A stretch of 64,000 nt of DNA, taken from a bacterium. Lineage in GTDB: Bacteria; Bacteroidota; Ignavibacteria; Ignavibacteriales; Melioribacteraceae. The notes under the pieces were generated by a model. It did no database searches, was not told the DNA's origin, and saw only the letters and a program-made list of their open reading frames with translations. The stretch spans positions 6,668 through 70,667 of the forward strand of contig JAZDHY010000092.1 in NCBI GenBank assembly GCA_043805435.1. Reading direction: 5' to 3'. Position numbers and translations under genes: made by a program. This document shows positions 1-64,000 of the stretch, in pieces (position 1 is the stretch's first letter; each line of letters begins with the position of its first letter).

Positions 1-126
1 AATTGAAATAGGTTCTTTCCCTTTTATATAATAATTACCGGGAATTAAACTATTTCTTCTCATCTCATTTACAGCACCTTTAGTACTTATTGATCTTCTC
101 GTTGCAGTTAAATTATAATCTGCCAT
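1..126 (-). CDS. ctc: 50S ribosomal protein L25 / general stress protein Ctc, N-terminal part (3' end cut by window edge)
   Basis: Reverse strand from ATG at 126..124 reads MADYNLTATRRSISTKGAVNEMRRNSLIPGNYYIKGKEPISI. This matches the L25/Ctc N-terminal pattern (basic stretch, then 'IPG/AvlYGkG.eP'). Synteny with prs is the typical prs-ctc arrangement. Confidence 0.7.
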   Translation of the reverse strand, partial: MADYNLTATRRSISTKGAVNEMRRNSLIPGNYYIKGKEPISI

Positions 127-290
127 TGTATCTCCAAATAATTTTCTTAATTCTTGCTAACAATACTTAAAACTTTATAACTTACAAAACTAATGAATAA
201 ATTTCAAATTTGAAAGTGTTTAATAAAAAAAATATTTTTGTTTTATTTCTTTTATCTAATATTGCGAATTGAAGGACAAAAAATATACCT

Positions 291-443
291 TTATTTTGTT
301 ATAATTACAACTTCTCTTTTTATTCCAAGTTTTTTCATTTTACTGCCAAGAGTTTTGCCGTTTATTCCTAATAACTGTGAGGCACTTTTTTCTCCTGTAA
401 TTTTCCCGTTTGTTAAATTAAGTGCTTCAATTATGTGTTCTTT
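291..443 (-). pseudogene. Orphan remnant of a Fis-type HTH (C-terminus of a sigma54-dependent/NtrC-family activator)
   Basis: Minus-strand reading gives KEHIIEALNLTNGKITGEKSASQLLGINGKTLGSKMKKLGIKREVVIITK*. This fits the HTH_8 pattern 'E+..I..AL....GN...AA.LLGI.R.TL..K+KK.GI'. An in-frame TAA lies immediately upstream (444-446), there is no start codon, and no AAA+ domain lies upstream. Confidence 0.45.
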
Positions 444-1219
444 TTAATTGTTTATTTAATTGGTTAAGTTGCAAACAATTATTTTTTGCTTGCTGATTTA
501 TCATAAAGCTAATTAAAACAATACATATAATTTTGTTTAATTTAGAATAATTGAGAAGAGCCACAAATGAAATAAAATGCAGCAAATATTTATTCCCCAA
601 ATGATTATTTGGATATTAAAACAAATCATTAATAACTATTTCTATCCTTAAATCCTTTATTATAATTATTTCATTTTCATAGGTCTCAAATGTCAATTAT
701 TTGTTAAAGATTAAAGGGAAAATGGTTCTTCAGTATTTTTAATGGAAAATAAAATAAATAGTCTATTTCGTTTTATTAAACCCAAATTAGCAATTTGGTA
801 TATTTGTAAACTAACTACACCCAAAACAACCCAACAACTAAATAATAGTTTAATAAGTTTTTAAAAAAATAACAGAATGTTGATTTGAGAATTTTGAAAA
901 GATCTTAAATATATAGAATCAATTGTAATCAGTCAATTCAGTATCATCTATATTCTTTTTTTATTTCTTTTATTCAAGCTAAAGCACACTCTGCAATTAA
1001 GGTTCATTACAATATTAAAATATTTCCCTTGGCTCTAGAACCAGTAATATCTAATTCAATGCGTCTATAAAACTATAATTCTTATTAGTCAATTTTTATA
1101 TTTCTGAACTTCTAAATATTTCCGTTTTTCTTTTTTGCTAATTTTACTGAAGAACAAAAAAACGGGTACAAAGCAAAAATATTCACTAAAGCTGCGTACC
1201 CCTAATTTTTTATAAATAT

Positions 1220-2164
1220 TTAGCCTTTATCGTTTTCAAATAAAGAACTGATGGATTCATGCTTATACGAACGAACAATAGCTTCCGCAAATAAACTTGC
1301 AACACTGCGTACTTCCAGTTTAGGATGACTTGTACCTTCGGGAAGTGCTACGGTATCGGTAACATAAAGTTTTTTAATTGGTGCAGCCATAATTTTTTCA
1401 ATTGCTCCACCGGAAAATACAGGATGTGTTACTGCACCGTAAATATCTAAAGCACCACGTTCTTTAATTGCATTAATAGTAGCAATAAAAGTACCACCTG
1501 TATCAATCATATCATCAACAAGTAAAACATTTTTATCTTTTACATCTCCAATAACATTCATAACTTCGGCAAAATTTGCTTCAGGTCTTCTTTTATCAAT
1601 AACAACTAAACTGCCGTTTAATCTTTTTGAATATGCTCGTGCAATTTTAATACCGCCAAAATCGGGTGCGGCAATTGCCAAATCAGGAATTTTATCTTTA
1701 AATATTCCTGTAAATATTGGAGAAGCAAAAATATGATCAAAAGGAATATCAAAAAAACCTTGAATTTGAGCAGCATGCAAATCCATAGTTATTACTCTGT
1801 CGGCTCCGGCTACAGTAATAAGATTTGCTAAAAGTTTTGCAGTAATGGAAACTCGGGGCTGGTCTTTCCTATCTTGACGGGCATAACCAAAATAAGGTAT
1901 TACAGCAGTAACACGTTTTGCCGAAGCACGTTTTGCAGCATCAATCATAATAAGTAATTCCATAATATGATCTGCAGGAGGATGTGTGGATTGAATAATA
2001 AAAACATCTCTGCCTCTAATATTCTCTAAATATTTGACCCATATTTCACCGTCCGAAAAACGTTTGGATATTATTTCGCCCGGCTCGATGCCTAAATATT
2101 TAACAATACGATCTGTTAAAACTGAACTTGTTATTCCTGAAAATATTCTTGGTGGATTTTCCAT
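1220..2164 (-). CDS. prs: Ribose-phosphate pyrophosphokinase (PRPP synthetase)
   Basis: 314 aa with full-length Prs pattern: 'RFSDGE', 'PYFGYARQDRK', 'DLHA.QIQGFFDIP' and the PRPP loop 'VLLVDDMIDTGGT'. Confidence 0.95.
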   Translation of the reverse strand: MENPPRIFSGITSSVLTDRIVKYLGIEPGEIISKRFSDGEIWVKYLENIRGRDVFIIQSTHPPADHIMELLIMIDAAKRASAKRVTAVIPYFGYARQDRKDQPRVSITAKLLANLITVAGADRVITMDLHAAQIQGFFDIPFDHIFASPIFTGIFKDKIPDLAIAAPDFGGIKIARAYSKRLNGSLVVIDKRRPEANFAEVMNVIGDVKDKNVLLVDDMIDTGGTFIATINAIKERGALDIYGAVTHPVFSGGAIEKIMAAPIKKLYVTDTVALPEGTSHPKLEVRSVASLFAEAIVRSYKHESISSLFENDKG

Positions 2165-2435
2165 TGGTATTATATTTTATAATTAGAAAGTAAAATATAA
2201 ATATTTCTAATTTTGAAGTCAATTCAATCCCCATCACTTAAAAATATATTTTACAATTTAAAAAATATAATTGTTTATAAATAGATATATTTGTCCATTT
2301 TAAGCCAATATTAACAAAATATTAATATTAGTTTAAATTTTTACTATAATAGTTAGTAATTATAATTAATAACAAGACATTATGTGTTATATATCACAAA
2401 TAGTAATTATTTTTAGATATGGATCAATTTTTCAC

Positions 2436-2464
2436 TTGACAAGTGCACATTTGCGCACTATATT
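2436..2464 (+). promoter_or_regulatory. sigma70-type promoter of lexA (TTGACA-N17-TATATT) with an imperfect palindrome AGTGCACATTTGCGCACT filling the spacer (candidate LexA operator)
   Basis: TTGACA lies at 2436-2441 and TATATT at 2459-2464, with an exact 17-nt spacer. The arms AGTGC...GCACT (2442-2459) form an inverted repeat 30 nt upstream of the lexA ATG. LexA is normally autoregulated. Confidence 0.5.
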
Positions 2465-2494
2465 TGTAGTAAACAAAATAACACTATTTTATTT

Positions 2495-3115
2495 ATGAAA
2501 AATATAACAGATAGACAACAAGAAATTTTAGACTTTATACAAGAGTTTATTAATATTAACTCTTATCCGCCAACTTACCGCGAAATTGGTAAAAGATTTA
2601 ATATTGCTTCTACCTACGGGGTAAAAAGGCATTTAGATGCTTTACAAAAAAAAGGATTTCTTGAAACAGGTAAAAACACAAGCCGTACAATTTCTGTTGT
2701 TCAATCAAATGAAACCAATTACAGCAATACTATTGAAATTCCAATTGTAGGAAGAGTAGCAGCCGGTTATCCTGTATTATCGGAAGAAAACATTGACGGT
2801 AGTCTTATGTTAGATTCTTCGATGGTTAAAACCGATAAAATATGTTTTGCATTACGTGTAAAAGGTGAAAGTATGATACGTGCCGGAATTATGGAAGGTG
2901 ATTATGTAATAGTTGCCCAACAGAACACGGCAAATAACGGAGAAATTGTTGTTGCAGCAGTAAATGACGAGGCAACTTTAAAAAGATTTAACAAAACAGC
3001 CGCCGGAATTCAATTAATTCCCGAAAATGAAAATTTTTCGCCTATTGCTATAAACTTTTCTGATAATTTCTCGATAATAGGAAAAGTGATTGGAGTTTTT
3101 AGGTGGTACAAATAA
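2495..3115 (+). CDS. lexA: LexA repressor (S24 peptidase)
   Basis: N-terminal winged HTH ('LT.RQQEILDFI...GYPPTYREIG') is present. So are the Ala-Gly cleavage site 'VAAGYP', the catalytic Ser in 'KGESM' and the Lys in 'ATLKRF'. Confidence 0.93.
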   Translation: MKNITDRQQEILDFIQEFININSYPPTYREIGKRFNIASTYGVKRHLDALQKKGFLETGKNTSRTISVVQSNETNYSNTIEIPIVGRVAAGYPVLSEENIDGSLMLDSSMVKTDKICFALRVKGESMIRAGIMEGDYVIVAQQNTANNGEIVVAAVNDEATLKRFNKTAAGIQLIPENENFSPIAINFSDNFSIIGKVIGVFRWYK

Positions 3116-3129
3116 TAGTGAGGTATATA

Positions 3130-3381
3130 ATGAGAACAGAAGATATATTAAAAGCCGCTATAAATAACAGAAATAAGATTGAGTTTGATTACAATCTAAG
3201 CAATTATTCAGTGGAACCGTACTATATTGCAAAAAATCGTTTTGGCAAAACTGTTATTTTTGGGCGTGTAAATAACTCGCACCGTATTCAATCGTTTGAA
3301 TCCGAATTAATTAGAAATATCAGATTAATAGATTACGAACATTTTTCACCACTTATTCCTATTCTCCCGCAGTTTAATTAG
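3130..3381 (+). CDS. Small (83 aa) protein with a WYL-like pattern, second gene of the lexA operon
   Basis: I moved the start to ATG 3130, which follows the SD-like GTGAGG at 3117-3122; the track start at 3103 overlaps lexA. The sequence 'IEFDYN..YSVEPYYIAKNRFGKTVIFGRVNNSHRIQSFESELIRNIRLI' resembles the WYL core 'i.Y....R.v.P..l....wyl.g......r.Frl.rI'. This is pattern-level evidence only. Confidence 0.4.
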   Translation: MRTEDILKAAINNRNKIEFDYNLSNYSVEPYYIAKNRFGKTVIFGRVNNSHRIQSFESELIRNIRLIDYEHFSPLIPILPQFN

Positions 3382-3401
3382 TATAAATTACGAGGTGAAC
3401 C

Positions 3402-3791
3402 ATGGCACGCAAATATTCTACACGAGAAAGAGTTGACGAGCTGATAAATCACTTTTGGCGTAATGGATATTTAACTTTAAGCAGAAAGTATGGCAAATAT
3501 TTGCCGGAACCAAAACCGATTGGCGAATATTCTGTTGATGCTGTTGGAAAATATAAAAAGAAATATGTAATTGGTCTTATTCTTAGCGAAGAAGATTTTG
3601 AAGATAATAGAATTGTTTCCAAATTAAATTATTTGGCAACACGCCAAAACACACGTTACGATATTAAAGTTACACTTTATATCGGTGTACCACAAGATAG
3701 AGTTTACGAAGCTTCTTTGTTAATTGAAAAAACAAACTCTGAAGCTAAAAAAAATATAAAGATAGTCCCCCTCCCCGATTCTGATAGATAA
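3402..3791 (+). CDS. Hypothetical 129-aa protein, third gene of the lexA operon
   Basis: A good SD (GAGGTG) sits 6 nt upstream of the ATG. The gene is in the same orientation as lexA, 20 nt after the previous ORF, and is followed by a strong terminator. No family was recognised. Confidence 0.6.
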   Translation: MARKYSTRERVDELINHFWRNGYLTLSRKYGKYLPEPKPIGEYSVDAVGKYKKKYVIGLILSEEDFEDNRIVSKLNYLATRQNTRYDIKVTLYIGVPQDRVYEASLLIEKTNSEAKKNIKIVPLPDSDR

Positions 3792-3793
3792 AT

Positions 3794-3821
3794 AAAAAGC
3801 CGCCTTTTAGGCGGTTTTTTA
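3794..3821. terminator. Bidirectional rho-independent terminator between the lexA operon and the convergent NTPase gene
   Basis: The sequence is AAAAA GCCGCC TTTTA GGCGGT TTTTTT. A GC stem is flanked by an A-run and a T-run. Confidence 0.8.
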
Positions 3822-3880
3822 TTTATAGCAAACTTTAGTCTTTTTTAGCTTTACAATATATTATTCAAATCTAACTAAAA

Positions 3881-6800
3881 CTAATAATCTAATTCAGTAT
3901 TCCATTCCGGACATTTATTTTCATCTATTATTTGGTGAACTATTTCCAATAAATCATTTGGGATACTACCCGATTTCTTCGATTCGGAAAGAAGCATTTT
4001 TTTAGCAGTTTGTTTAACTAATTTTTTAAGATTTGGATGCGAAAATGCAATTTTAATATTATCTCCATAATGAATATCATTGTTAATCTGTTTTATTGGT
4101 TTTACAATTTCCGTTTCCCAATGTATTAATATTGCTTCGCATAATTTAAATACTTTTTGAGGATATAAACGATGAGAATATAAAACATTGTTAATAAGTG
4201 AAGCATTACTGTGTTTATAGTTGTTAATTATATTATTACATTCCGAGTGCCAAAGTTGTATCCCATGTAATGGAATTTTTAATATTTGACTGAAATGAAA
4301 ATATTGTTTTCCACCTTTATTTTTTGAATTTATTATTAAGGTTACTATATCTATAATAAATTTAGGATATGTTGTAGCATCTGTAAAGCAAAAAAAAGAC
4401 TGAAAGACAATTCTCCAATCAATAAATTCCCAATTATTCAAAATGTAAGTTGCTTTATTAACATCTTTGGAAATCTTAATTGCTTGAGATACAATATCTC
4501 TATTCAATTTAAAGAAATCCTGCTGCGAAAGAATAAGTATAGCAACTTTCTGTTTTTCAATATCATTACTCGAAATCCTTAGAGCCATTGTGACCAATTG
4601 GTTAGACAATTCAAACAAATCCGGTTTTGAAAGAATAATTGTTGACGCTACCTGCCTTTGATTTTCATTTTTCGAAATTTTCATTGCAACCGATACTAAA
4701 TCAGGAGGTAATTTAAATATATCCGGTTGTGATAGTATAGTGCTTGCTGCTGCTTGCCTTTCATTTTCATTTTTCGAAATATTCATTGCAATCGATACAA
4801 TATCAGGAGATAATTTAAGTATATCCGGTTGTGAAAGTATAATACTGGAGGCAACTTGTCGTTTCTTTTCATCTTTTGATATTTTCAGAGCTTTTGATAC
4901 AAAATCGTGGGTCGATTTGAAAAAATCCGGTTTGGATAGAATAAATGATGCTGCTTTTTGTCGTTCATCTTCATGTTTTGAAATATTCATAGCAGTTGAT
5001 ACAATTGCTGAAGTCAATTTAAATAAATTCGGCTGGGATAGAATAATTGTTGCTGCTGCTTGTCTTTTATTTTCATTCTTAAAGATCTTCATAGCTGTTG
5101 ATACTATATCCTGAGGCAATTTGAAGAAATCCGGACGAGCTAGAATAAAAGATACGGCTCTTTGCTGTTCCTCTTCGCTTTTTGAAAGCTTGATTGCCGT
5201 TACTACTATTCCTTGCGATAATTTTAGGAAATCTGGTTGCGATAGTATATAAGTCACAGCTTTTCTCCCTTCAGGCAGAAATTGTATCTGATTTAAGCAT
5301 AGACAAATTACATCTTTCGAATATTCATTTTCTAAGAAATTATCTAAAATAGCAATTGCATAAGTGTTTTTTTCCTCCTCATCAATTTCGATTAAACCAT
5401 TAAAAAGATATTTTAAATAGCTGCCTCTATTACCCTTTTTGAATAATATTTTTATATAGTTCAATCTTTCTTGATTAGAAATATTTTCCTTATCTACTGT
5501 ACGAAATGTATATTCCAAATAGCTTGATGCTGAAAAATTTTCGCCTTCATTAATAAACATTGGTAGCATTTTAAGTTTGATACTGTCATCAAATTTGTAC
5601 CAGCCATTTATTTTTAACTTACTCAAACCTTCATCTGCCAAAATATCGTGATTAAAAGCAACAAGCAGTAATTGTCCGGCAGACTTAATTGCACCGGTTG
5701 TCTGATTCATATAGATATCTAATATAGGTTTTATCTCCTTTGAAGCAAAAGCAAATTTACTCGATTCTCCTCTCTCCTCAAACAAATCACATAGTTTAAT
5801 AAAAATATCAAAACTAATTAACAGTCTGCTTTCAGAATATACAGAGCCATAATAATAAAGCATTTTTGCCAAACCCAAATATTGTTTTGCAATTGCTTTT
5901 AAATCACTTTCTACAATTGTTAAAAAATGGCCGGTAAGTCCTTCGTATTGAATTGCATATTCATCGTCAATTTTGTTTTTAGATTGATATGTTCTTGCAA
6001 TAACCCAAAGTATTAAATATAACGAACTTTTATAGTCCGATTCCTCGGTCAATAACAAATCTGCGGTTGCCTTCCAGCGTGATATTTTTTCAAGAATTTT
6101 AGTAATTGTCTTTTTGTTTTCGCTTGCAAGTAATTCAATAATATTTTCATCAGGATTATAAATATGTTCGGTTGAAATTGAATTATCAATAGTGCGATCC
6201 CCTATTATAACTCGCACATTTGGGTAGTTACATATACTATCTATAATATTCTTTGCGTTTTCAGGGTTTATCTTTTCTTTATCAGGGTTCATTTTATACC
6301 AGTCTTCAATAAAAATCAAGAACATAATTTCAGTAAAATCATTCAGTTGGTTTATTCCTTTTTCGTAGAATTTTGATATTTCTTTAACATTTAACCATAA
6401 CACACAGATATTCTCTTCACTGCAAACAACTGCCAATCGCCTCATTAAAGTAGATTTTCCACTTCCGCCACGTCCATGTATAAGGGCAATTATTTTTGGC
6501 TCCCTATATTCATCAGCAAATGCTTTATCTATTTCCTTTTTTATTTTAATATAAGCATCTCTTTCAATATCCAATTTATTTAAAATACCGTACCACTGAC
6601 ACGTTTCATTTTTTTTTGCTAAATAAAAATCAGATTCCTTATATTTTTTCTTTTTACCAATAGACAAAGTATCACTAAGAAAACTTTTGCTGATAACTGT
6701 AGCACCTTCAATTTGGATAGAATCGAACAAACTTTCTTTGCTTCGAAATTTATTATGAGTATTTTTTACAATACGTTTAGAAAAACCGGTCAGCTTTTTA

Positions 6801-6925
6801 GAATAATAGTATATTATTGGAGTAGCAATTACTGTAATTATGCCAGTCACAATTCCTAAGGTTAAAGGATTTTCGTTTATGGCTTTCACAATATTATGAA
6901 ATATTTCTGTCATCCCCAAGCTCAA
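3881..6925 (-). CDS. Membrane-anchored P-loop NTPase (STAND-like) with a C-terminal array of 34-aa helical repeats
   Basis: 1014 aa. An N-terminal hydrophobic helix (LTLGIVTGIITVIATPIIYYY) is followed by Walker A 'HGRGGSGKST' (about 6455-6480) and Walker B-like 'MFLIFIEDW'. A helical region and eight tandem 34-aa repeats with consensus 'ILSQPDFFKL..DIVS.AMKISKNE..RQ.AA..' come next, then a C-terminal region of about 200 aa with no recognised family. Confidence 0.75.
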   Translation of the reverse strand: MSLGMTEIFHNIVKAINENPLTLGIVTGIITVIATPIIYYYSKKLTGFSKRIVKNTHNKFRSKESLFDSIQIEGATVISKSFLSDTLSIGKKKKYKESDFYLAKKNETCQWYGILNKLDIERDAYIKIKKEIDKAFADEYREPKIIALIHGRGGSGKSTLMRRLAVVCSEENICVLWLNVKEISKFYEKGINQLNDFTEIMFLIFIEDWYKMNPDKEKINPENAKNIIDSICNYPNVRVIIGDRTIDNSISTEHIYNPDENIIELLASENKKTITKILEKISRWKATADLLLTEESDYKSSLYLILWVIARTYQSKNKIDDEYAIQYEGLTGHFLTIVESDLKAIAKQYLGLAKMLYYYGSVYSESRLLISFDIFIKLCDLFEERGESSKFAFASKEIKPILDIYMNQTTGAIKSAGQLLLVAFNHDILADEGLSKLKINGWYKFDDSIKLKMLPMFINEGENFSASSYLEYTFRTVDKENISNQERLNYIKILFKKGNRGSYLKYLFNGLIEIDEEEKNTYAIAILDNFLENEYSKDVICLCLNQIQFLPEGRKAVTYILSQPDFLKLSQGIVVTAIKLSKSEEEQQRAVSFILARPDFFKLPQDIVSTAMKIFKNENKRQAAATIILSQPNLFKLTSAIVSTAMNISKHEDERQKAASFILSKPDFFKSTHDFVSKALKISKDEKKRQVASSIILSQPDILKLSPDIVSIAMNISKNENERQAAASTILSQPDIFKLPPDLVSVAMKISKNENQRQVASTIILSKPDLFELSNQLVTMALRISSNDIEKQKVAILILSQQDFFKLNRDIVSQAIKISKDVNKATYILNNWEFIDWRIVFQSFFCFTDATTYPKFIIDIVTLIINSKNKGGKQYFHFSQILKIPLHGIQLWHSECNNIINNYKHSNASLINNVLYSHRLYPQKVFKLCEAILIHWETEIVKPIKQINNDIHYGDNIKIAFSHPNLKKLVKQTAKKMLLSESKKSGSIPNDLLEIVHQIIDENKCPEWNTELDY
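4463..5248 (-). repeat. Coding tandem repeat, 102-bp period x about 8 (34-aa units R1-R8 of the NTPase)
   Basis: Unit starts fall at 5248, 5146, 5044, 4942, 4840, 4738, 4636 and 4534. The period was verified from the recurring 'atccggttgt' at 4721 and 4823. Degenerate units flank both ends. Confidence 0.9.
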
Positions 6926-7635
6926 TTATTTGTTGATAAAACTATTCAAACAATTGGACATAAATTATTTGTTGATATAGGCTTAGTTTATTTGCTTGTG
7001 GCAGAATTCCATTTCTATAAATATCAGCAGAATAATTATATTATTTTCACACTATTCTTCCAACTGCAATTATTTATATTGATTTTTTTTGATAAAAAGA
7101 AAATAATATATTTTCAGCTAAATTAATACTTATTTTTGTTAAAATTGTTTATTATTTATATTTTTTAAAATTTAACATTGGCTTTTACAAGTATATATAA
7201 ATTATTTGACCTGAATTATGCAATAGAAGAAACAATTGGCGTTGTTATTTTATGATGCAGAGAGGCAAGTAGAGAGAAACATGGTTTGGGTAGTTAATTT
7301 ATAAATGACGCTTCACTAACCTTTAGGTTGGGATTATTTAGATTAAAGCTTAGAATAATGTTAATACTCAAATTTCCACAAGTTGTTTTGTTTTTAAATA
7401 ATTATTCCCTTTAAAGGTCCTAAGATAATTGAGGAATGGTAAGATTTTCCTTAATTAATATTTTATTGATTACAGTATTAAACTTGGGTTAAAACCCAAG
7501 GTCGGTTTTATTCCACCACCGGCATAAATGCCGGTGTTATTTAAAATCTAACAACTTATTGTAATAGTGTACATTATCAAAATATTATTTTATTAAAGCA
7601 TTGCAGAAGTGAGCCACATTTTTAAACTAGCCTTA

Positions 7636-7670
7636 CAAAAAAAGCCGCAAATATTTAACAACTTACGGCT
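7636..7670 (-). terminator. Rho-independent terminator of the ABC-2/lipoprotein operon
   Basis: On the minus strand the sequence is GCCGUAA...UUUGCGGC followed by UUUUUUU. It lies about 50 nt after the stop at 7718. Confidence 0.6.
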
Positions 7671-7717
7671 TATTAATCTTTTCTTTTAATTCAAAATTAA
7701 GAATTAAAAATTCAAAA

Positions 7718-8422
7718 TTATTTTCTCTCTTTTTTCTTTTCAAAAAAACTATCTGCAATACCCTTGTTTATTTTATAGTTTGAATAATAAAGGTAAACAT
7801 CACCCGATATTCCATCTTTACTTTTTGATTTCTTTGCCGCATCGTCAGGGTCATCCATTTTGCCGGGCATATGACCGGACATATTCATACCAGCCATATT
7901 AAAATTAAATTTTACTTGTTTTGGCAATGGGTATTTAATACCGTCATCATATTTAAGGTCAATTTTAATAGCTCCGCCGCGCTTTGTGTTGGTTTCAATT
8001 TTATTAAGCACATATTTTTCCGCATCTACATACAAAGTAGTTAATATAACCTCTGACGAATCGCTATTTGGCAAAATTTTAATAATGTGTACTTTTTTAC
8101 CATCCAAATCGTCAAGTTTAACATAAACGGATGTAAAATCATCTGTTAAAAATTTTGCGGGATTATAATTTAATCCTTCCTTAGGCAGCATAGCAAAACC
8201 TTCGGAATCGAACTTAAATTTATCGGGTTGTTTAAAATATACTTTGGCTTTTGATTCGGGCATTTTTAAAAAACTAACATCCAGTTTTATTTTTAAATCA
8301 ACTTGATAATCTTTTACAACATTAAATCTTTCTTTAACTTTATCTAATATTTTTTGCGGATTTGTTTCTTGTGCAAAAAGACCGCCTGCAATAAAAAACA
8401 ATATTAAAATTACTTTTTTCAT
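7718..8422 (-). CDS. Secreted LolA-like / outer-membrane lipoprotein-sorting-fold protein (putative)
   Basis: It has a signal peptide (MKKVILILFFIAGGLFAQ), a beta-rich sequence and the start 'KILDKVKERF..VKDY', which is typical of LolA-fold DUFs. It is the last gene of the ABC-2 operon. Confidence 0.5.
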   Translation of the reverse strand: MKKVILILFFIAGGLFAQETNPQKILDKVKERFNVVKDYQVDLKIKLDVSFLKMPESKAKVYFKQPDKFKFDSEGFAMLPKEGLNYNPAKFLTDDFTSVYVKLDDLDGKKVHIIKILPNSDSSEVILTTLYVDAEKYVLNKIETNTKRGGAIKIDLKYDDGIKYPLPKQVKFNFNMAGMNMSGHMPGKMDDPDDAAKKSKSKDGISGDVYLYYSNYKINKGIADSFFEKKKERK

Positions 8423-8430
8423 AATTTATC

Positions 8431-9267
8431 CTATGATAATATATCTTTTTTAATAAAAATGTAGCTTGTAACACCGTATAAAACAGCAATATGAGCAATT
8501 AAAACTGAAGCTGATTTAGTAACTTCCCAATAATCAACAGGATCATCAAAAAATAATTTCCAATCATTTAAATAATTAGTAAATAAATATGGATGAATTA
8601 ATTTAATAAAATCAAAATTTAATGCGGAAAGTATAATAAAAATTATAATAACTGCCATTGTAGAAATAATTGGTCCAATTGCATTTGCAACAAGTGACGA
8701 AAAAAATATTGAAATTGATATTACAGTACTCATGCTTAATATAGCAAATAAATAAGCACAAATAAATCGCCATAAAACATCACTTGCCGCATAAATAAAA
8801 ACTTTATCTCTTAATATTATCAGTTCGCCTGTTCCAAATATTAAACAGCTTACACCCAAACTTATTATAAAAATAAAAATCATAAATAAAGTTGTGTAAA
8901 CAAAACCCGAAAGAAATTTTGCTGTTACTATTTTTAATCTACTAACCGGACGAGTTAACAACATTCTGTAAGTACCTTGGGTAGCTTCACCTGCCAACAG
9001 GTCGCCGCCTACTAAAACAATTAAAAAAGGGATATGAATATATAAAGTTTGCAATAAAATATTTGCAATAAAATAACCATTCACTAAATTACCTAATATA
9101 ACAAACGAATCCGAAAAACTTCTTGTAGCCATATCAACCGAATGTCTTCCTTCAAAATACATTGCAGTTTGAACAATTCCGGTTAAAAAAACAATAACAA
9201 TAAAACCTATATAAGTACGCCATTTGCTAAATATTTTAACTAACTCAGTATTTATTAATGCTAACAT
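8431..9267 (-). CDS. ABC-2 type transporter permease
   Basis: 278 aa with about 6 hydrophobic segments. It overlaps the stop of the upstream ATPase gene by 1 nt. Confidence 0.75.
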   Translation of the reverse strand: MLALINTELVKIFSKWRTYIGFIVIVFLTGIVQTAMYFEGRHSVDMATRSFSDSFVILGNLVNGYFIANILLQTLYIHIPFLIVLVGGDLLAGEATQGTYRMLLTRPVSRLKIVTAKFLSGFVYTTLFMIFIFIISLGVSCLIFGTGELIILRDKVFIYAASDVLWRFICAYLFAILSMSTVISISIFFSSLVANAIGPIISTMAVIIIFIILSALNFDFIKLIHPYLFTNYLNDWKLFFDDPVDYWEVTKSASVLIAHIAVLYGVTSYIFIKKDILS

Positions 9268-10184
9268 TATTTACCCTCCGTAATTTTCAAGAAGTATTCT
9301 TCCAAGGATCTGCTTTGAACAATTGAAGAAACGTTAATTCCGTTTTCTACAAACAACTTATTTAGAACAGGGATTATTTCTTTTTCGGTTTCTAAAATTA
9401 AACTATTATTGCGTTTTTCTTTTAATATTACCGAACCGTTAAAAGAATTTAATAATTGAATTGCTTTTTCCATATCATCAACTTCAAATTCGGTACTTAA
9501 CGAGTCTTTACTCAACAAATCCTGAACTTTACCTTCTATTTGGGTAGTTCCTTTATTAATAATAATCATTCTGTTTGCAATAATTTCAACTTCTTTTAAA
9601 ATATGCGAAGATAATAATATTGTTTTATGCTGCTCTTTACTTAACATTAAAATTAAATCTCTTATCTCTTTAATTCCTTGAGGATCCAACCCTGTTGTAG
9701 GTTCATCAAGTATAATTAATTTAGGATTATGTATTAATGCCTGCGCAATACCAAGCCGTTGTTTCATTCCGTGCGAATATGTTTTAACTTTGCTTTTGTA
9801 TCGCTTTTCCAATCCAACAAGTTCAAGCATTTCCATAATACGTTTTTTAGAAGTATCGGCACCGCTTAATTTACCAAATATTTCCAAATTTTTATACGCA
9901 GACAGATATAAATAAAAATCCGGTTTTTCCACAATTGCGCCAATATTTCTTAAAATATCTTCACGATTTGGGTTTAGCGGTTTATCAAATATTTTTATTG
10001 TTCCTGCAGTAGGTTTAATTAAAGTTAAAAGCATTCTTATTGTAGTGCTTTTACCTGCTCCGTTAGGGCCTAAAAAACCAAACACATCACCTTCATATAC
10101 ATTTAAGTCCAAATTGTTGACTGCCATAATATCTTTAAATTTTTTTGTCAGTCCCCTTATTTCAATAATTGGAGTATTTTCCAA
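9267..10184 (-). CDS. ABC transporter ATP-binding protein
   Basis: Walker A 'GPNGAGKST', signature 'SHGMKQRLGIA', Walker B 'LIILDEPTTGLD' and an H-loop 'SSH' are present. Confidence 0.92.
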   Translation of the reverse strand: MENTPIIEIRGLTKKFKDIMAVNNLDLNVYEGDVFGFLGPNGAGKSTTIRMLLTLIKPTAGTIKIFDKPLNPNREDILRNIGAIVEKPDFYLYLSAYKNLEIFGKLSGADTSKKRIMEMLELVGLEKRYKSKVKTYSHGMKQRLGIAQALIHNPKLIILDEPTTGLDPQGIKEIRDLILMLSKEQHKTILLSSHILKEVEIIANRMIIINKGTTQIEGKVQDLLSKDSLSTEFEVDDMEKAIQLLNSFNGSVILKEKRNNSLILETEKEIIPVLNKLFVENGINVSSIVQSRSLEEYFLKITEGK

Positions 10185-10493
10185 ATAGAACCTCGTTTTT
10201 TTAGTTTTTAGACGTATATAGGAATTAATAGTTCAAATTTAAAGATTTTATTTTAAACCCCATAAATATATTTTTAATTATGTTTTATTACTAAAGTCAA
10301 AATATAACATTTTGATAATATTTTTATTATTGCAAATAATTGTCAAAAAATTTTAAATTATTTTAACGTTTATTAAAAAGATATACGTATAATATCAAAA
10401 TAAAATGTTACTGAAATATAGGAATAAATAAGTCGTTAAGTCAAATACCAATGTTTTTTTATTACAATAACGAGCCGTTAGGCTCGTTATTGA

Positions 10494-11369
10494 TTAGTCT
10501 CTCTCCCCTGAGGGCATCAAATATTTCTCGTAATCATTATATAAACTCTTTATCTTAAGTTTTATTGTTATTATAAGCTTATAAGGATTATTATTTCTTA
10601 ATATCTCATTATGAATGTTTAATTGTTCTTGTTTCAATTTAAGCTTTTCTGTTAATCGCTGATATGGTGTTTTAGCTGTTGACATGATTTTATAAATCTT
10701 TCCGTTCCTAATTAACTTTTCTTTTAACTGTTCAGATGGTATAAAATAGTTATTTATAAACTCTGTCTCATTATCTGAATCGAACCCTAATATTGAGAAC
10801 GGCAGCCTTTCTTCAATGCTCATAATTGTTGTATGAACATTCCGTTGTCCTTTCTCCCAAACGGCCATTGTTTCTACCCAACCTGTTGCTATATCAGTAA
10901 TTACAACTGAATGCACAAAACTTCCTGAACAACTTGTTCCACCATGAGCTACTGTATCTGCTTCTACAAACCCGGGTTTTTCATCGTCCCATTTGTTTGA
11001 ATGGATTGGTATTTGTTTTTTTAATAAGGAGCCGGGTTTGGTTGTACACATTCTGTTTGGGGCGTATTTATTTCGATATTCGCTTAATATTCTTTCTATG
11101 CTTGATGACGATATGATTAGCAATAACTCTTTTATGTTTTCAGGTATTGCATTGGTGGAATATGGCAGCCAGACTTTTATTGCTTCTTTTAATCTTCTTG
11201 AGCAGATAAATTGTGTCTGTTTCCATAAATCAAGTATGAAGTCCTTGATTGCCGGATTATTATATTTACTTTTTCGCCCTCGTTTCTTTACATGGTTTGA
11301 AGTTTTAGTTTCCTTATAATTTAATTTCCTGATAACATGTTTTCGACTATGATTTGTCAACTCGACCAA
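10494..11369 (-). mobile_element. Degenerate DDE (rve/integrase-core) transposase, ISNCY-like; lacks a proper N-terminus and appears internally deleted
   Basis: Motifs seen are 'KKRGRKSKYNNP...LW', 'VEADTVAHGG....GSFVHSVVITDIATGWVE' and 'LGFDSDNETEFIN'. The ORF begins at a TTG with no ATG or HTH region. The segment that normally carries the third acidic catalytic residue appears absent, because the sequence jumps to the C-terminal 'KTPYQRL' tail. No terminal inverted repeats were found. Confidence 0.65.
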
Positions 11370-11693
11370 TATTGTGACTATTCGTGTTTTTTCAGATTTA
11401 ATTTGTAATCTGTAATTTTTTTTGATATTTTTTGTATATTTCTTTATTGGTTTATTGCGTCATGCGGCCTCCAGCCGATTATTTAATGGTTTTTTTTGGT
11501 AACATTAATTTATGACGCAACGACCGTTTCTTCAATTCACTTTTTTTTCTCTCGGTATCATTTTTTATGACTTAAGCCGCTCAAGTCACCAAAATTCTAT
11601 TCTTCATAATTTATCTTGTAATTTGAATTCCGATTTAATATCTTGCATAATCGAATTGAGCAATCACAGACAATTTTTTAACTTGGAGGACAA

Positions 11694-13793
11694 ATGAAGT
11701 ATTTTACTTCACTTATAGGTATTCTATTATTTTTTAGTAATTTAATTGCACAAACAGGAACATGGACACAATTAACAGCACCAAACGACAAAGATTATTA
11801 TGGAGCTAAATTTATTACTCCAAATACAGGATATTTTGTTGGAGTTGGCGGTAATGTATACTCTACAAAAGATGGCGGTACTACATGGTTAACTGCTTAT
11901 TTAGGTGCAAATTATCTTCTTAGCGACATTGACAAAGCTTCAAATGGAACATTATTAGTTTGCGGCGGCAGTGGATCTATTCACAAATCTACAGATGACG
12001 GTGTCAGCTGGATAAAAAAAACATCTACAGTTAATACACAGTTAGTTGACATTTTATATGTGAATGATAATTTAACATTTGCTGTTGGATATAATGGTAC
12101 AATAATAAAATCAAATGATGATGGCGAAACTTGGATAACAATTCCTATCAGTACTACCGGAGATTTACAGTCTATTTGTTTTACTGATGAATTTACAGGT
12201 TTTATTTGCGATTTTAGCGGCCATATTTATAAAACTACTAACGGCGGTAATAATTGGGTTGAAAAAGTATCCAATACTACAGAACAACTTTATAATATTA
12301 GTTTTTATAACAAAAATTTAGGATTTGCCGTCGGCGGAAAAGGTACTTTTTTAAAAACTACTGATGCCGGAGAAAACTGGTTTGGAATGCCCTCTCCAAC
12401 AGGTTCTGCAATCTCTGCTGTTTACTATATTGTTTTTTTGAGTGAAACTCATGGATGGGTAAGTGCCGGTTTATCAATTTATGAAACTTTTGACGGCGGT
12501 CAAACATTTACAGAAAGAATACGTTGCAGTAGATCACAAAATACATTACTCTTTTTTGATGAAAATTTTGGTTATACCTTTGGGTATGGCGGAACAATAT
12601 ATAAATTTACCGGAAACGGAGTTACTGACGGTTGGGTTACAATACAAAGTCCAATTAATGTAAATTTTAGAGCTGTTGATTTCCCTTCTTTTAATATTGG
12701 TTATGCAGCCGGTGATAATGCAACAATTATTAAAACATCTGATGCAGGTTTAACATGGAATACTTTAACAACCGGCGGTGCTTCACTATTATATGGTATT
12801 GATTTTACTAATGATACTATTGGTTATGCATGCGGTTATTTGGGTTTAATTGTTAAAACCACAAATGGCGGAACAAATTGGTTTACCTCTTTTAACGGAT
12901 CTACTCAAGGATTTATGGATATACAATTTGTTGATGAAAATATTGGTTTAGCAGTTGCTAATGAAGGCCTTATTTTAAGAACAACTGATGCAGGTGCTTC
13001 ATGGAATACAATTCCATCAGGAACTACCGCATATTTAAAAGATATCTCCCTTTTTAATAATTCAGTCTTATATATTGCCGGTGAACAAGGTAAAATACTT
13101 AAATCAACTGATTTAGGATTAACCTGGACTTCGTTAAATTCACCTTGGGATGCTTACGAAACGGTATGTTTTACGGACGATACAACAGGTTTTGCAGGCG
13201 GCAGTTATGGTTATATTCGTAAAACAACCGGTGCCGGTGATTCGTTATGGTCAATTACAGCCTCAGCGGGTTCTTCATCATGGATTAATTCGATTTATTT
13301 TGTAAATAGTTTAACCGGATATGCTGCTTGCGGTGCTGTTATTATGAAAACTACCGATGGCGGAACCAACTGGGAAATAATAAAGGATGGTCTATCTAAA
13401 ATTCCTTTTGATCTTACTTTTACAGATGAATTGACCGGATTTGCTGTTGGTTCAGATGGTTTGATTTTAAAAACATACATGGGTGGAATTACTCCTGTTG
13501 AAGAAGAAATTTACACTTCCGGTAATGTTTCTACTTTTGAATTAGCGCAAAACTACCCTAACCCGTTTAACCCGACTACTATAATAAAATATTCTATTAA
13601 CGATAAATCTAATGTTAGTATAAAAGTTTATGATATTTTAGGTAAAGAAGTGGCAAATTTAATGAATGAAGAAAAACCAGCAGGAACTTATCAAGTTCAG
13701 TTTAATGCAGGCGGATTAGCTTCAGGAATTTATTTTTACAGCATTAAAGCAGGTAATTTTACAAATTGCAAAAAAATGATACTTGTAAAATAA
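11694..13793 (+). CDS. Secreted BNR/Ycf48-like beta-propeller repeat protein with T9SS C-terminal sorting domain
   Basis: It has a signal peptide and more than 10 repeats of 'T.DGG.TW/S.D.G.TW'. The C-terminus 'AQNYPNPFNPTTIIKYSI...GIYFYSIKAG' is a T9SS CTD. Confidence 0.85.
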   Translation: MKYFTSLIGILLFFSNLIAQTGTWTQLTAPNDKDYYGAKFITPNTGYFVGVGGNVYSTKDGGTTWLTAYLGANYLLSDIDKASNGTLLVCGGSGSIHKSTDDGVSWIKKTSTVNTQLVDILYVNDNLTFAVGYNGTIIKSNDDGETWITIPISTTGDLQSICFTDEFTGFICDFSGHIYKTTNGGNNWVEKVSNTTEQLYNISFYNKNLGFAVGGKGTFLKTTDAGENWFGMPSPTGSAISAVYYIVFLSETHGWVSAGLSIYETFDGGQTFTERIRCSRSQNTLLFFDENFGYTFGYGGTIYKFTGNGVTDGWVTIQSPINVNFRAVDFPSFNIGYAAGDNATIIKTSDAGLTWNTLTTGGASLLYGIDFTNDTIGYACGYLGLIVKTTNGGTNWFTSFNGSTQGFMDIQFVDENIGLAVANEGLILRTTDAGASWNTIPSGTTAYLKDISLFNNSVLYIAGEQGKILKSTDLGLTWTSLNSPWDAYETVCFTDDTTGFAGGSYGYIRKTTGAGDSLWSITASAGSSSWINSIYFVNSLTGYAACGAVIMKTTDGGTNWEIIKDGLSKIPFDLTFTDELTGFAVGSDGLILKTYMGGITPVEEEIYTSGNVSTFELAQNYPNPFNPTTIIKYSINDKSNVSIKVYDILGKEVANLMNEEKPAGTYQVQFNAGGLASGIYFYSIKAGNFTNCKKMILVK

Positions 13794-13830
13794 TTGTGAG
13801 TTGTAAATTGTGAATTGTGAATTGTAAATT

Positions 13831-13868
13831 AAAACCGTTGTTAAATAAAAATTAACAGCGGTTTTTTG
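13831..13868 (+). terminator. Rho-independent terminator
   Basis: The sequence is AAAACCGTTGTTAA-ATAAAAA-TTAACAGCGGTTTT followed by TTG. Confidence 0.75.
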
Positions 13869-13892
13869 TTTTCAAATACACCAAGTACTATT

Positions 13893-14224
13893 GAGATTAC
13901 AAATGTTCTACTTTATGAAGCCAACTTGTTTTTTAAATTTGTCGTTATTATCTATACATTTATCCGCTTTTAGAACTTCGTTTGAAGTTCCATATATGTA
14001 ATAAATGCTACCCAAACATAAGTGCAATGCGTGTTATATTTGCTTGTGGCACATCACTGATGTGCCAATTTTTGAGTGGAAGTTTCAGATTACAAACGTT
14101 CGACTTCTATGAAGTCGATTCGGCTTTTTTTCAAAATATTATTATTTAATATAATATACTTTTATAATTATCCGCTTTTAGAACTTCGGTTGAAGTTCCA
14201 CGTTTGTAATAAATAATACCCGTA
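13893..14224. repeat. Imperfect direct duplication of an intergenic module of about 130 bp, two copies about 195-205 bp apart
   Basis: Block A 'AGATTACAAA(T/C)GTTC.ACTT.TATGAAG' occurs at 13894 and 14087. Block B 'TTATCCGCTTTTAGAACTTCG(T/G)TTGAAGTTCCA...TGTAATAAAT' occurs at 13960 and 14168. Block B contains the hairpin GAACTTC-N4-GAAGTTC. Confidence 0.7.
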
Positions 14225-14245
14225 CAATTTCCACATCGTAATATT

Positions 14246-14980
14246 TTATATCCAACAAAATTCCACATTACAAATTTCAACATCATTGTTATAAAACGAA
14301 TGAGCTGTTTTTTTATACTCTTTATTTTCATCAAACTTAGTTATAAGCTTTACATCATCTCCAAAATAAAGTTCTCGTTTATAATTTACATTTATTTCTT
14401 TAATTAAGTATTTATTAATCCACTCTAAAGGTAAGGGATCTAATGCCCACACAACATAACAAACATTATTAACGTGATTATTTGTATCAATATCATTGTT
14501 TGTGATTTTTATTTTATCGTATATTTCTCCTTCATGAACAGCTTGTATTGTGTTAAGTTTATCAAAATATTTATAAGATTCTTTATCTATTCCAAACTTC
14601 AAATATATATCGTCCGGAATTTGACATGGTTTTCTTGTTTGTGTGTCAGCAAAAATCCAAACCGAGTTTGCCTCTGCTAATAAATTTCCCTTTTTGTCTT
14701 TTACCCAATATTTTCTATTTGCCAAAAATCTCTTAAATGTTGTCGGTTCAGTAATAATTTTAATTGTCTGCTTAAATTCCGGCATTAAATAAACTTTTAT
14801 GCACCAATTAAGAAGCATAAATCCTCTATTCATTTTTTCATAATCATCAAGCGAAAGTCCGGCTTCCGTGCTGTTAAGTATTGCAATATCTTGAAGATAA
14901 CTAATTAAAACAGAAGGCTTTAACCTTTTATTTTGGTCAATTTCGTAATAATGGATCAAGTATTCTTGTATGTATTTCAT
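14246..14980 (-). CDS. Acyl-ACP thioesterase (double hot-dog, FatA/B-like)
   Basis: 244 aa. The sequence 'Y.I.YYE.D.N.++....L..YLQD.A' and its two-domain layout are typical of bacterial acyl-ACP thioesterases. Confidence 0.75.
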   Translation of the reverse strand: MKYIQEYLIHYYEIDQNKRLKPSVLISYLQDIAILNSTEAGLSLDDYEKMNRGFMLLNWCIKVYLMPEFKQTIKIITEPTTFKRFLANRKYWVKDKKGNLLAEANSVWIFADTQTRKPCQIPDDIYLKFGIDKESYKYFDKLNTIQAVHEGEIYDKIKITNNDIDTNNHVNNVCYVVWALDPLPLEWINKYLIKEINVNYKRELYFGDDVKLITKFDENKEYKKTAHSFYNNDVEICNVEFCWI

Positions 14981-15276
14981 TTTAACAAATTAATAATTGT
15001 GGATAACTAAATTTAGGACATATATAATTTAAATTCAATTAATATTAAATTACTAATAAAAGGTTTAAATATTAGGTTTTTTTAAAAATATCATATTTAT
15101 TAAAGAATTATTCTTTATAATTTCAAAATATTGTAATGGTCAAATAAAAAACACAAAATCCAATTATTTCAATTTTCCATCATAAATTTTTCATACTTAT
15201 TTTTGGATTAATACTATTTACAAAAAAAATAGCAAATCAGTTTTTTTTACTTGACATTTAAACAAGTTTTTATCAT

Positions 15277-15304
15277 TTTGAACGTATCAAATATTTCAAA
15301 CGTT
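15277..15304. promoter_or_regulatory. Candidate operator upstream of the MarR-family gene (TTTGAA-N12-TTCAAACGTT)
   Basis: The inverted repeat TTTGAA...TTCAAA ends 8 nt before the ATG at 15312. It shares the half-site TTCAAACGTT with the palindrome at 15825-15848. Confidence 0.4.
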
Positions 15305-15311
15305 AAAAACA

Positions 15312-15803
15312 ATGACCACAGACAACAAAATAGAAAAAGAAATAATAAAAAACTTTGGATACGCTTACAGAGCCTTTGGACTAAACAAATTAATGGGTTC
15401 AGTTGTTGCGCTTCTTTTATGTTCAAAAGAACCTTTATCGTTAGATGATATTGCAAAAACATTAGCACGCAGCAAAGGACCAATAAGCCAAATTACAAGA
15501 CGTTTACGCGATAAAAACTTAATCCGCCGTGTTTGGCACCCAACCAGCAGAAAAGACTTTTACGAAATACAACCCGAAGTTTTTGAAAATGCATTTAGAA
15601 ATAATTTTGAGTTAATTAAATCTAATACGCGGCTTGCTAAACAATTATTAAATGTTGTGGATAACGTAACCGAAACTCACGATTTTTTGAAAGACCGTTT
15701 ATCCGAGATGCAGCTGTTTTACGAAATAATGGAAAAACATTATCAAAACTTTTTAGACGAATGGATGATTGAAAGAACAAAACTTTTAAATAATAAAGAA
15801 TAA
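15312..15803 (+). CDS. MarR/GbsR-family winged-HTH transcriptional regulator
   Basis: The segment 'LSLDDIAKTLARSKGPISQITRRLRDKNLIRRV' is a wHTH. Size (163 aa) and position ahead of a metabolic operon fit this family. Confidence 0.7.
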   Translation: MTTDNKIEKEIIKNFGYAYRAFGLNKLMGSVVALLLCSKEPLSLDDIAKTLARSKGPISQITRRLRDKNLIRRVWHPTSRKDFYEIQPEVFENAFRNNFELIKSNTRLAKQLLNVVDNVTETHDFLKDRLSEMQLFYEIMEKHYQNFLDEWMIERTKLLNNKE

Positions 15804-15824
15804 TTTAAGTATTATTTTGCATTT

Positions 15825-15848
15825 AACGTTTGGAATTTTTCAAACGTT
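15825..15848. promoter_or_regulatory. Perfect inverted repeat AACGTTTG-N8-CAAACGTT upstream of the fabG-like operon (candidate MarR operator)
   Basis: The arms are 8 bp and perfect. The site lies 22 nt upstream of the ATG at 15870, with the SD AGGAG at 15858-15862. Confidence 0.45.
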
Positions 15849-15869
15849 GCAAATATAGGAGCTAATAGA

Positions 15870-16613
15870 ATGAAAAGATTAGAAAAAAAAGCAGCTGTTA
15901 TTACAGGCGGAGCCAGTGGAATTGGTAAAGCTGCCGTATTAAAATTTTTAAGCGAAGGTGCTGATATTGCCGTTTGGGATATGGATGAAGCAAAAGGAAA
16001 AGAACTGGAAGTTTTTGCGGCTGAAAACAAATACAAACTAAAATTTTACAAAGTAAATGTTGCAAATTTTGACGAAGTGAATGAAAAAGCAAAAATGGTT
16101 ATTGCCGATTTTGGTCAAATTGATATTTTAGTTAATAACGCGGGAATCACACGCGATGCAAGCCTAAAAAAAATGACTCCGCAACAATGGCAGCAAGTAA
16201 TAGATGTTAATTTAACCGGAGTTTTTAACTGTACTAAAATATTTGCAGAATATATGCTTGAACAAAAAAGCGGTAAAATAATAAATACATCCTCAGTTGT
16301 TGGAATATATGGTAATTTTGGACAAACAAATTATGTTGCTACAAAAGCAGGTGTTATAGGTATGACAAAAGTTTGGGCACGCGAACTTGGCAAAAAAGGA
16401 ATTAATGTAAATGCCGTTGCCCCCGGTTTTATTGAAACCGATATGGTAAAATTAATGCCTGAAAATGTTTTAGTCGGAATGAGAGATAAAACTCCGCTTG
16501 GCAGATTAGGACAGCCCGAAGACATTGCAAACGCATATTTGTTTTTGGCAAGTGAAGAAGCTAGTTATATTAATGGTACAGTTTTAAGTGTAGATGGCGG
16601 GTTAATAAGTTAA
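15870..16613 (+). CDS. fabG: 3-oxoacyl-ACP reductase-like SDR
   Basis: Motifs 'TGGASGIGKA', 'NNAGI' and 'YVATKAG' (YxxxK) are present, the length is 247 aa, and there is high pattern similarity to FabG. Confidence 0.85.
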   Translation: MKRLEKKAAVITGGASGIGKAAVLKFLSEGADIAVWDMDEAKGKELEVFAAENKYKLKFYKVNVANFDEVNEKAKMVIADFGQIDILVNNAGITRDASLKKMTPQQWQQVIDVNLTGVFNCTKIFAEYMLEQKSGKIINTSSVVGIYGNFGQTNYVATKAGVIGMTKVWARELGKKGINVNAVAPGFIETDMVKLMPENVLVGMRDKTPLGRLGQPEDIANAYLFLASEEASYINGTVLSVDGGLIS

Positions 16614-17602
16614 TGATAAGAAATGCGTATATTAAATCGGTTGGAGCCTTTGCTCCCGAAAAAATTGTAACTAACCAATTTTTTAATGATATCTTAAAAG
16701 AAGATGTTGATACTTGGTTAGTACAAAATTTAACTATAAAAGAAAGAAGATGGTGTGCAGAAAACGAATCGACTGCCGATTTGTGTGTTAATGCTGCAAA
16801 TATTACACTTGAAAGAGCCAATCTTAAACCTGAAGATTTAGATTTAATTATCATTTCTACAGATACTCCCGAGTTTATATCCCCTTCTACCGCTTCGGTT
16901 GTTCAATATAGGCTGGGGGCAAAAAATGCAGGAACGTTTGACCTTAATTCCGCTTGTGCAGGGTTTGTTACGGCTTTAGACGTGGCATGCAAATATATTA
17001 AATCGGATGACAGATATAATAATATATTAGTTATTGGTGCTTATGCCATGAGCAAATATTTAGATTTATATGATAAAAAAACCGTAACTTTATTTGCTGA
17101 CGGTGCCGGTGCAGTAGTTGTTTCGGCAACAGAAGAAAATAAAGGATTTTTAGCAAGTGAATTATATACCGAAGGAATTTATAACAGCTGGATGGGTATA
17201 TATGCCGGAGGCACAAAAACGCCAATTACTAAAGATGTTATAGATAATAAAGATCATCTATTAAAATTTGTACGTAAATTCCCTAAAGAGATTAATCCTA
17301 TTACTTGGACAAGAATGGTAAATAATCTTTCAGACCGTACAAATATTCCGGTTAAAGATTTTAATCATTATTTTATGACACAAATAAATATTAACGGCAT
17401 TTGGGAAACATTAGATAATTTAGAAGTAGCACACCAAAAAGCCCATACTATTATGGATAGATTTGGCTACACCGGTTCGGCATGTATTCCGATGGCTTTA
17501 AATGACGCCTACGAAAAAGGCAAATTAAATAACGGCGATAAGCTTATTTTTATCGGCTCGGGCGGCGGTTTAGCTTTTGCTTCAGCTGCTTTTATTTGGT
17601 AA
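16613..17602 (+). CDS. KAS III (FabH)-like protein with a non-canonical active site
   Basis: It shows the FabH fold pattern with the Cys motif 'NSACAGF' and the C-terminal 'GSGGGLAFASAAFIW'. An ungapped alignment to E. coli FabH places 'TQIN' opposite 'HQAN' and 'FGYTGSA' opposite 'HGNTSAA'. The start overlaps the fabG stop (TAATG). Confidence 0.8.
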   Translation: MIRNAYIKSVGAFAPEKIVTNQFFNDILKEDVDTWLVQNLTIKERRWCAENESTADLCVNAANITLERANLKPEDLDLIIISTDTPEFISPSTASVVQYRLGAKNAGTFDLNSACAGFVTALDVACKYIKSDDRYNNILVIGAYAMSKYLDLYDKKTVTLFADGAGAVVVSATEENKGFLASELYTEGIYNSWMGIYAGGTKTPITKDVIDNKDHLLKFVRKFPKEINPITWTRMVNNLSDRTNIPVKDFNHYFMTQININGIWETLDNLEVAHQKAHTIMDRFGYTGSACIPMALNDAYEKGKLNNGDKLIFIGSGGGLAFASAAFIW

Positions 17603-17615
17603 ACAGGAGTATTAA

Positions 17616-19133
17616 ATGACCGGATTAGCTTCATCGGATTTGATAATTGCAAGCTGGGTTTTAATAATATTATATGCTGCATTAATTTTATTTTTTGTTG
17701 TAAGAGGTGCGTTAAAAACCAAAAACATATCCGATTATGCACTTGGCAGTATCTCTTTTTCACCCATTGGTGTTGGTTTGGCACTTGCCGCATCAATGAC
17801 AAGTGCAGCTACATTTATTATCAATCCCGGATTTATTGCTTTTTATGGAATAAGCGGCGTTATTTCATTTGCTTTTGTTTTACCAATTGCTTCCCTTGTT
17901 TCGCTTATTGTACTTACTAAAGGATTCAGGAAACATGGTCAAAGCGTTAAAGCTTTAACATTAGCTCAATGGATGGGAACCAGATATAAAAGTAAAACAT
18001 ATTCTTTCTTTTTTGGAATACTTTCTTTACTGTTAATTACGTTTATTGTGCTTATTTGTGTAGGAATTACAAAAGTACTTGCTAAATCGTTAGATGTAAA
18101 AGAGCTTTATGTTTTAATTGGAATTGTAGTATTTATATTTGGATATATGATGTTTGGCGGTGCAAACTCGATGGTTTACACTAATACAATCCAAGCATCC
18201 ATTATGATAGTAGTTGCGGTCATTTTATTAACATCAGGTTACGATCATTTTAGCAAAGGGATAACCGGATTTTTTGATAAATTATTTGCTGTTGATCCTA
18301 ATCTTACAAAACTATATAACACAAAAAGTTTTTTATTCCGCGATTTTTATGAAATTTTTATTTCTCAAATTGTAATTGGGGTTGCAATAGTATGCCAGCC
18401 TCATATAATAACTAAATCGTTATTATTAAAAACAGATAAAGATGTTAATCGTTATTTAGTGGTTGGTGTTATTGTACAGATGTTGTTTTTTCTTGTAGTT
18501 ATTGCAGGTCTGTTTGCAAGACTTACTTTTCCTAATTTGGAAATAAACGGCATCCCTTTAAAACTTGACGGCGTTATTTCGGCTTATGTAGTTTCCAAAT
18601 TTCCCGTTTATATTGGGTTAATTGTAATTTTGGGGTTAATTTCGGCCGGTATTTCTACTTTGGAAGGGTTAATTCAATCAATTTCAACAACTATAACTTC
18701 AGACATAATTTTACCTATTGCAAAGCGTATTAAACCAAAAATCGAAATGGAGAATAAAACAAAAATAACAATTAACAGACTTGTTATTGGTTTATTAGCT
18801 ATTGTAACAATTATTATATCATACGATCAATTAATTAATCCTAAATTAAGTGTTGGAATTTTTGCTCAAAACGGAGTATATGCATATTTTTCAGCAGCAT
18901 TTGTACCAATAATTTTTGGAATGTTTTTTAAGGATATGCCCAAAGTTGCTGTTGTTTTGGGTTCATTTATTGCAGTTGTTGTTCATTTTGTAATGTATTT
19001 CGGTAAAATACAAATCCCCTTTTCAGTTGCAACAGGCGAAAATCCGGGTGTTGCCGCTTCAGCTGCAATTATTGTATCGGTTTTATTATCACTTGTATTG
19101 TATTATGTATTCAGGAGAAAATTGAATGATTAA
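17616..19133 (+). CDS. Sodium:solute symporter family (SSF) transporter
   Basis: 505 aa with about 13 TM segments. The overall SSF-like pattern includes an N-terminal 'Y.LG....S....G..L.A...SA.TF'. Confidence 0.65.
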   Translation: MTGLASSDLIIASWVLIILYAALILFFVVRGALKTKNISDYALGSISFSPIGVGLALAASMTSAATFIINPGFIAFYGISGVISFAFVLPIASLVSLIVLTKGFRKHGQSVKALTLAQWMGTRYKSKTYSFFFGILSLLLITFIVLICVGITKVLAKSLDVKELYVLIGIVVFIFGYMMFGGANSMVYTNTIQASIMIVVAVILLTSGYDHFSKGITGFFDKLFAVDPNLTKLYNTKSFLFRDFYEIFISQIVIGVAIVCQPHIITKSLLLKTDKDVNRYLVVGVIVQMLFFLVVIAGLFARLTFPNLEINGIPLKLDGVISAYVVSKFPVYIGLIVILGLISAGISTLEGLIQSISTTITSDIILPIAKRIKPKIEMENKTKITINRLVIGLLAIVTIIISYDQLINPKLSVGIFAQNGVYAYFSAAFVPIIFGMFFKDMPKVAVVLGSFIAVVVHFVMYFGKIQIPFSVATGENPGVAASAAIIVSVLLSLVLYYVFRRKLND

Positions 19134-20646
19134 TCAAGAAATTGACTGGCTAAAAAAATGGGCTTTATATTTACCCAAAAAAATGTTTTTGCGCGATCAT
19201 TTTACAGATGTAAGCTGGGATTATTATACGTTTAATCAAAAAGCTGTTTGTTTGGCAAAATTATTAAAAGGCAGTTTTAATCTTGTTAAAGGTGATAGAA
19301 TAGCTGTTTATTCAAAAAATTGTGCCGAATATGTTTTATTATTTACGGCATGCGTAAAAGCGGGATTTATTCTTGTACCGCTTAATTTTAGATTAACGCC
19401 AAGAGAACTTGATTTATTAATTAATGATGCCAAACCCAATTTATTCCTTTATGAAGATGAATATTCTAATGAAATTAATGATTTGCTTTCATTACACAAT
19501 GTAAGAGAAATTAAATCCTTAAATATTATATCTGATGTTTTATATAATACTACCGCAAAACAAATTGAAATTATGGATGTAGAGCACGATATTGAAGATC
19601 CTGTACTTATATTATATACTGCGGGAACAACGGGACTATCAAAAGGTGTATTAATTAACAACAGAATGTTATTTTGGAACGCAATAAATACCGGCTTAAG
19701 ACTGAATTTAACATCCAATGACCATTCGCAAAATTTCACTCCGTTTTTTCATACAGGAGGCTGGAATGTTTTATTTACCCCGTTTTTATTCCATGGCGGT
19801 TCGCTTACCATTCTTCAAAAATTTGATGCAGATTTAATTCTACAATTAATGGAAACCGAAAATACAACAATTTTGTGGGGTGTTCCAACTATGCTTCAAA
19901 TGATGAGCGACAGCCCTTTATTTGAAAAAGTAAATCTTTCAAGTGTAAGATTTGCGGTTGTTGGAGGTGCACCAATGCCAATTCCTATAATAAATATTTG
20001 GCATAATAAAGGTGTTTTTATTCGTCAGGGTTATGGATTAACGGAAGTTGGTCCAAACTGTTATTCCCTTCATCAAGACGATGCAATTAGAAAAAAAGGT
20101 TCAATAGGATTTCCCAATTTCTTTTTAGATGTTAAGTTAATAAGTGAAGAAGGAATTGAATGCGAAAATAACCAAATTGGCGAATTATGGATAAAATCTC
20201 CTGTTGTTACTCAGGGTTATTGGCAAAATGAAGAAGAGACAAAAAAAAGTATTACAAACGGCTGGTTTCATACAGGCGACATGATGTTGCGCGATGATGA
20301 AGGATATTATTTTGTTATTGACCGTAAAAAAAACATGTATATAAGCGGAGGTGAAAACGTTTATCCAGCAGAAGTTGAAGCTTTTTTAGTGTCCAATCCT
20401 GCTGTTAAGGAAGTTGCTGTAATTGGTGTTTCGGACACTAAATGGGGTGAAGTTGGAAAAGCTTTTATAGTAAAAAATACTAATTCCCAACTATTAGAAA
20501 ATGATATTTATAGATATTGTTTAGGTAAACTTGCAAAATATAAAATTCCAAGATATGTTGAGTTTTTAGATGAACTACCTAAAAACGAAGCCGGAAAAAT
20601 AGATAGAAAAAAATTAAAAGAACTACAACACAATCATATTCAATAA
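19126..20646 (+). CDS. AMP-dependent acyl-CoA synthetase/ligase
   Basis: Motifs seen are the AMP-binding motif 'LYTAGTTGLSKGV', 'GYGLTE', 'GWFHTGDMM', 'GGENVYPAEVE' and the terminal 'PKNEAGKIDRKKL'. Confidence 0.88.
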   Translation: MINQEIDWLKKWALYLPKKMFLRDHFTDVSWDYYTFNQKAVCLAKLLKGSFNLVKGDRIAVYSKNCAEYVLLFTACVKAGFILVPLNFRLTPRELDLLINDAKPNLFLYEDEYSNEINDLLSLHNVREIKSLNIISDVLYNTTAKQIEIMDVEHDIEDPVLILYTAGTTGLSKGVLINNRMLFWNAINTGLRLNLTSNDHSQNFTPFFHTGGWNVLFTPFLFHGGSLTILQKFDADLILQLMETENTTILWGVPTMLQMMSDSPLFEKVNLSSVRFAVVGGAPMPIPIINIWHNKGVFIRQGYGLTEVGPNCYSLHQDDAIRKKGSIGFPNFFLDVKLISEEGIECENNQIGELWIKSPVVTQGYWQNEEETKKSITNGWFHTGDMMLRDDEGYYFVIDRKKNMYISGGENVYPAEVEAFLVSNPAVKEVAVIGVSDTKWGEVGKAFIVKNTNSQLLENDIYRYCLGKLAKYKIPRYVEFLDELPKNEAGKIDRKKLKELQHNHIQ

Positions 20647-20667
20647 TCAAGAAAAAAGAGGAAAACC

Positions 20668-21180
20668 ATGAAAAAAAGTATTTTATTATTTGTAGTATTT
20701 GCATTATCTTTATCCATTTTTGGATGTAAAGACGATGATAACTCTACCGAAAATGTTACTCCTAAAGATCCAATTGTTGGTACTTGGGTTTCGGAAGGAA
20801 ATAATGTAGCTCCTTTATTGGTCTATTTTTTTAAAGCTAAAAAAATTACTGCTACTTTTAACGAAAATTTCAGCTATACCGTTGTTCAAATTGATTCAAG
20901 TAATGGATCTACTACATTTACAGGTACTTACACATTAACAAAAGGAACAACAGGTACAATTTACCAGATAGTTGTAAACCAACAAACTCCAAGTGTATTA
21001 ATTGCCGAAGGTATTTATCAAATTGATACTGCCGCAGAACCTGATGGAATGAAATACGAAGTTATTCAAACAACTCCGGCTATTGGAGCAACACCTCCAA
21101 CGGTTACTGCAGGTTTTGGCAGCTCAAGCGGCGGCGCATTAGGAACATCCAATATTCAAAAATATGTTAGAGTTCAATAA
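20668..21180 (+). CDS. Lipoprotein, unknown function
   Basis: It has a lipobox-like 'LSIFGC' and an SD (AGAGGAAAA) ahead of the ATG. A strong terminator follows. Confidence 0.6.
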   Translation: MKKSILLFVVFALSLSIFGCKDDDNSTENVTPKDPIVGTWVSEGNNVAPLLVYFFKAKKITATFNENFSYTVVQIDSSNGSTTFTGTYTLTKGTTGTIYQIVVNQQTPSVLIAEGIYQIDTAAEPDGMKYEVIQTTPAIGATPPTVTAGFGSSSGGALGTSNIQKYVRVQ

Positions 21181-21195
21181 TTATTAAGTTACATT

Positions 21196-21219
21196 GGGCG
21201 GCTTTTGCCGCCCTTTTAT
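21196..21219 (+). terminator. Rho-independent terminator
   Basis: The sequence is GGGCGGC-TTTT-GCCGCCC-TTTTAT. Confidence 0.85.
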
Positions 21220-21248
21220 ATTTTTAATCACTAAATTAAAATTCTACC

Positions 21249-22808
21249 ATGAAAAAAATAAATACTTTTTTGTTTGCAATAATTTTTGTTTCCAACATTG
21301 CTCTTTTTTCGCAAGAGCAAACTTGGAGTTACGACGAGAACAAAGTTCCCTCAAAACCGGTTACTGAATTTCAATTTATGGCATACTTTACTACACAAGG
21401 AGTATCAAATAATATTTATGCCGAAAATGATTTATTAAAAGGACAAACAGTAGGCAGATTATTTGGCACAAACTCTACAAATACAGGACAAAGTGCTTTT
21501 TATTTTGAACAGCGTTTAATTCCTTTTATTATTTACCAGCCTAAACTTTTAGACGGAAAAGCTATCCTTAGAATGTCTTTTGAAATTGATTGGACTTGGG
21601 GTGATGCTTCGTATGGTGCAGGCGGTAATTTTGGGTCTGCTTTTTCTGCCGATCAAGTAAACATCCAAACCCAAAATATTGAATTGGAGTTAATTCCTTT
21701 TAAAAATTTTGCAATTAATCTAGGTCTTCAAAGACTTTACGATACACCTTACAATCCTTACAGAACTTTTGCAAGTACAATGCTTAACACAGGTTACAGA
21801 TTAGCCTATTGGGGAAGTGATGCTGTTGGTATTTCCGCCCGTTACGACATGGATTATGATAGAATCAAAGCCGGTTATTATCAATTGTACGAAAATAACA
21901 CAAATCAAAACGATGATGTTGCATTGTGGGAATTAATGTACGAGCATGATATTACTCCCGCATGGCGACAAGGTGTAAGCTTAAATTATGTTTACGACCG
22001 GGGCAGTGGTGAAGGCGGTGTTTCCGTATTAGGACAAGGCCTAAATAGTTCGCTTAACGCTTATAATGGCGTTTACCGGTTCCCTCTTGGTTCAAGTACT
22101 TATAAAGCCGATATTTTTTGGCTCGGTACATTTGGCAGTTACAATCCTGAATTTACTTTAGGACGCTGGTCAATAAATGGATTTTTTAATGCTAATTTTG
22201 GAAAAGTTGATACGGCAATTGCCGGCGGTTACCAAAAAGCATGCGATATTTTTGGCTATGCTGCTAATTTCCGTGCAGGATACAAATATGGCCAAACCGT
22301 TGACGATAATGTGATGATTGATTTATTATATGCCAGCGGAGATAGCGACGGATTTAAAAATGGTTCGTACGATGGCGTTTTAACAGGAAATATGTGGGGA
22401 TCGCCCGGTGCAATTTACGTAACCAGCGGAGCATATTTATTATATCCACATGGCAACGTTGTAAATCGCTATTACGCCGCTATAAGCGACTTATCCAATC
22501 TGGGGTTAGGCCAATTTGGAGGAACAGTTAACTTAACTAAATCTTTCATTCCAAATAAACTAAAAGCTAAAATTGGTGCGGCTTATGCTGTAAGTATGGT
22601 TAAACCTTTTGGCGGTAAAAATGATATTGGTACAGAGTTAAACGCAATGGTAAGCTATCAGCCGGCTGTTTATATGAATATTGAATTACATGGAGCATAT
22701 TTAATGCTCGGTGATTTTTATAAAAGTCCGGCCGTTAATGCTAATTCATCAACAAAACCATCTAACCCATACACGTTGTTTTGTGTATTTAAATGGTTAT
22801 TATTCTAA
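21249..22808 (+). CDS. Putative outer-membrane beta-barrel protein
   Basis: It has a signal peptide, alternating aromatic/Gly-rich beta-strand patterning and a C-terminal aromatic residue (…KWLLF). Confidence 0.55.
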   Translation: MKKINTFLFAIIFVSNIALFSQEQTWSYDENKVPSKPVTEFQFMAYFTTQGVSNNIYAENDLLKGQTVGRLFGTNSTNTGQSAFYFEQRLIPFIIYQPKLLDGKAILRMSFEIDWTWGDASYGAGGNFGSAFSADQVNIQTQNIELELIPFKNFAINLGLQRLYDTPYNPYRTFASTMLNTGYRLAYWGSDAVGISARYDMDYDRIKAGYYQLYENNTNQNDDVALWELMYEHDITPAWRQGVSLNYVYDRGSGEGGVSVLGQGLNSSLNAYNGVYRFPLGSSTYKADIFWLGTFGSYNPEFTLGRWSINGFFNANFGKVDTAIAGGYQKACDIFGYAANFRAGYKYGQTVDDNVMIDLLYASGDSDGFKNGSYDGVLTGNMWGSPGAIYVTSGAYLLYPHGNVVNRYYAAISDLSNLGLGQFGGTVNLTKSFIPNKLKAKIGAAYAVSMVKPFGGKNDIGTELNAMVSYQPAVYMNIELHGAYLMLGDFYKSPAVNANSSTKPSNPYTLFCVFKWLLF

Positions 22809-22842
22809 CTGTTTAACTTAAATTATATAAGAGAGATTTATT

Positions 22843-23787
22843 ATGTACAAATATAAATATTTAATTTTACTTTTAGCAATTATAGTATTAAATGGTTGTT
22901 CACCTTATAGGAATGTTATAAAAATGGAATTTGATGATGTTGAGTATCCATATACTGTAAAAAAAGCGGAGCTGACAAATGGTATTAAATTAGCATATAT
23001 TGACGAAGGAAAAGGTGATAATACCATTATTTTTATTCATGGATTAGGCAGTTATCTTAAAGCATGGAATAAAAACTTACCTTCCCTTTCCGAAAAATAC
23101 CGCTGTATTGCAATTGATTTACCCGGTTATGGTAAATCGAGCAAAGAAATTCACCCGGGCTCTATGGATTTTTATGCCGCTGTTTTAGCTGATTTTATTA
23201 AAAAATTAGACTTAAAGAATGTTACTCTTGCAGGACACTCGATGGGTGGTCAAATTTCAATGGTGTTTTCGTTAAAATACCCTCAATTGGTTACTAATTT
23301 AGTACTTGTTGACCCTGCGGGATTTGAAGAATTTACAGAAGGACAAAAGCAGTGGTTCCGTGATGTTATGACTGTTCCAATGGTAAAAAACACTCCGGTA
23401 CAAAGCATTCGTGCTAATTTAATTATGAATTTTTACGATATGCCCGAAGATGCCGAATTTATGGTAACAGACAGAATTGCTTTTAGAGATGCTAAAGACT
23501 TTGATAAATATTGTTATGCTGTTACCCGCAGCGTAAACGGAATGGTTGATCAGCCGGTTATTAATCTGCTGGATAGAATTACAAAACCGACATTAATAAT
23601 TTTTGGAGAAAATGATAACCTTATTCCAAATCCTTATTTAACCGGCGGTACAACAGAATCTATTGCAAAAATTGGTCATGAAAAAATAACCGGAAGCAAG
23701 TTAATAATGATCCCAAACTGTGGTCATTTTGCTCAATTCGAAAAATATCAAGAAGTTAATAATGCTATTACTGATTTTTTAAAATAA
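22843..23787 (+). CDS. Alpha/beta-hydrolase (lipoprotein)
   Basis: It has a lipobox 'LNGC', 'HGLGS', the nucleophile elbow 'GHSMGG' and a C-terminal 'CGHF' His motif. Confidence 0.85.
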   Translation: MYKYKYLILLLAIIVLNGCSPYRNVIKMEFDDVEYPYTVKKAELTNGIKLAYIDEGKGDNTIIFIHGLGSYLKAWNKNLPSLSEKYRCIAIDLPGYGKSSKEIHPGSMDFYAAVLADFIKKLDLKNVTLAGHSMGGQISMVFSLKYPQLVTNLVLVDPAGFEEFTEGQKQWFRDVMTVPMVKNTPVQSIRANLIMNFYDMPEDAEFMVTDRIAFRDAKDFDKYCYAVTRSVNGMVDQPVINLLDRITKPTLIIFGENDNLIPNPYLTGGTTESIAKIGHEKITGSKLIMIPNCGHFAQFEKYQEVNNAITDFLK

Positions 23788-23806
23788 TTATTATTTGTGG
23801 TAACTT

Positions 23807-23841
23807 AAGGGAGTGTATTTATTAATATGCTCCCTTTTTTA
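23807..23841 (+). terminator. Probable terminator of the hydrolase gene; left edge of the island
   Basis: AAGGGAG...(16-nt loop)...CTCCCTT is followed by TTTT. Confidence 0.5.
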
Positions 23842-24000
23842 TTTTAAATATTAAACACTTATAAACATAAGCAAGAGTAACAATTTTTATTTTTGGCAGT
23901 AATGCCTAATTGCAGCGCGCGTGAGATTTAAAGATTGTGTTAAAATTAAAAAACAGCAATAATTTGATAAAACATGTGGTGAGGTTGTCCGGTGTTTGTT

Positions 24001-24093
24001 GTTACAGACATGGAATTTCTTTAAAATTCTACAGTACTTTAAAGGTAGAACAATCAAATATTAAGAACTGTGGAACAGTTCAATGGCTGTAAC
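24001..24093. other. Long imperfect hairpin of 93 nt in an ORF-free leader (candidate structured RNA)
   Basis: Nested pairings are GTTACAG/CTGTAAC, CATGGAA/TTCAATG (1 mismatch) and TTCTACAGT/ACTGTGGAA (1 G-U). Confidence 0.35.
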
Positions 24094-24388
24094 AAAACAA
24101 AAAAGCACAAATACGTACTCTGGAAGAGTACAATGTAAATTACATCCTCCAAAATAGTTATAAAATGGTAATAAAAGCCCGTAAACACCCTAAATTATTA
24201 TAAAACTAAATTTTATCTGCAAAATAATTGCCATAATTTATTGTTGTTATTTATTATTTAGTTATTTTTGTAATAAAGTATAATTGCGGTTTTAGGCAAA
24301 TATTTTTGTGCTATTAAATCAAAATGCTTTCCTAAACCCCACAATAAAAATATAAAAAGTTTTACAAACCTATTAACATTGGTATGGT

Positions 24389-24657
24389 ATGGAAATTATA
24401 AACTACAATAACAATTTAAGCACAAATTAAAAAAATAATTATTTGTTTTATGTATTTAATACCTAAAATTATCGTTTTCCCGACGTCGGGAAGACGATAA
24501 GATAATAATAAAATATTTATAATTAGAGTGATACATGGAAATTATAAACTACAATAACAATTTAAGCACAAGTAAAAGATTAATTATTTGTTTTATGTAT
24601 TTAATCTAAAATTTAATGCTGAAATTATCATTTTCCCGACGTCGGGAAGAAGATAGG
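24389..24657. repeat. Two tandem copies (starts 146 bp apart) of an element of about 115-123 bp, each ending in the perfect 16-bp palindrome TTCCCGACGTCGGGAA
   Basis: Copy 1 spans 24389-24501 and copy 2 spans 24535-24657. The first 37 nt are identical (ATGGAAATTATAAACTACAATAACAATTTAAGCACAA). The palindromes lie at 24477-24492 and 24633-24648. In copy 1 the stem extends to 14 bp (24471-24498). Confidence 0.85.
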
Positions 24658-25005
24658 AATGCAAAAAAAACAACAAAAAAGATGTATTATAATATAAAGC
24701 GGGGCAATAGTAATTATTAAATTCGTAAAAATTTCACTATTATTCTACTACACTAAATGAATAATCTGCTATAAATTTAAATCAAAGTATCCATATTCTA
24801 TGTTTTTCGAAAATATTTATTGAGTATAATAAATATTTAGTTTATTTTAATAGATGTTTTCCTGTTGATATGGAAAAAACAAAAAATTAAGGATAAGAGG
24901 AATAAAAATTGAGTTTACTAATATAAAAATTGGTTAAATTAAATTTACAGACCCCAAAAATCATAATAACATACAACTTTAATAATTAGCTAATTTAGAT
25001 ATTTT

Positions 25006-28000
25006 ATGTCATCAAAGTTTTTTACTAACAGAAGCGAAAGAAATTTATTTGATAAGTTTAAGGGTATACTTGAAAACATGAAAGACTTATATGCCTTTCA
25101 TGCTGTTGTTGGTTATTTCCGTTCATCCGGTTATTTTGCATTACAACCTTACCTAAAAGATATTAAAGATATAAAAATTTTGGTTGGAATTAATGTCGAT
25201 CAAATGTTTGCGGAAGCACAAAGGAAAGGTTTAATATACTTTGGTGACGAAAATAAAACAAAAAATGAGTTCTTAAATTGGTTTATTAATGATATAAAAG
25301 AAGCCAAATATACACTGGAAGTTGAAAATGGTGTTTTGCAATTTGTACAGGATTTAATGGACGGGCGAATTCAAGTACGTGCACATAATTCACAAAATAT
25401 ACATGCAAAGTTTTATTTGTTTTTACCGGAAAACCATTCCGAACATACTGACGGCTGGGTAATAATGGGATCGTCAAATTTGACAGAAGCCGGACTTGGA
25501 ATTAAAAAAACACCAAATTATGAATTAAATATTGCATTAAAAGATTTTGATGATGTTTCTTTTACTGTTGATGAGTTTAAAAAACTTTGGGACCACTCAA
25601 CTCCAATACTGCCTGCTGATATACAGCAATTTAAAGAAAAAACGCATATTGGACAGGTTTTTACCCCTTATGAACTTTATTTAAAGTTTTTAATAGAATA
25701 TTTTGGTAAAAACATAGATTACGACCCGGATACAGTAGGTGATTTACCTAAAACTTATAAAAAATTAAGTTATCAAATTGATGCGGTAAATCAAGGGTTT
25801 CAAATGTTGATGGAACACAATGGTTTTTTCCTTGCTGATGTTGTAGGGCTTGGAAAAACTGTTGTTGCTGCAATGATTGCAAAAAGGTTTATAATTGCTA
25901 ATGGTTCGTTAAATACTAAAATATTAGTTGTTTTTCCACCCGCTGTTGAAAAAAACTGGAAAACTACATTTAGACTTTTTGGAATTGACAGACATACAAA
26001 ATTTATTACAAACGGAAGTTTGGATAAAATAATTGATAATAGGGATTTAAATTATTGGGCTAAAGAAGACTATGATTTGATTTTAGTTGATGAAGCGCAC
26101 CGTTATAGAAACCATACTTCTGAAATGTTTGGTTTTTTACAGCGTATTTGTAAGTCACCAAGGGTTAATAATGGTTTAATTGCAGGGGATAAAAAGAAGG
26201 TTATTTTAATTTCGGCTACACCTTTAAATAATAGACCCCAAGATTTGTATTACCAATTGTTACTTTTTCAAGATTCAAGAAAAAGTACATTAAATATTAC
26301 AAATTTGCAAAACTTTTTCGGTCCTTTAATACGTGAATATAAAGAAATTATTAGAAACAGCGAACCGAATTTACAAAGCATACGAGATATTTATATTAAG
26401 ATTAGAGAAGAATTAATATCACAAATTACAGTACGAAGAACACGACGAGATTTAAATAATTATCCCAAATATATTGAAGACTTGAAAGCGCAAGGAATAG
26501 TTTTTCCTGAAATTGCTGCGCCTAAACCGAAGTATTATCAATTAGATGCCAAATTAAGCAAATTGTTTTATCATACAATATTTTATTTAACCGATTCCGA
26601 TAAAATTAATTATTACCGTTATCAGGCAATTGCTTATTTAAAACCTGAATTTAGGGAACAGTATTATGAACAGGCCGAATTAGTATCTAATTCATTAGCC
26701 GGTATTATGAAAACCTTAATGGTAAAAAGACTTGAAAGCAGTTTTAATGCTTTTAAAATATCATTGCAAAATTTAGCTGATTCAACTCAAATAATGATTG
26801 ATATGTTTGAACGGGGAAAAGTTTTAATTGCACCCAATTTACATATTAAAGGTTTGTTGGATAAAGGCGTAACCATTGAAGATATTGAAGATAAGATCCT
26901 TGAATTAAGTATTGAGAACCCTAAAAATAATATTTTTACAACACAGGATTTTGAGGATGATTTTTTACCCGGTTTAAAAAAAGATCATTTGCTTTTAACC
27001 GATTTAATAAAAGATTGGGGAGTTGTTAAACATGACCCAAAACTTGAAACTTTTATTAATAGTATTGAAAATGAATTTTTAAATAAAACTATTAACCCTA
27101 CCGGCAAATTGGTAATATTTACAGAAAGTAAAGATACCGCATTATATTTGCAAGAAAATGTTGAAAAAATATTAAAAACTAAGGTTTTAAATATCTCTTC
27201 TTCAAACAGAAACAAACTTTTTGATGTTATTTTGGAAAATTTTGACGCTAATTTTAACGGTGAAGGCAAGGACGATTATAAAATATTAATTACTACTGAT
27301 GTACTTGCCGAAGGTGTAAACCTGCATAGAGCAAATGTAATAATTAATTACGATACTCCTTGGAACGCTACACGTTTAATGCAGAGGATTGGACGTGTTA
27401 ATAGAATTGGCAGTGTTGCAGGAGTAATTTATAGTTATAATTTTTATCCTTCTGCTCAAGGTGATGAAGAAATTAACTTATATAATAATGCGCTTATTAA
27501 ATTACAAGGGTTCCATACTGCTTTTGGCGAAGATGCACAAATATTTACGCATGAAGAATTAATTGAGCAGTTTGAATTGTTTAAAGAGGGATTAAAAGAC
27601 GAAGAAGATAAACGCCTTATTTATCTTCAATTTATACGCGAATTTAAGGATAACAACCCAAAAGAATTTAAACGTATTAAACAATTTCCGCTTAAGGCAC
27701 GTACTATGCGGAAAACAAGTATTGCAAATAAAAAAGATTTGCAAAAATCGAGTATTGTGTTTTTAAAATCTGCCTATAAAACAGAGTTTTATAAAGTTGA
27801 TGAAATTAATTCCGTTACACCACTTACTTTTGTGGAAGCGGCCGAAAGTTTTGAAGCAAAATTAAATGAACAAGGTTTTAAATTAGAAGAAATACATTAT
27901 AAACAAATAAATGCAGCCTTAAATAAATTTGAAGAAGACTTTTTAATTTCCGGTACTGAAACAGTTACTTCGTTGGATAAGTCAGATGTCATTTCCCCAC

Positions 28001-28305
28001 AGTCTAATAAGTTTTTAAGATCCCATAAAGATAAAACAAAAAATGATGGAGTCAAAACTGCATGTGGTAAGTTAATTGTTTTAGTTGATAAAGGAACAAT
28101 TACCGCTTTACCTAATGAACTAAAAAAAATAAAACAAAAATTGGATAAAAAAGAATTTACTGATGGACAAGTTGATAACTTAATTTTGGGGCTTGAACAA
28201 AAGTATATTTCTAAAATAGAAATTGAAAATGAGGAAAACCAACAAGTTGGTTTTTTTGCCGATATTACACCCGTAATAATTTTATCAGAAACTTATATTG
28301 AATGA
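25006..28305 (+). CDS. PLD-family nuclease domain fused to an SNF2-family (SF2) helicase/translocase
   Basis: The N-terminal PLD motif is 'HAKFYLF...GSSNLT' (HxK at 25402-25410). The SNF2 motifs are I 'GLGKT', II 'LVDEAHRYRN' (26089-26100), III 'SATPLNN' and V/VI 'TDVLAEGVNL...QRIGRVNRIG'. Length is 1099 aa. Confidence 0.88.
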   Translation: MSSKFFTNRSERNLFDKFKGILENMKDLYAFHAVVGYFRSSGYFALQPYLKDIKDIKILVGINVDQMFAEAQRKGLIYFGDENKTKNEFLNWFINDIKEAKYTLEVENGVLQFVQDLMDGRIQVRAHNSQNIHAKFYLFLPENHSEHTDGWVIMGSSNLTEAGLGIKKTPNYELNIALKDFDDVSFTVDEFKKLWDHSTPILPADIQQFKEKTHIGQVFTPYELYLKFLIEYFGKNIDYDPDTVGDLPKTYKKLSYQIDAVNQGFQMLMEHNGFFLADVVGLGKTVVAAMIAKRFIIANGSLNTKILVVFPPAVEKNWKTTFRLFGIDRHTKFITNGSLDKIIDNRDLNYWAKEDYDLILVDEAHRYRNHTSEMFGFLQRICKSPRVNNGLIAGDKKKVILISATPLNNRPQDLYYQLLLFQDSRKSTLNITNLQNFFGPLIREYKEIIRNSEPNLQSIRDIYIKIREELISQITVRRTRRDLNNYPKYIEDLKAQGIVFPEIAAPKPKYYQLDAKLSKLFYHTIFYLTDSDKINYYRYQAIAYLKPEFREQYYEQAELVSNSLAGIMKTLMVKRLESSFNAFKISLQNLADSTQIMIDMFERGKVLIAPNLHIKGLLDKGVTIEDIEDKILELSIENPKNNIFTTQDFEDDFLPGLKKDHLLLTDLIKDWGVVKHDPKLETFINSIENEFLNKTINPTGKLVIFTESKDTALYLQENVEKILKTKVLNISSSNRNKLFDVILENFDANFNGEGKDDYKILITTDVLAEGVNLHRANVIINYDTPWNATRLMQRIGRVNRIGSVAGVIYSYNFYPSAQGDEEINLYNNALIKLQGFHTAFGEDAQIFTHEELIEQFELFKEGLKDEEDKRLIYLQFIREFKDNNPKEFKRIKQFPLKARTMRKTSIANKKDLQKSSIVFLKSAYKTEFYKVDEINSVTPLTFVEAAESFEAKLNEQGFKLEEIHYKQINAALNKFEEDFLISGTETVTSLDKSDVISPQSNKFLRSHKDKTKNDGVKTACGKLIVLVDKGTITALPNELKKIKQKLDKKEFTDGQVDNLILGLEQKYISKIEIENEENQQVGFFADITPVIILSETYIE

Positions 28306-28940
28306 TGAACAAACAAGAATTACAAAAAGAAATATTTGAAAAAGCTTACCAGCACGAAAATTGGTTAGAAGTATTAAGAGAATTTTTTGGTGTACAAAAT
28401 ATTTTTCAATTGCCTAAACCAATAAAAATAAATGAAAATGAATTCACAACAGATGCTTTTGAATTAGGGAGTTTAATTACTAAAGATGAAAGATTGGTTG
28501 GAGTTTATAAAGTTGTTTTAAATAGTAATGTTGTTATTGAAAAAAATCGCGTTGGTTTACGTAGTCTTTTAAGAAACATATATAAATATGATGTTGATGC
28601 TGCTTTAATTGTATTTTTACAAGATAATAAATGGCGTTTTAGTTTTGTGAGCGAAATTAGGTTGGAGGACGGAAAAAAAGAAACAGAACCTAAAAGATAT
28701 ACCTATTTATTTGGAGATGGTGAAATTTGCCGGACAGCTGCGGATAGATTTTTTAAGCTAAAAGGAAACCCGGTTTATTTAATTGATTTATTTGATGCTT
28801 TTTCAGTTGAAAAGCTTAATAAAGAATTTTTTGATAAATATAAAGCTTCTTTTGAAAAATTTTGTAGTTATTTAGTAAGTCAACAAAATTACGTTGAAAT
28901 ATTTACAAAAAAAAAGCACACTCAAAAATTGGAAGGATAA
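28302..28940 (+). pseudogene. N-terminal segment of a PglX/Eco57I-like DNA methyltransferase, separated from its body by a frameshift
   Basis: Its start overlaps the helicase stop (ATGA). The segment '...KWRFSFVSEIR....EPKRYTYLFGDGE.CRTAADRF' matches the N-terminal module seen in PglX/type IIG-like MTases. It ends 25 nt after an A9 run. Confidence 0.7.
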
Positions 28941-31900
28941 AGAAGCAAAACCAATCCGTGATTTTGTAAAAAAATTGATGGGGAGATTAGTCTTTTTGCA
29001 GTTTTTACAAAAAAAAGAATGGATGGGTGTACCTGCAAATACAAAGGGTTGGACAGGTGGTGATAAAGGATTTCTTAAATCATTTTTTGTGGGATTTGAG
29101 GATAAAATACATTTTAATAGTCTAGGACTAAAAATTCTTTTCTTCGATACATTAAATAAAAAAAGAGAAAATGATATTGCGCCTAGCATTTTGGACAAAA
29201 ATATTAAAATTCCGTATTTAAATGGGGGATTATTTGATAAGGATCCTAATTATGAGTATGAAGTTGATTTTACTCCTACATTATTCCTAGATCTATTAGA
29301 CTTTTTTGAACAATATAATTTTACTATTGATGAAAATGACCCTTACGATTCCGAAGTTGGAATTGACCCTGAAATGTTGGGACATATTTTTGAAAACTTA
29401 CTTGAAGAAAACCGCGAAAAAGGTGCATTTTATACACCTAAAGAAATAGTTAAGTATATGTGTCAGGAAAGTTTGATAGAGTATTTATTTACTAATTTAC
29501 CTGATGAGAAACGGGAAGATATAATAAATTTAGTTCGATTGCATAAAATAAGTGATAGTTTTTATGTATTTGATAACGCAAAAAAAATAAATAAATTACT
29601 TAAGGATGTTAAAATTTGTGACCCTGCAATTGGATCAGGCGCATTTCCTATGGGCATGTTAAAGGAAATTTTTGGTTGCAGGAAAATTTTATATGGCTTT
29701 TTGAATGATAACCATTCATTTGATCCTGCCCTTGTGAAAAAAGAGATTATTCAAAAAAATATTTATGGTGTTGATATTGAAATAGGCGCTGTTGAAATTG
29801 CGCGATTAAGATTTTGGCTTTCGTTGGTTGTTGATGAAATTGAACCACAGCCTTTACCAAACCTTGATTATAAAATTATGCAGGGTAACAGTTTATTAGA
29901 ACGTTTTGGCGATATTGATTTAAAAGACCTAATTAATGTTGAAGATGATATTATTATTAAAGATGTTGAACATGATGTTTTGAGCCCTGAGTTTGAACCT
30001 GAACCTATTCAATTGACAATATTTGATAAAACCACAAAGGAATATTTAAGTGAATTGATTCAAAAATATTATGACCCTGATGATTGGAAAAATAATACAG
30101 GGGAAACTATTGATAAATATTCTGTTAAAAAAGAAATTAATGATATTATTAACGGTAAATTAAAAGCACAATTGTTTTTTGAAAAAGAAAAAATACAAAA
30201 AGAAATTAATCTTTTTAATGCAAGATATTGTATTAAAAATGATGATGATGTTAAAAGATTAAAACAAAACAACAAAGAAGTAGTTAGATATTTAAAATTA
30301 AAGGATAATCTACTAAAATTAAAAGATGATGAAATTGTATTAAAAGAGATGCAAAAAAAGGAAGAAAGACCTTATTTTTTATGGCATCTATGGTTTAAAG
30401 ATGTTTTTGATAAAGGTGGTTTTGATATTATTATTGGCAATCCGCCATATATAAAAGAATATACAGACAAAAGTGCGTTTGATGGTCTTCACAATTCACC
30501 TTATTACGAAGGTAAAATGGATATTTGGTATTTATTTGCCTGTTTTGGGATTGATATATTAAAAAACAAGGGAGTGGAGTGTTTTATTGCTCAAAATAAT
30601 TGGACAACCAGTTATGGTGCTTCAAAGTTAAGAAATAAAATATTGAATGAAACAGAAATTCTGTTATTTACAGATTTTGGTAATTATAAGGTTTTTGAAA
30701 GTGCCGGTATTCAAACAATGATAAATTTGTTAAAAAAGAAAAATCCAAGAAACTCTTATCCTCTAATTTACGGACGGTTAAATAATGATAGTGCTGATCA
30801 ACGAGTTTTAATTTCGTTTCTTAATACTCAAAATCTTGAATCAAATAGTGAATTCAGGAGATATATATTTAATTTCCAACCTCCAATTTATAAAAATGAA
30901 TTTATTACTTTTAATGAATCTAAGGTTCAACAAATCATTGATGAAATTAAAAAAAATGATTTAACTTTTTTATTTGCTGAAGAAATTGCTCAAGGTATTG
31001 TTGCACCTCAAGATAAGTTAAATAAACAAAATCAAAAAATTTTAGGTGATTTATACAAAATTGGGGATGGTATTTTCCAATTAACTAAACTTGAAAAAGA
31101 AAATTTAAATTTAACAAATGAAGAAAATTCTATTATAAAACCTTTTTATTCCTCTAATCAATTGAAAAGGTATTTTGCCGATAAAATAACCGATGAATAC
31201 TTAATATATCTAAAATCTGGGGCAAATCAGATTATTGATTTATACCCCAATATAAAAAAACATCTTATTCAATTTACATCAATTATTACTTCCGATAATA
31301 AACCATTCGGGCTCCATAGAGCACGCGAAGAGAAATTTTTCAAAGGTGAAAAAATATTTTCATTAAGGAAATGTGAAAAGCCAACGTTCACATATTGTAA
31401 TTTCGATTGTTATGTCTCGCAGTCATATTTTATTATAAAGACTAATCGTTTGAGCTTAAAGTATTTAACATTATTGCTTAACTCGCGCCTTATTACCTTT
31501 TGGCTTCTTAATAAAGGTAAGCGACAAGGTAATAATTTTCAGATTGATAAAGAACCTTTATTAAACATTCCAGTAAGAAAAATTGATAACACTAACCTAT
31601 TTGAAGTAATGTGTGATTATTTAATATTTCTATATGACAAGACAAAACCAAAGGTGAACGAATATTTAGACAATACTAGTATTGCTCGTTTTTTTGAAAA
31701 AGTTGCTGACATGATGGTATATGAATTATATTTTGAAGAACACATGCGCGATTTAGAAATTGATGTGCTTGAATATTTTAATACTAAAAAAATACTTTTG
31801 GATATAAATAATTTTAAAAATGAACCCGTCTATCAAGCCGGTATTATTAATAATGTATTTACAATTTTACAGGAACAAGCTAATCCGGTGCGCAACAGAG

Positions 31901-31962
31901 TTATTTTAGCTAACATTAGAAGCCAAGATATAATTGCGCAAATTAATGGCAGTACAATTTAA
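28894..31962 (+). CDS. N6-adenine DNA methyltransferase (gamma-class, Eco57I/PglX-like) with TaqI_C-like target-recognition domain
   Basis: Motif I is 'CDPAIGSGAFP' and the sequence 'PYFLWHLWFKDVFDKGGFDIIIGNPPY' contains NPPY at 30439-30450. The C-terminal '...LKYLTLLLNSRLITFWL...NFQIDKEPLLNIPV' matches the TaqI_C specificity-domain pattern. No nuclease domain was seen. Confidence 0.85.
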   Translation: MKYLQKKSTLKNWKDKEAKPIRDFVKKLMGRLVFLQFLQKKEWMGVPANTKGWTGGDKGFLKSFFVGFEDKIHFNSLGLKILFFDTLNKKRENDIAPSILDKNIKIPYLNGGLFDKDPNYEYEVDFTPTLFLDLLDFFEQYNFTIDENDPYDSEVGIDPEMLGHIFENLLEENREKGAFYTPKEIVKYMCQESLIEYLFTNLPDEKREDIINLVRLHKISDSFYVFDNAKKINKLLKDVKICDPAIGSGAFPMGMLKEIFGCRKILYGFLNDNHSFDPALVKKEIIQKNIYGVDIEIGAVEIARLRFWLSLVVDEIEPQPLPNLDYKIMQGNSLLERFGDIDLKDLINVEDDIIIKDVEHDVLSPEFEPEPIQLTIFDKTTKEYLSELIQKYYDPDDWKNNTGETIDKYSVKKEINDIINGKLKAQLFFEKEKIQKEINLFNARYCIKNDDDVKRLKQNNKEVVRYLKLKDNLLKLKDDEIVLKEMQKKEERPYFLWHLWFKDVFDKGGFDIIIGNPPYIKEYTDKSAFDGLHNSPYYEGKMDIWYLFACFGIDILKNKGVECFIAQNNWTTSYGASKLRNKILNETEILLFTDFGNYKVFESAGIQTMINLLKKKNPRNSYPLIYGRLNNDSADQRVLISFLNTQNLESNSEFRRYIFNFQPPIYKNEFITFNESKVQQIIDEIKKNDLTFLFAEEIAQGIVAPQDKLNKQNQKILGDLYKIGDGIFQLTKLEKENLNLTNEENSIIKPFYSSNQLKRYFADKITDEYLIYLKSGANQIIDLYPNIKKHLIQFTSIITSDNKPFGLHRAREEKFFKGEKIFSLRKCEKPTFTYCNFDCYVSQSYFIIKTNRLSLKYLTLLLNSRLITFWLLNKGKRQGNNFQIDKEPLLNIPVRKIDNTNLFEVMCDYLIFLYDKTKPKVNEYLDNTSIARFFEKVADMMVYELYFEEHMRDLEIDVLEYFNTKKILLDINNFKNEPVYQAGIINNVFTILQEQANPVRNRVILANIRSQDIIAQINGSTI
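28907..28915 (+). other. A9 homopolymer at the frameshift joining ORFs 28302-28940 and 28894-31962
   Basis: Deleting one A gives a continuous reading ...NYVEIFTKKSTLKNWKDKEAKPIRDF... The downstream ORF has only a TTG 'start' at 28894. Confidence 0.85.
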
Positions 31963-31982
31963 TTCAACAAGTGGAGGTTTTG

Positions 31983-33926
31983 ATGGCAGCAAATCGGTAT
32001 TGCCTTAAAAAATTAGGTATTCAAAATTTTAAGTTTTTTAAAAAACTTAAAGAAATTGAGTTAGATGGTAAAAATCTTTTATTATATGGTGAAAACGGGT
32101 CAGGTAAATCTTCAATTTATTGGGCATTATATACCTTTTTTGAGTGTTCACATAAAGCAAAAGATGAAGATATAATTAAATATTTTGACCCTGATGATGG
32201 AAATCATTTAACAAATATTCATCTTAAAGCGGATGTAACAAATACTTTTGAATCTTATATAAATCTTGAGATGGTAAAAGGAGATACTAATTTAAATCTG
32301 AAGCTATCAAAATCAGATTTGATTATTAAAAATAATAATATAATGAAGGAAAGCATTTACGCAACAGATTTTATTAATTATAGACTTTTATTTAGACTAA
32401 ATGATTTCTATCACTCAGAAGATATTGATTTATTTCCTTTATTTAGAAAAGAATTCCTTCCATATCAACAACTTGTTGTAAAGCCTTCAAATTATTCTGG
32501 TGATATGTCACTTTCAAAGGTTTATGAAAATATACTTATTGGGCCTAAATATCAATCGATAAATGCGAACAAGATTTATCCTAAACAGCACGAGCCTGAA
32601 TATTTGGAATATTTGACCTTGCAAAGTGTTTTTGAAAAATCTTTATTGGAAATAGTTGATAATATTAATACAAAAGGTGTTCCGATTTTGCGTAATGATT
32701 TTGGATATGATTTCAAATATAATTTAGATTTTCATGTTAGTGAATTTAGTATTATAAATAACCAATTTATTCCGCCCAAATATTACATTGACTTAAATGT
32801 TTCTGATTATGAAAGTATAGGTGGTCAAATACAAAAACCACAATCATTTTTAAACGAAGCCAAATTGGCCGCGCTTGCATTGTCTATGCGTTTTGCAATT
32901 TTGGAGCAACGTTTAATGGAAGGTGATATACTAAAACTTTTAGTATTAGACGATCTTCTGATAAGTCTTGATATGAGCAATAGACAAAAAGTATTAAAAT
33001 TAATTTTTGAAAAATATCAAAAAAATTATCAATGTATAATCATGACACATGATAAGTTATTTTTTGATTTAGCTAAACGAAAAATCGAAGAATCAAAATA
33101 CACTAATTGGTTATATAAGGAAATGTATTTTGATTATGAGAAAAAGGAACCAATTATTTTAGAAACTGAAAAAAATTATACTTTAGCACAATATTACTTC
33201 TCTCACTTCGACTATCCAGCTTGTGCGAATAATCTTAGAAAATTTGCTGAAGATATCTTTGTAAATATTTTTCCCATGAATATCAGATATACTGAAAAAG
33301 GTGAAGAAATTACAAAATTGAATAATTATATTGAAAGAGCAATAAAATTTTATAATAAAAATAATTTAAATTCTGATTTATTGCTAAATCTAAAAGATAA
33401 ATTGTTTTTATTATTAAACCCTCTTTCGCATTTTAGCGAGGATATTAATATTTATTCAAGTGAATTATTAGACACTCTTAAAATTTTACCGGCATTGTTA
33501 ACTGAAATAGAAGGATACAATATTAAAGAATTTATCCAATCAAATGATATAATTGAAATTAAATTTAAAGTTAATTCTACGGTTACAAATATTTATGAAA
33601 TAAAACCTAGAGAAAAAATATATATCTTTACTCAAGGGACTACTTCTTTCTTGTCACCAAACAGTTTTGATTCTATGCGATGTTATGAATACGACTCATC
33701 AAAAAATACAACAGTTATGCATAATTTCGAAGTACATAAGAATAAAAATTTATTTAAGATGTATAAGGAGATTTATAAATATAATTATGATGAAGCCTCT
33801 CAACCTGGTGCTACTCCAATCGATGAAAATAGTATAGTGGTGGAATTAAATAATATATTTAGGCAAAGACATGGTAAAAAAGATTCGTTTTACCAGCTAA
33901 ATAACAATATAAATACTACAAATTAA
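31983..33926 (+). CDS. ABC/SMC-like (RecF/AAA_15-type) ATPase with unassigned C-terminal domain of about 270 aa
   Basis: I moved the start to ATG 31983, 5 nt after GGAGG (31973-31977). The motifs are 'IQNFKFF...LLLYGENGSGKSS' (Walker A), 'LLVLDDLLISLD' (Walker B/D-loop) and 'IIMTHD' (H-loop). The C-terminal part contains 'NNLRKFAEDIF...LLNPLSHFSED'. Confidence 0.75.
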   Translation: MAANRYCLKKLGIQNFKFFKKLKEIELDGKNLLLYGENGSGKSSIYWALYTFFECSHKAKDEDIIKYFDPDDGNHLTNIHLKADVTNTFESYINLEMVKGDTNLNLKLSKSDLIIKNNNIMKESIYATDFINYRLLFRLNDFYHSEDIDLFPLFRKEFLPYQQLVVKPSNYSGDMSLSKVYENILIGPKYQSINANKIYPKQHEPEYLEYLTLQSVFEKSLLEIVDNINTKGVPILRNDFGYDFKYNLDFHVSEFSIINNQFIPPKYYIDLNVSDYESIGGQIQKPQSFLNEAKLAALALSMRFAILEQRLMEGDILKLLVLDDLLISLDMSNRQKVLKLIFEKYQKNYQCIIMTHDKLFFDLAKRKIEESKYTNWLYKEMYFDYEKKEPIILETEKNYTLAQYYFSHFDYPACANNLRKFAEDIFVNIFPMNIRYTEKGEEITKLNNYIERAIKFYNKNNLNSDLLLNLKDKLFLLLNPLSHFSEDINIYSSELLDTLKILPALLTEIEGYNIKEFIQSNDIIEIKFKVNSTVTNIYEIKPREKIYIFTQGTTSFLSPNSFDSMRCYEYDSSKNTTVMHNFEVHKNKNLFKMYKEIYKYNYDEASQPGATPIDENSIVVELNNIFRQRHGKKDSFYQLNNNINTTN

Positions 33927-33953
33927 TTTCATTTTTTCAATTTCTAAATATCC

Positions 33954-33986
33954 AAAAAACCACGCCTTATTGACGTGGTTTTTTTG
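33954..33986. terminator. Bidirectional terminator; right edge of the island
   Basis: The sequence is AAAAAA-CCACG-CCTTATTGA-CGTGG-TTTTTTT. Confidence 0.8.
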
Positions 33987-34006
33987 CAATATCTTTTTAA
34001 CAATTC

Positions 34007-36847
34007 CTAACCCTTTCCTTCCGCACATTTATCAACCAAATAAATAATTGATTTATAATGAATACCGGAAAAAACGGAAAGGCCAATTTCGCAGGTACGG
34101 CTGTTGGAATAACCCTCATGGCAGTCTGGCGTTAAAGCCGGTTTAAGTTCTTTTAATGCCGATTCGTTTAATTCCGGGAAACTAAAACCACGGTCGCCGG
34201 CAAATCCACAGCAGCCAACTTCGGCAGGGGCAATAACTTCATCAACACAAAGCGAAGTTAAAGCCTTAAATTTATCGTCCAATCCCATTTTTTTAGAGCT
34301 GCACGTTGTATGTATTGCAACCGTTTTATGCTGTTTTGTAAAATTAAGTTTATCCTGCATAAAGTCGTAAATAAATTCAACCGGTTCGTAAAGTTTAAAG
34401 TTGGCATTATTTTTAATTGCAATGTATTCTTTTGTTCTGTATAAACAAGGACTTGTATCAAACAAAACCGGGTATTTGCCATTTTCAGAAGCAGCATTTA
34501 ATTGGTTTATTAATTCCTCTGCTTTATAGTCGCCTTGCTGTTTAAAACCTTTGCTGGCAAAAGCCATTCCGCAGCACAAATTTGGCAGGTAGTTTGGATA
34601 AATTATACTGTATCCGGCTTTTTTAAGTAACCGTGTCATTACTGTTGTCTGCGATTCCGTATCACCGCTGTTTTTGGAAACACCCATACTGCGGCTTATA
34701 CAGCTTGGGAAATAAACAACCTTAAGTTCGTTTTTATCGTCTTTTGCCGGATAAACTATATTATCGGCACCCTTGGGCATATATTTATTCCATAAAGGAA
34801 TTTTTTTGCCGGATCCTTTAAACATCATATTACTAATGTTTTCCATTAAGGAAGTACCAATTACAGTATGAGCTAAGTTAACAAAATTCAAACCGTTTTT
34901 AGCACCGGAAGTAACAAATTTCATTCTGTTAGCTAAAACCTTAGCCACACTATTACCTGTACCGGAAGTTAAACTTAACCGTAATTGTTTAATTAACTTG
35001 CCCGTATCAATATCAACAGGGCATGAAGTTGCGCATAAACCATCTGTAGCGCAAGTTTGGTTACCAAAATAATCAAACGAAGTAATAAATGTAGTTAATC
35101 TTTGCGGATCTGCTCCGCTTTCTTTTAATCTTTTAATTTCACGCCACCCTACAATACGCTGCCTTGGTGATAAAGTCAAATTTTTAGACGGGCAGTTAAC
35201 TTCGCAAAAGCCGCATTCAATACATTTATCAATAATAGGATCGGCAATTGGCATTGGCTTTAAGTTTTTTAGGAAAATGTTTTTATCTTTGTTTAATATT
35301 ACACCGGGATTAAAAATATTAGCCGGGTCAAAAATAGTTTTAACTTCTTCCATTAATTTATAAATTTCAGTCCCCCATTCGTATTCAACAAAAGGAGCCA
35401 TATTTCTACCTGTTCCGTGTTCTGCTTTTAACGAACCGTCATATTTTTCAACAACAAGTTTGGTAATATCTTCCATAAAATATTTATAACGCAATACTTC
35501 GCTTTCGGTGCCAAAATCCTGCGAAAATACAAAATGTACATTCCCTGCAATTGCATGTCCCCAAATTATTGTTTCGTTATAATTATGTTTGGCAAAAAGA
35601 GACTGCAGATCCAAAACAGCATCGGCAAGTCTATCCATAGGTAAATTAACATCTTCAATAATAACCGTTGTGCCAATTTTGCGTGCCGCACAAACAGTAG
35701 GAAATAAACCCTTGCGGATATCCCAAAGTTTTTTGTATTCTTTTTTATCGGTAGTAAATTGTACAGGTTGTTCTTTTGGTAAATCTTCAATAGCATCGGT
35801 AATTAATTTTATTCTTTCCTGTAAAGTTTCTTTATCCAATGCAGATGTTTCAATTAATAAAGCTGCGGCTTTGTTATCTAACGTTTTTATAAATTCAGGC
35901 ATACCCGGTTTATCTTCAACGGCTTTTAAAGCGGCTCTATCCATAATTTCGGCAGCATCAACAGGCAAATTATTAAAAATAGGAATTGCCATACATGCTG
36001 TTTTTATATCCTTAAATAATATTAAAGCAGTACCTTTGTTAGGTAGTTCGGGAACAGTTTTTAATGTCAATTCGCTAATAAATCCAAGTGTACCTTCGGA
36101 ACCGATCATTAAATGAGCAATAATATTGTAAGGGTCGTCAAAATCAACTAACGAATTTACCCCATAACCGCAGGTGTTTTTCATTTCGTATTTTTTGCGT
36201 ATGCGGTCGGCAACGGGTTTATTTTCTTTTATTTTATTAGATAAAGCGGTAATTGAATTTACCAAATCTTTACGTTTTTTATAAAAGTCATTTTTGGAAT
36301 TTTGGCTGTTTGTATCTAAAACAGAACCATCGGCAAAAATAATTTTCATTCCAAGCAGAGTATTGTAAATATTGTTTGCCGTTCCGCTTGTCATACCGCT
36401 TGCGTTATTAGCGGCAATACCGCCAAGTTTTGCGGAATTTATTGAAGCCGGATCGGGGCCCAGTTTTTTATTGTATTTAGCTAAATACAAATTGGCAAAA
36501 CTGCCAACTACGCCCGGCTGGAGTTTAATTTTATCACCATTTTCCAAAATTTCGTATTTATTCCATTCACTGCCCAAAACAAGCAAAACGGAATCTGAAA
36601 TTGCCTGGCCCGATAATGACGTTCCGGCAGCTCTAAAAGTAATTGGTAATTTAAGTTTGTTACACAACTCAATTACTTTTTGTGCTTCAGTTTCATTTTC
36701 TACCTTAACAACAAGGTTTGGTATTAAACGGTAAAATCCTGCGTCGGTTCCAAAAGCCAGTTTACGTAATTCGTCATAAATCAATCTTTCTTTAGGTATG
36801 AATTTAATCAATTCATTATATAGTGATAAATAATCTCCTTTCAACAT
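34007..36847 (-). CDS. FAD-linked oxidase fused to a (Fe-S)/CCG-domain module (D-lactate/glycolate-oxidase-like)
   Basis: 946 aa. It has an FAD_binding_4-type N-terminus and two ferredoxin-like Cys clusters 'CIECGFCEVNCP' and 'CATDGLCATSCP'. The C-terminal cysteine-rich repeats 'CCG' occur twice. Confidence 0.88.
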   Translation of the reverse strand: MLKGDYLSLYNELIKFIPKERLIYDELRKLAFGTDAGFYRLIPNLVVKVENETEAQKVIELCNKLKLPITFRAAGTSLSGQAISDSVLLVLGSEWNKYEILENGDKIKLQPGVVGSFANLYLAKYNKKLGPDPASINSAKLGGIAANNASGMTSGTANNIYNTLLGMKIIFADGSVLDTNSQNSKNDFYKKRKDLVNSITALSNKIKENKPVADRIRKKYEMKNTCGYGVNSLVDFDDPYNIIAHLMIGSEGTLGFISELTLKTVPELPNKGTALILFKDIKTACMAIPIFNNLPVDAAEIMDRAALKAVEDKPGMPEFIKTLDNKAAALLIETSALDKETLQERIKLITDAIEDLPKEQPVQFTTDKKEYKKLWDIRKGLFPTVCAARKIGTTVIIEDVNLPMDRLADAVLDLQSLFAKHNYNETIIWGHAIAGNVHFVFSQDFGTESEVLRYKYFMEDITKLVVEKYDGSLKAEHGTGRNMAPFVEYEWGTEIYKLMEEVKTIFDPANIFNPGVILNKDKNIFLKNLKPMPIADPIIDKCIECGFCEVNCPSKNLTLSPRQRIVGWREIKRLKESGADPQRLTTFITSFDYFGNQTCATDGLCATSCPVDIDTGKLIKQLRLSLTSGTGNSVAKVLANRMKFVTSGAKNGLNFVNLAHTVIGTSLMENISNMMFKGSGKKIPLWNKYMPKGADNIVYPAKDDKNELKVVYFPSCISRSMGVSKNSGDTESQTTVMTRLLKKAGYSIIYPNYLPNLCCGMAFASKGFKQQGDYKAEELINQLNAASENGKYPVLFDTSPCLYRTKEYIAIKNNANFKLYEPVEFIYDFMQDKLNFTKQHKTVAIHTTCSSKKMGLDDKFKALTSLCVDEVIAPAEVGCCGFAGDRGFSFPELNESALKELKPALTPDCHEGYSNSRTCEIGLSVFSGIHYKSIIYLVDKCAEGKG

Positions 36848-36884
36848 CTTATCAGTCCAAATTTATATAGTTAAAATAATTTTA

Positions 36885-38270
36885 TTACGAACAAATATCT
36901 TCAATATCTTTTATTGATTTTGGAATCGGTTTGCCTAATACACGTGCACCATTATTGGTAACAAGTATATCGTCTTCAATTCTAATACCGCCAAAATCAA
37001 AATGTTTTTCGGCTTCGGCATAATTAATAAAATCAACAAATTTCTTTTCTTTTTTCCAAGTTTTAATTAACTGCGGAATAAAATAAATTCCCGGTTCAAC
37101 AGTCATAACAAAACCAACTTCCAAAGGACGAGCCATACGCAGATATTTTAATCCAAATTGCTGGCTTCTTTCAACATCTTCGGTATAACCGACCAGAGAT
37201 TCGCCAAGGGCTTCCATATCGTGTACATCAAGACCTAACATATGGCCTAAACCATGTGGATAAAACATAGCATGTGCGCCAAGTTTAACGGCTTCAGCCG
37301 TATCGCCTTTCATTAAGCCAATTGCCTTTAATCCGTCAACAATAGTTCTTGCGGAATCAAAATGAACATCCCTGTATGGTCTGCCCGCTTTAATTGTTTT
37401 AATTGCCGTTTCGTTTGTATTAAGAACAATAGAATAAATATCTTTTTGAAATTCGGTAAACTTTCCGTTAACCGGAAAAGTACGTGTAATGTCGCTTGCG
37501 TAATGCTCTAACGATTCGGCACCGCTGTCAAGTAAAACAAGCTGTCCGGCCTGCATAATATTTTCATGAAAAGGATTATGCAGTCTTTCGCCGTTAACCG
37601 AAAATATGGAAGCAAACGAAGGGCCATGTCCTTTTGCATAAGTTTTAGCTTCAACAAAAGAATAAACATCTCGTTCACTAATACCCGGTTTTGTGTTTTT
37701 AAAAGCATAATCATACATATCGTAACTTATTTCAATAGCTTTTTCAATCTCCAAAACTTCAAGGTCACTTTTTATAGAACGTTGTTTAATAGCAGCTAAA
37801 ATAAATTCTTTAGAAGCATGCTTATTAATTAAATCATAATTAAGTGTTAAAAGTTCACTTAAATAAATAATATTTTCGGTTCTGTATTGCGGCAAATAAT
37901 GAAAAATTGAACCGTCTTTAAAAAGAGTTGTAACATATTTATTTAATTTTTCCGTTGGCAATATTTTATTAATGCCGCTTAACTCAGCTTTTTGCTCAAG
38001 CGTTAATTCGGGACCTGTCCAAACCAAATCGTCTAATGTTAAATCGGTACCAAAAAGCACTTCTTCGTTGTTATCAATATCAATAATGCCGAATAAACCT
38101 TCAAAATCCAACCCAAAATAATACAAAAACGTACTATCCTGGCGGAATTTATACGTATTTGCCGGATAGTTCATAGGTGATGCATTATTACCCGGTAATA
38201 AAACCACACCGCTTTTTAAAATTTCTTTAAGTTCATTTCTTCTTTTTGCGTAAACTTCAGAATTAAACAT
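36885..38270 (-). CDS. pepP: Xaa-Pro aminopeptidase (M24B)
   Basis: Motifs seen are 'LLDSGAE...YASDITRTFPV', 'HGLGHMLGLDVHD', 'VMTVEPGIY' and 'GGIRIEDDILV'. Confidence 0.9.
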   Translation of the reverse strand: MFNSEVYAKRRNELKEILKSGVVLLPGNNASPMNYPANTYKFRQDSTFLYYFGLDFEGLFGIIDIDNNEEVLFGTDLTLDDLVWTGPELTLEQKAELSGINKILPTEKLNKYVTTLFKDGSIFHYLPQYRTENIIYLSELLTLNYDLINKHASKEFILAAIKQRSIKSDLEVLEIEKAIEISYDMYDYAFKNTKPGISERDVYSFVEAKTYAKGHGPSFASIFSVNGERLHNPFHENIMQAGQLVLLDSGAESLEHYASDITRTFPVNGKFTEFQKDIYSIVLNTNETAIKTIKAGRPYRDVHFDSARTIVDGLKAIGLMKGDTAEAVKLGAHAMFYPHGLGHMLGLDVHDMEALGESLVGYTEDVERSQQFGLKYLRMARPLEVGFVMTVEPGIYFIPQLIKTWKKEKKFVDFINYAEAEKHFDFGGIRIEDDILVTNNGARVLGKPIPKSIKDIEDICS

Positions 38271-38404
38271 GTAACCTCCAAAAAATTAATCTTTAAATAT
38301 AAATAAAAATGCAAATAGATAATAGTTATTAGTTAATACATTAGTTTATTTATAAGATATTACTCAAACTGCAAATAATAATAACCAATCGGAATAATCT
38401 TTTT

Positions 38405-39016
38405 TGTAGCGCAAGTTTCAGCTAGCAGGCTTTAATATAATTAGTATTTCTTTCCAAAGTTTGCGAGATAAATCTCGCACTACAATTAGGCGTAATAGTA
38501 AAAAATGTAGCATTGTAGCGCAAGCTTCACAGACTGTGTTAAAACTGGGGAATAGTTGTAATAAAAAGGAACTCATCCTTCGACTCAGCAAACCCCGCTG
38601 AGTACACCGCCTTCTCTTAAAAATAGAAGGGGAGTGATTGTAAAAACATATTATACAATAACTTCCCGTTTAATATTTCCCCTCTCTTTTAAGAGAGGGG
38701 ATTAAGGGGTGAGTTCGGTTTTTTAATTTTCACACAGTCTGTTCAGCTCGCAGGCTTTAATATAATTAGTATTTCTTTCCAAAGTTTGCGAGATAAATCT
38801 CGCACTACAATTGGGCAAAATAGCAAAAAATGTAGCATTGTAGCGCAAGCTTCAGCTCGCAGGCTTTAATATAATTAGTATTTCTTTCCAAGGTTTGCGG
38901 GATAAATCTAGCACTACAATTGGGCAAAATAGCAAAAAATGTAGCATTGTAGCGCGAGCTTTAGCTCGCAGGCTTTAATATAATTAGTATTTCTTTCCAA
39001 AGTTTGCGAGATAAAT
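38405..39016. repeat. 109-bp tandem repeat, about 4.6 copies (copy 2 interrupted by a MITE)
   Basis: Units start at 38405, 38514, 38839 and 38948, and 38839 = 38514+109+216. Each unit carries the hairpins GCGAGAT-AA-ATCTCGC and GCGMAGCT-N2-AGCTCGC. There are no variable spacers. Confidence 0.92.
38530..38741. mobile_element. 212-bp MITE-like insertion with perfect 10-bp terminal inverted repeats and a 4-bp TTCA target duplication
   Basis: The TIRs are CAGACTGTGT (38530-38539) and ACACAGTCTG (38732-38741). TTCA occurs at 38526-38529 and 38742-38745. Removing the element plus one TTCA restores an exact 109-bp unit. Internal hairpins include CCCCTCTCTT/AAGAGAGGGG, and there is no ORF. Confidence 0.75.
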
Positions 39017-39055
39017 AAAGGATAATTTTACCCATTTAATAGAAACAAACATCCT

Positions 39056-40375
39056 TTACCCCTCTTTTACTCTCACATCATCTACAAAATGCAAAATAAT
39101 TAAACCAACTATAAAAAACGCACCTATTGTTAATATGGCAAAACGTTGACTGTTTGTACCGTAACTGACCAAACCAAAAACCAAAGGGCCTAAAATTGCT
39201 GAACTTTTACCAAAAAATGAAAAGAAACCAAAAAACTCGGTTTTCTTTTCGGGCGGAATCAACTGACTCATAAAACTGCGGCTTGTTGATTGTGTTGCAC
39301 CCATAACGCTACCGGCAAGCAGACCAACAAAATAAAATCCGTAACGCACTGCAGATTCCACACCAATTGAAAAAGTATTTGATATATATATAATTAAAAA
39401 GCTATTGTTGTAACTTGTTAAAAACGCAACAACTATTGTTAATACCCAAATTAATAACGAATAAACAATAGCCTTTTTTTGACCTATTGCATCCCCTAAT
39501 ATCCCAAAAACAATAGACCCCACAATTGCGGTTGTTTGTACAATAATAAAAAATATTATTAATTCCGTAAGTGAAAAATGAAGTGTGGTACTTGCATAAT
39601 TTCCCGAAAAATAAATAACAGTATTAACCCCTTCAATATAAAAGAAAAATGCAATTAAAAACATGGTTAGGTTTTTATAATATTTAAGATGAGTTATCGT
39701 ATTCCACACTCTTGAAAAACCTATACTTAAATAATTTACAGATGGCAGTTTTGTTTTACGGGTATCGTGTATAAATATAAAAAGAGGCAATGAAAACACT
39801 AAAAAGAATAAAGCAGCCATAGGAAAAGTTTCTTTTAACATATTAGCATTAATTAAGGGATACGCCAATGCCAAGGCTGCAAGAGAACCCAAATAACCCA
39901 TTGCAAAACCATACCCGCTTACCCTTCCATAATTTTTAGGAGTAGTAATTTCGGGTAAAAACGAATCGTAAAAAACCAACCCGGCTTCAAAACCAATATT
40001 TGCTAATATAAACAATAAAATTGCCCATAAAACAGATCCTTTATCCAAATAAAACAACAAAGCCGTTGAAATAATACATAACAAAGTAAAAAACAACAAA
40101 AATCGTTTTTTACCTGCGGAATGGTCGGCAATGGCACCTAATACTGGTGAAATTATTGCAGTAATAAGCATGGAAATACTTGTTCCGAAACTCCAATATA
40201 AATCGCCAATAGATTTACCATCGGCAATTACTTTTTTAAAATATACTGCAAATAAAAATGTAACTACAACAATTGAATACGATGTGTTGGCAAAATCGAA
40301 TAAAGTCCATACAAATATTTGGAACTTATTGTTCTTTTTGGAATCAGGCAGGCTTTTTGGGGAGTGTAATGTCAA
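39056..40375 (-). CDS. MFS transporter (UMF1/Atg22-like)
   Basis: 439 aa with 12 predicted TM segments and 'WTLFDFANTSY' near the N-terminus, which is typical of the UMF1 family. Confidence 0.75.
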   Translation of the reverse strand: MTLHSPKSLPDSKKNNKFQIFVWTLFDFANTSYSIVVVTFLFAVYFKKVIADGKSIGDLYWSFGTSISMLITAIISPVLGAIADHSAGKKRFLLFFTLLCIISTALLFYLDKGSVLWAILLFILANIGFEAGLVFYDSFLPEITTPKNYGRVSGYGFAMGYLGSLAALALAYPLINANMLKETFPMAALFFLVFSLPLFIFIHDTRKTKLPSVNYLSIGFSRVWNTITHLKYYKNLTMFLIAFFFYIEGVNTVIYFSGNYASTTLHFSLTELIIFFIIVQTTAIVGSIVFGILGDAIGQKKAIVYSLLIWVLTIVVAFLTSYNNSFLIIYISNTFSIGVESAVRYGFYFVGLLAGSVMGATQSTSRSFMSQLIPPEKKTEFFGFFSFFGKSSAILGPLVFGLVSYGTNSQRFAILTIGAFFIVGLIILHFVDDVRVKEG

Positions 40376-40823
40376 TCAATCCTCTACCAAATTTATTAAG
40401 TTTTCCGCTTGTTTTTAATTCATTTAAAACGGCATCTAAAATACCATTAATAAATTTGCCGCTTTTTTGTGTACTGTAATCTTTTGCAATTTCAATAACT
40501 TCATTAATTGATACTTTTGGCGGTATATCAGGAAAATATAACAACTCGCAAATACCAATACGAATAAGTAATTTATCAATTAATGCAATTCTATCCATTT
40601 CCCAATTTGCAACTCTGTCACTAATCATTTTATCCAAATCCGGAGCATAACGTGTTACTGTATTAATTAAATTTTTACAAAATAATCTATCGGCTGCCGA
40701 TTCAACATCAGACAATAAACCTTCCGTCAATAATTCAATTCTATCTTTATTCATTTCGTAAGCGTATAAAATTTGTAGCGATTTTTCTCTTAAAGCTCTT
40801 CTATTAATTTTTTTAGAATTCAT
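40344..40823 (-). CDS. nusB: Transcription antitermination factor NusB
   Basis: The sequence 'RRALREKSLQILYAYEM...' and 'VSINEVIEIAKDYS...SGKFINGILD' show the NusB pattern. Confidence 0.85.
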   Translation of the reverse strand: MNSKKINRRALREKSLQILYAYEMNKDRIELLTEGLLSDVESAADRLFCKNLINTVTRYAPDLDKMISDRVANWEMDRIALIDKLLIRIGICELLYFPDIPPKVSINEVIEIAKDYSTQKSGKFINGILDAVLNELKTSGKLNKFGRGLIDITLPKKPA

Positions 40824-40982
40824 TCTTATCCCTTAAATAACATATATTTTTAATATTTTCCTGAGATGGATTCAAAATCGGAAAAACTGATATTTTAAAC
40901 TTAACTAAAATAACATACAAGTCAAATTTAATTTATAACGTTTTGGTACATTTTTTTTGATGTGTGATAAACACTTTAACTT

Positions 40983-41009
40983 AATTCCCCCTTAAGGCAA
41001 GGGGGAATT
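40983..41009. terminator. Strong hairpin downstream of the Leu dehydrogenase gene
   Basis: The sequence is AATTCCCCCTT-AAGGC-AAGGGGGAATT. The T-run is on the plus strand only, so assigning it to the minus-strand gene is tentative. Confidence 0.4.
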
Positions 41010-41059
41010 TTTAAAAATAGTAATAGAACATATAAGATTCTAGTTAACAATCCCTGTAA

Positions 41060-42172
41060 TTATTTTTTAACCAACTCCCCTAGTCTTCCCGAATATTTTG
41101 AAGAACCGGAATAAAGTTTTCTAATACCGCCAATTTTTGCCAAACGTTCCTGCGCAATTTTCAGCGAGGCTTCATTTGAAGGAATACTTAATTCTTTTGA
41201 TGTACGTAACACTCTTTTTACAATTTCGTATATACTTTCGGCTTGTTTCATTGCTCTGTCTTGTCTATATCCTTCAATTTCATTTGCAACATTTATTAAT
41301 CCGCCTGCATTAATAACATAATCCGGTGCATATATTATACCTTTATTGTAAAGATCCATACCATGTTTTTCTTCATCTTCTAATTGATTATTTGCTCCCC
41401 CGGCTATAATTTCAGCTTTAATTTTAGGAATAGTCTCATCATTTAATATTCCGCCTAGTGCATTTGGTGAAAAAATATCACAATTTATTTCATAAATTTC
41501 TTCAGGTTTAACTACATGAGCTTTAACTGTTTCCAAAACTCTTTTAATTTTTTCGTCAACCAAATCAGTAATAAATAATTCAGCACCTTCGCTATATAAA
41601 TGTTCACACAAAAATCTGGATACTTGACCGGCACCTTGAATAGCAATTTTTCTGCCGCGTAAAGAGTCCGAACCCCATTTTTCATGAGCGCATGCCTTCA
41701 TGCCAACATAAACACTGTACGAAGTAACCGGAGCAGGATCTCCCGAACCGCCTAAGGCTTTAGAGATACCGGTAACATACTTTGTTTCCATCCTTACATA
41801 TTCCATATCTTTAACAGAAGTGCCAACATCCTCAGCAGTAATAAATCTACCGGAAAGACCATCAACAAACTTACCAAAAGTTCTGAAAAGTAATTCATCT
41901 TTCATAGTTGCCGAATCGCCAATTATAACAGCTTTGCCGCCGCCAAAATTTAAACCGGCTACCGCAGATTTGTATGTCATTGCCCGTGATAAACGCAAAA
42001 CGTCCTTGAGTGCAGCGTCCACACTTGAATAGTTCCACATTCTGGTTCCGCCAAGCGCAGGGCCCAATTTTGTGTCGTGAATTGCAATTATTGCTTTAAG
42101 TCCGGATTCCTTATTTGAACAAAAAACAACTTGTTCATGATCGTGCATTTCAATAGTTTCAAAAATTTCCAT
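41060..42172 (-). CDS. Leucine (Leu/Phe/Val) dehydrogenase
   Basis: The motifs 'LGPALGGTRMW.Y', 'GGGKAVIIGD' and the Rossmann 'IQGAGQVS' indicate the Glu/Leu/Phe/Val dehydrogenase family. The size (370 aa) is typical of LeuDH. Confidence 0.85.
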   Translation of the reverse strand: MEIFETIEMHDHEQVVFCSNKESGLKAIIAIHDTKLGPALGGTRMWNYSSVDAALKDVLRLSRAMTYKSAVAGLNFGGGKAVIIGDSATMKDELLFRTFGKFVDGLSGRFITAEDVGTSVKDMEYVRMETKYVTGISKALGGSGDPAPVTSYSVYVGMKACAHEKWGSDSLRGRKIAIQGAGQVSRFLCEHLYSEGAELFITDLVDEKIKRVLETVKAHVVKPEEIYEINCDIFSPNALGGILNDETIPKIKAEIIAGGANNQLEDEEKHGMDLYNKGIIYAPDYVINAGGLINVANEIEGYRQDRAMKQAESIYEIVKRVLRTSKELSIPSNEASLKIAQERLAKIGGIRKLYSGSSKYSGRLGELVKK

Positions 42173-42199
42173 CAGTAGTCTCCCGATTTAGTTGTTAAC

Positions 42200-43231
42200 T
42201 TATATAGCAAACAGCCAAAACAATATAAGTGCTATACTTTCTCTTATTCTGTAATATATTAATGTTTCAAATTTGTATTCATTTCCGCTTGAAATACCTT
42301 CTGCATTTACATTAAAGAATTTACAAATTTCCAGAACACGTTTCAAGTGAAATTGATCAGAAATTATAATTATTTTCTCAAATTCCCTCTTTTCTTGTAG
42401 TTCACTACGTATAAATTTAATTTGTTCGGTTGTTGTTGATGTTTTATTTTCAACAAGTATATCATTTTCGCTAACACCAAGTTTCCTTAAAAATCTATTA
42501 GCAGTTTCAGCTTCGGTTAATTCACCCGGTGCTTTACCGCCTGTAACCTGAATTTTATCAATTATCCCTTTATTATACAATTCAAAAGCTTTATAAATTC
42601 TTCCTTTTAATACAGGACTTGGTTGATTTTGTTTCCAAACAGCAGCACCCAAAATTACACCACAATCATATTTTTCCACTTTAATTTTTTCAGTATCAAT
42701 AGTATCAGTATATCCTGTTGTATATAAGTAAGCAAAAACTAATATCAAAGAAATTACAAATGTGCAAAACACAAACGCTTTTAAATATATAAAATAACCT
42801 TTTTTATATATTAATGAAACAACTACAAAAGCAAAATATATTGCAATACTAAAATTTACTACAAACAAAATACCCAAACTTGCTTTACGTATGGGATAAC
42901 CCCAAAAATATCCTTCTTTAATTGGGAAATTTGTTTTTGTTATTACCGCAATTAAAAATAATGGAACAAGCATTAAAATTGATACAATAATTAAAATAAC
43001 CGCATGTGTATTAAAAGAATCGGTTCGTTTAACATATACAAAAAATAAAGTTAAAATTGTTGAGCAAAACAGACTAATGACAAGTAAATTTCCAATTGTA
43101 ACAATTTTAAATTCATTTATCGGCAGTCTATTTAAATTATACTTAAAAACAAATAGCGCAAAATAGTTAATAATTAAAATACTTATTAAAAATAGAAAAC
43201 TTTTATAATTCCCTTCAATTTTATTTTTCAC
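42200..43231 (-). CDS. Membrane protein with C-terminal DUF218 (YdcF/ElyC/SanA-like) domain
   Basis: About 5 N-terminal TM helices are followed by 'CGVILGAAVW....PSPVLKGRI..A.ELY..G..DKI.VTGG'. Confidence 0.7.
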   Translation of the reverse strand: MKNKIEGNYKSFLFLISILIINYFALFVFKYNLNRLPINEFKIVTIGNLLVISLFCSTILTLFFVYVKRTDSFNTHAVILIIVSILMLVPLFLIAVITKTNFPIKEGYFWGYPIRKASLGILFVVNFSIAIYFAFVVVSLIYKKGYFIYLKAFVFCTFVISLILVFAYLYTTGYTDTIDTEKIKVEKYDCGVILGAAVWKQNQPSPVLKGRIYKAFELYNKGIIDKIQVTGGKAPGELTEAETANRFLRKLGVSENDILVENKTSTTTEQIKFIRSELQEKREFEKIIIISDQFHLKRVLEICKFFNVNAEGISSGNEYKFETLIYYRIRESIALILFWLFAI

Positions 43232-44046
43232 TCAACATCCATAATTGCCGGTAATAGATTAATAGTCTTATCCTTTATATTTTTTTTAACTTGTACACTA
43301 TTATCAAGTGAAAACGTGTTAATTAAATTTTCATCAATTAACACACTATCTGGTTTACCATCCATAATTATTTTCCCATCCTTAAATAAAACAACACGTG
43401 TTGAATAATAATTTGCCAAATTTAAATGATGCGTTATAATTACAATACTTAGATTTTCATTTATTCGTAAACTATCCAATAAACCAAATAAATAAATCTC
43501 ATTTTTAATATCTAAATGCGAATTGGGTTCATCTAACAGAATAATTTTAGGTTTTTGCACCAAAGCCCTGGCAATATAAGCGCGTTGTGCTTCACCGCCG
43601 GAAACTTCGTTAATCCCTTTATTTCTTAAATGATAAATTCCTACTTTGTTAAGCATTTCCAATACAATTTCTTTATCATTTTTATTTTCATATCCAAACA
43701 TATTAAGGTAAGGAGTACGCCCCATCATAACAATTTCGTAAACCGAAAAAGGATAAACGGAAAAAAACAATTGTGGTACATATGCAATTATTTTAGCTAA
43801 TTGATTAATTGAATATAATTTTTTGTCTTTTTCATTTATAAATATAGTACCTTCGTTCTGTTTTAATATACCGGCAATAATTTTTAGCAATGTAGATTTT
43901 CCGGAACCGTTTGCACCTAAAATGGAAATGAATTCTTTTTCAATAATTGAAAAATTAATACCTGACAAAGAAAATACTTCTTCTTTTTTTTTGCTGTAAT
44001 AGCTAAAATTTATATTTTTTATGTCTAAAATTTTCACAATACACAA
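43228..44046 (-). CDS. ABC transporter ATP-binding protein (FepC/BtuD-like)
   Basis: The motifs are 'GANGSGKSTLLK', 'VSGGEAQRAYIARAL' and 'ILLDEPNSHLD'. Confidence 0.88.
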   Translation of the reverse strand: MCIVKILDIKNINFSYYSKKKEEVFSLSGINFSIIEKEFISILGANGSGKSTLLKIIAGILKQNEGTIFINEKDKKLYSINQLAKIIAYVPQLFFSVYPFSVYEIVMMGRTPYLNMFGYENKNDKEIVLEMLNKVGIYHLRNKGINEVSGGEAQRAYIARALVQKPKIILLDEPNSHLDIKNEIYLFGLLDSLRINENLSIVIITHHLNLANYYSTRVVLFKDGKIIMDGKPDSVLIDENLINTFSLDNSVQVKKNIKDKTINLLPAIMDVE

Positions 44047-44119
44047 TATTTTTAAACTTATAATGTATAAAAAAGAATTTAGCTTTACAACAATGTATAT
44101 CTAAAATTTGCAAATATTG

Positions 44120-44890
44120 TTATCTTATTTTTTCGAATATTTCATTTAGTTTTTTATTATAAATATCTTTAATTAATTGTTCACTTTCCATTATCGGTTT
44201 AACTGCAACCAAGTCCATAACAGTACTTTTGTCAATATCACTAAAAAGTGTATTAACAGCTCCAATAAGCATATTTTTAATGCCTTTTTGAGCTTCAATT
44301 TCATCCAAACCAAAGGAAATACCCAATTCTTTTAATTTTTCTATTTGAAATTGAAAATACGTGGGTCCCATTGCAGTAACAATTGCATAAGCTTCTAATT
44401 TCGCCTCTTCTACTTCCGGTGCTTCACCAAAAATTTTCATAAACTCCAAAATTTTAATTTTTTCATCAGCCAATAAATTTGCAGAAAATGAAATAGGATT
44501 ATACCCTTCATTAATTATACTTGGAGCATTTGGTATTGTTCTTACTATCTTGGTATCATCACCTAATATTTCAAAAAAGTCTTTAATTTTAATTTTGGGT
44601 GCTAAAGCAATAATAATTTGATTATTATTTAAGCCTTCTTTAATTACAGATAAAACTTCTTTAATTTTGGGTGGATGCAAAGCTATAAAAATATATTCTG
44701 CTGTTACACATTCGCTTAAATCCTGTGCAATTTGTATATTTGGGTAATTTTCCTTTAATAGTTTCACTTGATTCTTTTCAATATCGTAAACTATTATATT
44801 TTCAAGCGTTATACCTTTGCGTTTTAGGCCTTCTAACATAATTTTTGTAATTCTACCTGCGCCGATAAAACTAACACTATAATTTTTCAT
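44120..44890 (-). CDS. proC: Pyrroline-5-carboxylate reductase family protein
   Basis: It has the Rossmann motif 'FIGAGRI', 'VRTIPNAPS' and the dimerisation-domain pattern 'AMGPTYFQF..E.L...G...GL'. Confidence 0.6.
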   Translation of the reverse strand: MKNYSVSFIGAGRITKIMLEGLKRKGITLENIIVYDIEKNQVKLLKENYPNIQIAQDLSECVTAEYIFIALHPPKIKEVLSVIKEGLNNNQIIIALAPKIKIKDFFEILGDDTKIVRTIPNAPSIINEGYNPISFSANLLADEKIKILEFMKIFGEAPEVEEAKLEAYAIVTAMGPTYFQFQIEKLKELGISFGLDEIEAQKGIKNMLIGAVNTLFSDIDKSTVMDLVAVKPIMESEQLIKDIYNKKLNEIFEKIR

Positions 44891-44916
44891 TTTACTCCTA
44901 TTTTAGCAATAAATCG

Positions 44917-44934
44917 TTTCGTTAATTAACGAAA
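44917..44934. promoter_or_regulatory. Perfect 18-bp palindrome TTTCGTTAATTAACGAAA upstream of the proC-like gene (candidate TetR operator)
   Basis: The palindrome has no mismatches. It lies 27-44 nt upstream of the ATG at 44890 and about 200 nt downstream of the TetR gene on the same strand. Confidence 0.45.
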
Positions 44935-45130
44935 TATAAATATCAAAGAAATAAATGTCAAATGAATTTTCTATATCCCTCTATTAATAAAGCGATTACA
45001 ATATCATAATATCTACTGAAAAATTTTGGATTATAATATGTTACATACATTAAACACCCCTCAGTGATGGAATTGTTATTGTTAAAGCAAAAATAATAAT
45101 TGAAAAACCCCGACTGCGAGAAATGATTTG

Positions 45131-45802
45131 TTATATTGGAATGGCCTCTATTTGATTATTATCACCACTTTTAAGAATTCCGTTAAAAAGAATTTTTAAT
45201 AAAAAATTTATCTCTTTTTCCGTATTAATATTTTGAGCACCTTTATACGTTAATAAAGCACGTATATAAGGGAAAACAAAAGAAGGATAAAAAAGTACTA
45301 ATGCTTCCGGATCAATATCAATCAACTCTCCGTTTTGAATACATTCTTTTATTTTTTCTTTATAAAGTGTATAAATTTCAAGGTCATATTTGCAGCAAAC
45401 AGATTGACATTTTTTGCCTCCAAGATTTAATGAATTTGTTCTTAAATGAACAAGAAATTCAAATTTGGAAGGGTTATTAATACAAAAATCAAAAATGTCA
45501 CGCGTAACCATTGTTACAATATCTTTAAAATCTTTGGCTTTTGCTAATACATCTTCCAACATTTTCAAGTGTCCAAGAAATATTTCGTCAACTATCCCTT
45601 TAAATATCTCTTCTTTACTTTCAAAATAATTATATATTGTCCCTTTTCCAAATTCCGAAGCTTCTGCAATTTCTTCCAAAGTAGTAGCATCATATCCTTT
45701 TTCAGCAAATAATTTTGTTGCCGCAAATGATATTTCGTTTTTCCTAAATATTTTTTCGCGCTCTTTTCTACTTAGATGAACGTCTTCATTTATATTATTC
45801 AT
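45131..45802 (-). CDS. TetR/AcrR-family transcriptional regulator
   Basis: The sequence 'AATKLFAEKGYDATTLEEIAEASEFGKGTIYNYFESKEEIF' is a canonical TetR_N HTH. Confidence 0.9.
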   Translation of the reverse strand: MNNINEDVHLSRKEREKIFRKNEISFAATKLFAEKGYDATTLEEIAEASEFGKGTIYNYFESKEEIFKGIVDEIFLGHLKMLEDVLAKAKDFKDIVTMVTRDIFDFCINNPSKFEFLVHLRTNSLNLGGKKCQSVCCKYDLEIYTLYKEKIKECIQNGELIDIDPEALVLFYPSFVFPYIRALLTYKGAQNINTEKEINFLLKILFNGILKSGDNNQIEAIPI

Positions 45803-45945
45803 TAAATTTCCTTATTAAACAAACTATGAATTTATAGTCACTTTACAAACGTACTATATAAGACAATGAATTTCAAGTCATTTTTGTAATGGTGGTTAAA
45901 TTATTATATTTTATAAGTTTAAGATAGATTTGAGGAATCTATAAA

Positions 45946-46620
45946 TTAATATTTTACAGTAATGGGCATTGTTAATTGAACGCTAACATATTTCCCTTTT
46001 TGTTTCCCCGGCTTAAATTTTGTTTGTCTAACAGCCTTCATAACAGCCTCATCACAACCATTGCCAATACCTTTTATTAAATTTACTTTTACAACATCAC
46101 CATACAAATTAATAAACGCTTTAACAAATACACGTCCTTGAATATTATTCTTTTTTGCGGATTCCGGAATTTTTACGCGGGCCTGAATTCCCTCAATTCC
46201 TCCAATCGGTTCAGGTTCCATTTCAACCCCAACTAAAAAAATAAATTCCTCTTGCGTTTTTTTTTCTTCTGTTATCGGTTTATTTGTTTTATTTGTTGGT
46301 GCAGATAATTGTTCGGATAAATCAACATCATCAATGACGGTTTCTTTAAGTTCTAGATCATCAAAATTATTACCTAAACTAGATTCTACCGGAATTATCA
46401 TTTTAGGAGGTGGAGGTGGGATATTATCTTGTTTTGTGCTTATTACATCCTCAAGATTTATAACTTCCTGATGTTCTATTGGTTTAAATGTTTTTGCTTT
46501 AAATTCAGGGAAATACTTAAAAGATAAAATAATTATTGTAAGAGATATAATTAAACTAATTTCAAAATATCTGTTATATTTTAATTTTAAATCTACTTTT
46601 GGATTTTTACGTAATGCCAA
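45946..46620 (-). CDS. tonB: Energy transducer TonB
   Basis: It has an N-terminal anchor, a Pro-rich 'PPPPPK' linker and a C-terminal TonB_C domain ('PEPIGG...GRVFVKAFI...G.V..V.LIKG.G.GCDEA...AV....F.PG'). Confidence 0.85.
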   Translation of the reverse strand: MALRKNPKVDLKLKYNRYFEISLIISLTIIILSFKYFPEFKAKTFKPIEHQEVINLEDVISTKQDNIPPPPPKMIIPVESSLGNNFDDLELKETVIDDVDLSEQLSAPTNKTNKPITEEKKTQEEFIFLVGVEMEPEPIGGIEGIQARVKIPESAKKNNIQGRVFVKAFINLYGDVVKVNLIKGIGNGCDEAVMKAVRQTKFKPGKQKGKYVSVQLTMPITVKY

Positions 46621-46642
46621 TTTATGCTCTCATTAATAAAAT

Positions 46643-47050
46643 TTATTTTGACTCTTTTTCTTCCGAAATAAATTTAATAAATGGTATAAATACCACAATT
46701 CCAATAATTGCACCCGAAAAATCCAATAACCAATCAATAAAATCGCAACTTCTACCGGGGATAAACGATTGCATAATTTCAGTTGCAGCACCATACACCG
46801 CAACAATTAATAATACAATAACAAATACTGCTTTAGAATAGTTTTTAAATCTTGTTTGAAAATGAACCGAAAATGCAAATAAAAATGTTAAAACAAAAAA
46901 CGCAAAAAAATGTTCAATTTTGTCGCTAATTGCAAAAACTTCAACAAATTTTACAGATGGTAAAGCTAAAAACCAAGTAAGAATAATAACATACACAATA
47001 AAAGGTAAATGTGCTAATAATAGACTATTTTTTTTTATTATTTTATACAA
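46643..47050 (-). CDS. VanZ-like membrane protein
   Basis: It has 4 TM segments plus 'DKIEHFFAF' and 'E..Q.FIPGR...F.D...D..G'. Confidence 0.7.
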   Translation of the reverse strand: MYKIIKKNSLLLAHLPFIVYVIILTWFLALPSVKFVEVFAISDKIEHFFAFFVLTFLFAFSVHFQTRFKNYSKAVFVIVLLIVAVYGAATEIMQSFIPGRSCDFIDWLLDFSGAIIGIVVFIPFIKFISEEKESK

Positions 47051-48602
47051 TTGAATCCCTTAAAAATTTGATAGAATTAGGTAAATTTTGTAAAATATCG
47101 CCCGCAGTTATGCCATATTCCGTTTTGGTATTTAACAATAAATCGGCAGATAAACTATGCAGATAAACTGCTGATATTAAACTTCTTTCAATATTCATCG
47201 ATTGAGCTATAAAACTTGCTACTACACCCGTTAAGACATCCCCTGTTCCAAACTTTGCCATTCCATTATTCCCTGTTGTATTAATAAATACTTCATCTTT
47301 GGGATTAAAAATAATAGTCGGCGAACCCTTTAAAACCAGATATGCTTTTGTATTTTTTACAAAGTTTCGTCCATATTTTAATATATCTAATTTAACTTCC
47401 TCTAAAGGTACATTAATTAGTGCAGCAAACTCTGCCAAATGCGGTGTAAATATTTTATTTATTAAATTAAATTTATTTAAGCCAATTTTTGAAATACAAA
47501 AAATAGCATCGGCATCAAAAACAATATTTTTTTTATTATATACAGTTAACAGTTTTTCAATTGCTTCAATAGTTTTTTCTTCTCTTCCAAGTCCACAGCC
47601 AATAGCAATAACGTCCGATTTATTAATAACATCACTAATCTTGTCGAGGGCATCAGAAGTAAAATAGCCCTCTCCGCTCTCGGAATAAGTAATTACAACC
47701 GATTCAAGTAACTTTTGAAAAACAAGCGGTTTAATACTTTCCGGAATTGCTAATGTTGTTGCTCCTGCACCTGTTATTAATGAGCTGTTGGCACATAAAT
47801 AAGCAGCACCCGGATATTTATCGGAACCGGCAATGACAAGAACTTTTCCGCCGGAATATTTATGAATAGTTTTACTTCTATAAGGTAATCCATCAACTGC
47901 ATCTTCGGGTTCAATTAAGTACTCTTTTGGAATATATTGTTCAAAATGTTTTTTATCTAATCCAATATCCCCTTTGATTATTTTACCTGCATATTGCGAA
48001 CCGCAGCCATAAAACAATCCCGCCTTTAATTCTGCCAAACATATTGTTAAATCCGAATTAAAAACAATTTCACCATAACCGGTATTAATGTTTAAGCCGG
48101 TTGGTATATCAATGGCAACCTTATATGAATCCAATTTATTTAAATATTCAACAATTGATTTTATCGGTTCAATCAATATTCCATTGGAACCGCTTCCTAA
48201 TATCGCATCAACTATAATTGAACACTTATTTAGAATATTCAAATCATTATGATTTTTATAGAATTTAATTTTTGCATTGTGATTTTTTAACGAAATGTTT
48301 TTAAGAATATTATAATTTAATAACGAATCACCCTTTAGATCATCTTCAGAGCTTATAACTAAAACATCTATACCAAAACCGTTAACAGCAAAATGTCTGG
48401 CAATTGCAAAACCGTCACCGCCGTTATTTCCTTTGCCGCATACAATTCCTATTGTATTTTCACAACCAAAATAATTATCGCAAATTATTCTATAACAATT
48501 TAGCGAAGCATTTTCCATTAAAATAGAACCCGGAAATCCGAGTTCATTTATAGCAATATTATCTGCTTCCCTAATCTGTTGATTATTATAAAGAGGTATC
48601 AT
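47043..48602 (-). CDS. nnr: Bifunctional NAD(P)H-hydrate epimerase/dehydratase
   Basis: The YjeF_N motif is 'CGKGNNGGDG'. The C-terminal carbohydrate-kinase domain shows 'GPGLG'-like 'GCGLGRE' and 'GTGDVLTG'. Confidence 0.9.
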   Translation of the reverse strand: MIPLYNNQQIREADNIAINELGFPGSILMENASLNCYRIICDNYFGCENTIGIVCGKGNNGGDGFAIARHFAVNGFGIDVLVISSEDDLKGDSLLNYNILKNISLKNHNAKIKFYKNHNDLNILNKCSIIVDAILGSGSNGILIEPIKSIVEYLNKLDSYKVAIDIPTGLNINTGYGEIVFNSDLTICLAELKAGLFYGCGSQYAGKIIKGDIGLDKKHFEQYIPKEYLIEPEDAVDGLPYRSKTIHKYSGGKVLVIAGSDKYPGAAYLCANSSLITGAGATTLAIPESIKPLVFQKLLESVVITYSESGEGYFTSDALDKISDVINKSDVIAIGCGLGREEKTIEAIEKLLTVYNKKNIVFDADAIFCISKIGLNKFNLINKIFTPHLAEFAALINVPLEEVKLDILKYGRNFVKNTKAYLVLKGSPTIIFNPKDEVFINTTGNNGMAKFGTGDVLTGVVASFIAQSMNIERSLISAVYLHSLSADLLLNTKTEYGITAGDILQNLPNSIKFLRDSIV

Positions 48603-48607
48603 TTAAT

Positions 48608-50041
48608 TTAAAATTTTAAAGAATAATAAATAAATGTCAATAAACTTTGAGGCAAAAGCCCATAAAATAAAATAATAACTGCTGAAATTACCACAGCAGC
48701 AATTTCAGGAAAATTATATTTAATTTTTAAATCAGTAACTGATTCCTTAAAATACATATAAACAACAATTCGTAAATAAAAATATACACTAATAACGCTT
48801 GCAAGAATACCAACCAAAGCTAACCATATTAAATCTGCTTTAACCGCACTTATAAACACGTAATATTTTCCAAAAAATCCTGCTAACGGAGGTAAACCTG
48901 CTAAAGCAAACATAAAAACCGATAATAATCCGGCCAACATTGGAGATTTATTCCCAAGACCCATATAGGAACTTAACTCCAAATCATTTTCATTTTCCGA
49001 TTCAATTATTGAAATAATGCCAAACGCACCTAAATTCATAAAAGTGTAAGCAAACAAATAAAATATCATACCTGCTAAGGCTTCACTATTTCCAGCAGCC
49101 AAACCAATTGAAATATAACCTGCATGCGAAATTGATGAATAGGCAAGCATTCGTTTAATATTTTTTTGAGAAATAGCAACAATACTACCAAATAACATTG
49201 AAAAAGCAGCAATTGCAGAAAAATACGGCCGCAAAATATTAGGTAACGACCCTGCAAAAATTGCATATAATATAATTATTAAAACGCTAAATGCCGCCGT
49301 TTTACCGGTAGTTGACATTAATCCCGTAATTGTGGTAGAGGATCCCTGATAAACATCGGGCACCCAAGAATGAAACGGAAACGCTGCTATTTTAAAGCTA
49401 AAACCTATTATAAATAAAACCAAGCCCACTACAAATAACACATTAGTCGATAAAATAGAAAAATTAACAGTAATAAAATCAATACTTGTTGTTTGAGCAG
49501 CACCATAAATTAAAGCAATGCCATATACTATAAATCCGGTTGCAAAAGCCCCAAGTAAAAAATACTTCATTGCAGCTTCATTTGCCCCAATTCGCTTTCT
49601 ATTTATTCCAACTAATACATAAAACGAGATAGACATTAATTCCAATCCCATAAAAACCATAAAAAGGTCTTTGGAACCGGCCATTATCATCATTCCCAAA
49701 ACAGCCAGTTGAATCAAAATATAATACTCGCCATAAAACGAGCCGTATTTTTTAATATAGTTAATTGAGGATAATGTAACAACAAACGCACCCAGTCCGA
49801 ATATTATATTAAAAACGGCAGTTTTACCGCCAAGTTCCAACATTCCGCCAAAAATAATAGCATGATTTTGTACATTAAAAATGGAATAAATTGCAACAGA
49901 AATAAATATTAAAGCTGTAATATATGGTAAAATTACTTTACTTTTAGAAAAAAACATTTCTAAAATTAGTGAAAATATAATCCCAAATCCAACTATATAA
50001 AATGGGAATAATTGCAATAATTCCGTGTTACTTAAGGGCAT
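48608..50041 (-). CDS. nuoN: NADH-quinone oxidoreductase subunit N
   Basis: 477 aa with 14 TM segments. It shows the antiporter-like subunit pattern ('FHSWVPDVYQG', 'KRMLAYSSISHAG') and is last in the J-K-L-M-N order. Confidence 0.9.
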   Translation of the reverse strand: MPLSNTELLQLFPFYIVGFGIIFSLILEMFFSKSKVILPYITALIFISVAIYSIFNVQNHAIIFGGMLELGGKTAVFNIIFGLGAFVVTLSSINYIKKYGSFYGEYYILIQLAVLGMMIMAGSKDLFMVFMGLELMSISFYVLVGINRKRIGANEAAMKYFLLGAFATGFIVYGIALIYGAAQTTSIDFITVNFSILSTNVLFVVGLVLFIIGFSFKIAAFPFHSWVPDVYQGSSTTITGLMSTTGKTAAFSVLIIILYAIFAGSLPNILRPYFSAIAAFSMLFGSIVAISQKNIKRMLAYSSISHAGYISIGLAAGNSEALAGMIFYLFAYTFMNLGAFGIISIIESENENDLELSSYMGLGNKSPMLAGLLSVFMFALAGLPPLAGFFGKYYVFISAVKADLIWLALVGILASVISVYFYLRIVVYMYFKESVTDLKIKYNFPEIAAVVISAVIILFYGLLPQSLLTFIYYSLKF

Positions 50042-50060
50042 AATTACTCATCAAATTTAT

Positions 50061-51473
50061 TTAACCTTTTCCGTAAAAAAATATAAAATATATAATTGTA
50101 AATATTGGCAATAATACCGGTATAGAATACTTAAACATATACTCAAAAAATGATGGCATTTTTATTCCTGCGCTTTCACTTATGGATTTAACCATAAAGT
50201 TTGGCCCGTTACCAATATAAGTCATTGCACCAAAAAAAACTGCTGCTATTGAAATTGCCTGCAAATATATTGGATAACTAATAGAATATAAATTTACATC
50301 ACTCTTACTACCAATATCGTAACCATATTTAGCTAATTGAGCAGCTAAAAAATTTAAAAAAGTTGGAGCATTATCTAAAAATCCGGATAATCCGCCTGTT
50401 GCCCAATAAAATACTCCGGCATTTAGGCTGTCTCCTAAAACTTTTGATTCGTATGCAATTAACTGCAAAGCAGGAATCATAGTAGCAAAAATTCCAATAA
50501 ATAGATATGCCACTTCCTTGATTGGTTCATACTTAAATTCATTTGCTTCTAAAATTTGTTTATCAGCAGTAGTAATAGCTAAAAATACAACAAAAAACAT
50601 AATTGTTTCGCGTAAACCAAAAGGTAAAGGATAAAGACTAGGAACCCAAGAAATAATATTTGGGTCAATAAACACAGATAAAATTATTATAAAAAGATAT
50701 AATATATTTTTAAGTCCTTTAATTTCAATTTTTCCTTTTAATATTAAAGTGCTATTATTTATTTTATTATTTCTAGAATCTACAATATAAAAAATGGTTA
50801 AAATTAGGCCTAACGCCAAAATCCACATAACCCATAAGTTTTTAATAAACCAAAAAAAATCAACACCTCTTAAAAATCCTAAAAACAAAGGAGGATCACC
50901 AATTGGAGTTAAGGCTCCTCCTATATTACTTACAACAAAGATAAAAAATATAATATGGTAAGTTTTAATTCTATTTTTATTAATCCTAATAAAAGGACGA
51001 ATTAAAAGTACTGAGGCTCCGGTAGTGCCAATAATGTTAGCAATTATTGCACCAAACAGCAACAGTCCAACATTATATTTAGGAGTAAACTGTCTATTAA
51101 TATTTATTAAAATACCGGCCGATGCAAAATATAAAGAGGATAATAACGCAATAAATGATATATATTCAGCAAGGGTATGTGAAAGACTATAATAATCGTT
51201 AAGTATAAAAGTATAATAAAATACAGTAATAGCACCTAAGATAATAGATATTTTGGGATAATGTTGTTCCCAAAAATGATGATAAAATATTGGACCTGTG
51301 GCAATCATTAACAGTAGTATAATAAACGGAAGAACAATAAAATAAGGCGGTAGTATAACGTTAGCTTCAGTTATATCTTTTATTGCTTGTTCCATATTAT
51401 TTTCATTTGCAAAAATTTGTGCTGCAAAAATAAAAATAAAAAATATTATATTTTTTGTTAGTTTTATCATCAA
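50061..51473 (-). CDS. NhaD/ArsB-superfamily ion transporter-like protein, paralog 1 (inside the nuo operon)
   Basis: 470 aa and polytopic, with 'GTTGAS.LLIRPFIR.NK' and 'GGALTPIGDPPLFLGFL'. It is about 65% identical by eye to the adjacent paralog. Confidence 0.7.
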   Translation of the reverse strand: MMIKLTKNIIFFIFIFAAQIFANENNMEQAIKDITEANVILPPYFIVLPFIILLLMIATGPIFYHHFWEQHYPKISIILGAITVFYYTFILNDYYSLSHTLAEYISFIALLSSLYFASAGILININRQFTPKYNVGLLLFGAIIANIIGTTGASVLLIRPFIRINKNRIKTYHIIFFIFVVSNIGGALTPIGDPPLFLGFLRGVDFFWFIKNLWVMWILALGLILTIFYIVDSRNNKINNSTLILKGKIEIKGLKNILYLFIIILSVFIDPNIISWVPSLYPLPFGLRETIMFFVVFLAITTADKQILEANEFKYEPIKEVAYLFIGIFATMIPALQLIAYESKVLGDSLNAGVFYWATGGLSGFLDNAPTFLNFLAAQLAKYGYDIGSKSDVNLYSISYPIYLQAISIAAVFFGAMTYIGNGPNFMVKSISESAGIKMPSFFEYMFKYSIPVLLPIFTIIYFIFFYGKG

Positions 51474-51484
51474 TAAAATTTAAT

Positions 51485-52906
51485 TTAACCTTTTCCGTAA
51501 TAAAATATAAAATAAATAATTGTAAATATTGGTAATAATACCGGTATAGAATACTTAAACATATATTCAAAAAATGATGGCATTTTTATTCCTGCACTTT
51601 CACTTATAGATTTAACCATAAAGTTTGGTCCGTTACCAATATAGGTCATTGCACCAAAAAATACTGCAGAAATTGAAATTGCCTGCAAATATAATACTTG
51701 GGTATTAGAAAACAAATGTACATCAGCTTTATCATTTACATTCATACCAAATTTTCCAAGTTCGGCACTTAAAAAGTTAAGATATGTAGGTGCATTATCT
51801 AAAAACGCAGATAAACCTCCTGCTCCCCAATAAAAAACGCCGGCATCTAAGTCTTTGCTTAACACTTGAGCTTCATGAGCAATAAGCTGTAAAGCTGGAA
51901 TCATTGTGGCAAAAATACCAACAAATAAGAAAGCTACTTCAAGAATTGGCCCAAAAGTAAACCCGTTTTCGTGAAGTATTTTTTTATCAGCAGTTTTATG
52001 TGCCAAATATACAACCGCAAACATTATAATTTCTCGTAAACCTAATGGAAATGGAGCTAAACTTGGCACCCAGCTCATTACACCCGGATCAATAAATACA
52101 GATAATAAAATCACACCAAGGTAACCCAAATTTTTCAGTCCTTTGAATTGAATTTTTCCGGAATATCTCAAATGATCGCTTTCTTCAAGTACATTCTTAG
52201 AATCGATAACATAAAATACTGCTATTATCATCAAAATTGTTGGCAGCCAAATATACCACGAGTGCTCAATAAACCAAAAGAAATTTATTCCTCTTAAAAA
52301 ACCTAAAAACAACGGCGGGTCACCAATAGGTGTTAAAGCACCACCAACATTGCTAACAATAAAAATAAAAAATATAATATGATAGGGTTTAATTCTTCCT
52401 TTATTAATTCGAATAAAAGGACGAATTAGCAGCATAGAAGCACCTGTTGTACCAACAATATTGGCAATAGCAGCTCCAAATAATAATACCATCACATTTA
52501 ATAACGGCGTTGATCTACGATCAACATGAATTAAAATTCCGCCCGAAGCTACAAATAAGGATGCTAATAAAGCAATAAACGATAAGTACTCGGAAAGTGT
52601 GTGTAATAAACTTAACGAGTCATTTAAAACAAAATAATAATAACCAACTGTTACTAAACCTAAAAGCATTGATACTTTTGGATAATGTTTTTCCCAAAAG
52701 TGAGGGTAAAATAATGGCCCGGTGGCAATCATAGCCAACAAAATAATAAAAGGAAGAACCATAAAAGTAGAAGGTAAAACATGAACTGAAGCATGTTCGG
52801 TAACACTTTTTACAGTATCAATAGAAGTCTGTTCAAAACCTAATACATTAATCCCTGATAGCAAAAACATAAACGCAAAAAAAACTGTAAATGATAATTT
52901 TTTCAT
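51485..52906 (-). CDS. NhaD/ArsB-superfamily ion transporter-like protein, paralog 2 (inside the nuo operon)
   Basis: It has the same motifs as paralog 1. The last about 60 aa are nearly identical to those of paralog 1. Confidence 0.7.
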   Translation of the reverse strand: MKKLSFTVFFAFMFLLSGINVLGFEQTSIDTVKSVTEHASVHVLPSTFMVLPFIILLAMIATGPLFYPHFWEKHYPKVSMLLGLVTVGYYYFVLNDSLSLLHTLSEYLSFIALLASLFVASGGILIHVDRRSTPLLNVMVLLFGAAIANIVGTTGASMLLIRPFIRINKGRIKPYHIIFFIFIVSNVGGALTPIGDPPLFLGFLRGINFFWFIEHSWYIWLPTILMIIAVFYVIDSKNVLEESDHLRYSGKIQFKGLKNLGYLGVILLSVFIDPGVMSWVPSLAPFPLGLREIIMFAVVYLAHKTADKKILHENGFTFGPILEVAFLFVGIFATMIPALQLIAHEAQVLSKDLDAGVFYWGAGGLSAFLDNAPTYLNFLSAELGKFGMNVNDKADVHLFSNTQVLYLQAISISAVFFGAMTYIGNGPNFMVKSISESAGIKMPSFFEYMFKYSIPVLLPIFTIIYFIFYYGKG

Positions 52907-52916
52907 ACTACTCTCA

Positions 52917-54440
52917 TTAAAATAATTTAATTGTAAAGTTGCTTACATTATTTAAAATTGTTTCAGTTGTGACTGAAGTCAAATTTAAAAATGTACTTGG
53001 ATATATTCCTAACCAAACGATAAATATAAATATTGGAGACAATATAAATATTTCCCTGCCTGTTAAGTCTTTTAAGTCATTTAAATCATTATTTGTAACT
53101 TCACCAAAAACTACTCTTTGATACATCCATAATAAATATACTGCCGCAAATATAACACCCGTTGCACTAAAAATTGTAAACCACCAAGAATTTAACACCA
53201 AAGATTTAAAAGAACCTGTAAGTATTAAAAATTCACCAATAAACCCGTTTAACCCGGGCAAACCCATTGAAGATAAAGAGGTAAACAATAACGCAGCAGA
53301 ATACAACGGTACTAATTTAGCAATTCCTCCGTAATACGATATTTCTCTATGATGAGTACGATCGTAAATCATACCAACAAGCAAAAACAATGCGCCTGTT
53401 GATAACCCATGATTAACCATTTGAATAATGGCACCCTGAAGTGATTCAATGTTCATTGCAAAAATACCAAGCACAACAAAACCCAAATGCGAAACAGATG
53501 AATAAGCTACAAGCTTTTTCATATCTGTTTGTACCATGGCAACCAACGCACCATAAATAATTCCTATTACAGCCAAAACAGAAATAAACCCCGCAAAACT
53601 AACTGCTGATTGCGGAAACAATGGTAAATTAAATCTAAGCAGCCCATAAGTACCCATTTTAAGTAAAACACCCGCCAATATAACAGAACCTGCCGTAGGA
53701 GCCTGCACGTGGGCATCAGGCAGCCATGTATGGAAAGGAAACAATGGTACTTTAATTGCAAAACTAATAAAAAATGCAAAAAACATATATTTTTGAATAT
53801 CAAAAGGTATCATAGGTGCAATTTTATACAACTCGATTAAGTTTGAAGTAAAACCTTTTGCACTAAGATTTCCGGCATACAAACCAAGCCAAATAATAGC
53901 TACAAGCATAATTAAACTTCCGGCCATGGTATATATAAAAAACTTAACTGAGGCATATATTCTTTCTTTCCCGCCCCAAATTCCAATAATAAAATACATT
54001 GGAATTAACATTACTTCCCAGAAGATATAAAACAAAAACAAATCTAAAGAAAGGAAAACACCTAACATTCCAACTTCAAGAAACAGCATAAAAAAAGTGA
54101 ATTGTTTAACTTTTTCTTTAATACTATTCCAACTTGAAAAAAGCGTAATTGGAGTTAAAAAAGTTGTCAATAAGATAAGCAGCAGTGATAAGCCGTCTAT
54201 CCCTACTAAATAGCTGATATTTAAACTTTTTACCCAAATAACTTGATGAAGCATTTGGAAACCCGATTTGGAAGAATCAAAATTAAAATATACTATCAAG
54301 GAAACAATAAATGCAATTAGGGATACTGCCAAACCGAACCATTTAATCAGCTTTTCTTGCGCTTTGTTTAAGAATAGAATTATTATACTTCCAAAAATTG
54401 GAACTAATAGTAGAGATGTTAATAAAAAGTTGTTTTCCAT
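52917..54440 (-). CDS. nuoM: NADH-quinone oxidoreductase subunit M
   Basis: 507 aa with 'FPFHTWLPDAHV.APTAGSV.LAG' and 'KKLVAYSSVSHLG'. Confidence 0.92.
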   Translation of the reverse strand: MENNFLLTSLLLVPIFGSIIILFLNKAQEKLIKWFGLAVSLIAFIVSLIVYFNFDSSKSGFQMLHQVIWVKSLNISYLVGIDGLSLLLILLTTFLTPITLFSSWNSIKEKVKQFTFFMLFLEVGMLGVFLSLDLFLFYIFWEVMLIPMYFIIGIWGGKERIYASVKFFIYTMAGSLIMLVAIIWLGLYAGNLSAKGFTSNLIELYKIAPMIPFDIQKYMFFAFFISFAIKVPLFPFHTWLPDAHVQAPTAGSVILAGVLLKMGTYGLLRFNLPLFPQSAVSFAGFISVLAVIGIIYGALVAMVQTDMKKLVAYSSVSHLGFVVLGIFAMNIESLQGAIIQMVNHGLSTGALFLLVGMIYDRTHHREISYYGGIAKLVPLYSAALLFTSLSSMGLPGLNGFIGEFLILTGSFKSLVLNSWWFTIFSATGVIFAAVYLLWMYQRVVFGEVTNNDLNDLKDLTGREIFILSPIFIFIVWLGIYPSTFLNLTSVTTETILNNVSNFTIKLF

Positions 54441-54444
54441 ATAT

Positions 54445-56385
54445 TTATAGGCTTATTATTATCCAAAATAATATTGCGGCAATTCCGGCTATCATTAAAA
54501 CCGCATAAAATTGAGTTAAACCGGTTTGAAGCTTTTTAGCAACTCCGGAAGTAGATTCAACTAATGACGCTGCACCATTTACTACACCATCAATAAGTTT
54601 ATTATCTGTTATTTTCCATAAAAAGTTTTCAGAAATCATTTGAATTGGTGAAACTATCATAAATTCATAAAATTCATCAACCTTATATTTATTTAACAAT
54701 AAATTGTAAATAGGCTTAAACTTTTCCGAAATATTTTTGGCTATCTGATTTTTCTTAGTGTACATAAAATAAGCAAGATAAATCCCGCCAAGTGCCAAAA
54801 CAACAGAAATAACCATCAATAAAATTTCTTCTAGATGAGTGTGCGATCCATACATTTGCAACTTTATTCCGGCAGGAGCAAAAATCGGCTTTAGCCATTC
54901 TTCAAAATAATTACCACCTTCCCCCGAAAATAACACAGGAATACCAACATATCCGCCAACTACGGCAAAAAATGCAAGGATTATTAATGGTATTGTCATT
55001 ACCGATGGTGATTCGTGTGGGTGAACATTATTTTTATCAAAACGTTCTTTACCGTAAAAAGTTAAAAATACCAACCTGAACATATAAAAAGCTGTCATCA
55101 TTGCAGTTATAACACCAACAATCCACAAAGTGAGGTTACCTTTACTATATGCATTCCATAAAATTTCATCTTTGCTGAAAAATCCTGAAAGACCCGGAAA
55201 TCCAGAAATAGCAAAAGCAGCAATTAAAAAGGTTATAAAAGTTTTAGGCATATATTTTTTTAAGCCGCCATAATGTCTAATATCTTGAGCATCATGCATT
55301 GAATGAATAATAGAACCTGCTCCTAAAAATAAAAGAGCCTTAAAAAATGCATGTGTCATAACATGAAAAATACCGGCTGAAAATGCACCTACACCACAAG
55401 CCAAAAACATATATCCCAGCTGGCTTACTGTACTATATGCCAACACTTTTTTAATATCATTTTGCACAAGCCCAACAGTTGCGGCAAAAAATGCAGTTAA
55501 AAGGCCTATTACTGCAATAACTGTTAAAATTACTGGAGCAGAAGCAAAAATTATTGAACTACGTGCAACCATATAAACACCGGCCGTTACCATAGTTGCC
55601 GCATGTATTAATGCAGAAACCGGAGTTGGACCCGCCATTGCATCAGGCAGCCAAACAAACAACGGAATTTGGGCCGATTTTCCGGCTGCACCAATAAATA
55701 AAAATAAAGCTATAAAACTAAATGTAGTTTCATTTATAGGAAATGAGGCTGCTTTTGTAAAAACATCATTAAAATTTAATGAATCGAAAGTTTGGAATAT
55801 TAAAAACATTCCAAGCAAAAACCCAAAATCGCCTATTCTATTAACAATAAAGGCTTTTTTTGCGGCTTGCGAAACTGTTCCTTTTTCAAATTTTCTATTA
55901 TACCAAAAACCAATTAATAAATATGAACATAAACCAACACCTTCCCATCCCAAAAATAAAACTAAAAAGTTATCACCAAGTACAAGATTCATCATGGCAA
56001 AAATAAAAAGATTCATGTAGGAAAAAAATCTCCAAAATCCTTTATCGCCATGCATATAACCAATTGAATAAACATGTATTAAAAAACCTACACCGGTAAC
56101 AATTAAAGCCATTACTAATGAAAGCTGATCAACAAGGTAAGAAAACTTAATGTTTAGTCCGCCAACATCAATCCATGTAAATAAAGTTACTATATTTGCT
56201 CTGCTTTCAACCGGTAAATTTATTGTTTGAATAAATGCATCTACAGAAATTAAAAATGCAAGTCCTACGGTGGAACTGCCAATAATACCAATAATTTTTT
56301 CATTTTTAATTTTGGCACCAAAAACACCATTAATTAAAAACCCAATTAACGGCAGCAATACAGTTAAGTATATTAAATTAATCAT
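54445..56385 (-). CDS. nuoL: NADH-quinone oxidoreductase subunit L
   Basis: 646 aa with 'GWEGVGLCSYLLIGFW', 'LPDAMAGPTPVSALIHAATMVTAG' and a C-terminal lateral-helix region. Confidence 0.92.
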   Translation of the reverse strand: MINLIYLTVLLPLIGFLINGVFGAKIKNEKIIGIIGSSTVGLAFLISVDAFIQTINLPVESRANIVTLFTWIDVGGLNIKFSYLVDQLSLVMALIVTGVGFLIHVYSIGYMHGDKGFWRFFSYMNLFIFAMMNLVLGDNFLVLFLGWEGVGLCSYLLIGFWYNRKFEKGTVSQAAKKAFIVNRIGDFGFLLGMFLIFQTFDSLNFNDVFTKAASFPINETTFSFIALFLFIGAAGKSAQIPLFVWLPDAMAGPTPVSALIHAATMVTAGVYMVARSSIIFASAPVILTVIAVIGLLTAFFAATVGLVQNDIKKVLAYSTVSQLGYMFLACGVGAFSAGIFHVMTHAFFKALLFLGAGSIIHSMHDAQDIRHYGGLKKYMPKTFITFLIAAFAISGFPGLSGFFSKDEILWNAYSKGNLTLWIVGVITAMMTAFYMFRLVFLTFYGKERFDKNNVHPHESPSVMTIPLIILAFFAVVGGYVGIPVLFSGEGGNYFEEWLKPIFAPAGIKLQMYGSHTHLEEILLMVISVVLALGGIYLAYFMYTKKNQIAKNISEKFKPIYNLLLNKYKVDEFYEFMIVSPIQMISENFLWKITDNKLIDGVVNGAASLVESTSGVAKKLQTGLTQFYAVLMIAGIAAILFWIIISL

Positions 56386-56391
56386 TAATTG

Positions 56392-56697
56392 TTACCATTT
56401 AAATAAATTGATTTCATCTATATTTAAAGTTAATTTATTTCTAAAAACCATTATTATAATTGCCAACCCTACGGCGGCTTCGGCGGCTGCAACTGTCATA
56501 ACAAAAAAAACAAATATCTGTCCAATTGCATTACCAAGATAAGACGAATAAGCCACTAATGTTAAATTTGCGGAATTCAGCATAAGTTCAATACACATAA
56601 AAACAACTATTGCATTGCGCCTAATTATTACACCTACTATTCCAACAACAAACATAAATGCACTTAAAATTAAATAATATTCAATCGGTATATTCAT
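56392..56697 (-). CDS. nuoK: NADH-quinone oxidoreductase subunit K
   Basis: 101 aa with 3 TM segments and 'ELMLN..NL......AAAEAA.GLAI'. Confidence 0.9.
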
Positions 56698-56699
56698 AT

Positions 56700-57215
56700 T
56701 TACTCAAATTTCTTTTTTGCTAAAACTATTGCCCCTATTGTAGCGGCAAGCAATAAAAAGCCGGCAACTTCAAAAGGAAGAACATAATCAGTATATAATT
56801 TTGTTCCTATTGTACTTATTTTACCAATCTCAATACTTTTTGCAGCTATTGGCTGTAAACTTTGTGATGGATTTTCGTACATTATTAAATAGGCTAATTG
56901 TACAAATATTAATGCGGCAATAATACTTCCAAAAACTTTTAACTTTCTCTTATTTTTAGGAGTATTTATTTCATCATGCTGGTTTAAAAGCATCAAAACA
57001 AATAAAAACAGAATCATTATTGCGCCGGCATAAACTATTATCTGAACTACAGCTAAAAACTGCGCATTTAATAATAAGTATAACCCTGCAAGAGCAAAAA
57101 AGTTCAAAATTAAAAATACTGCACTTATAATAGCATTTTTTCGGGTAATTACCATTATTGAAGAAATTACAGCAACAAGTGCAAAAACACTAAATACAAT
57201 TAGTTCAACATTCAT
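56700..57215 (-). CDS. nuoJ: NADH-quinone oxidoreductase subunit J
   Basis: 171 aa with the NuoJ-like TM pattern ('[15 protein letters not shown]'). It sits immediately upstream of nuoK. Confidence 0.85.
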
Positions 57216-57217
57216 TT

Positions 57218-58525
57218 TTATGGTGTATTCCTATAAATCATTCTTGGATAAGGTATTGTTTCACGAATATGTTCAAGTCCGCAAATCCATGCAACAGATC
57301 TTTCAACCCCCAGGCCAAAACCTGAATGAGGTACTGCTCCATATCGTCTTAAATCTAAATACCACTCAAAATATTCCTGTGGTAAATCGTGTTCTTTAAT
57401 TCTTGATAGTAATAAATCTAAATTATCTTCTCTTTGACTGCCGCCAATAATTTCACCATAACCTTCCGGTGCCAAAACATCTACGGCCAATGCAACTTTT
57501 TCATTTTCAGGGTCGCGTTTCATATAAAAAGCTTTTATTTCTGAAGGATAACGATGAACCATAACGGGTTTATCGAATTGGTTTGATATAATTGTTTCAT
57601 CGGTAGCACCAAAATCGTTGCCCCATTCAAAATCTACACCGTTTTTCTTTAATATTTCAACAGCTTCATCATACGAAATACGCGGAAAAGGTCTTTTTAT
57701 ATTTTCTAATTTTGTAATATCTCTTTCTAAAGATTTAAGATCTTCTAATCTGTCTTTAAGTACACATTGAACAATATATTCTAAAAACTCTTCAGCTAAA
57801 TCCATATTATCATTTAAATCATTAAAGGCTACTTCCGGTTCAACCATCCAAAATTCGGTTAAATGTCTTCTGGTTTTAGATTTTTCTGCACGAAATGTTG
57901 GACCAAATGTATATACTTTACCAAGAGCCATTGCGCTAGCTTCGGCATATAATTGACCTGATTGAGTTAAATATGCTTTTCCTAAATCAAAATAAGGGGT
58001 TTCAAAAAGAGTAGATGTGCCTTCACAAGCATTTGGAGTTAATATTGGACTATCAACTAATGTAAATCCTTTGTTATCATAAAAATCGCGTATTGCTTTT
58101 ATAATTCTATGACGAATACGCATAATTGAAGCCTGTCTTTTACTACGCAGCCACAAATGGCGGTGATCCATTAAAAATTCAGGACCATGTTCTTTTGGTG
58201 TAATAGGATATTCACTGGATAAAGATATAATTTTTAAGTCTGTTACATCTAATTCATAACCACCAACCGAACGGGGTTCTTCTTTAACCTTTCCCGTAAC
58301 TTCAAACGATGATTCTTGTGTCAACTGATCTGCCGAATTAAATATTTCTTCTGTTACATTGCCTTTAAATACAATGCATTGAGCCATTCCGGTACCATCA
58401 CGCATAATTAAAAACTTAACTTTACCACTTGAACGTTTGTTATATAACCATCCTTTAAGAGTAACTTCTTCCCCTACATGGTTTTTTAACTCATTGATAT
58501 AATTTTTTGAACTCATAATTTCCAC
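57218..58525 (-). CDS. asnS: Asparagine--tRNA ligase
   Basis: This is a class II aaRS. The motif '[24 protein letters not shown]' is an AsnRS hallmark, and the C-terminal '[10 protein letters not shown]' is present. Length is 435 aa. Confidence 0.88.
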
Positions 58526-58583
58526 TGATTTATTTTAAATAACAAATATATAAACAATATATTATAAATAAAAGATTTTTGTA

Positions 58584-58603
58584 GAGTAAAACTATTTTTA
58601 CTC
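58584..58603 (-). terminator. Weak AT-rich hairpin after the protease gene
   Basis: The sequence GAGTAAAA-N4-TTTTACTC is followed on the minus strand by a partially U-rich tract. Confidence 0.3.
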
Positions 58604-58645
58604 ATATTTTAGAGTGATATAAGAACTTTGCTTAAAATATTACGG

Positions 58646-60637
58646 TTAGTGTAAAAGTACTATTTTTTTAGATTCAATTTTATTTCCATTTTTTAACACT
58701 AATATGTATATACCACTTGAACACATTTTATTATGGTTGTTTTTCCCATACCATATAATACTATTTTTACCTTTTTTACCATCTCCATTAAATAAATCTA
58801 TAATTTTTTGGCCAAGTATATTAAATATCGAAATATTGACGTTCAAATTATCTGCTAAATAAAAATCAATATTTGTAAAATCAGTAAATGGATTCGGGTA
58901 ATTTTGAGAAATCAAATTATTCTCTACATTATCCAAATCGTCATTTAATACTAAATTCTCTGCTACATTTAGAAAACCATATTTGAACTTAAAAGTTCCA
59001 ATTTGAGGCTCCCTAAATTGATTTCCTGATAAATTGGAATATGAAAAACTAAAATTTATAAGTTTACCATTTTCCAATTCCGGAAATTCAAAATTATACA
59101 CAGATAAATTATCATAGGTCATCAATACCGGAGAAATTACATCGTTTTCATAACCATAGTTTATTGTAACAGAACTTGGATCAATTGAACTTTTATTGAA
59201 TATTTTGTTAATTATATATTTATTTCCGTCATATCTAATATTTGGAAAACAGAGTGTTTTAATTGCAGATATCAATCCATACCCAATTTGGTTATTGGGA
59301 GTTTTAACATTTTCCCCCGACTCAATTAAAATTGTCCGTACTTGTTCATTATTTAGATATGGGAACTTTGAAAGCAACAAACCTGCAACACCCGCTGCAA
59401 TTGGTGCGGCAGATGAAGTACCCGAAGCATAACGATAGGCACCGTTTGAAGCATCTGCACCAACAACACTAACACCCATTGCGGTTAACTCCGGCTTAAT
59501 CCTTCCGTCCGATGTTGGGCCTCTGGAACTAAAAGCTGCAATACTGTTATCGCTTGAAACTGCTCCAACAGAAATAACTTTATATCCGTCAGCGGGTGCT
59601 GTTATATAAAACCAGCTGTTATCACCTTCGTTTCCGGCAGATGATATAGTAACAACCCCTTTTTTAAATGCTAATTCAATTGCTTTTGTAATTACTGCTG
59701 TATTACCATTCATATCACTATAAGAATACGAATGATTTCCTGAATCAAATTCGTTATAACCTAATGATGATGTTGTAATATCAACACCTTGGTTTTCCAT
59801 CCATTGCAAAGCAGCGGCGTAATTATCTTCTTCAATAGTTGTTTCTGTTCTTATATCCTCTGTTTTTGCTAAAAGGAATTTACTGCCAAAAGATGTACCA
59901 ATCATATAACCATCTAAATAACCACCCAATATTGATAAAACATACGTGCCGTGATTATGTTGGCTTGGTGAATCTTCATCTTCATTTGCAGTATTATTAT
60001 CATTAAATACAAAATCGCGTTCGGAAACTATATGCATGTTTTTTAACGCATCATGATTTCGCCAATCAAAACCTGAATCCAAAACACCTATTAATATGTC
60101 CTTTCCTGTAATTCCCATATCATGAATAAATGGAATTTTTGAAAGTTCGTTTTGTGTTAATGAAGCACCATAATTATATGTATAATTTGCGTTTGATATA
60201 AAAGCCGGCTTTTCATATTCCGAGTTTTCAACATCATTTTTTGAATATGAAATTTTTTGTACTTTTTCTATCTTTTTAATAAATGTATATTTTAACAAAT
60301 TTGTTATTTCATCTGAATTTAAATAACATGAAACCGAATTAAACCAATCTAATTTATTTATTACTTTTATGCCCATATCTTCAATAACCGATAGATATTC
60401 ATTACTTACGGGAATATCTTCGTATTGAATTATATCACTATTATCTAACAATTTTTGTCTTCTGTTAATTGCCCTTTCGGATAATATACTTACAGCTGAA
60501 TTATAAAGGGGAGAAGATTTACTAATTTGTGTTGTTTTATCAATTCCTTTATCCTTAAAATAAATAAAATATTTTTCCTGGGCAAAACCCAAAGAACTGA
60601 GTATCAGTATTAAAACAAGTATTTTAATTTTAATCAT
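58646..60637 (-). CDS. Subtilisin-like serine protease (S8) with T9SS C-terminal sorting domain
   Basis: The catalytic motifs are 'GVLDSGFD' (Asp), 'HGTYVLS' (His) and 'GTSSAAPIAAG' (Ser). The C-terminus 'QNYPNPFTDFTNIDF...GIYILVLK' is a T9SS CTD. Confidence 0.9.
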   Translation of the reverse strand: MIKIKILVLILILSSLGFAQEKYFIYFKDKGIDKTTQISKSSPLYNSAVSILSERAINRRQKLLDNSDIIQYEDIPVSNEYLSVIEDMGIKVINKLDWFNSVSCYLNSDEITNLLKYTFIKKIEKVQKISYSKNDVENSEYEKPAFISNANYTYNYGASLTQNELSKIPFIHDMGITGKDILIGVLDSGFDWRNHDALKNMHIVSERDFVFNDNNTANEDEDSPSQHNHGTYVLSILGGYLDGYMIGTSFGSKFLLAKTEDIRTETTIEEDNYAAALQWMENQGVDITTSSLGYNEFDSGNHSYSYSDMNGNTAVITKAIELAFKKGVVTISSAGNEGDNSWFYITAPADGYKVISVGAVSSDNSIAAFSSRGPTSDGRIKPELTAMGVSVVGADASNGAYRYASGTSSAAPIAAGVAGLLLSKFPYLNNEQVRTILIESGENVKTPNNQIGYGLISAIKTLCFPNIRYDGNKYIINKIFNKSSIDPSSVTINYGYENDVISPVLMTYDNLSVYNFEFPELENGKLINFSFSYSNLSGNQFREPQIGTFKFKYGFLNVAENLVLNDDLDNVENNLISQNYPNPFTDFTNIDFYLADNLNVNISIFNILGQKIIDLFNGDGKKGKNSIIWYGKNNHNKMCSSGIYILVLKNGNKIESKKIVLLH

Positions 60638-60658
60638 TAAACAAACTCCAAATAGGAA

Positions 60659-61579
60659 TTAATGTACAATTTTTGCTAAACGGTTAACACGTATAGAAGC
60701 CAATAATTCAAATAAATCAGAAAATGGAATATCTGAGTTCCACGACCAATAGATCATCCATGCTTGGCCTATTATATTATTGCGGGGTACAAAACCCCAA
60801 AATCGGCTGTCTGCACTATTATCTCTATTATCACCCATCATAAAATAAAAATTCTGTTTAAATTTATACTGCGTAGCAATTTTTCCGTTTATTTTAATAT
60901 CAAAACCATAAATAGATACAACTTTTTTCCCATATTCTCTATCAATAATATCTTTGTAAATTTCTATATTATTTCTATTCAGATTGACTATTTCCCCTTC
61001 TTTTGGAATAACCAAAGGGCCGTAGTTATCCTCATTCCAATTGTAGCCAAGCGGAAATATCTCAGGATTTGCTATGCCGGCCGGTATTGCAGGTCTATTA
61101 TTATATTGAACAAAAGTAGGACGTTTTATTTCTTTATTATTAATAAAAACAATTTTATCAATTATTTTAATAGTATCTCCCGGTAAACCAATACATCTTT
61201 TTACGTAATTATCTATAACTGCCGGTTTTATATCTTCTTTATTGCCCGGATATTCAAATACAACAATATCATATCTTTTGGGTTCACCAAAAGACGGTAA
61301 TTGAAAATATGGAAGCCTTACATTTGTGAAAGGGATATTACGAGGTGAGGAAGAACCATAAATAAATTTATTAACAAATAAAAAATCACCAACCATAATT
61401 GTACTATCCATGGAAGGAGTTGGCACATGTGATGTTTCGATAAAAAACGATTTAATTAATATTGCGGCAACGGCTGCAAACACAAGATTTTTGAAAAATT
61501 CAATTATTTTTTCTTTTTGTGTTTTTGGTTTATTATTTTTTTTGCTTGTATCTAAAGACTTTTTTTTGAATAAGGACAT
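60659..61579 (-). CDS. lepB: Signal peptidase I (paralog 2)
   Basis: It has 'TPSMDSTI' (catalytic Ser), 'YVKRCIGLPGD' (catalytic Lys box) and 'GDNRDNSADSRFWGFVP'. Confidence 0.9.
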   Translation of the reverse strand: MSLFKKKSLDTSKKNNKPKTQKEKIIEFFKNLVFAAVAAILIKSFFIETSHVPTPSMDSTIMVGDFLFVNKFIYGSSSPRNIPFTNVRLPYFQLPSFGEPKRYDIVVFEYPGNKEDIKPAVIDNYVKRCIGLPGDTIKIIDKIVFINNKEIKRPTFVQYNNRPAIPAGIANPEIFPLGYNWNEDNYGPLVIPKEGEIVNLNRNNIEIYKDIIDREYGKKVVSIYGFDIKINGKIATQYKFKQNFYFMMGDNRDNSADSRFWGFVPRNNIIGQAWMIYWSWNSDIPFSDLFELLASIRVNRLAKIVH

Positions 61580-61699
61580 AGTTTTTATCTCAAAACAAAT
61601 TAAAAATTTATTCCACTTATTTTTACTTAGTCTAAAACAAAAGATTAATAAAAACTAATAATTACTTAAATAGATAAAACAAAACCTTACTTGTAATTA

Positions 61700-62620
61700 T
61701 TAATGAACAATTTTTGCAAGTCGATTAACTCGTAATGATGCAAATAATTCAAAAAAATCAGTAAATGGAATTGCCGGATCCCAAGACCAATAAATCATCC
61801 ATGCTTCACCAATAATTTTTTCGCGGGGTACAAAACCCCAAAATCTGCTGTCGGCACTATTATCTCTGTTGTCACCCATCATAAAATAATAATTCTGTTT
61901 AAATTGATATGTTACAGCAATTTTGCCATCTATTTTAATGTCATCACCTTCAACCGTTACAACTCTTCTGCCGTAGGCTCTGTCAATTAAAGTTCTATAT
62001 ATTTCAATATTATTTCTGTTTATATTTACGGTTTTACCCTCTTTTGGAATTTCTAAAGGACCATAATTATCTTCATTCCAGCCAAAGTCCCTTGGAAATA
62101 TTACCGGATTTGCTATTCCTTTTGGTATTGGATATTGATTGTTGTATTGTATATGAGTTGGGCGTTTTATTTCATTCCCATTAATAAAAACAACTTTATC
62201 AACAATAGAAATTACATCACCGGGTAAGCCGATACATCTTTTTACATAATTATTAATAACAGTAGGTTTTAATTCGTCCCTATCACCCGGGTATTCAAAA
62301 ACCACTATATCATATCTGTTAGGTTCACCAAGGGCAGGTAATTGAAAATAAGGAAGCTCAACATTTGTAAAAGGGATATTTCGCGGCGAAGAAGAACCAT
62401 ATATAAATTTATTGACAAACAAAAAATCACCAACCATAATTGTGCTTTCCATCGAACCGGTTGGCACACGCGAAGTTTCTATAAAAAACGATTTTATTAA
62501 TAATGCGGCAATTGCTGCAAAAAAAAGATTTTTAAAAAATTCAATAAGCTTTTCTTTTTGTGTTTTCGATTTTTTGGATTTATTCTTTTCATCAGAAGAA
62601 TTATTTTTAAATAAAGACAT
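61700..62620 (-). CDS. lepB: Signal peptidase I (paralog 1)
   Basis: It has 'TGSMESTI', 'YVKRCIGLPGD' and 'GDNRDNSADSRFWGFVP'. By eye it is about 75-80% identical to the downstream copy. Confidence 0.9.
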   Translation of the reverse strand: MSLFKNNSSDEKNKSKKSKTQKEKLIEFFKNLFFAAIAALLIKSFFIETSRVPTGSMESTIMVGDFLFVNKFIYGSSSPRNIPFTNVELPYFQLPALGEPNRYDIVVFEYPGDRDELKPTVINNYVKRCIGLPGDVISIVDKVVFINGNEIKRPTHIQYNNQYPIPKGIANPVIFPRDFGWNEDNYGPLEIPKEGKTVNINRNNIEIYRTLIDRAYGRRVVTVEGDDIKIDGKIAVTYQFKQNYYFMMGDNRDNSADSRFWGFVPREKIIGEAWMIYWSWDPAIPFTDFFELFASLRVNRLAKIVH

Positions 62621-62679
62621 AGGTTCCCTTTTAATATAAAATATATATGTTAAAACATAAAATAAATCATTTGTTCCAC

Positions 62680-64000
62680 TTAATCATCAATTTGAAGCAC
62701 AGCTAAAAATGCTTCCTGAGGAATTTCCACATTACCAACTTGTTTCATTCTTTTTTTACCCTCTTTCTGTTTTTCCAAAAGTTTTCTTTTTCTGGAAATA
62801 TCACCGCCATAACACTTTGCAAGTACATTTTTACGCATAGCTTTAATATTTGTACGCGAAATAACTTTACTGCCAATTGAAGCCTGTACAGCAATTTCAA
62901 ACATCTGACGAGGTATTAAATCTTTTAATTTGGTTGTAACTTTTTGGCCCCATTCAAATGCTTTTTTTGTATGAACAATTATTGAAAGTGCATCAACCTT
63001 TTCGCCATTTAATAATATATCCAATTTAACCAAATCGGATGCTTTATAACCCATAAATTCATAATCTAAAGAAGCATATCCACGTGAAATTGATTTTAAC
63101 TTATCAAAAAAGTCAAAAATAATTTCACTCAGCGGAAATTCAAATTCAACATCGGCTCTTGTAGGATCAATATAATTTGTATTTTTATAAACACCTCTTT
63201 TCTCCATCGAAAGTTTCATAATAGCACCAACATATTCGCTTGGAGTTACTATTTGGGCCTTTACAAATGGTTCTTCAATACGTTCAATATCTCCGGCAAC
63301 AGGCATTTCCGCAGGATTATCGACTACCAATAAGTCACCAACTTTAGTATATACATTATACTCAACGTTTGGTAAAGTTGTTACTATTGATTGATCATAT
63401 TCTCTTTCTAATCTTTCCTGCACAATTTCCATATGCAGCATTCCTAAAAATCCGCATCTAAATCCAAATCCCAAAGCAACGCTTGTTTCAGGAGTGTACA
63501 TTAATGCCGAATCGTTCATCTTAAATTTATCTAAGGCATCTCTTAAATCTTCATAATCATCACTATTGGTTGGATATAAACCGCTATAAACCATTGGTTT
63601 TATATCTTTATATCCGGGTAAAGGTTTAGGAGCACCATTTTTAACATGAGTTACCGTATCCCCTACTTTAGTATCATGAACATCTTTAATGCCCGATATT
63701 AAATATCCAACATCACCGGCTGAAAGTTCTTTGGTTTTAATTCTTGCAAGCCCCAATATTCCAACTTCTTCAGCCAAATAACTTTTAGTATTATTAAAAA
63801 AGGTTATTAAATCCTTTTCACGTATTGTTCCGTTAAATACACGTATAAATGCAATAGCTCCACGATAAGCATCAAAAACAGAATCAAAAATTAAAGCCTG
63901 TAAAGGAGCATCACTATCACCTTTGGGTGCCGGTATTTTTTTACAATTGCTTCAAGAATTTCATCAAACCCAATATTTGCTTTTGCGCTTGATAAATAAA
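62680..64000 (-). CDS. lepA: Elongation factor 4 (LepA), 5'-truncated by the window edge, with an apparent 1-nt frameshift in an A7 run
   Basis: The C-terminal LepA pattern includes '[21 protein letters not shown]' and '[21 protein letters not shown]'. Upstream of the track ORF the reading '...[14 protein letters not shown]' is in another frame than '[19 protein letters not shown]...'. The junction is the run at 63936-63942. Confidence 0.9.
63936..63942 (-). other. A7 (T7 on the plus strand) homopolymer where lepA changes frame
   Basis: 'GTA AAA AAA (A)TA CCG GCA CCC' needs 8 A to read the conserved 'VKKIPAP', and only 7 are present. The uncorrected frame hits TGA at 63952-63954. Confidence 0.85.

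What the first reader, a model, noticed from the sequence alone, without database searches (positions are those of the whole stretch)
3881..6925. Membrane-anchored STAND-like NTPase of 1014 aa with eight near-identical 34-aa tandem repeats
The architecture is a single N-terminal TM helix, a linker of about 100 aa, a P-loop NTPase (GRGGSGKST; hhhhED Walker B), a helical domain, eight units of 34 aa plus degenerate flanking units, and a C-terminal domain of about 200 aa. A P-loop followed by a repeat sensor is the layout of STAND/NLR-like antiphage proteins (Avs, bNACHT), and N-terminal TM segments are known effector modules in that class. The repeats are unusually regular for a bacterial solenoid. 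The period is exactly 102 bp, the consensus is ILSQPDFFKL..DIVS.AMKISKNE..RQ.AA.., and variation is concentrated at a few positions (about 7-8, 11-13, 17, 24-28 and 30-34). That is the pattern expected for modular ligand or nucleic-acid readers (TALE units are also 34 aa and PPR units 35). The gene is isolated: it is convergent with the SOS (lexA) operon and is preceded by 790 bp of gene-free AT-rich DNA.
Basis: partly seen in the sequence, partly recalled or inferred. Interest (0 to 1): 0.7.

Follow-up and report, generated by a model that had tools for sequence, protein, structure and literature searches.

The report
Membrane-anchored STAND immune-sensor-like NTPase
This gene encodes a membrane-anchored member of the STAND/NLR-like family of ATP-driven switch proteins that bacteria use as single-protein virus sensors; it belongs to a rare, untested branch whose relatives carry a cell-killing enzyme where this one has a membrane helix, and whose sensor arm is an unclassified 34-residue helical repeat.

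Summary
The gene is on the minus strand (CDS 3881-6913). It most likely starts at the ATG, giving 1010 aa. The eight 34-aa units are in exact 102-nt register but are only about 51% identical in protein and 64% in DNA, so they are not near-identical.

The core is a true STAND NTPase. Pfam nSTAND_NTPase5 scores above its cutoff. Walker A, Walker B, GDR and an MHD-like FNHD motif are conserved. The best AlphaFold2/Foldseek matches are SAMD9, an archaeal STAND-TPR protein, NOD2 and NLRC4.

Relatives attach SIR2, PRTase-CE or other N-terminal modules at the junction where this clade has one TM helix. There is no conserved partner gene. Many relatives sit in mobilisable or conjugative elements, or next to Gabija, restriction-modification, AbiE or toxin-antitoxin genes. 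This supports a single-gene, Avs/NLR-like conflict system.

The repeats fold as an ARM/HEAT-like solenoid but match no known repeat family. Copy number ranges from 3 to 9 in close orthologues, and variability is position-specific. A family-specific 183-aa C-terminal cap is conserved.

The TALE/PPR-like "code reader" idea is not supported but is not excluded. No member of the family has been tested. I rate it a new variant of a known kind, of moderate interest.

The parts
3881..6913 (-). Whole CDS (1010 aa plus stop), using the ATG at 6913. An in-frame TTG at 6925 would add 4 aa.
   Evidence: ORF list and translation. 100% identical over the full length to NCBI MAG protein P0001, 1010 aa.
6803..6913 (-). 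N-terminal module, aa 1-37. It comprises a short amphipathic helix and a single TM helix (aa 17-37, containing G20xxxG24). It is predicted N-out/C-in because the following 22 residues are K/R-rich.
   Evidence: Kyte-Doolittle 19-residue mean of 2.0 at aa 17-35. The same feature (1.64-2.19) is present in all nine TM-clade homologues. AF2 helices 2-14 and 18-37, at low pLDDT.
6737..6802 (-). Basic, low-confidence linker (aa 38-59).
   Evidence: pLDDT below 50 for aa 32-57; sequence.
6509..6736 (-). Conserved helical module before the NBD (aa 60-135). Its motifs are I.I.GA..I and FY.AKq...cQWyGi...wd..R. Its start is the junction at which N-terminal modules are swapped across the family.
   Evidence: Invariant G70, F78, W107, G109 and R118. 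The Pfam PF25199 match starts at aa 104. Homology with the SIR2, PRTase and other forms starts here (sequences; Walker A offsets).
6128..6508 (-). P-loop nucleotide-binding domain (aa 136-262). Walker A GRGGSGKST is at aa 147-155 (nt 6449-6475). Walker B FLIFIED is at aa 198-204 (nt 6302-6322). The GDR sensor-1-like motif is at aa 238-240 (nt 6194-6202).
   Evidence: Pfam nSTAND_NTPase5 E 2.2e-9, 37.7 bits against cutoff 34. Invariant G147, G150, G152, K153, D204, D239 and R240. The AF2 strand-helix pattern fits.
5609..6127 (-). Helical domain plus winged-helix-like domain (aa 263-435), with an invariant FNHD motif at aa 420-423 (nt 5645-5656). This motif is the counterpart of the NLR 'MHD' histidine.
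   Evidence: Invariant F420 and D423, with N421 and H422 conserved in at least 90% of 48 homologues. Beta-hairpin 402-405/417-420 in the model. The Foldseek alignments to SAMD9, 6mfv, NOD2 and NLRC4 are long, at 782-936 alignment columns.
5249..5608 (-). Degenerate helical hairpins that start the solenoid (aa 436-555).
   Evidence: AF2 helices 443-558 with pLDDT above 90.
4433..5248 (-). Eight tandem 34-aa (102-nt) units, aa 556-827. Each unit is a 3-residue turn, a 10-residue helix and a 12-residue helix. The family consensus is ILSQPDFFKLPxxIVSTAMKISKDExxxQKAAxx.
   Evidence: the repeat finder D1, 8 copies at exact 102-nt spacing; TRF; register and identities; structure; per-position entropy.
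3884..4432 (-). Family-specific C-terminal cap domain (aa 828-1010). It is helical with one beta-hairpin. Conserved motifs are kIPfH, C..iL.nW..E, h.G.hi..algHP.Lk and a terminal P.W.
   Evidence: Conservation. phmmer against 1.84 billion representatives gave only 113 hits, all at the extreme C-terminus of 900-1400-aa proteins or fragments. No Pfam match at E<=10.
3800..3814 (-). Intrinsic-terminator-like hairpin (CCGCCTAAAAGGCGG followed by a T-run), 67 nt after the stop codon. It lies between the convergent STAND gene and the lexA operon.
6914..7717 (-). ORF-poor, AT-rich upstream region (26% GC). It holds a sigma-70-like -35/-10 match at 7063-7035, the terminator of the upstream gene at 7671-7642, and several small hairpins (7483-7536, 7316-7331).
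   Evidence: No Rfam family matches. The promoter match is a consensus match only.

Best explanation
The gene encodes a stand-alone, membrane-anchored STAND NTPase of the nSTAND5 clade. It is built like an antiviral STAND (Avs) or NLR-type receptor.

Proposed mechanism:
1. The cytoplasmic C-terminal arm is the sensor. It consists of an ARM/HEAT-like solenoid of 34-aa units and a conserved 183-aa cap.
2. In the resting state the nucleotide-binding module (NBD, helical domain and winged helix with an FNHD histidine) holds the protein in an ADP-bound, autoinhibited monomer.
3. Binding of a foreign ligand, most likely a phage or mobile-element protein, permits nucleotide exchange and oligomerisation.
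4. Oligomerisation clusters the N-terminal module. In relatives that module is a SIR2 NADase or a PRTase. In this clade it is a single GxxxG-containing TM helix.
5. The clustered helices are proposed to breach or depolarise the inner membrane and abort the infection.

Shown here: the domain identities, the motifs, the fold, the swap of N-terminal modules at one junction, the lack of a conserved partner gene, the mobile-element and defence contexts of relatives, and the rapid turnover of the repeat array.

Inferred: the defence function, the nature of the ligand, and the TM helix acting as the killing effector.
For: STAND identity:
- Pfam PF25199 scores above its gathering cutoff.
- Walker A, Walker B, GDR and FNHD are invariant across 48 homologues.
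- The AF2 model has pLDDT 87.7. Its best PDB matches are SAMD9 (E 2.6e-9), STAND-TPR 6mfv, NOD2, NLRC4 and NLRP7.

Effector position:
- All 63 homologues contain PF25199. Many carry SIR2_2 (PF13289) at the N-terminus. P0042 carries PRTase-CE, which matches the PADLOC retron type III-A PRTase at E 9e-43.
- The Walker A offset is about 150 in the TM clade and about 375 in the SIR2 clade. Homology begins at the same I.I.GA..I motif in both.

TM helix:
- Kyte-Doolittle mean of 2.0, conserved in all nine clade members, with basic residues on the C-terminal side.
- TM is listed among the abbreviations of the domain-architecture figure for the Avs7/Dsr1 clade in PMC13581612.
- In one SIR2-form relative an S_4TM membrane-effector gene overlaps the 3' end of the gene.

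Single-gene, mobile and defence context:
- No neighbour is shared among loci.
- Relatives lie beside AbiEi/AbiEii and HipBA.
- Others lie beside a CHAT protease, a Y1 transposase, MazEF and ParE.
- One lies inside an element with a relaxase, a type IV coupling protein and integrases.
- Among 134 neighbour ORFs from 12 genomes there are 7 coupling-protein hits, 3 relaxases, MobC, NikA, MmeI and HerA. The same set includes GajA (E 4.8e-282), type IIG restriction-modification, E1-E2 and MADS components.

Sensor dynamics:
- Copy number ranges from 3 to 9 in the TM clade.
- Units are not positionally orthologous.
- Unit blocks are 96-100% identical in DNA in relatives.
- Variability is position-specific and reproducible.
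- pN/pS is 0.8-1.3 at the five most variable positions against 0.2-0.56 elsewhere in four of the five arrays analysed.

Rarity and patchiness:
- Only 113 representative clusters carry the C-terminal cap.
- Only 15 of about 185,000 species genomes matched, scattered over Ignavibacteriota, Bacteroidota, Cloacimonadota and Acidobacteriota.
Against: - No member of the family has been tested. PADLOC (2023) recognises neither this protein nor its relatives as Avs or any other system.
- In this window, and in four homologue loci, the immediate neighbours are housekeeping genes. The only other defence cluster in the window is 14 ORFs away.
- GC content gives no sign of recent acquisition.
- A single TM helix could be only an anchor.
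- The conserved C-terminal cap, rather than the variable repeats, might be the ligand site.
- The pN/pS contrast is partly circular, because the positions were chosen for being variable. It never clearly exceeds 1, and it is reversed in the three-unit array of P0008.
- The neighbourhood enrichment was not compared with a genome-wide background.
- I could not inspect the AF2 coordinates, so surface mapping and the autoinhibitory contacts are not shown.
Confidence: 0.55

Rival explanations
1. The architecture is the same, but the TM helix is only a membrane anchor. It would place the sensor at the inner membrane, for example to detect phage entry or assembly there. The output would then be something else: NTP hydrolysis or depletion, recruitment of an unlinked partner, or sequestration of the ligand by oligomerisation.
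For: The N-terminal module is only about 60 aa with one TM helix. The module before the NBD (aa 60-135) is highly conserved and has no assigned function. Some relatives (P0041, P0018) seem to have short N-termini with neither a TM helix nor a recognised enzyme.
Against: The TM module occupies exactly the slot held by the SIR2 and PRTase effectors in relatives. No partner gene is conserved. From general knowledge, TM-only effectors activated by oligomerisation are common in abortive-infection systems.
Confidence: 0.15
2. The protein is a non-immune, membrane-associated STAND switch or scaffold. It would work like regulatory STANDs such as MalT or AfsR, or like assembly scaffolds, and would serve a cellular signalling role in FCB-group bacteria.
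For: The immediate neighbours here (prs, lexA, a LolA-like gene and an ABC transporter) and in four homologue loci are housekeeping genes. [quoted passage not shown]
Against: There is no DNA-binding or other output domain. The distribution is extremely patchy and rare. No synteny is conserved. The N-terminus is swapped for the toxic effectors SIR2 and PRTase. Relatives often reside in mobilisable elements and next to Gabija, restriction-modification and AbiE genes. The sensor array turns over rapidly.
Confidence: 0.12
3. The 34-aa array is a modular 'code' reader in the manner of TALE, PUF, PPR or designed ARM proteins. Each unit would read one base, or one or two residues of an extended ligand, through specificity residues at unit positions 12-13 and possibly 26, 33 and 34.
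For: The period is an exact 34 aa. Entropy is highest at positions 12 and 13, directly after a conserved Leu-Pro. A small set of dipeptides recurs across proteins: KE in 22 units of 11 proteins, YQ in 19 units of 14 proteins, HQ in 15 units of 14 proteins. Positions 12 and 13 are coupled, with mutual information of 1.24 against 0.82 +/- 0.06 when shuffled. In homogeneous arrays such as P0002 and P0029, positions 12-13 are among the most variable, together with 24-26 and 33-34. The array has a net charge of +10. Nop9 and PPR10 appear among the weak fold hits.
Against: Units in this protein are only 51% identical, and more than ten positions vary. The best solenoid fold matches are AP2, importin-alpha, beta-catenin and designed ARM proteins, at E of 1e-3 to 1e-2 and low TM-scores, and no TALE or PUF entry is among the 50 listed matches. 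There is no profile similarity to TALE, PUF, PPR, ARM or TPR consensus units (probability <=0.2%, the same as a scrambled control) or to any Pfam repeat. The Q/E bias at position 13 and Pro at position 11 are ordinary preferences at a helix N-terminus. The mutual-information and recurrence statistics are not corrected for shared ancestry of units. Copy number varies from 1 to more than 10, with no conserved unit order.
Confidence: 0.08

Closest known systems
Avs5 (SIR2-STAND; Pfam nSTAND3 core) and the SAMD9-like STANDs (Avs6, Avs9, human SAMD9/9L)
   Same: The layout is tripartite: an N-terminal effector, a STAND NTPase and a C-terminal helical-repeat sensor. Relatives of this protein carry the same SIR2_2 Pfam domain as Avs5 (PMC12931631). 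nSTAND3 is the second-best, sub-threshold Pfam hit. Human SAMD9 is the best PDB fold match (E 2.6e-9), as has been reported for Avs5 (PMC12931631; PMC13581612; PMC12680541).
   Different: The Pfam NTPase family differs (nSTAND5, not nSTAND3). PADLOC reports no hit to any Avs model for this protein or its SIR2-form relatives. No PDB sequence matches significantly. The sensor is an unclassified 34-aa repeat plus a family-specific cap, whereas Avs5 sensors are described as TPR, Sel1 or PPR repeats (PMC12931631) and SAMD9 adds an OB fold (PMC12680541). This clade has a TM helix in place of SIR2. TM-scores are low (about 0.3).
Antiviral STANDs in general (Avs1-4, Avs7-24, bNACHT)
   Same: They are single-polypeptide pattern-recognition receptors with interchangeable N-terminal effectors, mostly helical-repeat sensors, and ligand-induced oligomerisation (PMC13581612). 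'TM, transmembrane' appears among the abbreviations of the domain-architecture figure for the Avs7/Dsr1 clade.
   Different: No trigger, oligomer or phenotype is known for this family. Its hosts are FCB-group bacteria, not the Enterobacteriaceae mostly tested. Whether it is one of the 589 census clades could not be checked, because the supplements are not held.
Plant CC-NLR resistosomes such as ZAR1 (from general knowledge; not tested here)
   Same: Functional analogy only. A STAND core oligomerises on ligand recognition, and the bundled N-terminal helices act on the membrane as a pore or channel.
   Different: In ZAR1 the N-terminal helix is buried and is released on activation. Here the helix is hydrophobic enough to sit in the membrane all the time. 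There is no sequence relationship, and the sensor is an LRR rather than an ARM-like solenoid.
ARM/HEAT solenoids (importin-alpha, beta-catenin, designed armadillo repeat proteins, AP2)
   Same: The right-handed helical-hairpin solenoid is the best fold match for aa 520-1010. Each unit has a short turn and two helices, like a compact ARM unit.
   Different: The units are 34 aa rather than about 42 (ARM) or 37-47 (HEAT). There is no Pfam or profile similarity. E-values are only 4.5e-4 to 1e-2, with TM-scores of 0.2-0.4.
TALE (34 aa), PUF (36 aa) and PPR (35 aa) modular nucleic-acid readers
   Same: The unit length is similar, each unit has two helices, and the most variable pair of residues falls at unit positions 12-13.
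   Different: There is no sequence match and no fold match better than those to generic ARM/HEAT solenoids. The units are far more divergent than TALE units. Variation is not confined to the specificity residues.

Membership tests
STAND NTPase superfamily (Pfam nSTAND_NTPase5 clade) | P-loop NTPase matching the family profile above the curated cutoff. | tested here: met
   PF25199 E 2.2e-9, 37.7 bits against a gathering cutoff of 34, covering aa 104-202 (profile positions 8-102 of 145). All 63 homologues carry PF25199.
STAND NTPase superfamily (Pfam nSTAND_NTPase5 clade) | Walker A, an hhhhD/E Walker B, a sensor-1 arginine, and a conserved histidine in a winged-helix domain after the NBD (the MHD-like motif). 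| tested here: met
   G.GGsGKST at aa 147-155, fL..IEDwY at aa 198-206, iGDR at aa 237-240 and FNHD at aa 420-423 are invariant or at least 90% conserved in 48 sequences. A beta-hairpin plus helix is present at that site in the model.
STAND NTPase superfamily (Pfam nSTAND_NTPase5 clade) | An NBD-HD-WHD fold resembling solved STAND/NLR proteins. | tested here: met
   Foldseek gives SAMD9 at 2.6e-9, 6mfv (STAND-TPR) at 8.9e-6, NOD2 at 1.5e-4, and NLRC4 and NLRP7 at 3e-4 to 6e-4. TM-scores are low (0.2-0.3) because domain orientations differ.
STAND NTPase superfamily (Pfam nSTAND_NTPase5 clade) | C-terminal superstructure-forming repeats and a variable N-terminal effector or adaptor module. | tested here: met
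   Solenoid from aa 443 to 1010. The N-terminal module is TM, SIR2_2, PRTase-CE or unassigned at one junction.
Named antiviral STAND families Avs1-5 (as modelled in PADLOC-DB 2.0) | A match to the family HMMs. | tested here: not met
   No Avs hit for the query or for seven diverse homologues, including the SIR2 forms. Only P-loop-level hits such as mad8 and PtuA appeared.
Named antiviral STAND families Avs6-24 / census clades of PMC13581612 | Membership of a defined clade or sensor structural cluster. | not testable with these tools
   The supplementary tables are not held and no profiles are available.
Anti-phage defence system (functional class) | Protection against phage, or trigger-dependent cell death. 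| not testable with these tools
   Context evidence only.
Anti-phage defence system (functional class) | Enrichment next to known defence genes or inside mobile elements. | tested here: inconclusive
   Several relatives lie next to AbiE, HipBA, MazEF, CHAT, GajA, type IIG restriction-modification or E1-E2 genes, or inside mobilisable elements. At least five loci, including this window, have housekeeping neighbours. No background rate was computed.
TALE/PUF/PPR-type modular nucleic-acid readers | Sequence or profile similarity to the repeat family. | tested here: not met
   No Pfam hit at E<=10. hhalign against consensus units written from memory gave probability <=0.2%, equal to a scrambled control.
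TALE/PUF/PPR-type modular nucleic-acid readers | A specific fold match, and variation confined to a few specificity residues. | tested here: not met
   The best solenoid matches are AP2, importin-alpha, beta-catenin and designed ARM proteins. PPR and Nop9 appear only at equally weak E-values. Units are 51% identical, with more than ten variable positions.
TALE/PUF/PPR-type modular nucleic-acid readers | Sequence-specific nucleic-acid binding. | not testable with these tools
   Only a net charge of +10 over the array.
ARM/HEAT repeat proteins | A Pfam or profile match to ARM or HEAT units. | tested here: not met
ARM/HEAT repeat proteins | An alpha-solenoid fold of stacked helical hairpins. | tested here: met
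   The sensor-half model has pLDDT 91.7. Foldseek top hits are ARM/HEAT proteins, though weak.
For KAP, TM helices inserted within the P-loop domain. | tested here: not met
   The query has no NACHT, NB-ARC or KAP hit. Homologues give only sub-threshold NACHT or NB-ARC hits. The TM helix is N-terminal and not inserted in the NTPase.

The most novel reading that the evidence does not exclude
The 34-aa units could form a previously unrecognised class of programmable recognition module inside a bacterial immune receptor. Each unit would contribute a small 'specificity dipeptide' at positions 12-13, drawn from a limited alphabet such as YQ, HQ, KE, NQ, DS and FG. The array would read an extended ligand, either nucleic acid or an unfolded peptide, unit by unit. 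Rapid block duplication of units would re-programme specificity. Ligand binding would be coupled through the STAND switch to a one-helix membrane pore.
Probability: 0.08. Interest if true: 0.85.

Novelty: new variant of a known kind. Interest (0 to 1): 0.45.

Why it matters
STAND/NLR-like receptors are the main single-protein pattern-recognition sensors of bacterial antiviral immunity, and they are evolutionarily tied to animal and plant innate immunity. Almost all tested examples come from Proteobacteria and use enzymatic effectors with TPR-like sensors.

This family would extend that knowledge in several ways:
- It would add an experimentally untouched clade centred on Ignavibacteriota and Bacteroidota.
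- It has possibly the simplest effector imaginable, a single TM helix. That would make it a bacterial counterpart of the resistosome idea.
- Its sensor is built from an unclassified, very regular 34-aa repeat whose copy number and a few surface positions change quickly.
- The natural series of TM, SIR2 and PRTase versions on one chassis is a ready-made set for testing how STAND oligomerisation drives different outputs.
- The regular repeat could be attractive for protein engineering if its recognition rules turn out to be modular.

If none of that holds, it is simply one more uncharacterised STAND paralogue.

Tried and rejected
- Literature: a full-text search for 'nSTAND5' returned only false positives. 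The term is absent from the Kaur 2020 text. It is also absent from the text and 26 supplements of the Kaur 2021 paper, which define only nSTAND1-3. The supplements of the 2026 STAND census are not held.
- The exact protein is not indexed in the contig collection. Context therefore came from homologues.
- Synteny: a tblastn of nine window neighbours against 20 homologue loci found nothing relevant.
- PADLOC and NCBIfam on the query gave only P-loop noise.
- Sequence searches of the PDB with the family profile, the query and a SIR2-form homologue found nothing significant.
- A Foldseek search of viral structures found nothing specific.
- Per-segment Pfam scans at E<=10 found no repeat family and no domain for the cap or the N-terminus.
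- hhalign against remembered consensus units of TALE, PUF, ARM, TPR, PPR, HEAT, Sel1 and ANK gave no signal.
- Rfam on positions 1-12000 gave only a sub-threshold Histone3 hit inside the repeats, which is a chance match.
- There are no tRNA genes in the window, no convincing flanking direct or inverted repeats around the gene and no GC anomaly. An island boundary could not be defined.
- There is no paralogue in the window.
- dN/dS between units of this gene is largely saturated (dS<1 in 10 of 28 pairs), so more homogeneous arrays of relatives were also analysed.
Variable positions could not be mapped onto surfaces, and inter-domain contacts could not be inspected.
- Rejected: KAP, NACHT and NB-ARC membership; the 124-aa antisense ORF at 4740-5114 as a real gene; and regulation by LexA, because the gene is convergent with the lexA operon and a terminator separates them.

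Full report
**1. What is in the sequence**

- An uninterrupted ORF occupies window 3881..6925, but on the minus strand.
- The TTG at 6925 gives 1014 aa. Four codons downstream there is an ATG at 6913.
- The 1010-aa product from that ATG is 100% identical over its full length to a hypothetical protein of an NCBI metagenome-assembled 'bacterium' (P0001). I use CDS 3881-6913.
- The gene is monocistronic.
  - A terminator-like hairpin at 3814-3800 follows its stop codon and separates it from the convergent lexA operon. That operon comprises lexA at 2495-3115 and two small unassigned ORFs.
  - Upstream lies a 792-bp ORF-poor stretch of 26% GC. It holds the terminator of the preceding LolA-like/ABC-transporter operon and a sigma-70-like match about 120 nt before the ATG.
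- GC content is about 30% throughout, so composition gives no sign of recent acquisition.
- There are no tRNA genes in the window and no convincing flanking direct or inverted repeats around the gene.
- The window contains no paralogue.

**2. The repeats**

- The repeat finder reports eight copies at exactly 102-nt spacing (4448-5263). TRF finds period 102.
- In protein register the units are aa 556-827.
- The units are regular but not near-identical. Mean pairwise identity is 51% in protein (29-71%) and 64% in DNA (50-85%). Units 5 and 6 are the closest pair.
- Positions I1, L2, V15 and A18 are invariant. Entropy peaks at positions 12, 13, 26, 33 and 34, with further variation at 11, 16-17, 24-30 and 32.

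**3. Domain anatomy**

- Kyte-Doolittle analysis gives one strong hydrophobic segment at aa 17-37 (mean 2.0). It contains G20xxxG24. A short amphipathic helix precedes it, and a stretch with eight K/R residues follows it.
  - By the positive-inside rule (general knowledge), the bulk of the protein is cytoplasmic, as an NTPase must be.
- Pfam gives nSTAND_NTPase5 (PF25199) at 37.7 bits against a gathering cutoff of 34. nSTAND3 is a sub-threshold second hit.
- In an alignment of 48 homologues (A1) the following are invariant or at least 90% conserved:
  - Walker A, G.GGsGKST (aa 147-155)
  - Walker B, fL..IEDwY (aa 198-206)
  - iGDR (aa 237-240)
  - FNHD (aa 420-423)
- The FNHD motif sits in a beta-hairpin-plus-helix element after a helical domain. 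That is where NLRs carry the ADP-contacting 'MHD' histidine (general knowledge).
- The 'linker' at aa 60-135 is really a conserved helical module with invariant G70, F78, W107, G109 and R118.
- AlphaFold2 on A1 gives a confident model: mean pLDDT 87.7 and pTM 0.63, with only aa 1-57 poorly defined.
- The solenoid begins near aa 443. Each 34-aa unit is a 3-residue turn, a 10-residue helix and a 12-residue helix.
- The last 183 aa form a helical cap with one beta-hairpin.

**4. Fold comparisons**

- The full-length model best matches human SAMD9 (E 2.6e-9 to 5.9e-9). Next come the Pyrococcus STAND-TPR protein 6mfv, NOD2, NLRC4 and NLRP7. AAA+ relatives (ORC/Cdc6, TRIP13) and generic solenoids follow.
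- A separate model of aa 520-1010 (pLDDT 91.7) matches AP2, designed armadillo proteins, importin-alpha, beta-catenin and condensin HEAT subunits. These matches are weak (E 4.5e-4 to 1e-2, TM-scores 0.2-0.4).
- No TALE or PUF entry is among the 50 listed matches. PPR-type mitoribosomal proteins, PPR10 and Nop9 appear at the same weak level as everything else.
- The repeat and cap match no Pfam family even at E<=10.
- They match no PDB sequence.
- They match none of eight classical repeat consensus units that I wrote from memory (hhalign probability <=0.2%, the same as a scrambled control).
- The array is therefore a compact ARM/HEAT-like solenoid whose repeat family is unclassified at the sequence level.

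**5. The family**

A word-indexed search found 63 homologues, all with PF25199. They fall into architectural groups that share everything from the I.I.GA..I motif onward but differ upstream of it:

- **TM clade.** P0001-P0008 and P0010, at 47-56% identity to the query. Each has one TM helix (Kyte-Doolittle mean 1.64-2.19), and Walker A lies near residue 150.
- **SIR2 clade.** A large clade with an N-terminal SIR2_2 domain, and Walker A near residue 375.
- **PRTase form.** P0042 carries PRTase-CE, which matches the retron type III-A PRTase models of PADLOC at E 9e-43.
- **Other forms.** Flavobacterial and Chryseobacterium forms have an unassigned N-domain of about 190 aa. P0056 has another unassigned N-domain.

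This pattern is the effector modularity typical of Avs/NLR-like STANDs (PMC13581612; PMC12931631).

The C-terminal cap alone, searched against 1.84 billion representative proteins, finds only 113 proteins. It is always at the extreme C-terminus of 900-1400-aa proteins or in fragments. The cap is therefore family-specific, and the family is rare.

A scan of one genome per species found 15 loci:
- Melioribacter (61% identity, the closest)
- Bacteroidales
- Ferruginibacter
- Flavobacterium
- Chryseobacterium
- Winogradskyella
- Polaribacter
- Cloacimonadota
- Pyrinomonadaceae

**6. Genomic context**

No neighbour is shared between loci, and none of this window's neighbours recurs.

Contexts suggestive of conflict or mobility:
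- AbiEi/AbiEii and HipBA flank P0007.
- An integrase fragment, a CHAT protease, a Y1 transposase, MazEF and ParE surround the SIR2-form P0013.
- P0029 lies in an element with a relaxase, a type IV coupling protein, two integrases and a replication protein.
- An S_4TM gene overlaps the end of the SIR2-form P0027.
- Among 134 neighbour ORFs from 12 genome loci, Pfam finds 7 coupling-protein hits, 3 relaxases, MobC, NikA, MmeI, a D12 methylase and HerA. PADLOC finds GajA (E 4.8e-282), type IIG restriction-modification, E1-E2 and MADS components.

Against this, the neighbours are housekeeping genes for P0002, P0005, P0008 and P0014 and in this window. I computed no background rate, so I treat the association as suggestive only.

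**7. Dynamics of the sensor array**

- Copy number is 3-9 in the TM clade and 1 to more than 10 elsewhere. Periods of 30, 34 or 36 aa occur in different subclades.
- Units are not positionally orthologous, except for the last one.
- Within-protein unit identity ranges from 0.35 to 0.91.
- In relatives, blocks of one to three units are 96-100% identical in DNA, which indicates very recent duplication. This gene's best pair reaches 86%.
- The per-position entropy profile of this protein correlates with that of its orthologues (r=0.65). The profile of the TM clade correlates with that of non-TM clades (r=0.69).
- Between-unit pN/pS is 0.8-1.3 at the five most variable positions. At the other positions it is 0.2-0.56 in four of the five arrays analysed; in the three-unit array of P0008 the contrast is reversed (0.78 against 1.08). 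This contrast is partly circular, and it never clearly exceeds 1.
- Positions 12-13, right after a conserved Leu-Pro at the N-terminus of the first helix, use a limited and recurring set of dipeptides: KE, YQ, HQ, NQ, HH, PD, DS and FG. The two positions are statistically coupled, with mutual information of 1.24 against 0.82 +/- 0.06 when shuffled.
  - Part of this reflects ordinary helix N-terminal preferences (Pro at position 11, Gln/Glu at position 13).
  - Part may reflect shared ancestry of unit types.
  - It is an interesting lead, not evidence of a recognition code.

**8. Interpretation**

The evidence fits a single-gene, membrane-anchored STAND receptor of the Avs/NLR kind. The sensor would be the solenoid plus cap. 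The switch would be the NBD-HD-WHD module with its FNHD histidine. The output would be whatever sits at the N-terminus, which here is one GxxxG-containing TM helix.

I propose that ligand-induced oligomerisation bundles these helices and compromises the membrane. That would be an abortive-infection output analogous in logic to TM effectors of other defence systems and to plant CC-NLR resistosomes (general knowledge).

- The domain identities, the junction swap, the context and the array turnover are shown here.
- The defence role, the ligand and the pore are inferred.

Rival readings:
- The TM helix is an anchor only.
- The protein is a non-immune regulatory STAND.
- The array is a modular code reader.

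**9. Relation to what is known**

- The NTPase clade is already catalogued in Pfam. I found no paper in the library that describes nSTAND5.
- PADLOC 2.0 recognises neither the query nor its relatives as any Avs type.
- The closest characterised systems are Avs5 (SIR2 plus nSTAND3 plus helical repeats) and the SAMD9-like Avs6 and Avs9 (PMC12931631, PMC12680541).
  - They share the layout, the SIR2 option and the SAMD9 fold match.
  - They differ in NTPase family, sensor repeat and cap, and this clade has a TM module.
- Whether the family is among the 589 clades of the 2026 census could not be checked.

**10. Verdict**

I classify the gene as a new variant of a known kind: an uncharacterised, rare STAND family with a one-helix membrane module and an unclassified 34-aa ARM-like repeat sensor. 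Interest is moderate at 0.45. It would rise sharply if the repeats proved to be a modular reader, or if the single helix were shown to be a resistosome-like pore.

Noticed in passing
window 25006-33926 (+): This is a separate defence-like cluster, 14 ORFs away from the STAND gene. It holds an HKD/PLD + Snf2 helicase (PADLOC C3a139 at 2e-44, DrmD-like at 3e-30), a 212-aa ORF, a 1022-aa type IIG restriction-modification/DrmMI/PglX-like methyltransferase (6e-67) and a 651-aa AAA ATPase with mad3/AbiLi/AriA-like hits. It could be a DISARM-, BREX- or type IIG-like system.
   Followed up: partly
window 11694-13793 (+): A 699-aa protein with Ycf48/BNR-like beta-propeller repeats (123-nt DNA period, family D2) and a C-terminal type IX secretion sorting domain (Por_Secre_tail). 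This points to an FCB-group host (Bacteroidota, Ignavibacteriota or relatives).
   Followed up: partly
window 2495-3791 (+): lexA (S24 peptidase plus LexA DNA-binding domain) is followed by two small ORFs, at 3103-3381 (overlapping the end of lexA) and 3402-3791. Neither has a Pfam or PADLOC match. They may be SOS-operon partners of unknown function.
   Followed up: partly
window 10494-11369 (-): A 291-aa ORF with only a weak, sub-threshold match to the integrase core domain rve (E 0.0019). It may be a degenerate transposase 3.5 kb upstream of the STAND gene. No terminal inverted repeats were seen.
   Followed up: no
window 4740-5114 (+) and 4887-4933 (-): A 124-aa antisense ORF and a sub-threshold Rfam Histone3 stem-loop hit (22 bits against a cutoff of 34) both lie inside the repeat array. 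Both are best read as by-products of the repetitive sequence.
   Followed up: yes
window 7316-7331, 7483-7536, 7642-7671: There are several GC-rich hairpins in the AT-rich 792-bp gap upstream of the gene. The one at 7671-7642 (- strand) looks like the terminator of the LolA-like/ABC operon. The others (CACCGGCATAAATGCCGGTG, CTTGGGTTAAAACCCAAG, CTAACCTTTAGGTTGG) are unexplained. No Rfam family matches them.
   Followed up: no
L025 7259-8125; L004 7618-9846: In relatives, an S_4TM (SMODS-associated four-TM effector) gene overlaps the 3' end of the SIR2-form homologue P0027. A CHAT (caspase-like) protease gene sits directly upstream of the SIR2-form homologue P0013. These may be accessory effectors in some subclades.
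   Followed up: no
Homologue arrays: L004 (P0013), L005 (P0029), L003 (P0008): Blocks of one to three repeat units are 96-100% identical in DNA within these genes. In P0012 and P0013 the dipeptide types alternate in higher-order patterns (for example FG-YQ-KE repeated). This shows very recent block duplication in the sensor arrays.
   Followed up: partly
window 1-1200: This is the lowest-GC stretch examined (23.5%). Its only ORF of at least 60 aa is 69 aa long. It was not examined further.
   Followed up: no

Follow-up and report, generated by a model that had tools for sequence, protein, structure and literature searches.

The locus studied here raises the question of what kind of defence system is formed when a nuclease-motor gene, a methylase gene and an ATPase gene share one cassette. 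It lies in a window, by which we mean the whole 64-kb stretch of DNA that was analysed, and an earlier sequence-only reading had interpreted it as an enzyme split into R (nuclease plus motor) and M/S polypeptides with an extra ATPase. Pfam domains and conserved linkage agree with this division, and we consider it reasonably probable that the locus encodes an ATP-dependent R-M system of two subunits that follows the Type III/Type ISP plan and is linked to a back-up RNase.

The cassette spans positions 25006-33926 and consists of three co-oriented, tightly packed genes. ORF calling returned the ORFs and coordinates already described: an HKD-SNF2 ORF of 1099 aa (25006-28305), two methylase ORFs in different frames (28302-28940, 212 aa, and 28894-31962, 1022 aa), and an ATPase ORF that ends at 33926 and can start at 31971 or 31983. 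The HKD-SNF2 stop overlaps the methylase start (ATGA), and a GGAGG stands 5 nt upstream of the ATPase ATG at 31983; both features had been pointed out before and are visible in the sequence. This ATG is the most likely start, giving a 647-aa product (31983-33926, + strand) that agrees with the NCBI annotation.

Of the two flanking terminators that had been proposed, the left one was scored by the terminator scan as an intrinsic terminator (23807-23836, + strand; 13-bp stem, then a T-run) 3' of an alpha/beta-hydrolase gene (22843-23787; Abhydrolase_1, 3.5e-34). The right island boundary is visible as a bidirectional terminator-like hairpin (33958-33984; AACCACG-N9-CGTGGTT, with A- and T-runs on either side) between the ATPase gene and a convergent FAD-oxidase gene (34007-36847, - strand; FAD-oxidase_C, 2e-55), and the 9-nt loop of the hairpin explains why the scan did not score it. 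GC content is 27.5% in the island and 33% in each flank; the flanks contain housekeeping genes only. Neither an integrase nor a tRNA gene occurs within the 64-kb window, and the flank annotation thus agrees with an integrase-less island between housekeeping genes.

The island had been given as about 10 kb from position 23842. Its genes are as claimed, but the first 1.17 kb (23842-25005), 5' of the HKD-SNF2 gene, is an AT-rich spacer (GC 0.241) without an ORF of at least 60 aa. An XRE-type HTH gene (92-99 aa) occupies this position in about 19 related loci; it is missing here, and tblastn with the HTH protein found no trace of it in the window. The spacer gave no Rfam match above noise. It carries two tandem repeats of about 146-156 bp (24385-24675, + strand; families D1, D2 and D4; 82-95% identity), each ending in a strong palindromic hairpin, TATCGTTTTCCCGACGTCGGGAAGACGATA, with folding z-scores of -4.3 and -3.6. 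The hairpin motif occurs only twice in the window, both times within these repeats.

The first gene product resembles a Res subunit. It combines one N-terminal HKD/PLD nuclease domain (PLDc_2, residues 112-195) with an SNF2-family dsDNA translocase (SNF2-rel_dom/ResIII, 254-381; Helicase_C, 692-802) and an unassigned C-terminal region of about 270 aa, and it matches the PADLOC 'HKD+Snf2' model (2e-44). All the motifs quoted by the earlier reading (HxK...GSxN, here HAK...GSSN; GLGKT; DEAH; QRIGRVNRIG; and FLWHLWF...GNPPY in the methylase) are present. Among 37 homologues, the HKD residues H133, K135 and G155-S-S-N158 are invariant, as are the motor residues G281..K284-T285, D362-E363..H365 and Q793-R794..R797. 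The catalytic motif HAKFYLF ... GSSN (25402-25479, + strand) is present in a single copy per polypeptide, with Leu140 in place of the canonical Asp of HxK(x)4D. Single-motif PLD nucleases such as Nuc and BfiI need a dimer to form the active site; therefore, two HKD-SNF2 subunits would have to pair for one nuclease site.

Proteins of this kind are abundant, with more than 8000 homologues that share 70-75% identity across phyla. In all 32 loci whose downstream flank reaches at least 4.5 kb, the HKD-SNF2 gene is followed by the methylase gene, and the two abut or overlap in 14 of them. The ATPase gene stands third in 18 of 28 loci (~64%) and is absent from the other 10 (~36%), where the HKD-SNF2/methylase pair is intact. 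Look-ups that started from the methylase recovered the same cassette in 3/3 cases, with the HKD-SNF2 gene immediately upstream, and those that started from the ATPase did likewise (3/3). Thus, the cassette is a real, conserved unit, very common in metagenomes, and the co-occurrence on which the earlier reading depended holds. Since about 36% of loci lack the ATPase, it is not required for the core function, and the core of the cassette is the HKD-SNF2 and methylase genes. We found neither a name for the cassette nor an experimental study of it or any of its members in the literature. The gene pair is mentioned in passing in one paper (PMC9881135), and Milman et al. 2023 record a PLD+SNF gene next to Cj0031-like genes, which they term 'homologous to Cj0031'.

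The second gene encodes a Mod-like, gamma-class N6-adenine methyltransferase. From N- to C-terminus it contains a novel domain, a helical region, motif I (DPAIGSGAF; 29620-29646, + strand), a long insert, motif IV (NPPY; 30439-30450, + strand), a TaqI_C-type target-recognition domain (TRD; 31294-31575, + strand; residues 801-894 of the 1022-aa ORF) and C-terminal helices. Pfam matches (Eco57I, 2.3e-35; N6_Mtase; TaqI_C) and PDB profile matches (CamA, 5e-46; M.BseCI, 1e-36; PglX, 8e-22) bear out the domains of the PglX-like methylase proposed before; its length, put at about 1230 aa, is 1219 aa in the repaired product. The TRD is the most variable part: its mean identity to 30 homologues is 0.20, compared with 0.42-0.47 for the N-terminal and catalytic regions, and in some homologues an HsdS-type TRD (PF01420) replaces the TaqI_C type. 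A conserved HKD-SNF2 protein (67-74% identical across phyla) thus stands against a methylase TRD only ~20% identical, which is an R-M-like pattern of diversification.

In this genome the methylase is frameshifted. The earlier reading had seen it split over two ORFs, and we located the +1 frameshift site exactly in an A9 homopolymer (28907-28915, + strand) within a Lys-rich, variable linker; deleting one A (A8) restores a single 1219-aa ORF (28302-31962, + strand). An assembly or sequencing artefact, which would leave the system intact and active in the organism, has arguments in its favour: homopolymer runs are notoriously error-prone, the sequence derives from a MAG, and every methylase homologue is intact (~1170-1260 aa). 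However, two NCBI MAG records, possibly derived from the same reads, contain the identical truncated 1022-aa product, and none of the other three A/T9 runs located within genes of the window interrupts its ORF; the A/T8 runs break none either. For these two reasons the frameshift is probably real, and we regard an artefact as rather unlikely. The cassette is thus probably OFF in this genome, which could reflect either a slipped-strand phase-OFF state or early decay. Type III mod genes are classic targets of phase variation, and one related locus (L007) carries an in-frame A9 at the corresponding linker. The A-tract is not conserved at this position in most homologues, so programmed phase variation is only weakly suggested.

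The third gene had been read as an SMC/ABC-like ATPase with an unassigned C-terminus. The ATPase assignment stands (Pfam SMC_N and AAA_23), whereas the C-terminus proved to carry a recognisable signature. The protein (AF2 model, pLDDT 87.7) begins with a Rad50/SMC-like head (residues 1-395), continues with a helical domain (398-512) and ends in a beta-rich tail (515-647). Within the helical domain lies R419-x3-E423 ... N479-x2-S482-H483, of which R419, E423, N479 and H483 are invariant in 81 sequences. In RloC, the motif is 'Arg-X3-Glu-X36-52-His', with Ser often preceding the His (PMC2610378); the spacing here is 59 residues, against the published 36-52. The Fic and RhuM genes that adjoin the ATPase gene in two loci (L048, L051) recall the neighbourhood described for ABC-HEPN proteins (PMC3710099). 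We therefore propose the ATPase as a candidate PrrC/RloC-like anticodon nuclease (ABC-HEPN), and the signature makes a linked back-up RNase appear more likely than a restriction-enzyme subunit.

Instead, all three proteins could form one obligate complex, in which the ATPase would be an SMC/Rad50-like DNA sensor or loader, as proposed for BrxC/DUF499, and not an independent RNase. Consistent with this, the head is Rad50/SMC-like (Foldseek match, 1e-10; PDB profile match to Rad50, 4e-10; solved PrrC/RloC structures lay outside both comparisons), the gene is translationally close to that of the methylase, and every ATPase-first look-up led to the HKD-SNF2/methylase system. Furthermore, the link to PrrC/RloC is at the motif level: the Pfam AAA_13 gathering score is passed by 2/10 ATPase homologues (profile positions 506-711), the window's own ATPase has no AAA_13 match and, in the libraries used, matches no PrrC/RloC model at E<=0.01, and a profile of its C-terminal domain found no family but its own among the 150 best representatives. 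What makes an obligate complex unlikely is that 10/28 loci with an intact helicase-methylase pair do without the ATPase, that other stand-alone defence modules (an AAA_21 pair or a GHKL ATPase) take its position in some loci, and that an RNase active site would be expected to show just such invariant R/E/N/H residues within a helical domain.

The candidate RNase resembles PrrC, the partner of EcoprrI, and RloC in fusing an ABC ATPase head to a C-terminal Arg-x3-Glu ... Ser-His domain, in its position inside, or at the end of, an ATP-dependent R-M operon, and in the Fic and RhuM genes alongside in some loci. It differs from them in size (647 aa against 396 aa for PrrC), in lacking the zinc-hook coiled coil of RloC, in its wider R/E-to-H spacing and extra beta-rich C-terminal domain, in its weak and inconsistent AAA_13 similarity, and in a partner that is not a Type I enzyme.

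The N-terminal domain of the methylase bears on which protein cuts DNA. This conserved alpha/beta domain of 204 aa (28302-28913, + strand) had no match in Pfam, PADLOC, NCBIfam or PHROG; its AF2 model (pLDDT 86) had no fold match in the PDB (best TM 0.26), and its homologues share no conserved D...(D/E)xK or PD-(D/E)xK residues. Family, fold and motif searches thus bear out the earlier view that the methylase contains no nuclease, and therefore the HKD domain is the only DNA nuclease. The identity of this domain tracks that of the HKD-SNF2 protein (Spearman 0.56, p 5e-4, uncorrected for phylogeny), whereas that of the methylase core and TRD does not. Linkage and co-variation suggest that the two proteins form a complex, with the N-terminal domain as a candidate docking surface for the HKD-SNF2 subunit.

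Could the methylase be a self-sufficient Type IIG enzyme with a divergent N-terminal nuclease, merely co-located with a nuclease-helicase of the Hna, Nhi or SauUSI style? Its best PADLOC matches are IIG HMMs (REase_MTase_IIG, 6e-67), the genes called 'homologous to Cj0031' by Milman et al. are related to it and Cj0031 restricts phage, and the N-terminal domain occupies the position of the Type IIG nuclease. However, the IIG profiles cover methylase/TRD positions only, aligning from profile position 237 onward, while the 212-aa N-terminal ORF matches nothing. That domain has no conserved acidic-x-Lys motif, and its confident model is unlike any PDB nuclease. In addition, linkage is 32/32 with frequent start/stop overlap, and independent genes would not readily explain why the N-terminal domain co-varies with the helicase. 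We consider this explanation very unlikely. The methylase-TRD half is homologous to Type IIG enzymes such as MmeI, Eco57I and Cj0031 (Eco57I/MmeI_Mtase/TaqI_C Pfam matches), but it has no recognisable nuclease domain and is obligately linked to an ATP-dependent nuclease-motor. A tool that relies on a single IIG match would therefore probably call 'RM type IIG', wrongly as to function.

Profile HMM searches confirmed the domains of the sequence-only reading (matches to PLDc_2, SNF2-rel_dom/ResIII, Helicase_C, Eco57I, N6_Mtase, TaqI_C, SMC_N and AAA_23), and the cassette falls outside the definitions of DISARM, BREX, BR/Hma and Type IIG as well as classical Type III. The claim that it fits no named system stands for DISARM and BREX, whose models score far below their cut-offs; the Type IIG HMM match and the mention in PMC9881135 qualify it. 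The cassette shares a PLD nuclease (DrmC), an SNF2 helicase (DrmD) and a large N6A methylase (DrmMI) with class 1 DISARM (DrmA, DrmB, DrmC, DrmD, DrmMI), but it lacks DrmA and DrmB (DUF1998), its PLD domain is fused to SNF2, and curated DrmD models reach about 1/5 of their cut-off on its helicase. It also shares a helicase-methylase-ATPase logic with Type-2 BR and Hma/Type-1 BR; the Type-2 BR effector joins an N-terminal HKD to a Swi2/Snf2 helicase, alongside an N6-MTase, and BR/Hma are defined by a DUF499 AAA+ ATPase, Type-2 BR also by DUF3780 (PMC12839542, PMC8565338, PMC11232893). The cassette has neither DUF, its ATPase is of the ABC/Rad50 type with an RNase-like tail, and the Hma methylase is described as an m5C enzyme. 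A reduced or degenerate class 1 DISARM, BREX or DUF499-centred BR/Hma system that lost its other core genes is highly improbable: despite shared part families (DrmD, 3e-30; DrmMI, 2e-23; PglX, 1e-22; HmaA, 8e-30), the HKD-SNF2/N6-MTase pairing also seen in Type-2 BR and a 'BREX-1 PglX' auto-annotation on some homologues, NCBIfam DISARM/BREX models stay far below cut-offs (DrmD, 129 vs 610; PglX, 84 vs 500), DrmA/B, BrxC, PglZ, DUF499 and DUF3780 are absent from the window flanks and from six Pfam-annotated loci, and the compact form of 2-3 genes is what has been conserved over 32 genome loci, not a one-off remnant.

The closest plans are those of Type III and Type ISP enzymes. As in Type III systems (EcoP15I: Mod + Res), there are two genes, methylation and target recognition reside on one subunit able to act alone, and the other subunit is an SF2 ATP motor plus nuclease whose targeting depends on the first; the cassette helicase also matches Pfam ResIII. 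Unlike them, the cassette has an SNF2-family motor where Type III has its Res family, an HKD/PLD nuclease at the N-terminus where Type III has a PD-(D/E)xK at the C-terminus, and, instead of a beta-class Mod, a gamma-class Eco57I/PglX-like methylase of 1200 aa with a TaqI_C TRD; in addition, res precedes mod. Type ISP enzymes (LlaGI, LlaBIII) carry nuclease, ATP motor, gamma-class N6A methylase and TRD in the identical order. In contrast, the cassette splits these activities over two polypeptides, its nuclease is PLD and not Mrr-like, its motor is SNF2 and not Type I-like, and its methylase has the extra novel N-terminal domain. Type ISP cleavage requires the collision of two translocating enzymes, which suits the cassette because its nuclease has a single HKD.

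Our model is that the Mod-like methylase would read a short asymmetric DNA target and methylate host sites. The Res-like HKD-SNF2 protein, which has no specificity domain of its own, would dock on the methylase, probably via the family-specific N-terminal domain. Where foreign DNA is unmethylated, ATP would drive the SNF2 motor along the dsDNA, and, because each Res subunit has one HKD motif, two of them should have to come together for cleavage, for instance when two complexes converge. The intact R-M complex may keep the ATPase silent, as with PrrC and EcoprrI; a phage that disables restriction would then release it to cut tRNA or other RNA. With the methylase out of frame at the A9 tract, the nuclease-motor would be left untargeted without its specificity subunit, and for this reason the system would be OFF in this genome. 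The cassette thus appears to be a bacterial anti-phage system that joins a DNA-cutting motor and its partner methylase to a probable RNA-cutting ATPase, and what is new in this analysis is the invariant R-x3-E...N-x2-S-H signature in the formerly 'unassigned' C-terminus of that ATPase.

The left edge of the island is the terminator (23807-23836) of an alpha/beta-hydrolase gene, and its right edge is a hairpin (33958-33984) that the ATPase gene has in common with a convergent FAD-oxidase gene. Between these edges lie only three genes, all co-oriented. The first encodes the helicase (25006-28305; 1099 aa; Pfam PLDc_2, SNF2-rel_dom/ResIII and Helicase_C). The second, encoding the methylase, occupies two frames: 28302-28940 (212 aa), which has no match in any library, and 28894-31962 (1022 aa), which matches Eco57I (2e-35), N6_Mtase and TaqI_C. 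The third encodes a 647-aa ABC ATPase (SMC_N/AAA_23), with its NCBI start at the ATG at 31983. The sequence-only reading had described this island, and its ORFs, domains, boundaries and neighbours were all present, as was every motif it quoted; the helicase stop does overlap the methylase start (ATGA), and the ATPase gene does have its own GGAGG, 5 nt before the ATG. The GC content is 27.5%, against about 33% in either flank, and the neighbouring genes are housekeeping ones (symporter, AMP-ligase, hydrolase, FAD oxidase, peptidase and MFS transporter). Neither an integrase nor a tRNA gene was found in the window, in line with the earlier description of the island as integrase-less. Two ORFs to the left of the hydrolase gene, at 20668-21180 (170 aa) and 21249-22808 (519 aa), were Pfam-negative at E<=1e-5.

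On a related metagenome contig (L043, 4171-4976), the peptidase-oxidase synteny is kept, with an oxidase that is 77% identical, and the oxidase terminator is followed, in place of the island, by a gene whose product has a C-terminal sorting domain of the T9SS type. This empty-site comparison is partial, the hydrolase side not being syntenic. This arrangement fits an inserted island and a host from the FCB group. The idea of a phage- or plasmid-borne cassette was dropped because close relatives are almost absent from phage and plasmid collections.

Upstream of the helicase gene lies an ORF-free spacer of 1.17 kb (23842-25005; 24% GC), in which Rfam and tRNA scans were negative. It contains two tandem repeats of 146-156 bp (24385-24675), each closing with a palindromic hairpin with a 14-bp stem (TATCGTTTTCCCGACGTCGGGAAGACGATA). 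The folding z-scores of these hairpin repeats are -4.3 and -3.6; the motif occurs nowhere else in the 64-kb window and has no Rfam match. In about 19 of 42 related loci, an XRE-type HTH gene (92-99 aa) abuts the helicase start, and no remnant of such a gene was detectable in the window spacer. The absent HTH gene, together with the odd spacer and its tandem hairpin repeats, hints at a rearranged 5' end.

Both activities of the helicase look intact from its sequence. Across 37 homologues at 36-100% identity, there is no variation in the HKD motif (H133, K135, G155-S-S-N158), Walker A, DExH or motif VI; thus, the nuclease and the motor both look active. Each chain carries a single HKD motif. Nuc and BfiI, whose chains likewise have one HKD, pair to cut, and by this analogy two helicase chains would have to pair for cleavage. 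The top match for the helicase was an unnamed PADLOC HMM, 'HKD+Snf2', while HmaA matched its C-lobe only (8e-30). A Pfam scan revealed no DNA-recognition domain in the protein.

Next to the integrity of the motifs stands the linkage of the genes. Our genome scan for the helicase returned 42 loci. Of these, 32 had 4.5 kb or more of downstream sequence, and in every one the helicase is followed by an intact, single-frame methylase homologue, the two genes abutting or overlapping in 14 of them and being separated by 1-2 kb of embedded genes in the remainder. Of the 28 loci with enough flank, 18 have an ATPase homologue after the methylase, a count that includes one locus added by hand (L017). Look-ups starting from the methylase (three) or the ATPase (three) always recovered HKD-SNF2, then methylase, then usually ATPase, often with an XRE-type HTH gene 5' of the cassette; all three ATPase-first look-ups show the complete helicase-methylase-ATPase cassette. 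Consequently, the conserved core is the two-gene helicase-methylase pair, and the ATPase is a frequent third gene, seen in the sampled loci solely alongside that pair. On the proposed check of whether the trio is conserved as a unit, this was so for the helicase and methylase, and for the ATPase only in part. Database searches with the helicase and with the methylase each return more than 8000 relatives, and helicases 70-75% identical occur in Bacteroidota, Ignavibacteriales, Verrucomicrobia, KSB1, Marinimicrobia and Acidobacteriota.

The embedded genes, present in at least 14 loci (L001-L003, L007-L009, L011-L013, L022-L025 and L027), encode a DUF1016/YhcG-like PD-(D/E)xK protein (340-390 aa), four-helix-bundle proteins (about 122 aa) and a GxxExxY protein. 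Locus L035 has a 460-aa ORF between helicase and methylase, of which L034 carries a truncated version. Passengers of the DUF1016/YhcG-like, four-helix-bundle and GxxExxY kinds are familiar in Type I R-M operons. Defence-like genes also gather 3' of the methylase or ATPase, a position that behaves like a defence-gene hotspot: a GHKL-type ATPase (643-aa ORF; L003, L004, L008), an AAA_21-like ATPase with a small partner (400 + 217 aa; L003, L007, L010), Fic (L048, 12812-13903), two GmrSD_N proteins (L050, 10637-14565) and an LmuB_C protein with a RhuM fragment (L051, 9898-13967). A Polaribacter MAG (L017, 10001-23291) has a tandem duplicate, in which helicase, methylase and ATPase are followed directly by a second helicase, 44% identical to that of the window, and a second methylase. 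In a Pyrinomonadaceae MAG (L033, 10072-15256), the N-terminal half of the helicase is fused to the middle of the methylase in one ORF, with methylase and ATPase fragments downstream, resembling a decayed or deleted copy.

We then analyzed the methylase. Deleting a single A from the A9 run at 28907-28915 merges its two frames into a 1219-aa protein that is collinear with intact homologues of about 1170-1260 aa. The motifs stand in the gamma order: motif I (DPAIGSGAF) comes before motif IV (NPPY), with a TaqI_C-type TRD after both. By profile, the closest solved structures are CamA and M.BseCI, then PglX/BrxX, with DrdV weak and MmeI absent from the matches. Type IIG HMMs were the top PADLOC matches (6e-67), with alignments that begin only at profile position 237, 528 or 587, in the methylase/TRD part.

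The N-terminal 204 aa differ from this catalytic part. Family members conserve them at a mean identity of about 47%, and they yield a confident model (pLDDT 86), for which a PDB fold search returned only spurious matches (TM <=0.26). No conserved acid-x-Lys or PD-(D/E)xK nuclease motif was found in them, and no IIG profile matched the N-terminal 212 aa. From sequence and predicted fold, no nuclease is recognisable in the methylase, as the sequence-only reading had stated. In contrast to the methylase core and the TRD, the identity of this N-terminal domain tracks that of the helicase: Spearman 0.56 (p 5e-4, n=35, a statistic that ignores phylogeny) versus -0.07 and -0.17. This co-variation suggests that the methylase contacts the motor-nuclease through its N-terminal domain.

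Conservation in the methylase is lowest in the TRD (identity 0.20), and some homologues (P0340, P0342 and P0243) carry an HsdS-type TRD (PF01420) or an extra C-terminal PF04326 domain, suggesting that the specificity region is subject to module swapping. R-M systems usually show this pattern, in which the R subunit is conserved and the specificity subunit diversifies. Two homologues, P0275 and P0333, are auto-named 'BREX-1 system adenine-specific DNA-methyltransferase PglX' by NCBI. At locus L047, an HKD-SNF2 gene lies upstream of the methylase and BREX genes are absent. The PglX names on these methylase homologues are likely a systematic mis-annotation.

Among known systems, a Type III plan is suggested by the two-gene architecture and by a helicase without a DNA-recognition domain, which would make the Res-like protein dependent on the Mod-like one. 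The Type III Res has a C-terminal PD-(D/E)xK nuclease and its Mod is of the beta class, whereas the cassette has an N-terminal HKD and a methylase of gamma order, so membership fails on nuclease type, nuclease position and methylase class. Type ISP enzymes are single polypeptides with an Mrr-like nuclease; the cassette consists of two polypeptides in all 32 intact loci and has a PLD nuclease, and hence falls outside that type on the single-polypeptide criterion. The methylase and TRD do match Type IIG, and this assignment fails because no nuclease is recognisable within the methylase polypeptide.

The BR systems and Hma (re-read as Type-1 BR) share a helicase-methylase-ATPase logic with the cassette, and the Type-2 BR effector has an N-terminal HKD-Swi2/Snf2 (PMC12839542), comparable to the HKD-SNF2 that accompanies the N6-MTase here. 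These systems are defined by a DUF499 AAA+ ATPase (HmaC), and Type-2 also by DUF3780 (PMC12839542), both of which are missing from the window cassette. There was no HmaC among the PADLOC matches, and the one ATPase of the island is of the ABC/SMC_N type. As Hma is defined by the DUF499 ATPase and an m5C methylase (PADLOC paper), we rejected it as the identity of the trio.

Class 1 DISARM and BREX were excluded because their core genes are absent and their curated models score at about 15-20% of the cut-offs. For DISARM, the DrmA helicase and DrmB (DUF1998) are absent from the locus and its flanks, NCBIfam DISARM_DrmD reaches 129 of the 610 bits required and DrmD_b 88 of 950, and the PADLOC DrmMI model matches the methylase partially (2e-23). 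For BREX, neither the BrxC/PglY ATPase nor the PglZ phosphatase was present around the island or in the six Pfam-annotated look-up loci, BREX_1_MTaseX reaches 84 bits where 500 are required, and solved PglX/BrxX structures match the catalytic stretch of the methylase only (8e-22). The earlier judgement that the island fits neither system is thus upheld. Overall, the system would work like Type III and ISP enzymes but belongs to neither family, nor to DISARM, BREX, BR, Hma or IIG. We found no literature name for the HKD-SNF2/IIG-like pair. Our literature searches turned up a single prior mention, Table 3 in Milman et al. 2023 (PMC9881135), which lists a 'Type II R-M CDS homologous to Cj0031' beside a CDS with phospholipase D (cd09178) and SNF helicase, and a second case with a DUF1016 gene, both as contexts of programmed inversions.

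The third gene raises the question of a PrrC/RloC-like protein. In the AF2 model of the ATPase (pLDDT 87.7), residues 1-395 match Rad50/SMC heads (Foldseek 1e-10; PDB profile Rad50 4e-10) and are followed by a helical domain (398-512) and then a beta-rich domain. The protein has Walker A (GENGSGKSS), a Walker B/D-loop (LLVLDDLLISLD) and an H-loop, and no CxxC zinc hook. Two of ten ATPase homologues exceed the gathering score of Pfam AAA_13 (profile positions 506-711), the family that includes PrrC; the other eight score below it, and the window ATPase has no match. Outside the ATPase part, the sole residues invariant in 81 homologues are R419, E423, N479 and H483, within the motifs LRKxxE and LLNPLSH. 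The anticodon-nuclease signature of RloC and PrrC is 'Arg-X3-Glu-X36-52-His', often with Ser before the His, and mutation of any one residue of this triad kills activity (PMC2610378). The likeness is by motif description: S482-H483 is invariant, and the spacing is 59 in the ATPase versus the published 36-52.

The cassette protein also shares an N-terminal ABC ATPase domain with PrrC and RloC (ABC-HEPN) and, as with PrrC, its gene is linked to an ATP-dependent R-M-like locus, right after the methylase in 18 of the 28 loci counted. ABC-HEPN genes of this type occur in R-M operons, often with Fic/Doc or RhuM (Anantharaman et al., PMC3710099); the Fic gene of L048 and the RhuM fragment of L051 both lie just 3' of the cassette. 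Against this reading, a fold search of the full model (PDB, BFVD) returned Rad50/SMC/retron-PtuA-type ABC heads only and left the C-terminal domain unmatched, and the isolated C-terminal 257-348 aa gave nothing useful with Pfam and PADLOC. A C-terminal-domain profile searched against 1.84 billion representatives recovered 765 clusters; the 150 matches listed all belong to one family of about 600-660 aa, with no bridge to PrrC/RloC among them. From its sequence signature, we give a PrrC-like guard with putative RNase activity roughly an even chance. This is clearly better supported than leaving the C-terminus 'unassigned', as the earlier reading had it: the lack of a library or fold match stands, and a PrrC/RloC-type signature is now added.

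The copy in the window is switched off, as its methylase is out of frame. An identical truncated 1022-aa product occurs under two NCBI MAG accessions, whose reads are possibly common, and three other intragenic A/T9 runs in the window sit within intact ORFs; both observations make a systematic homopolymer error unlikely as the cause. The A9 tract lies in a Lys-rich, poorly conserved linker of the methylase. Locus L007 has an in-frame A9 at the equivalent linker site, and most homologues have none. Without its specificity subunit the system should be safely silenced, in methylation as well as restriction, which is how phase-variable mod genes of Type III systems behave. Phase variation of the window methylase is possible but weakly supported, and early decay of the cassette is equally likely.

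What we obtained directly is the domain content, the intact motifs, the gene linkage, the way the family diversifies and the lack of a recognisable nuclease in the methylase; beyond these, we infer the following mechanism. The Mod-like methylase would recognise and methylate an asymmetric site, and the Res-like HKD-SNF2 protein would dock onto it through the N-terminal domain of the methylase. On unmodified DNA, the SNF2 motor would translocate, and cleavage would occur where two single-HKD subunits meet, with conceptual parallels in the collision of Type ISP enzymes and the two-site cleavage of Type III. The putative ABC-RNase would be kept inactive by the intact complex and fire when restriction is blocked, like PrrC with EcoprrI.

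The sequence-only proposal of a split ATP-dependent R-M system was essentially right. To it we add a Res/Mod-like core pair, a novel, non-nuclease N-terminal module of the methylase that co-varies with the motor, a probable PrrC/RloC-like guard as third gene, and a copy that is off. The most complete version holds that the HKD-SNF2 protein and the methylase with its N-terminal domain form a distinct, very abundant and unnamed ATP-dependent R-M class ('split Type ISP / SNF2-type Type III'), with docking through that domain, a PrrC-like ABC-RNase guard and A9 phase-switching of the whole system in this lineage. Taken whole, we offer it tentatively and lean somewhat against it.

Should our model hold, a helicase-methylase pair that ranks among the commonest in Bacteroidota and other environmental phyla would be a working ATP-dependent restriction enzyme. 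Its design, so far uncharacterised, would place an SNF2 motor and a nuclease with a single HKD alongside a IIG-like specificity subunit. Pipelines mislabel the parts of the cassette as 'helicase-related protein', 'Eco57I methylase domain protein', 'BREX PglX' or stand-alone Type IIG, so defence censuses and the interpretation of methylomes in these phyla are skewed. A confirmed guard would make this the second natural R-M enzyme with an obligately linked ABC-RNase, after PrrC-EcoprrI, and the idea of restriction-system guards could be tested in a new setting. The modular methylase, with its conserved docking domain and exchangeable TRD, could yield new programmable specificities. Because the system is abundant, already noticed bioinformatically and follows known ATP-dependent R-M logic, it makes no new category; its value would lie in a widespread, unnamed class of restriction enzymes and a second PrrC-style guard to characterise.
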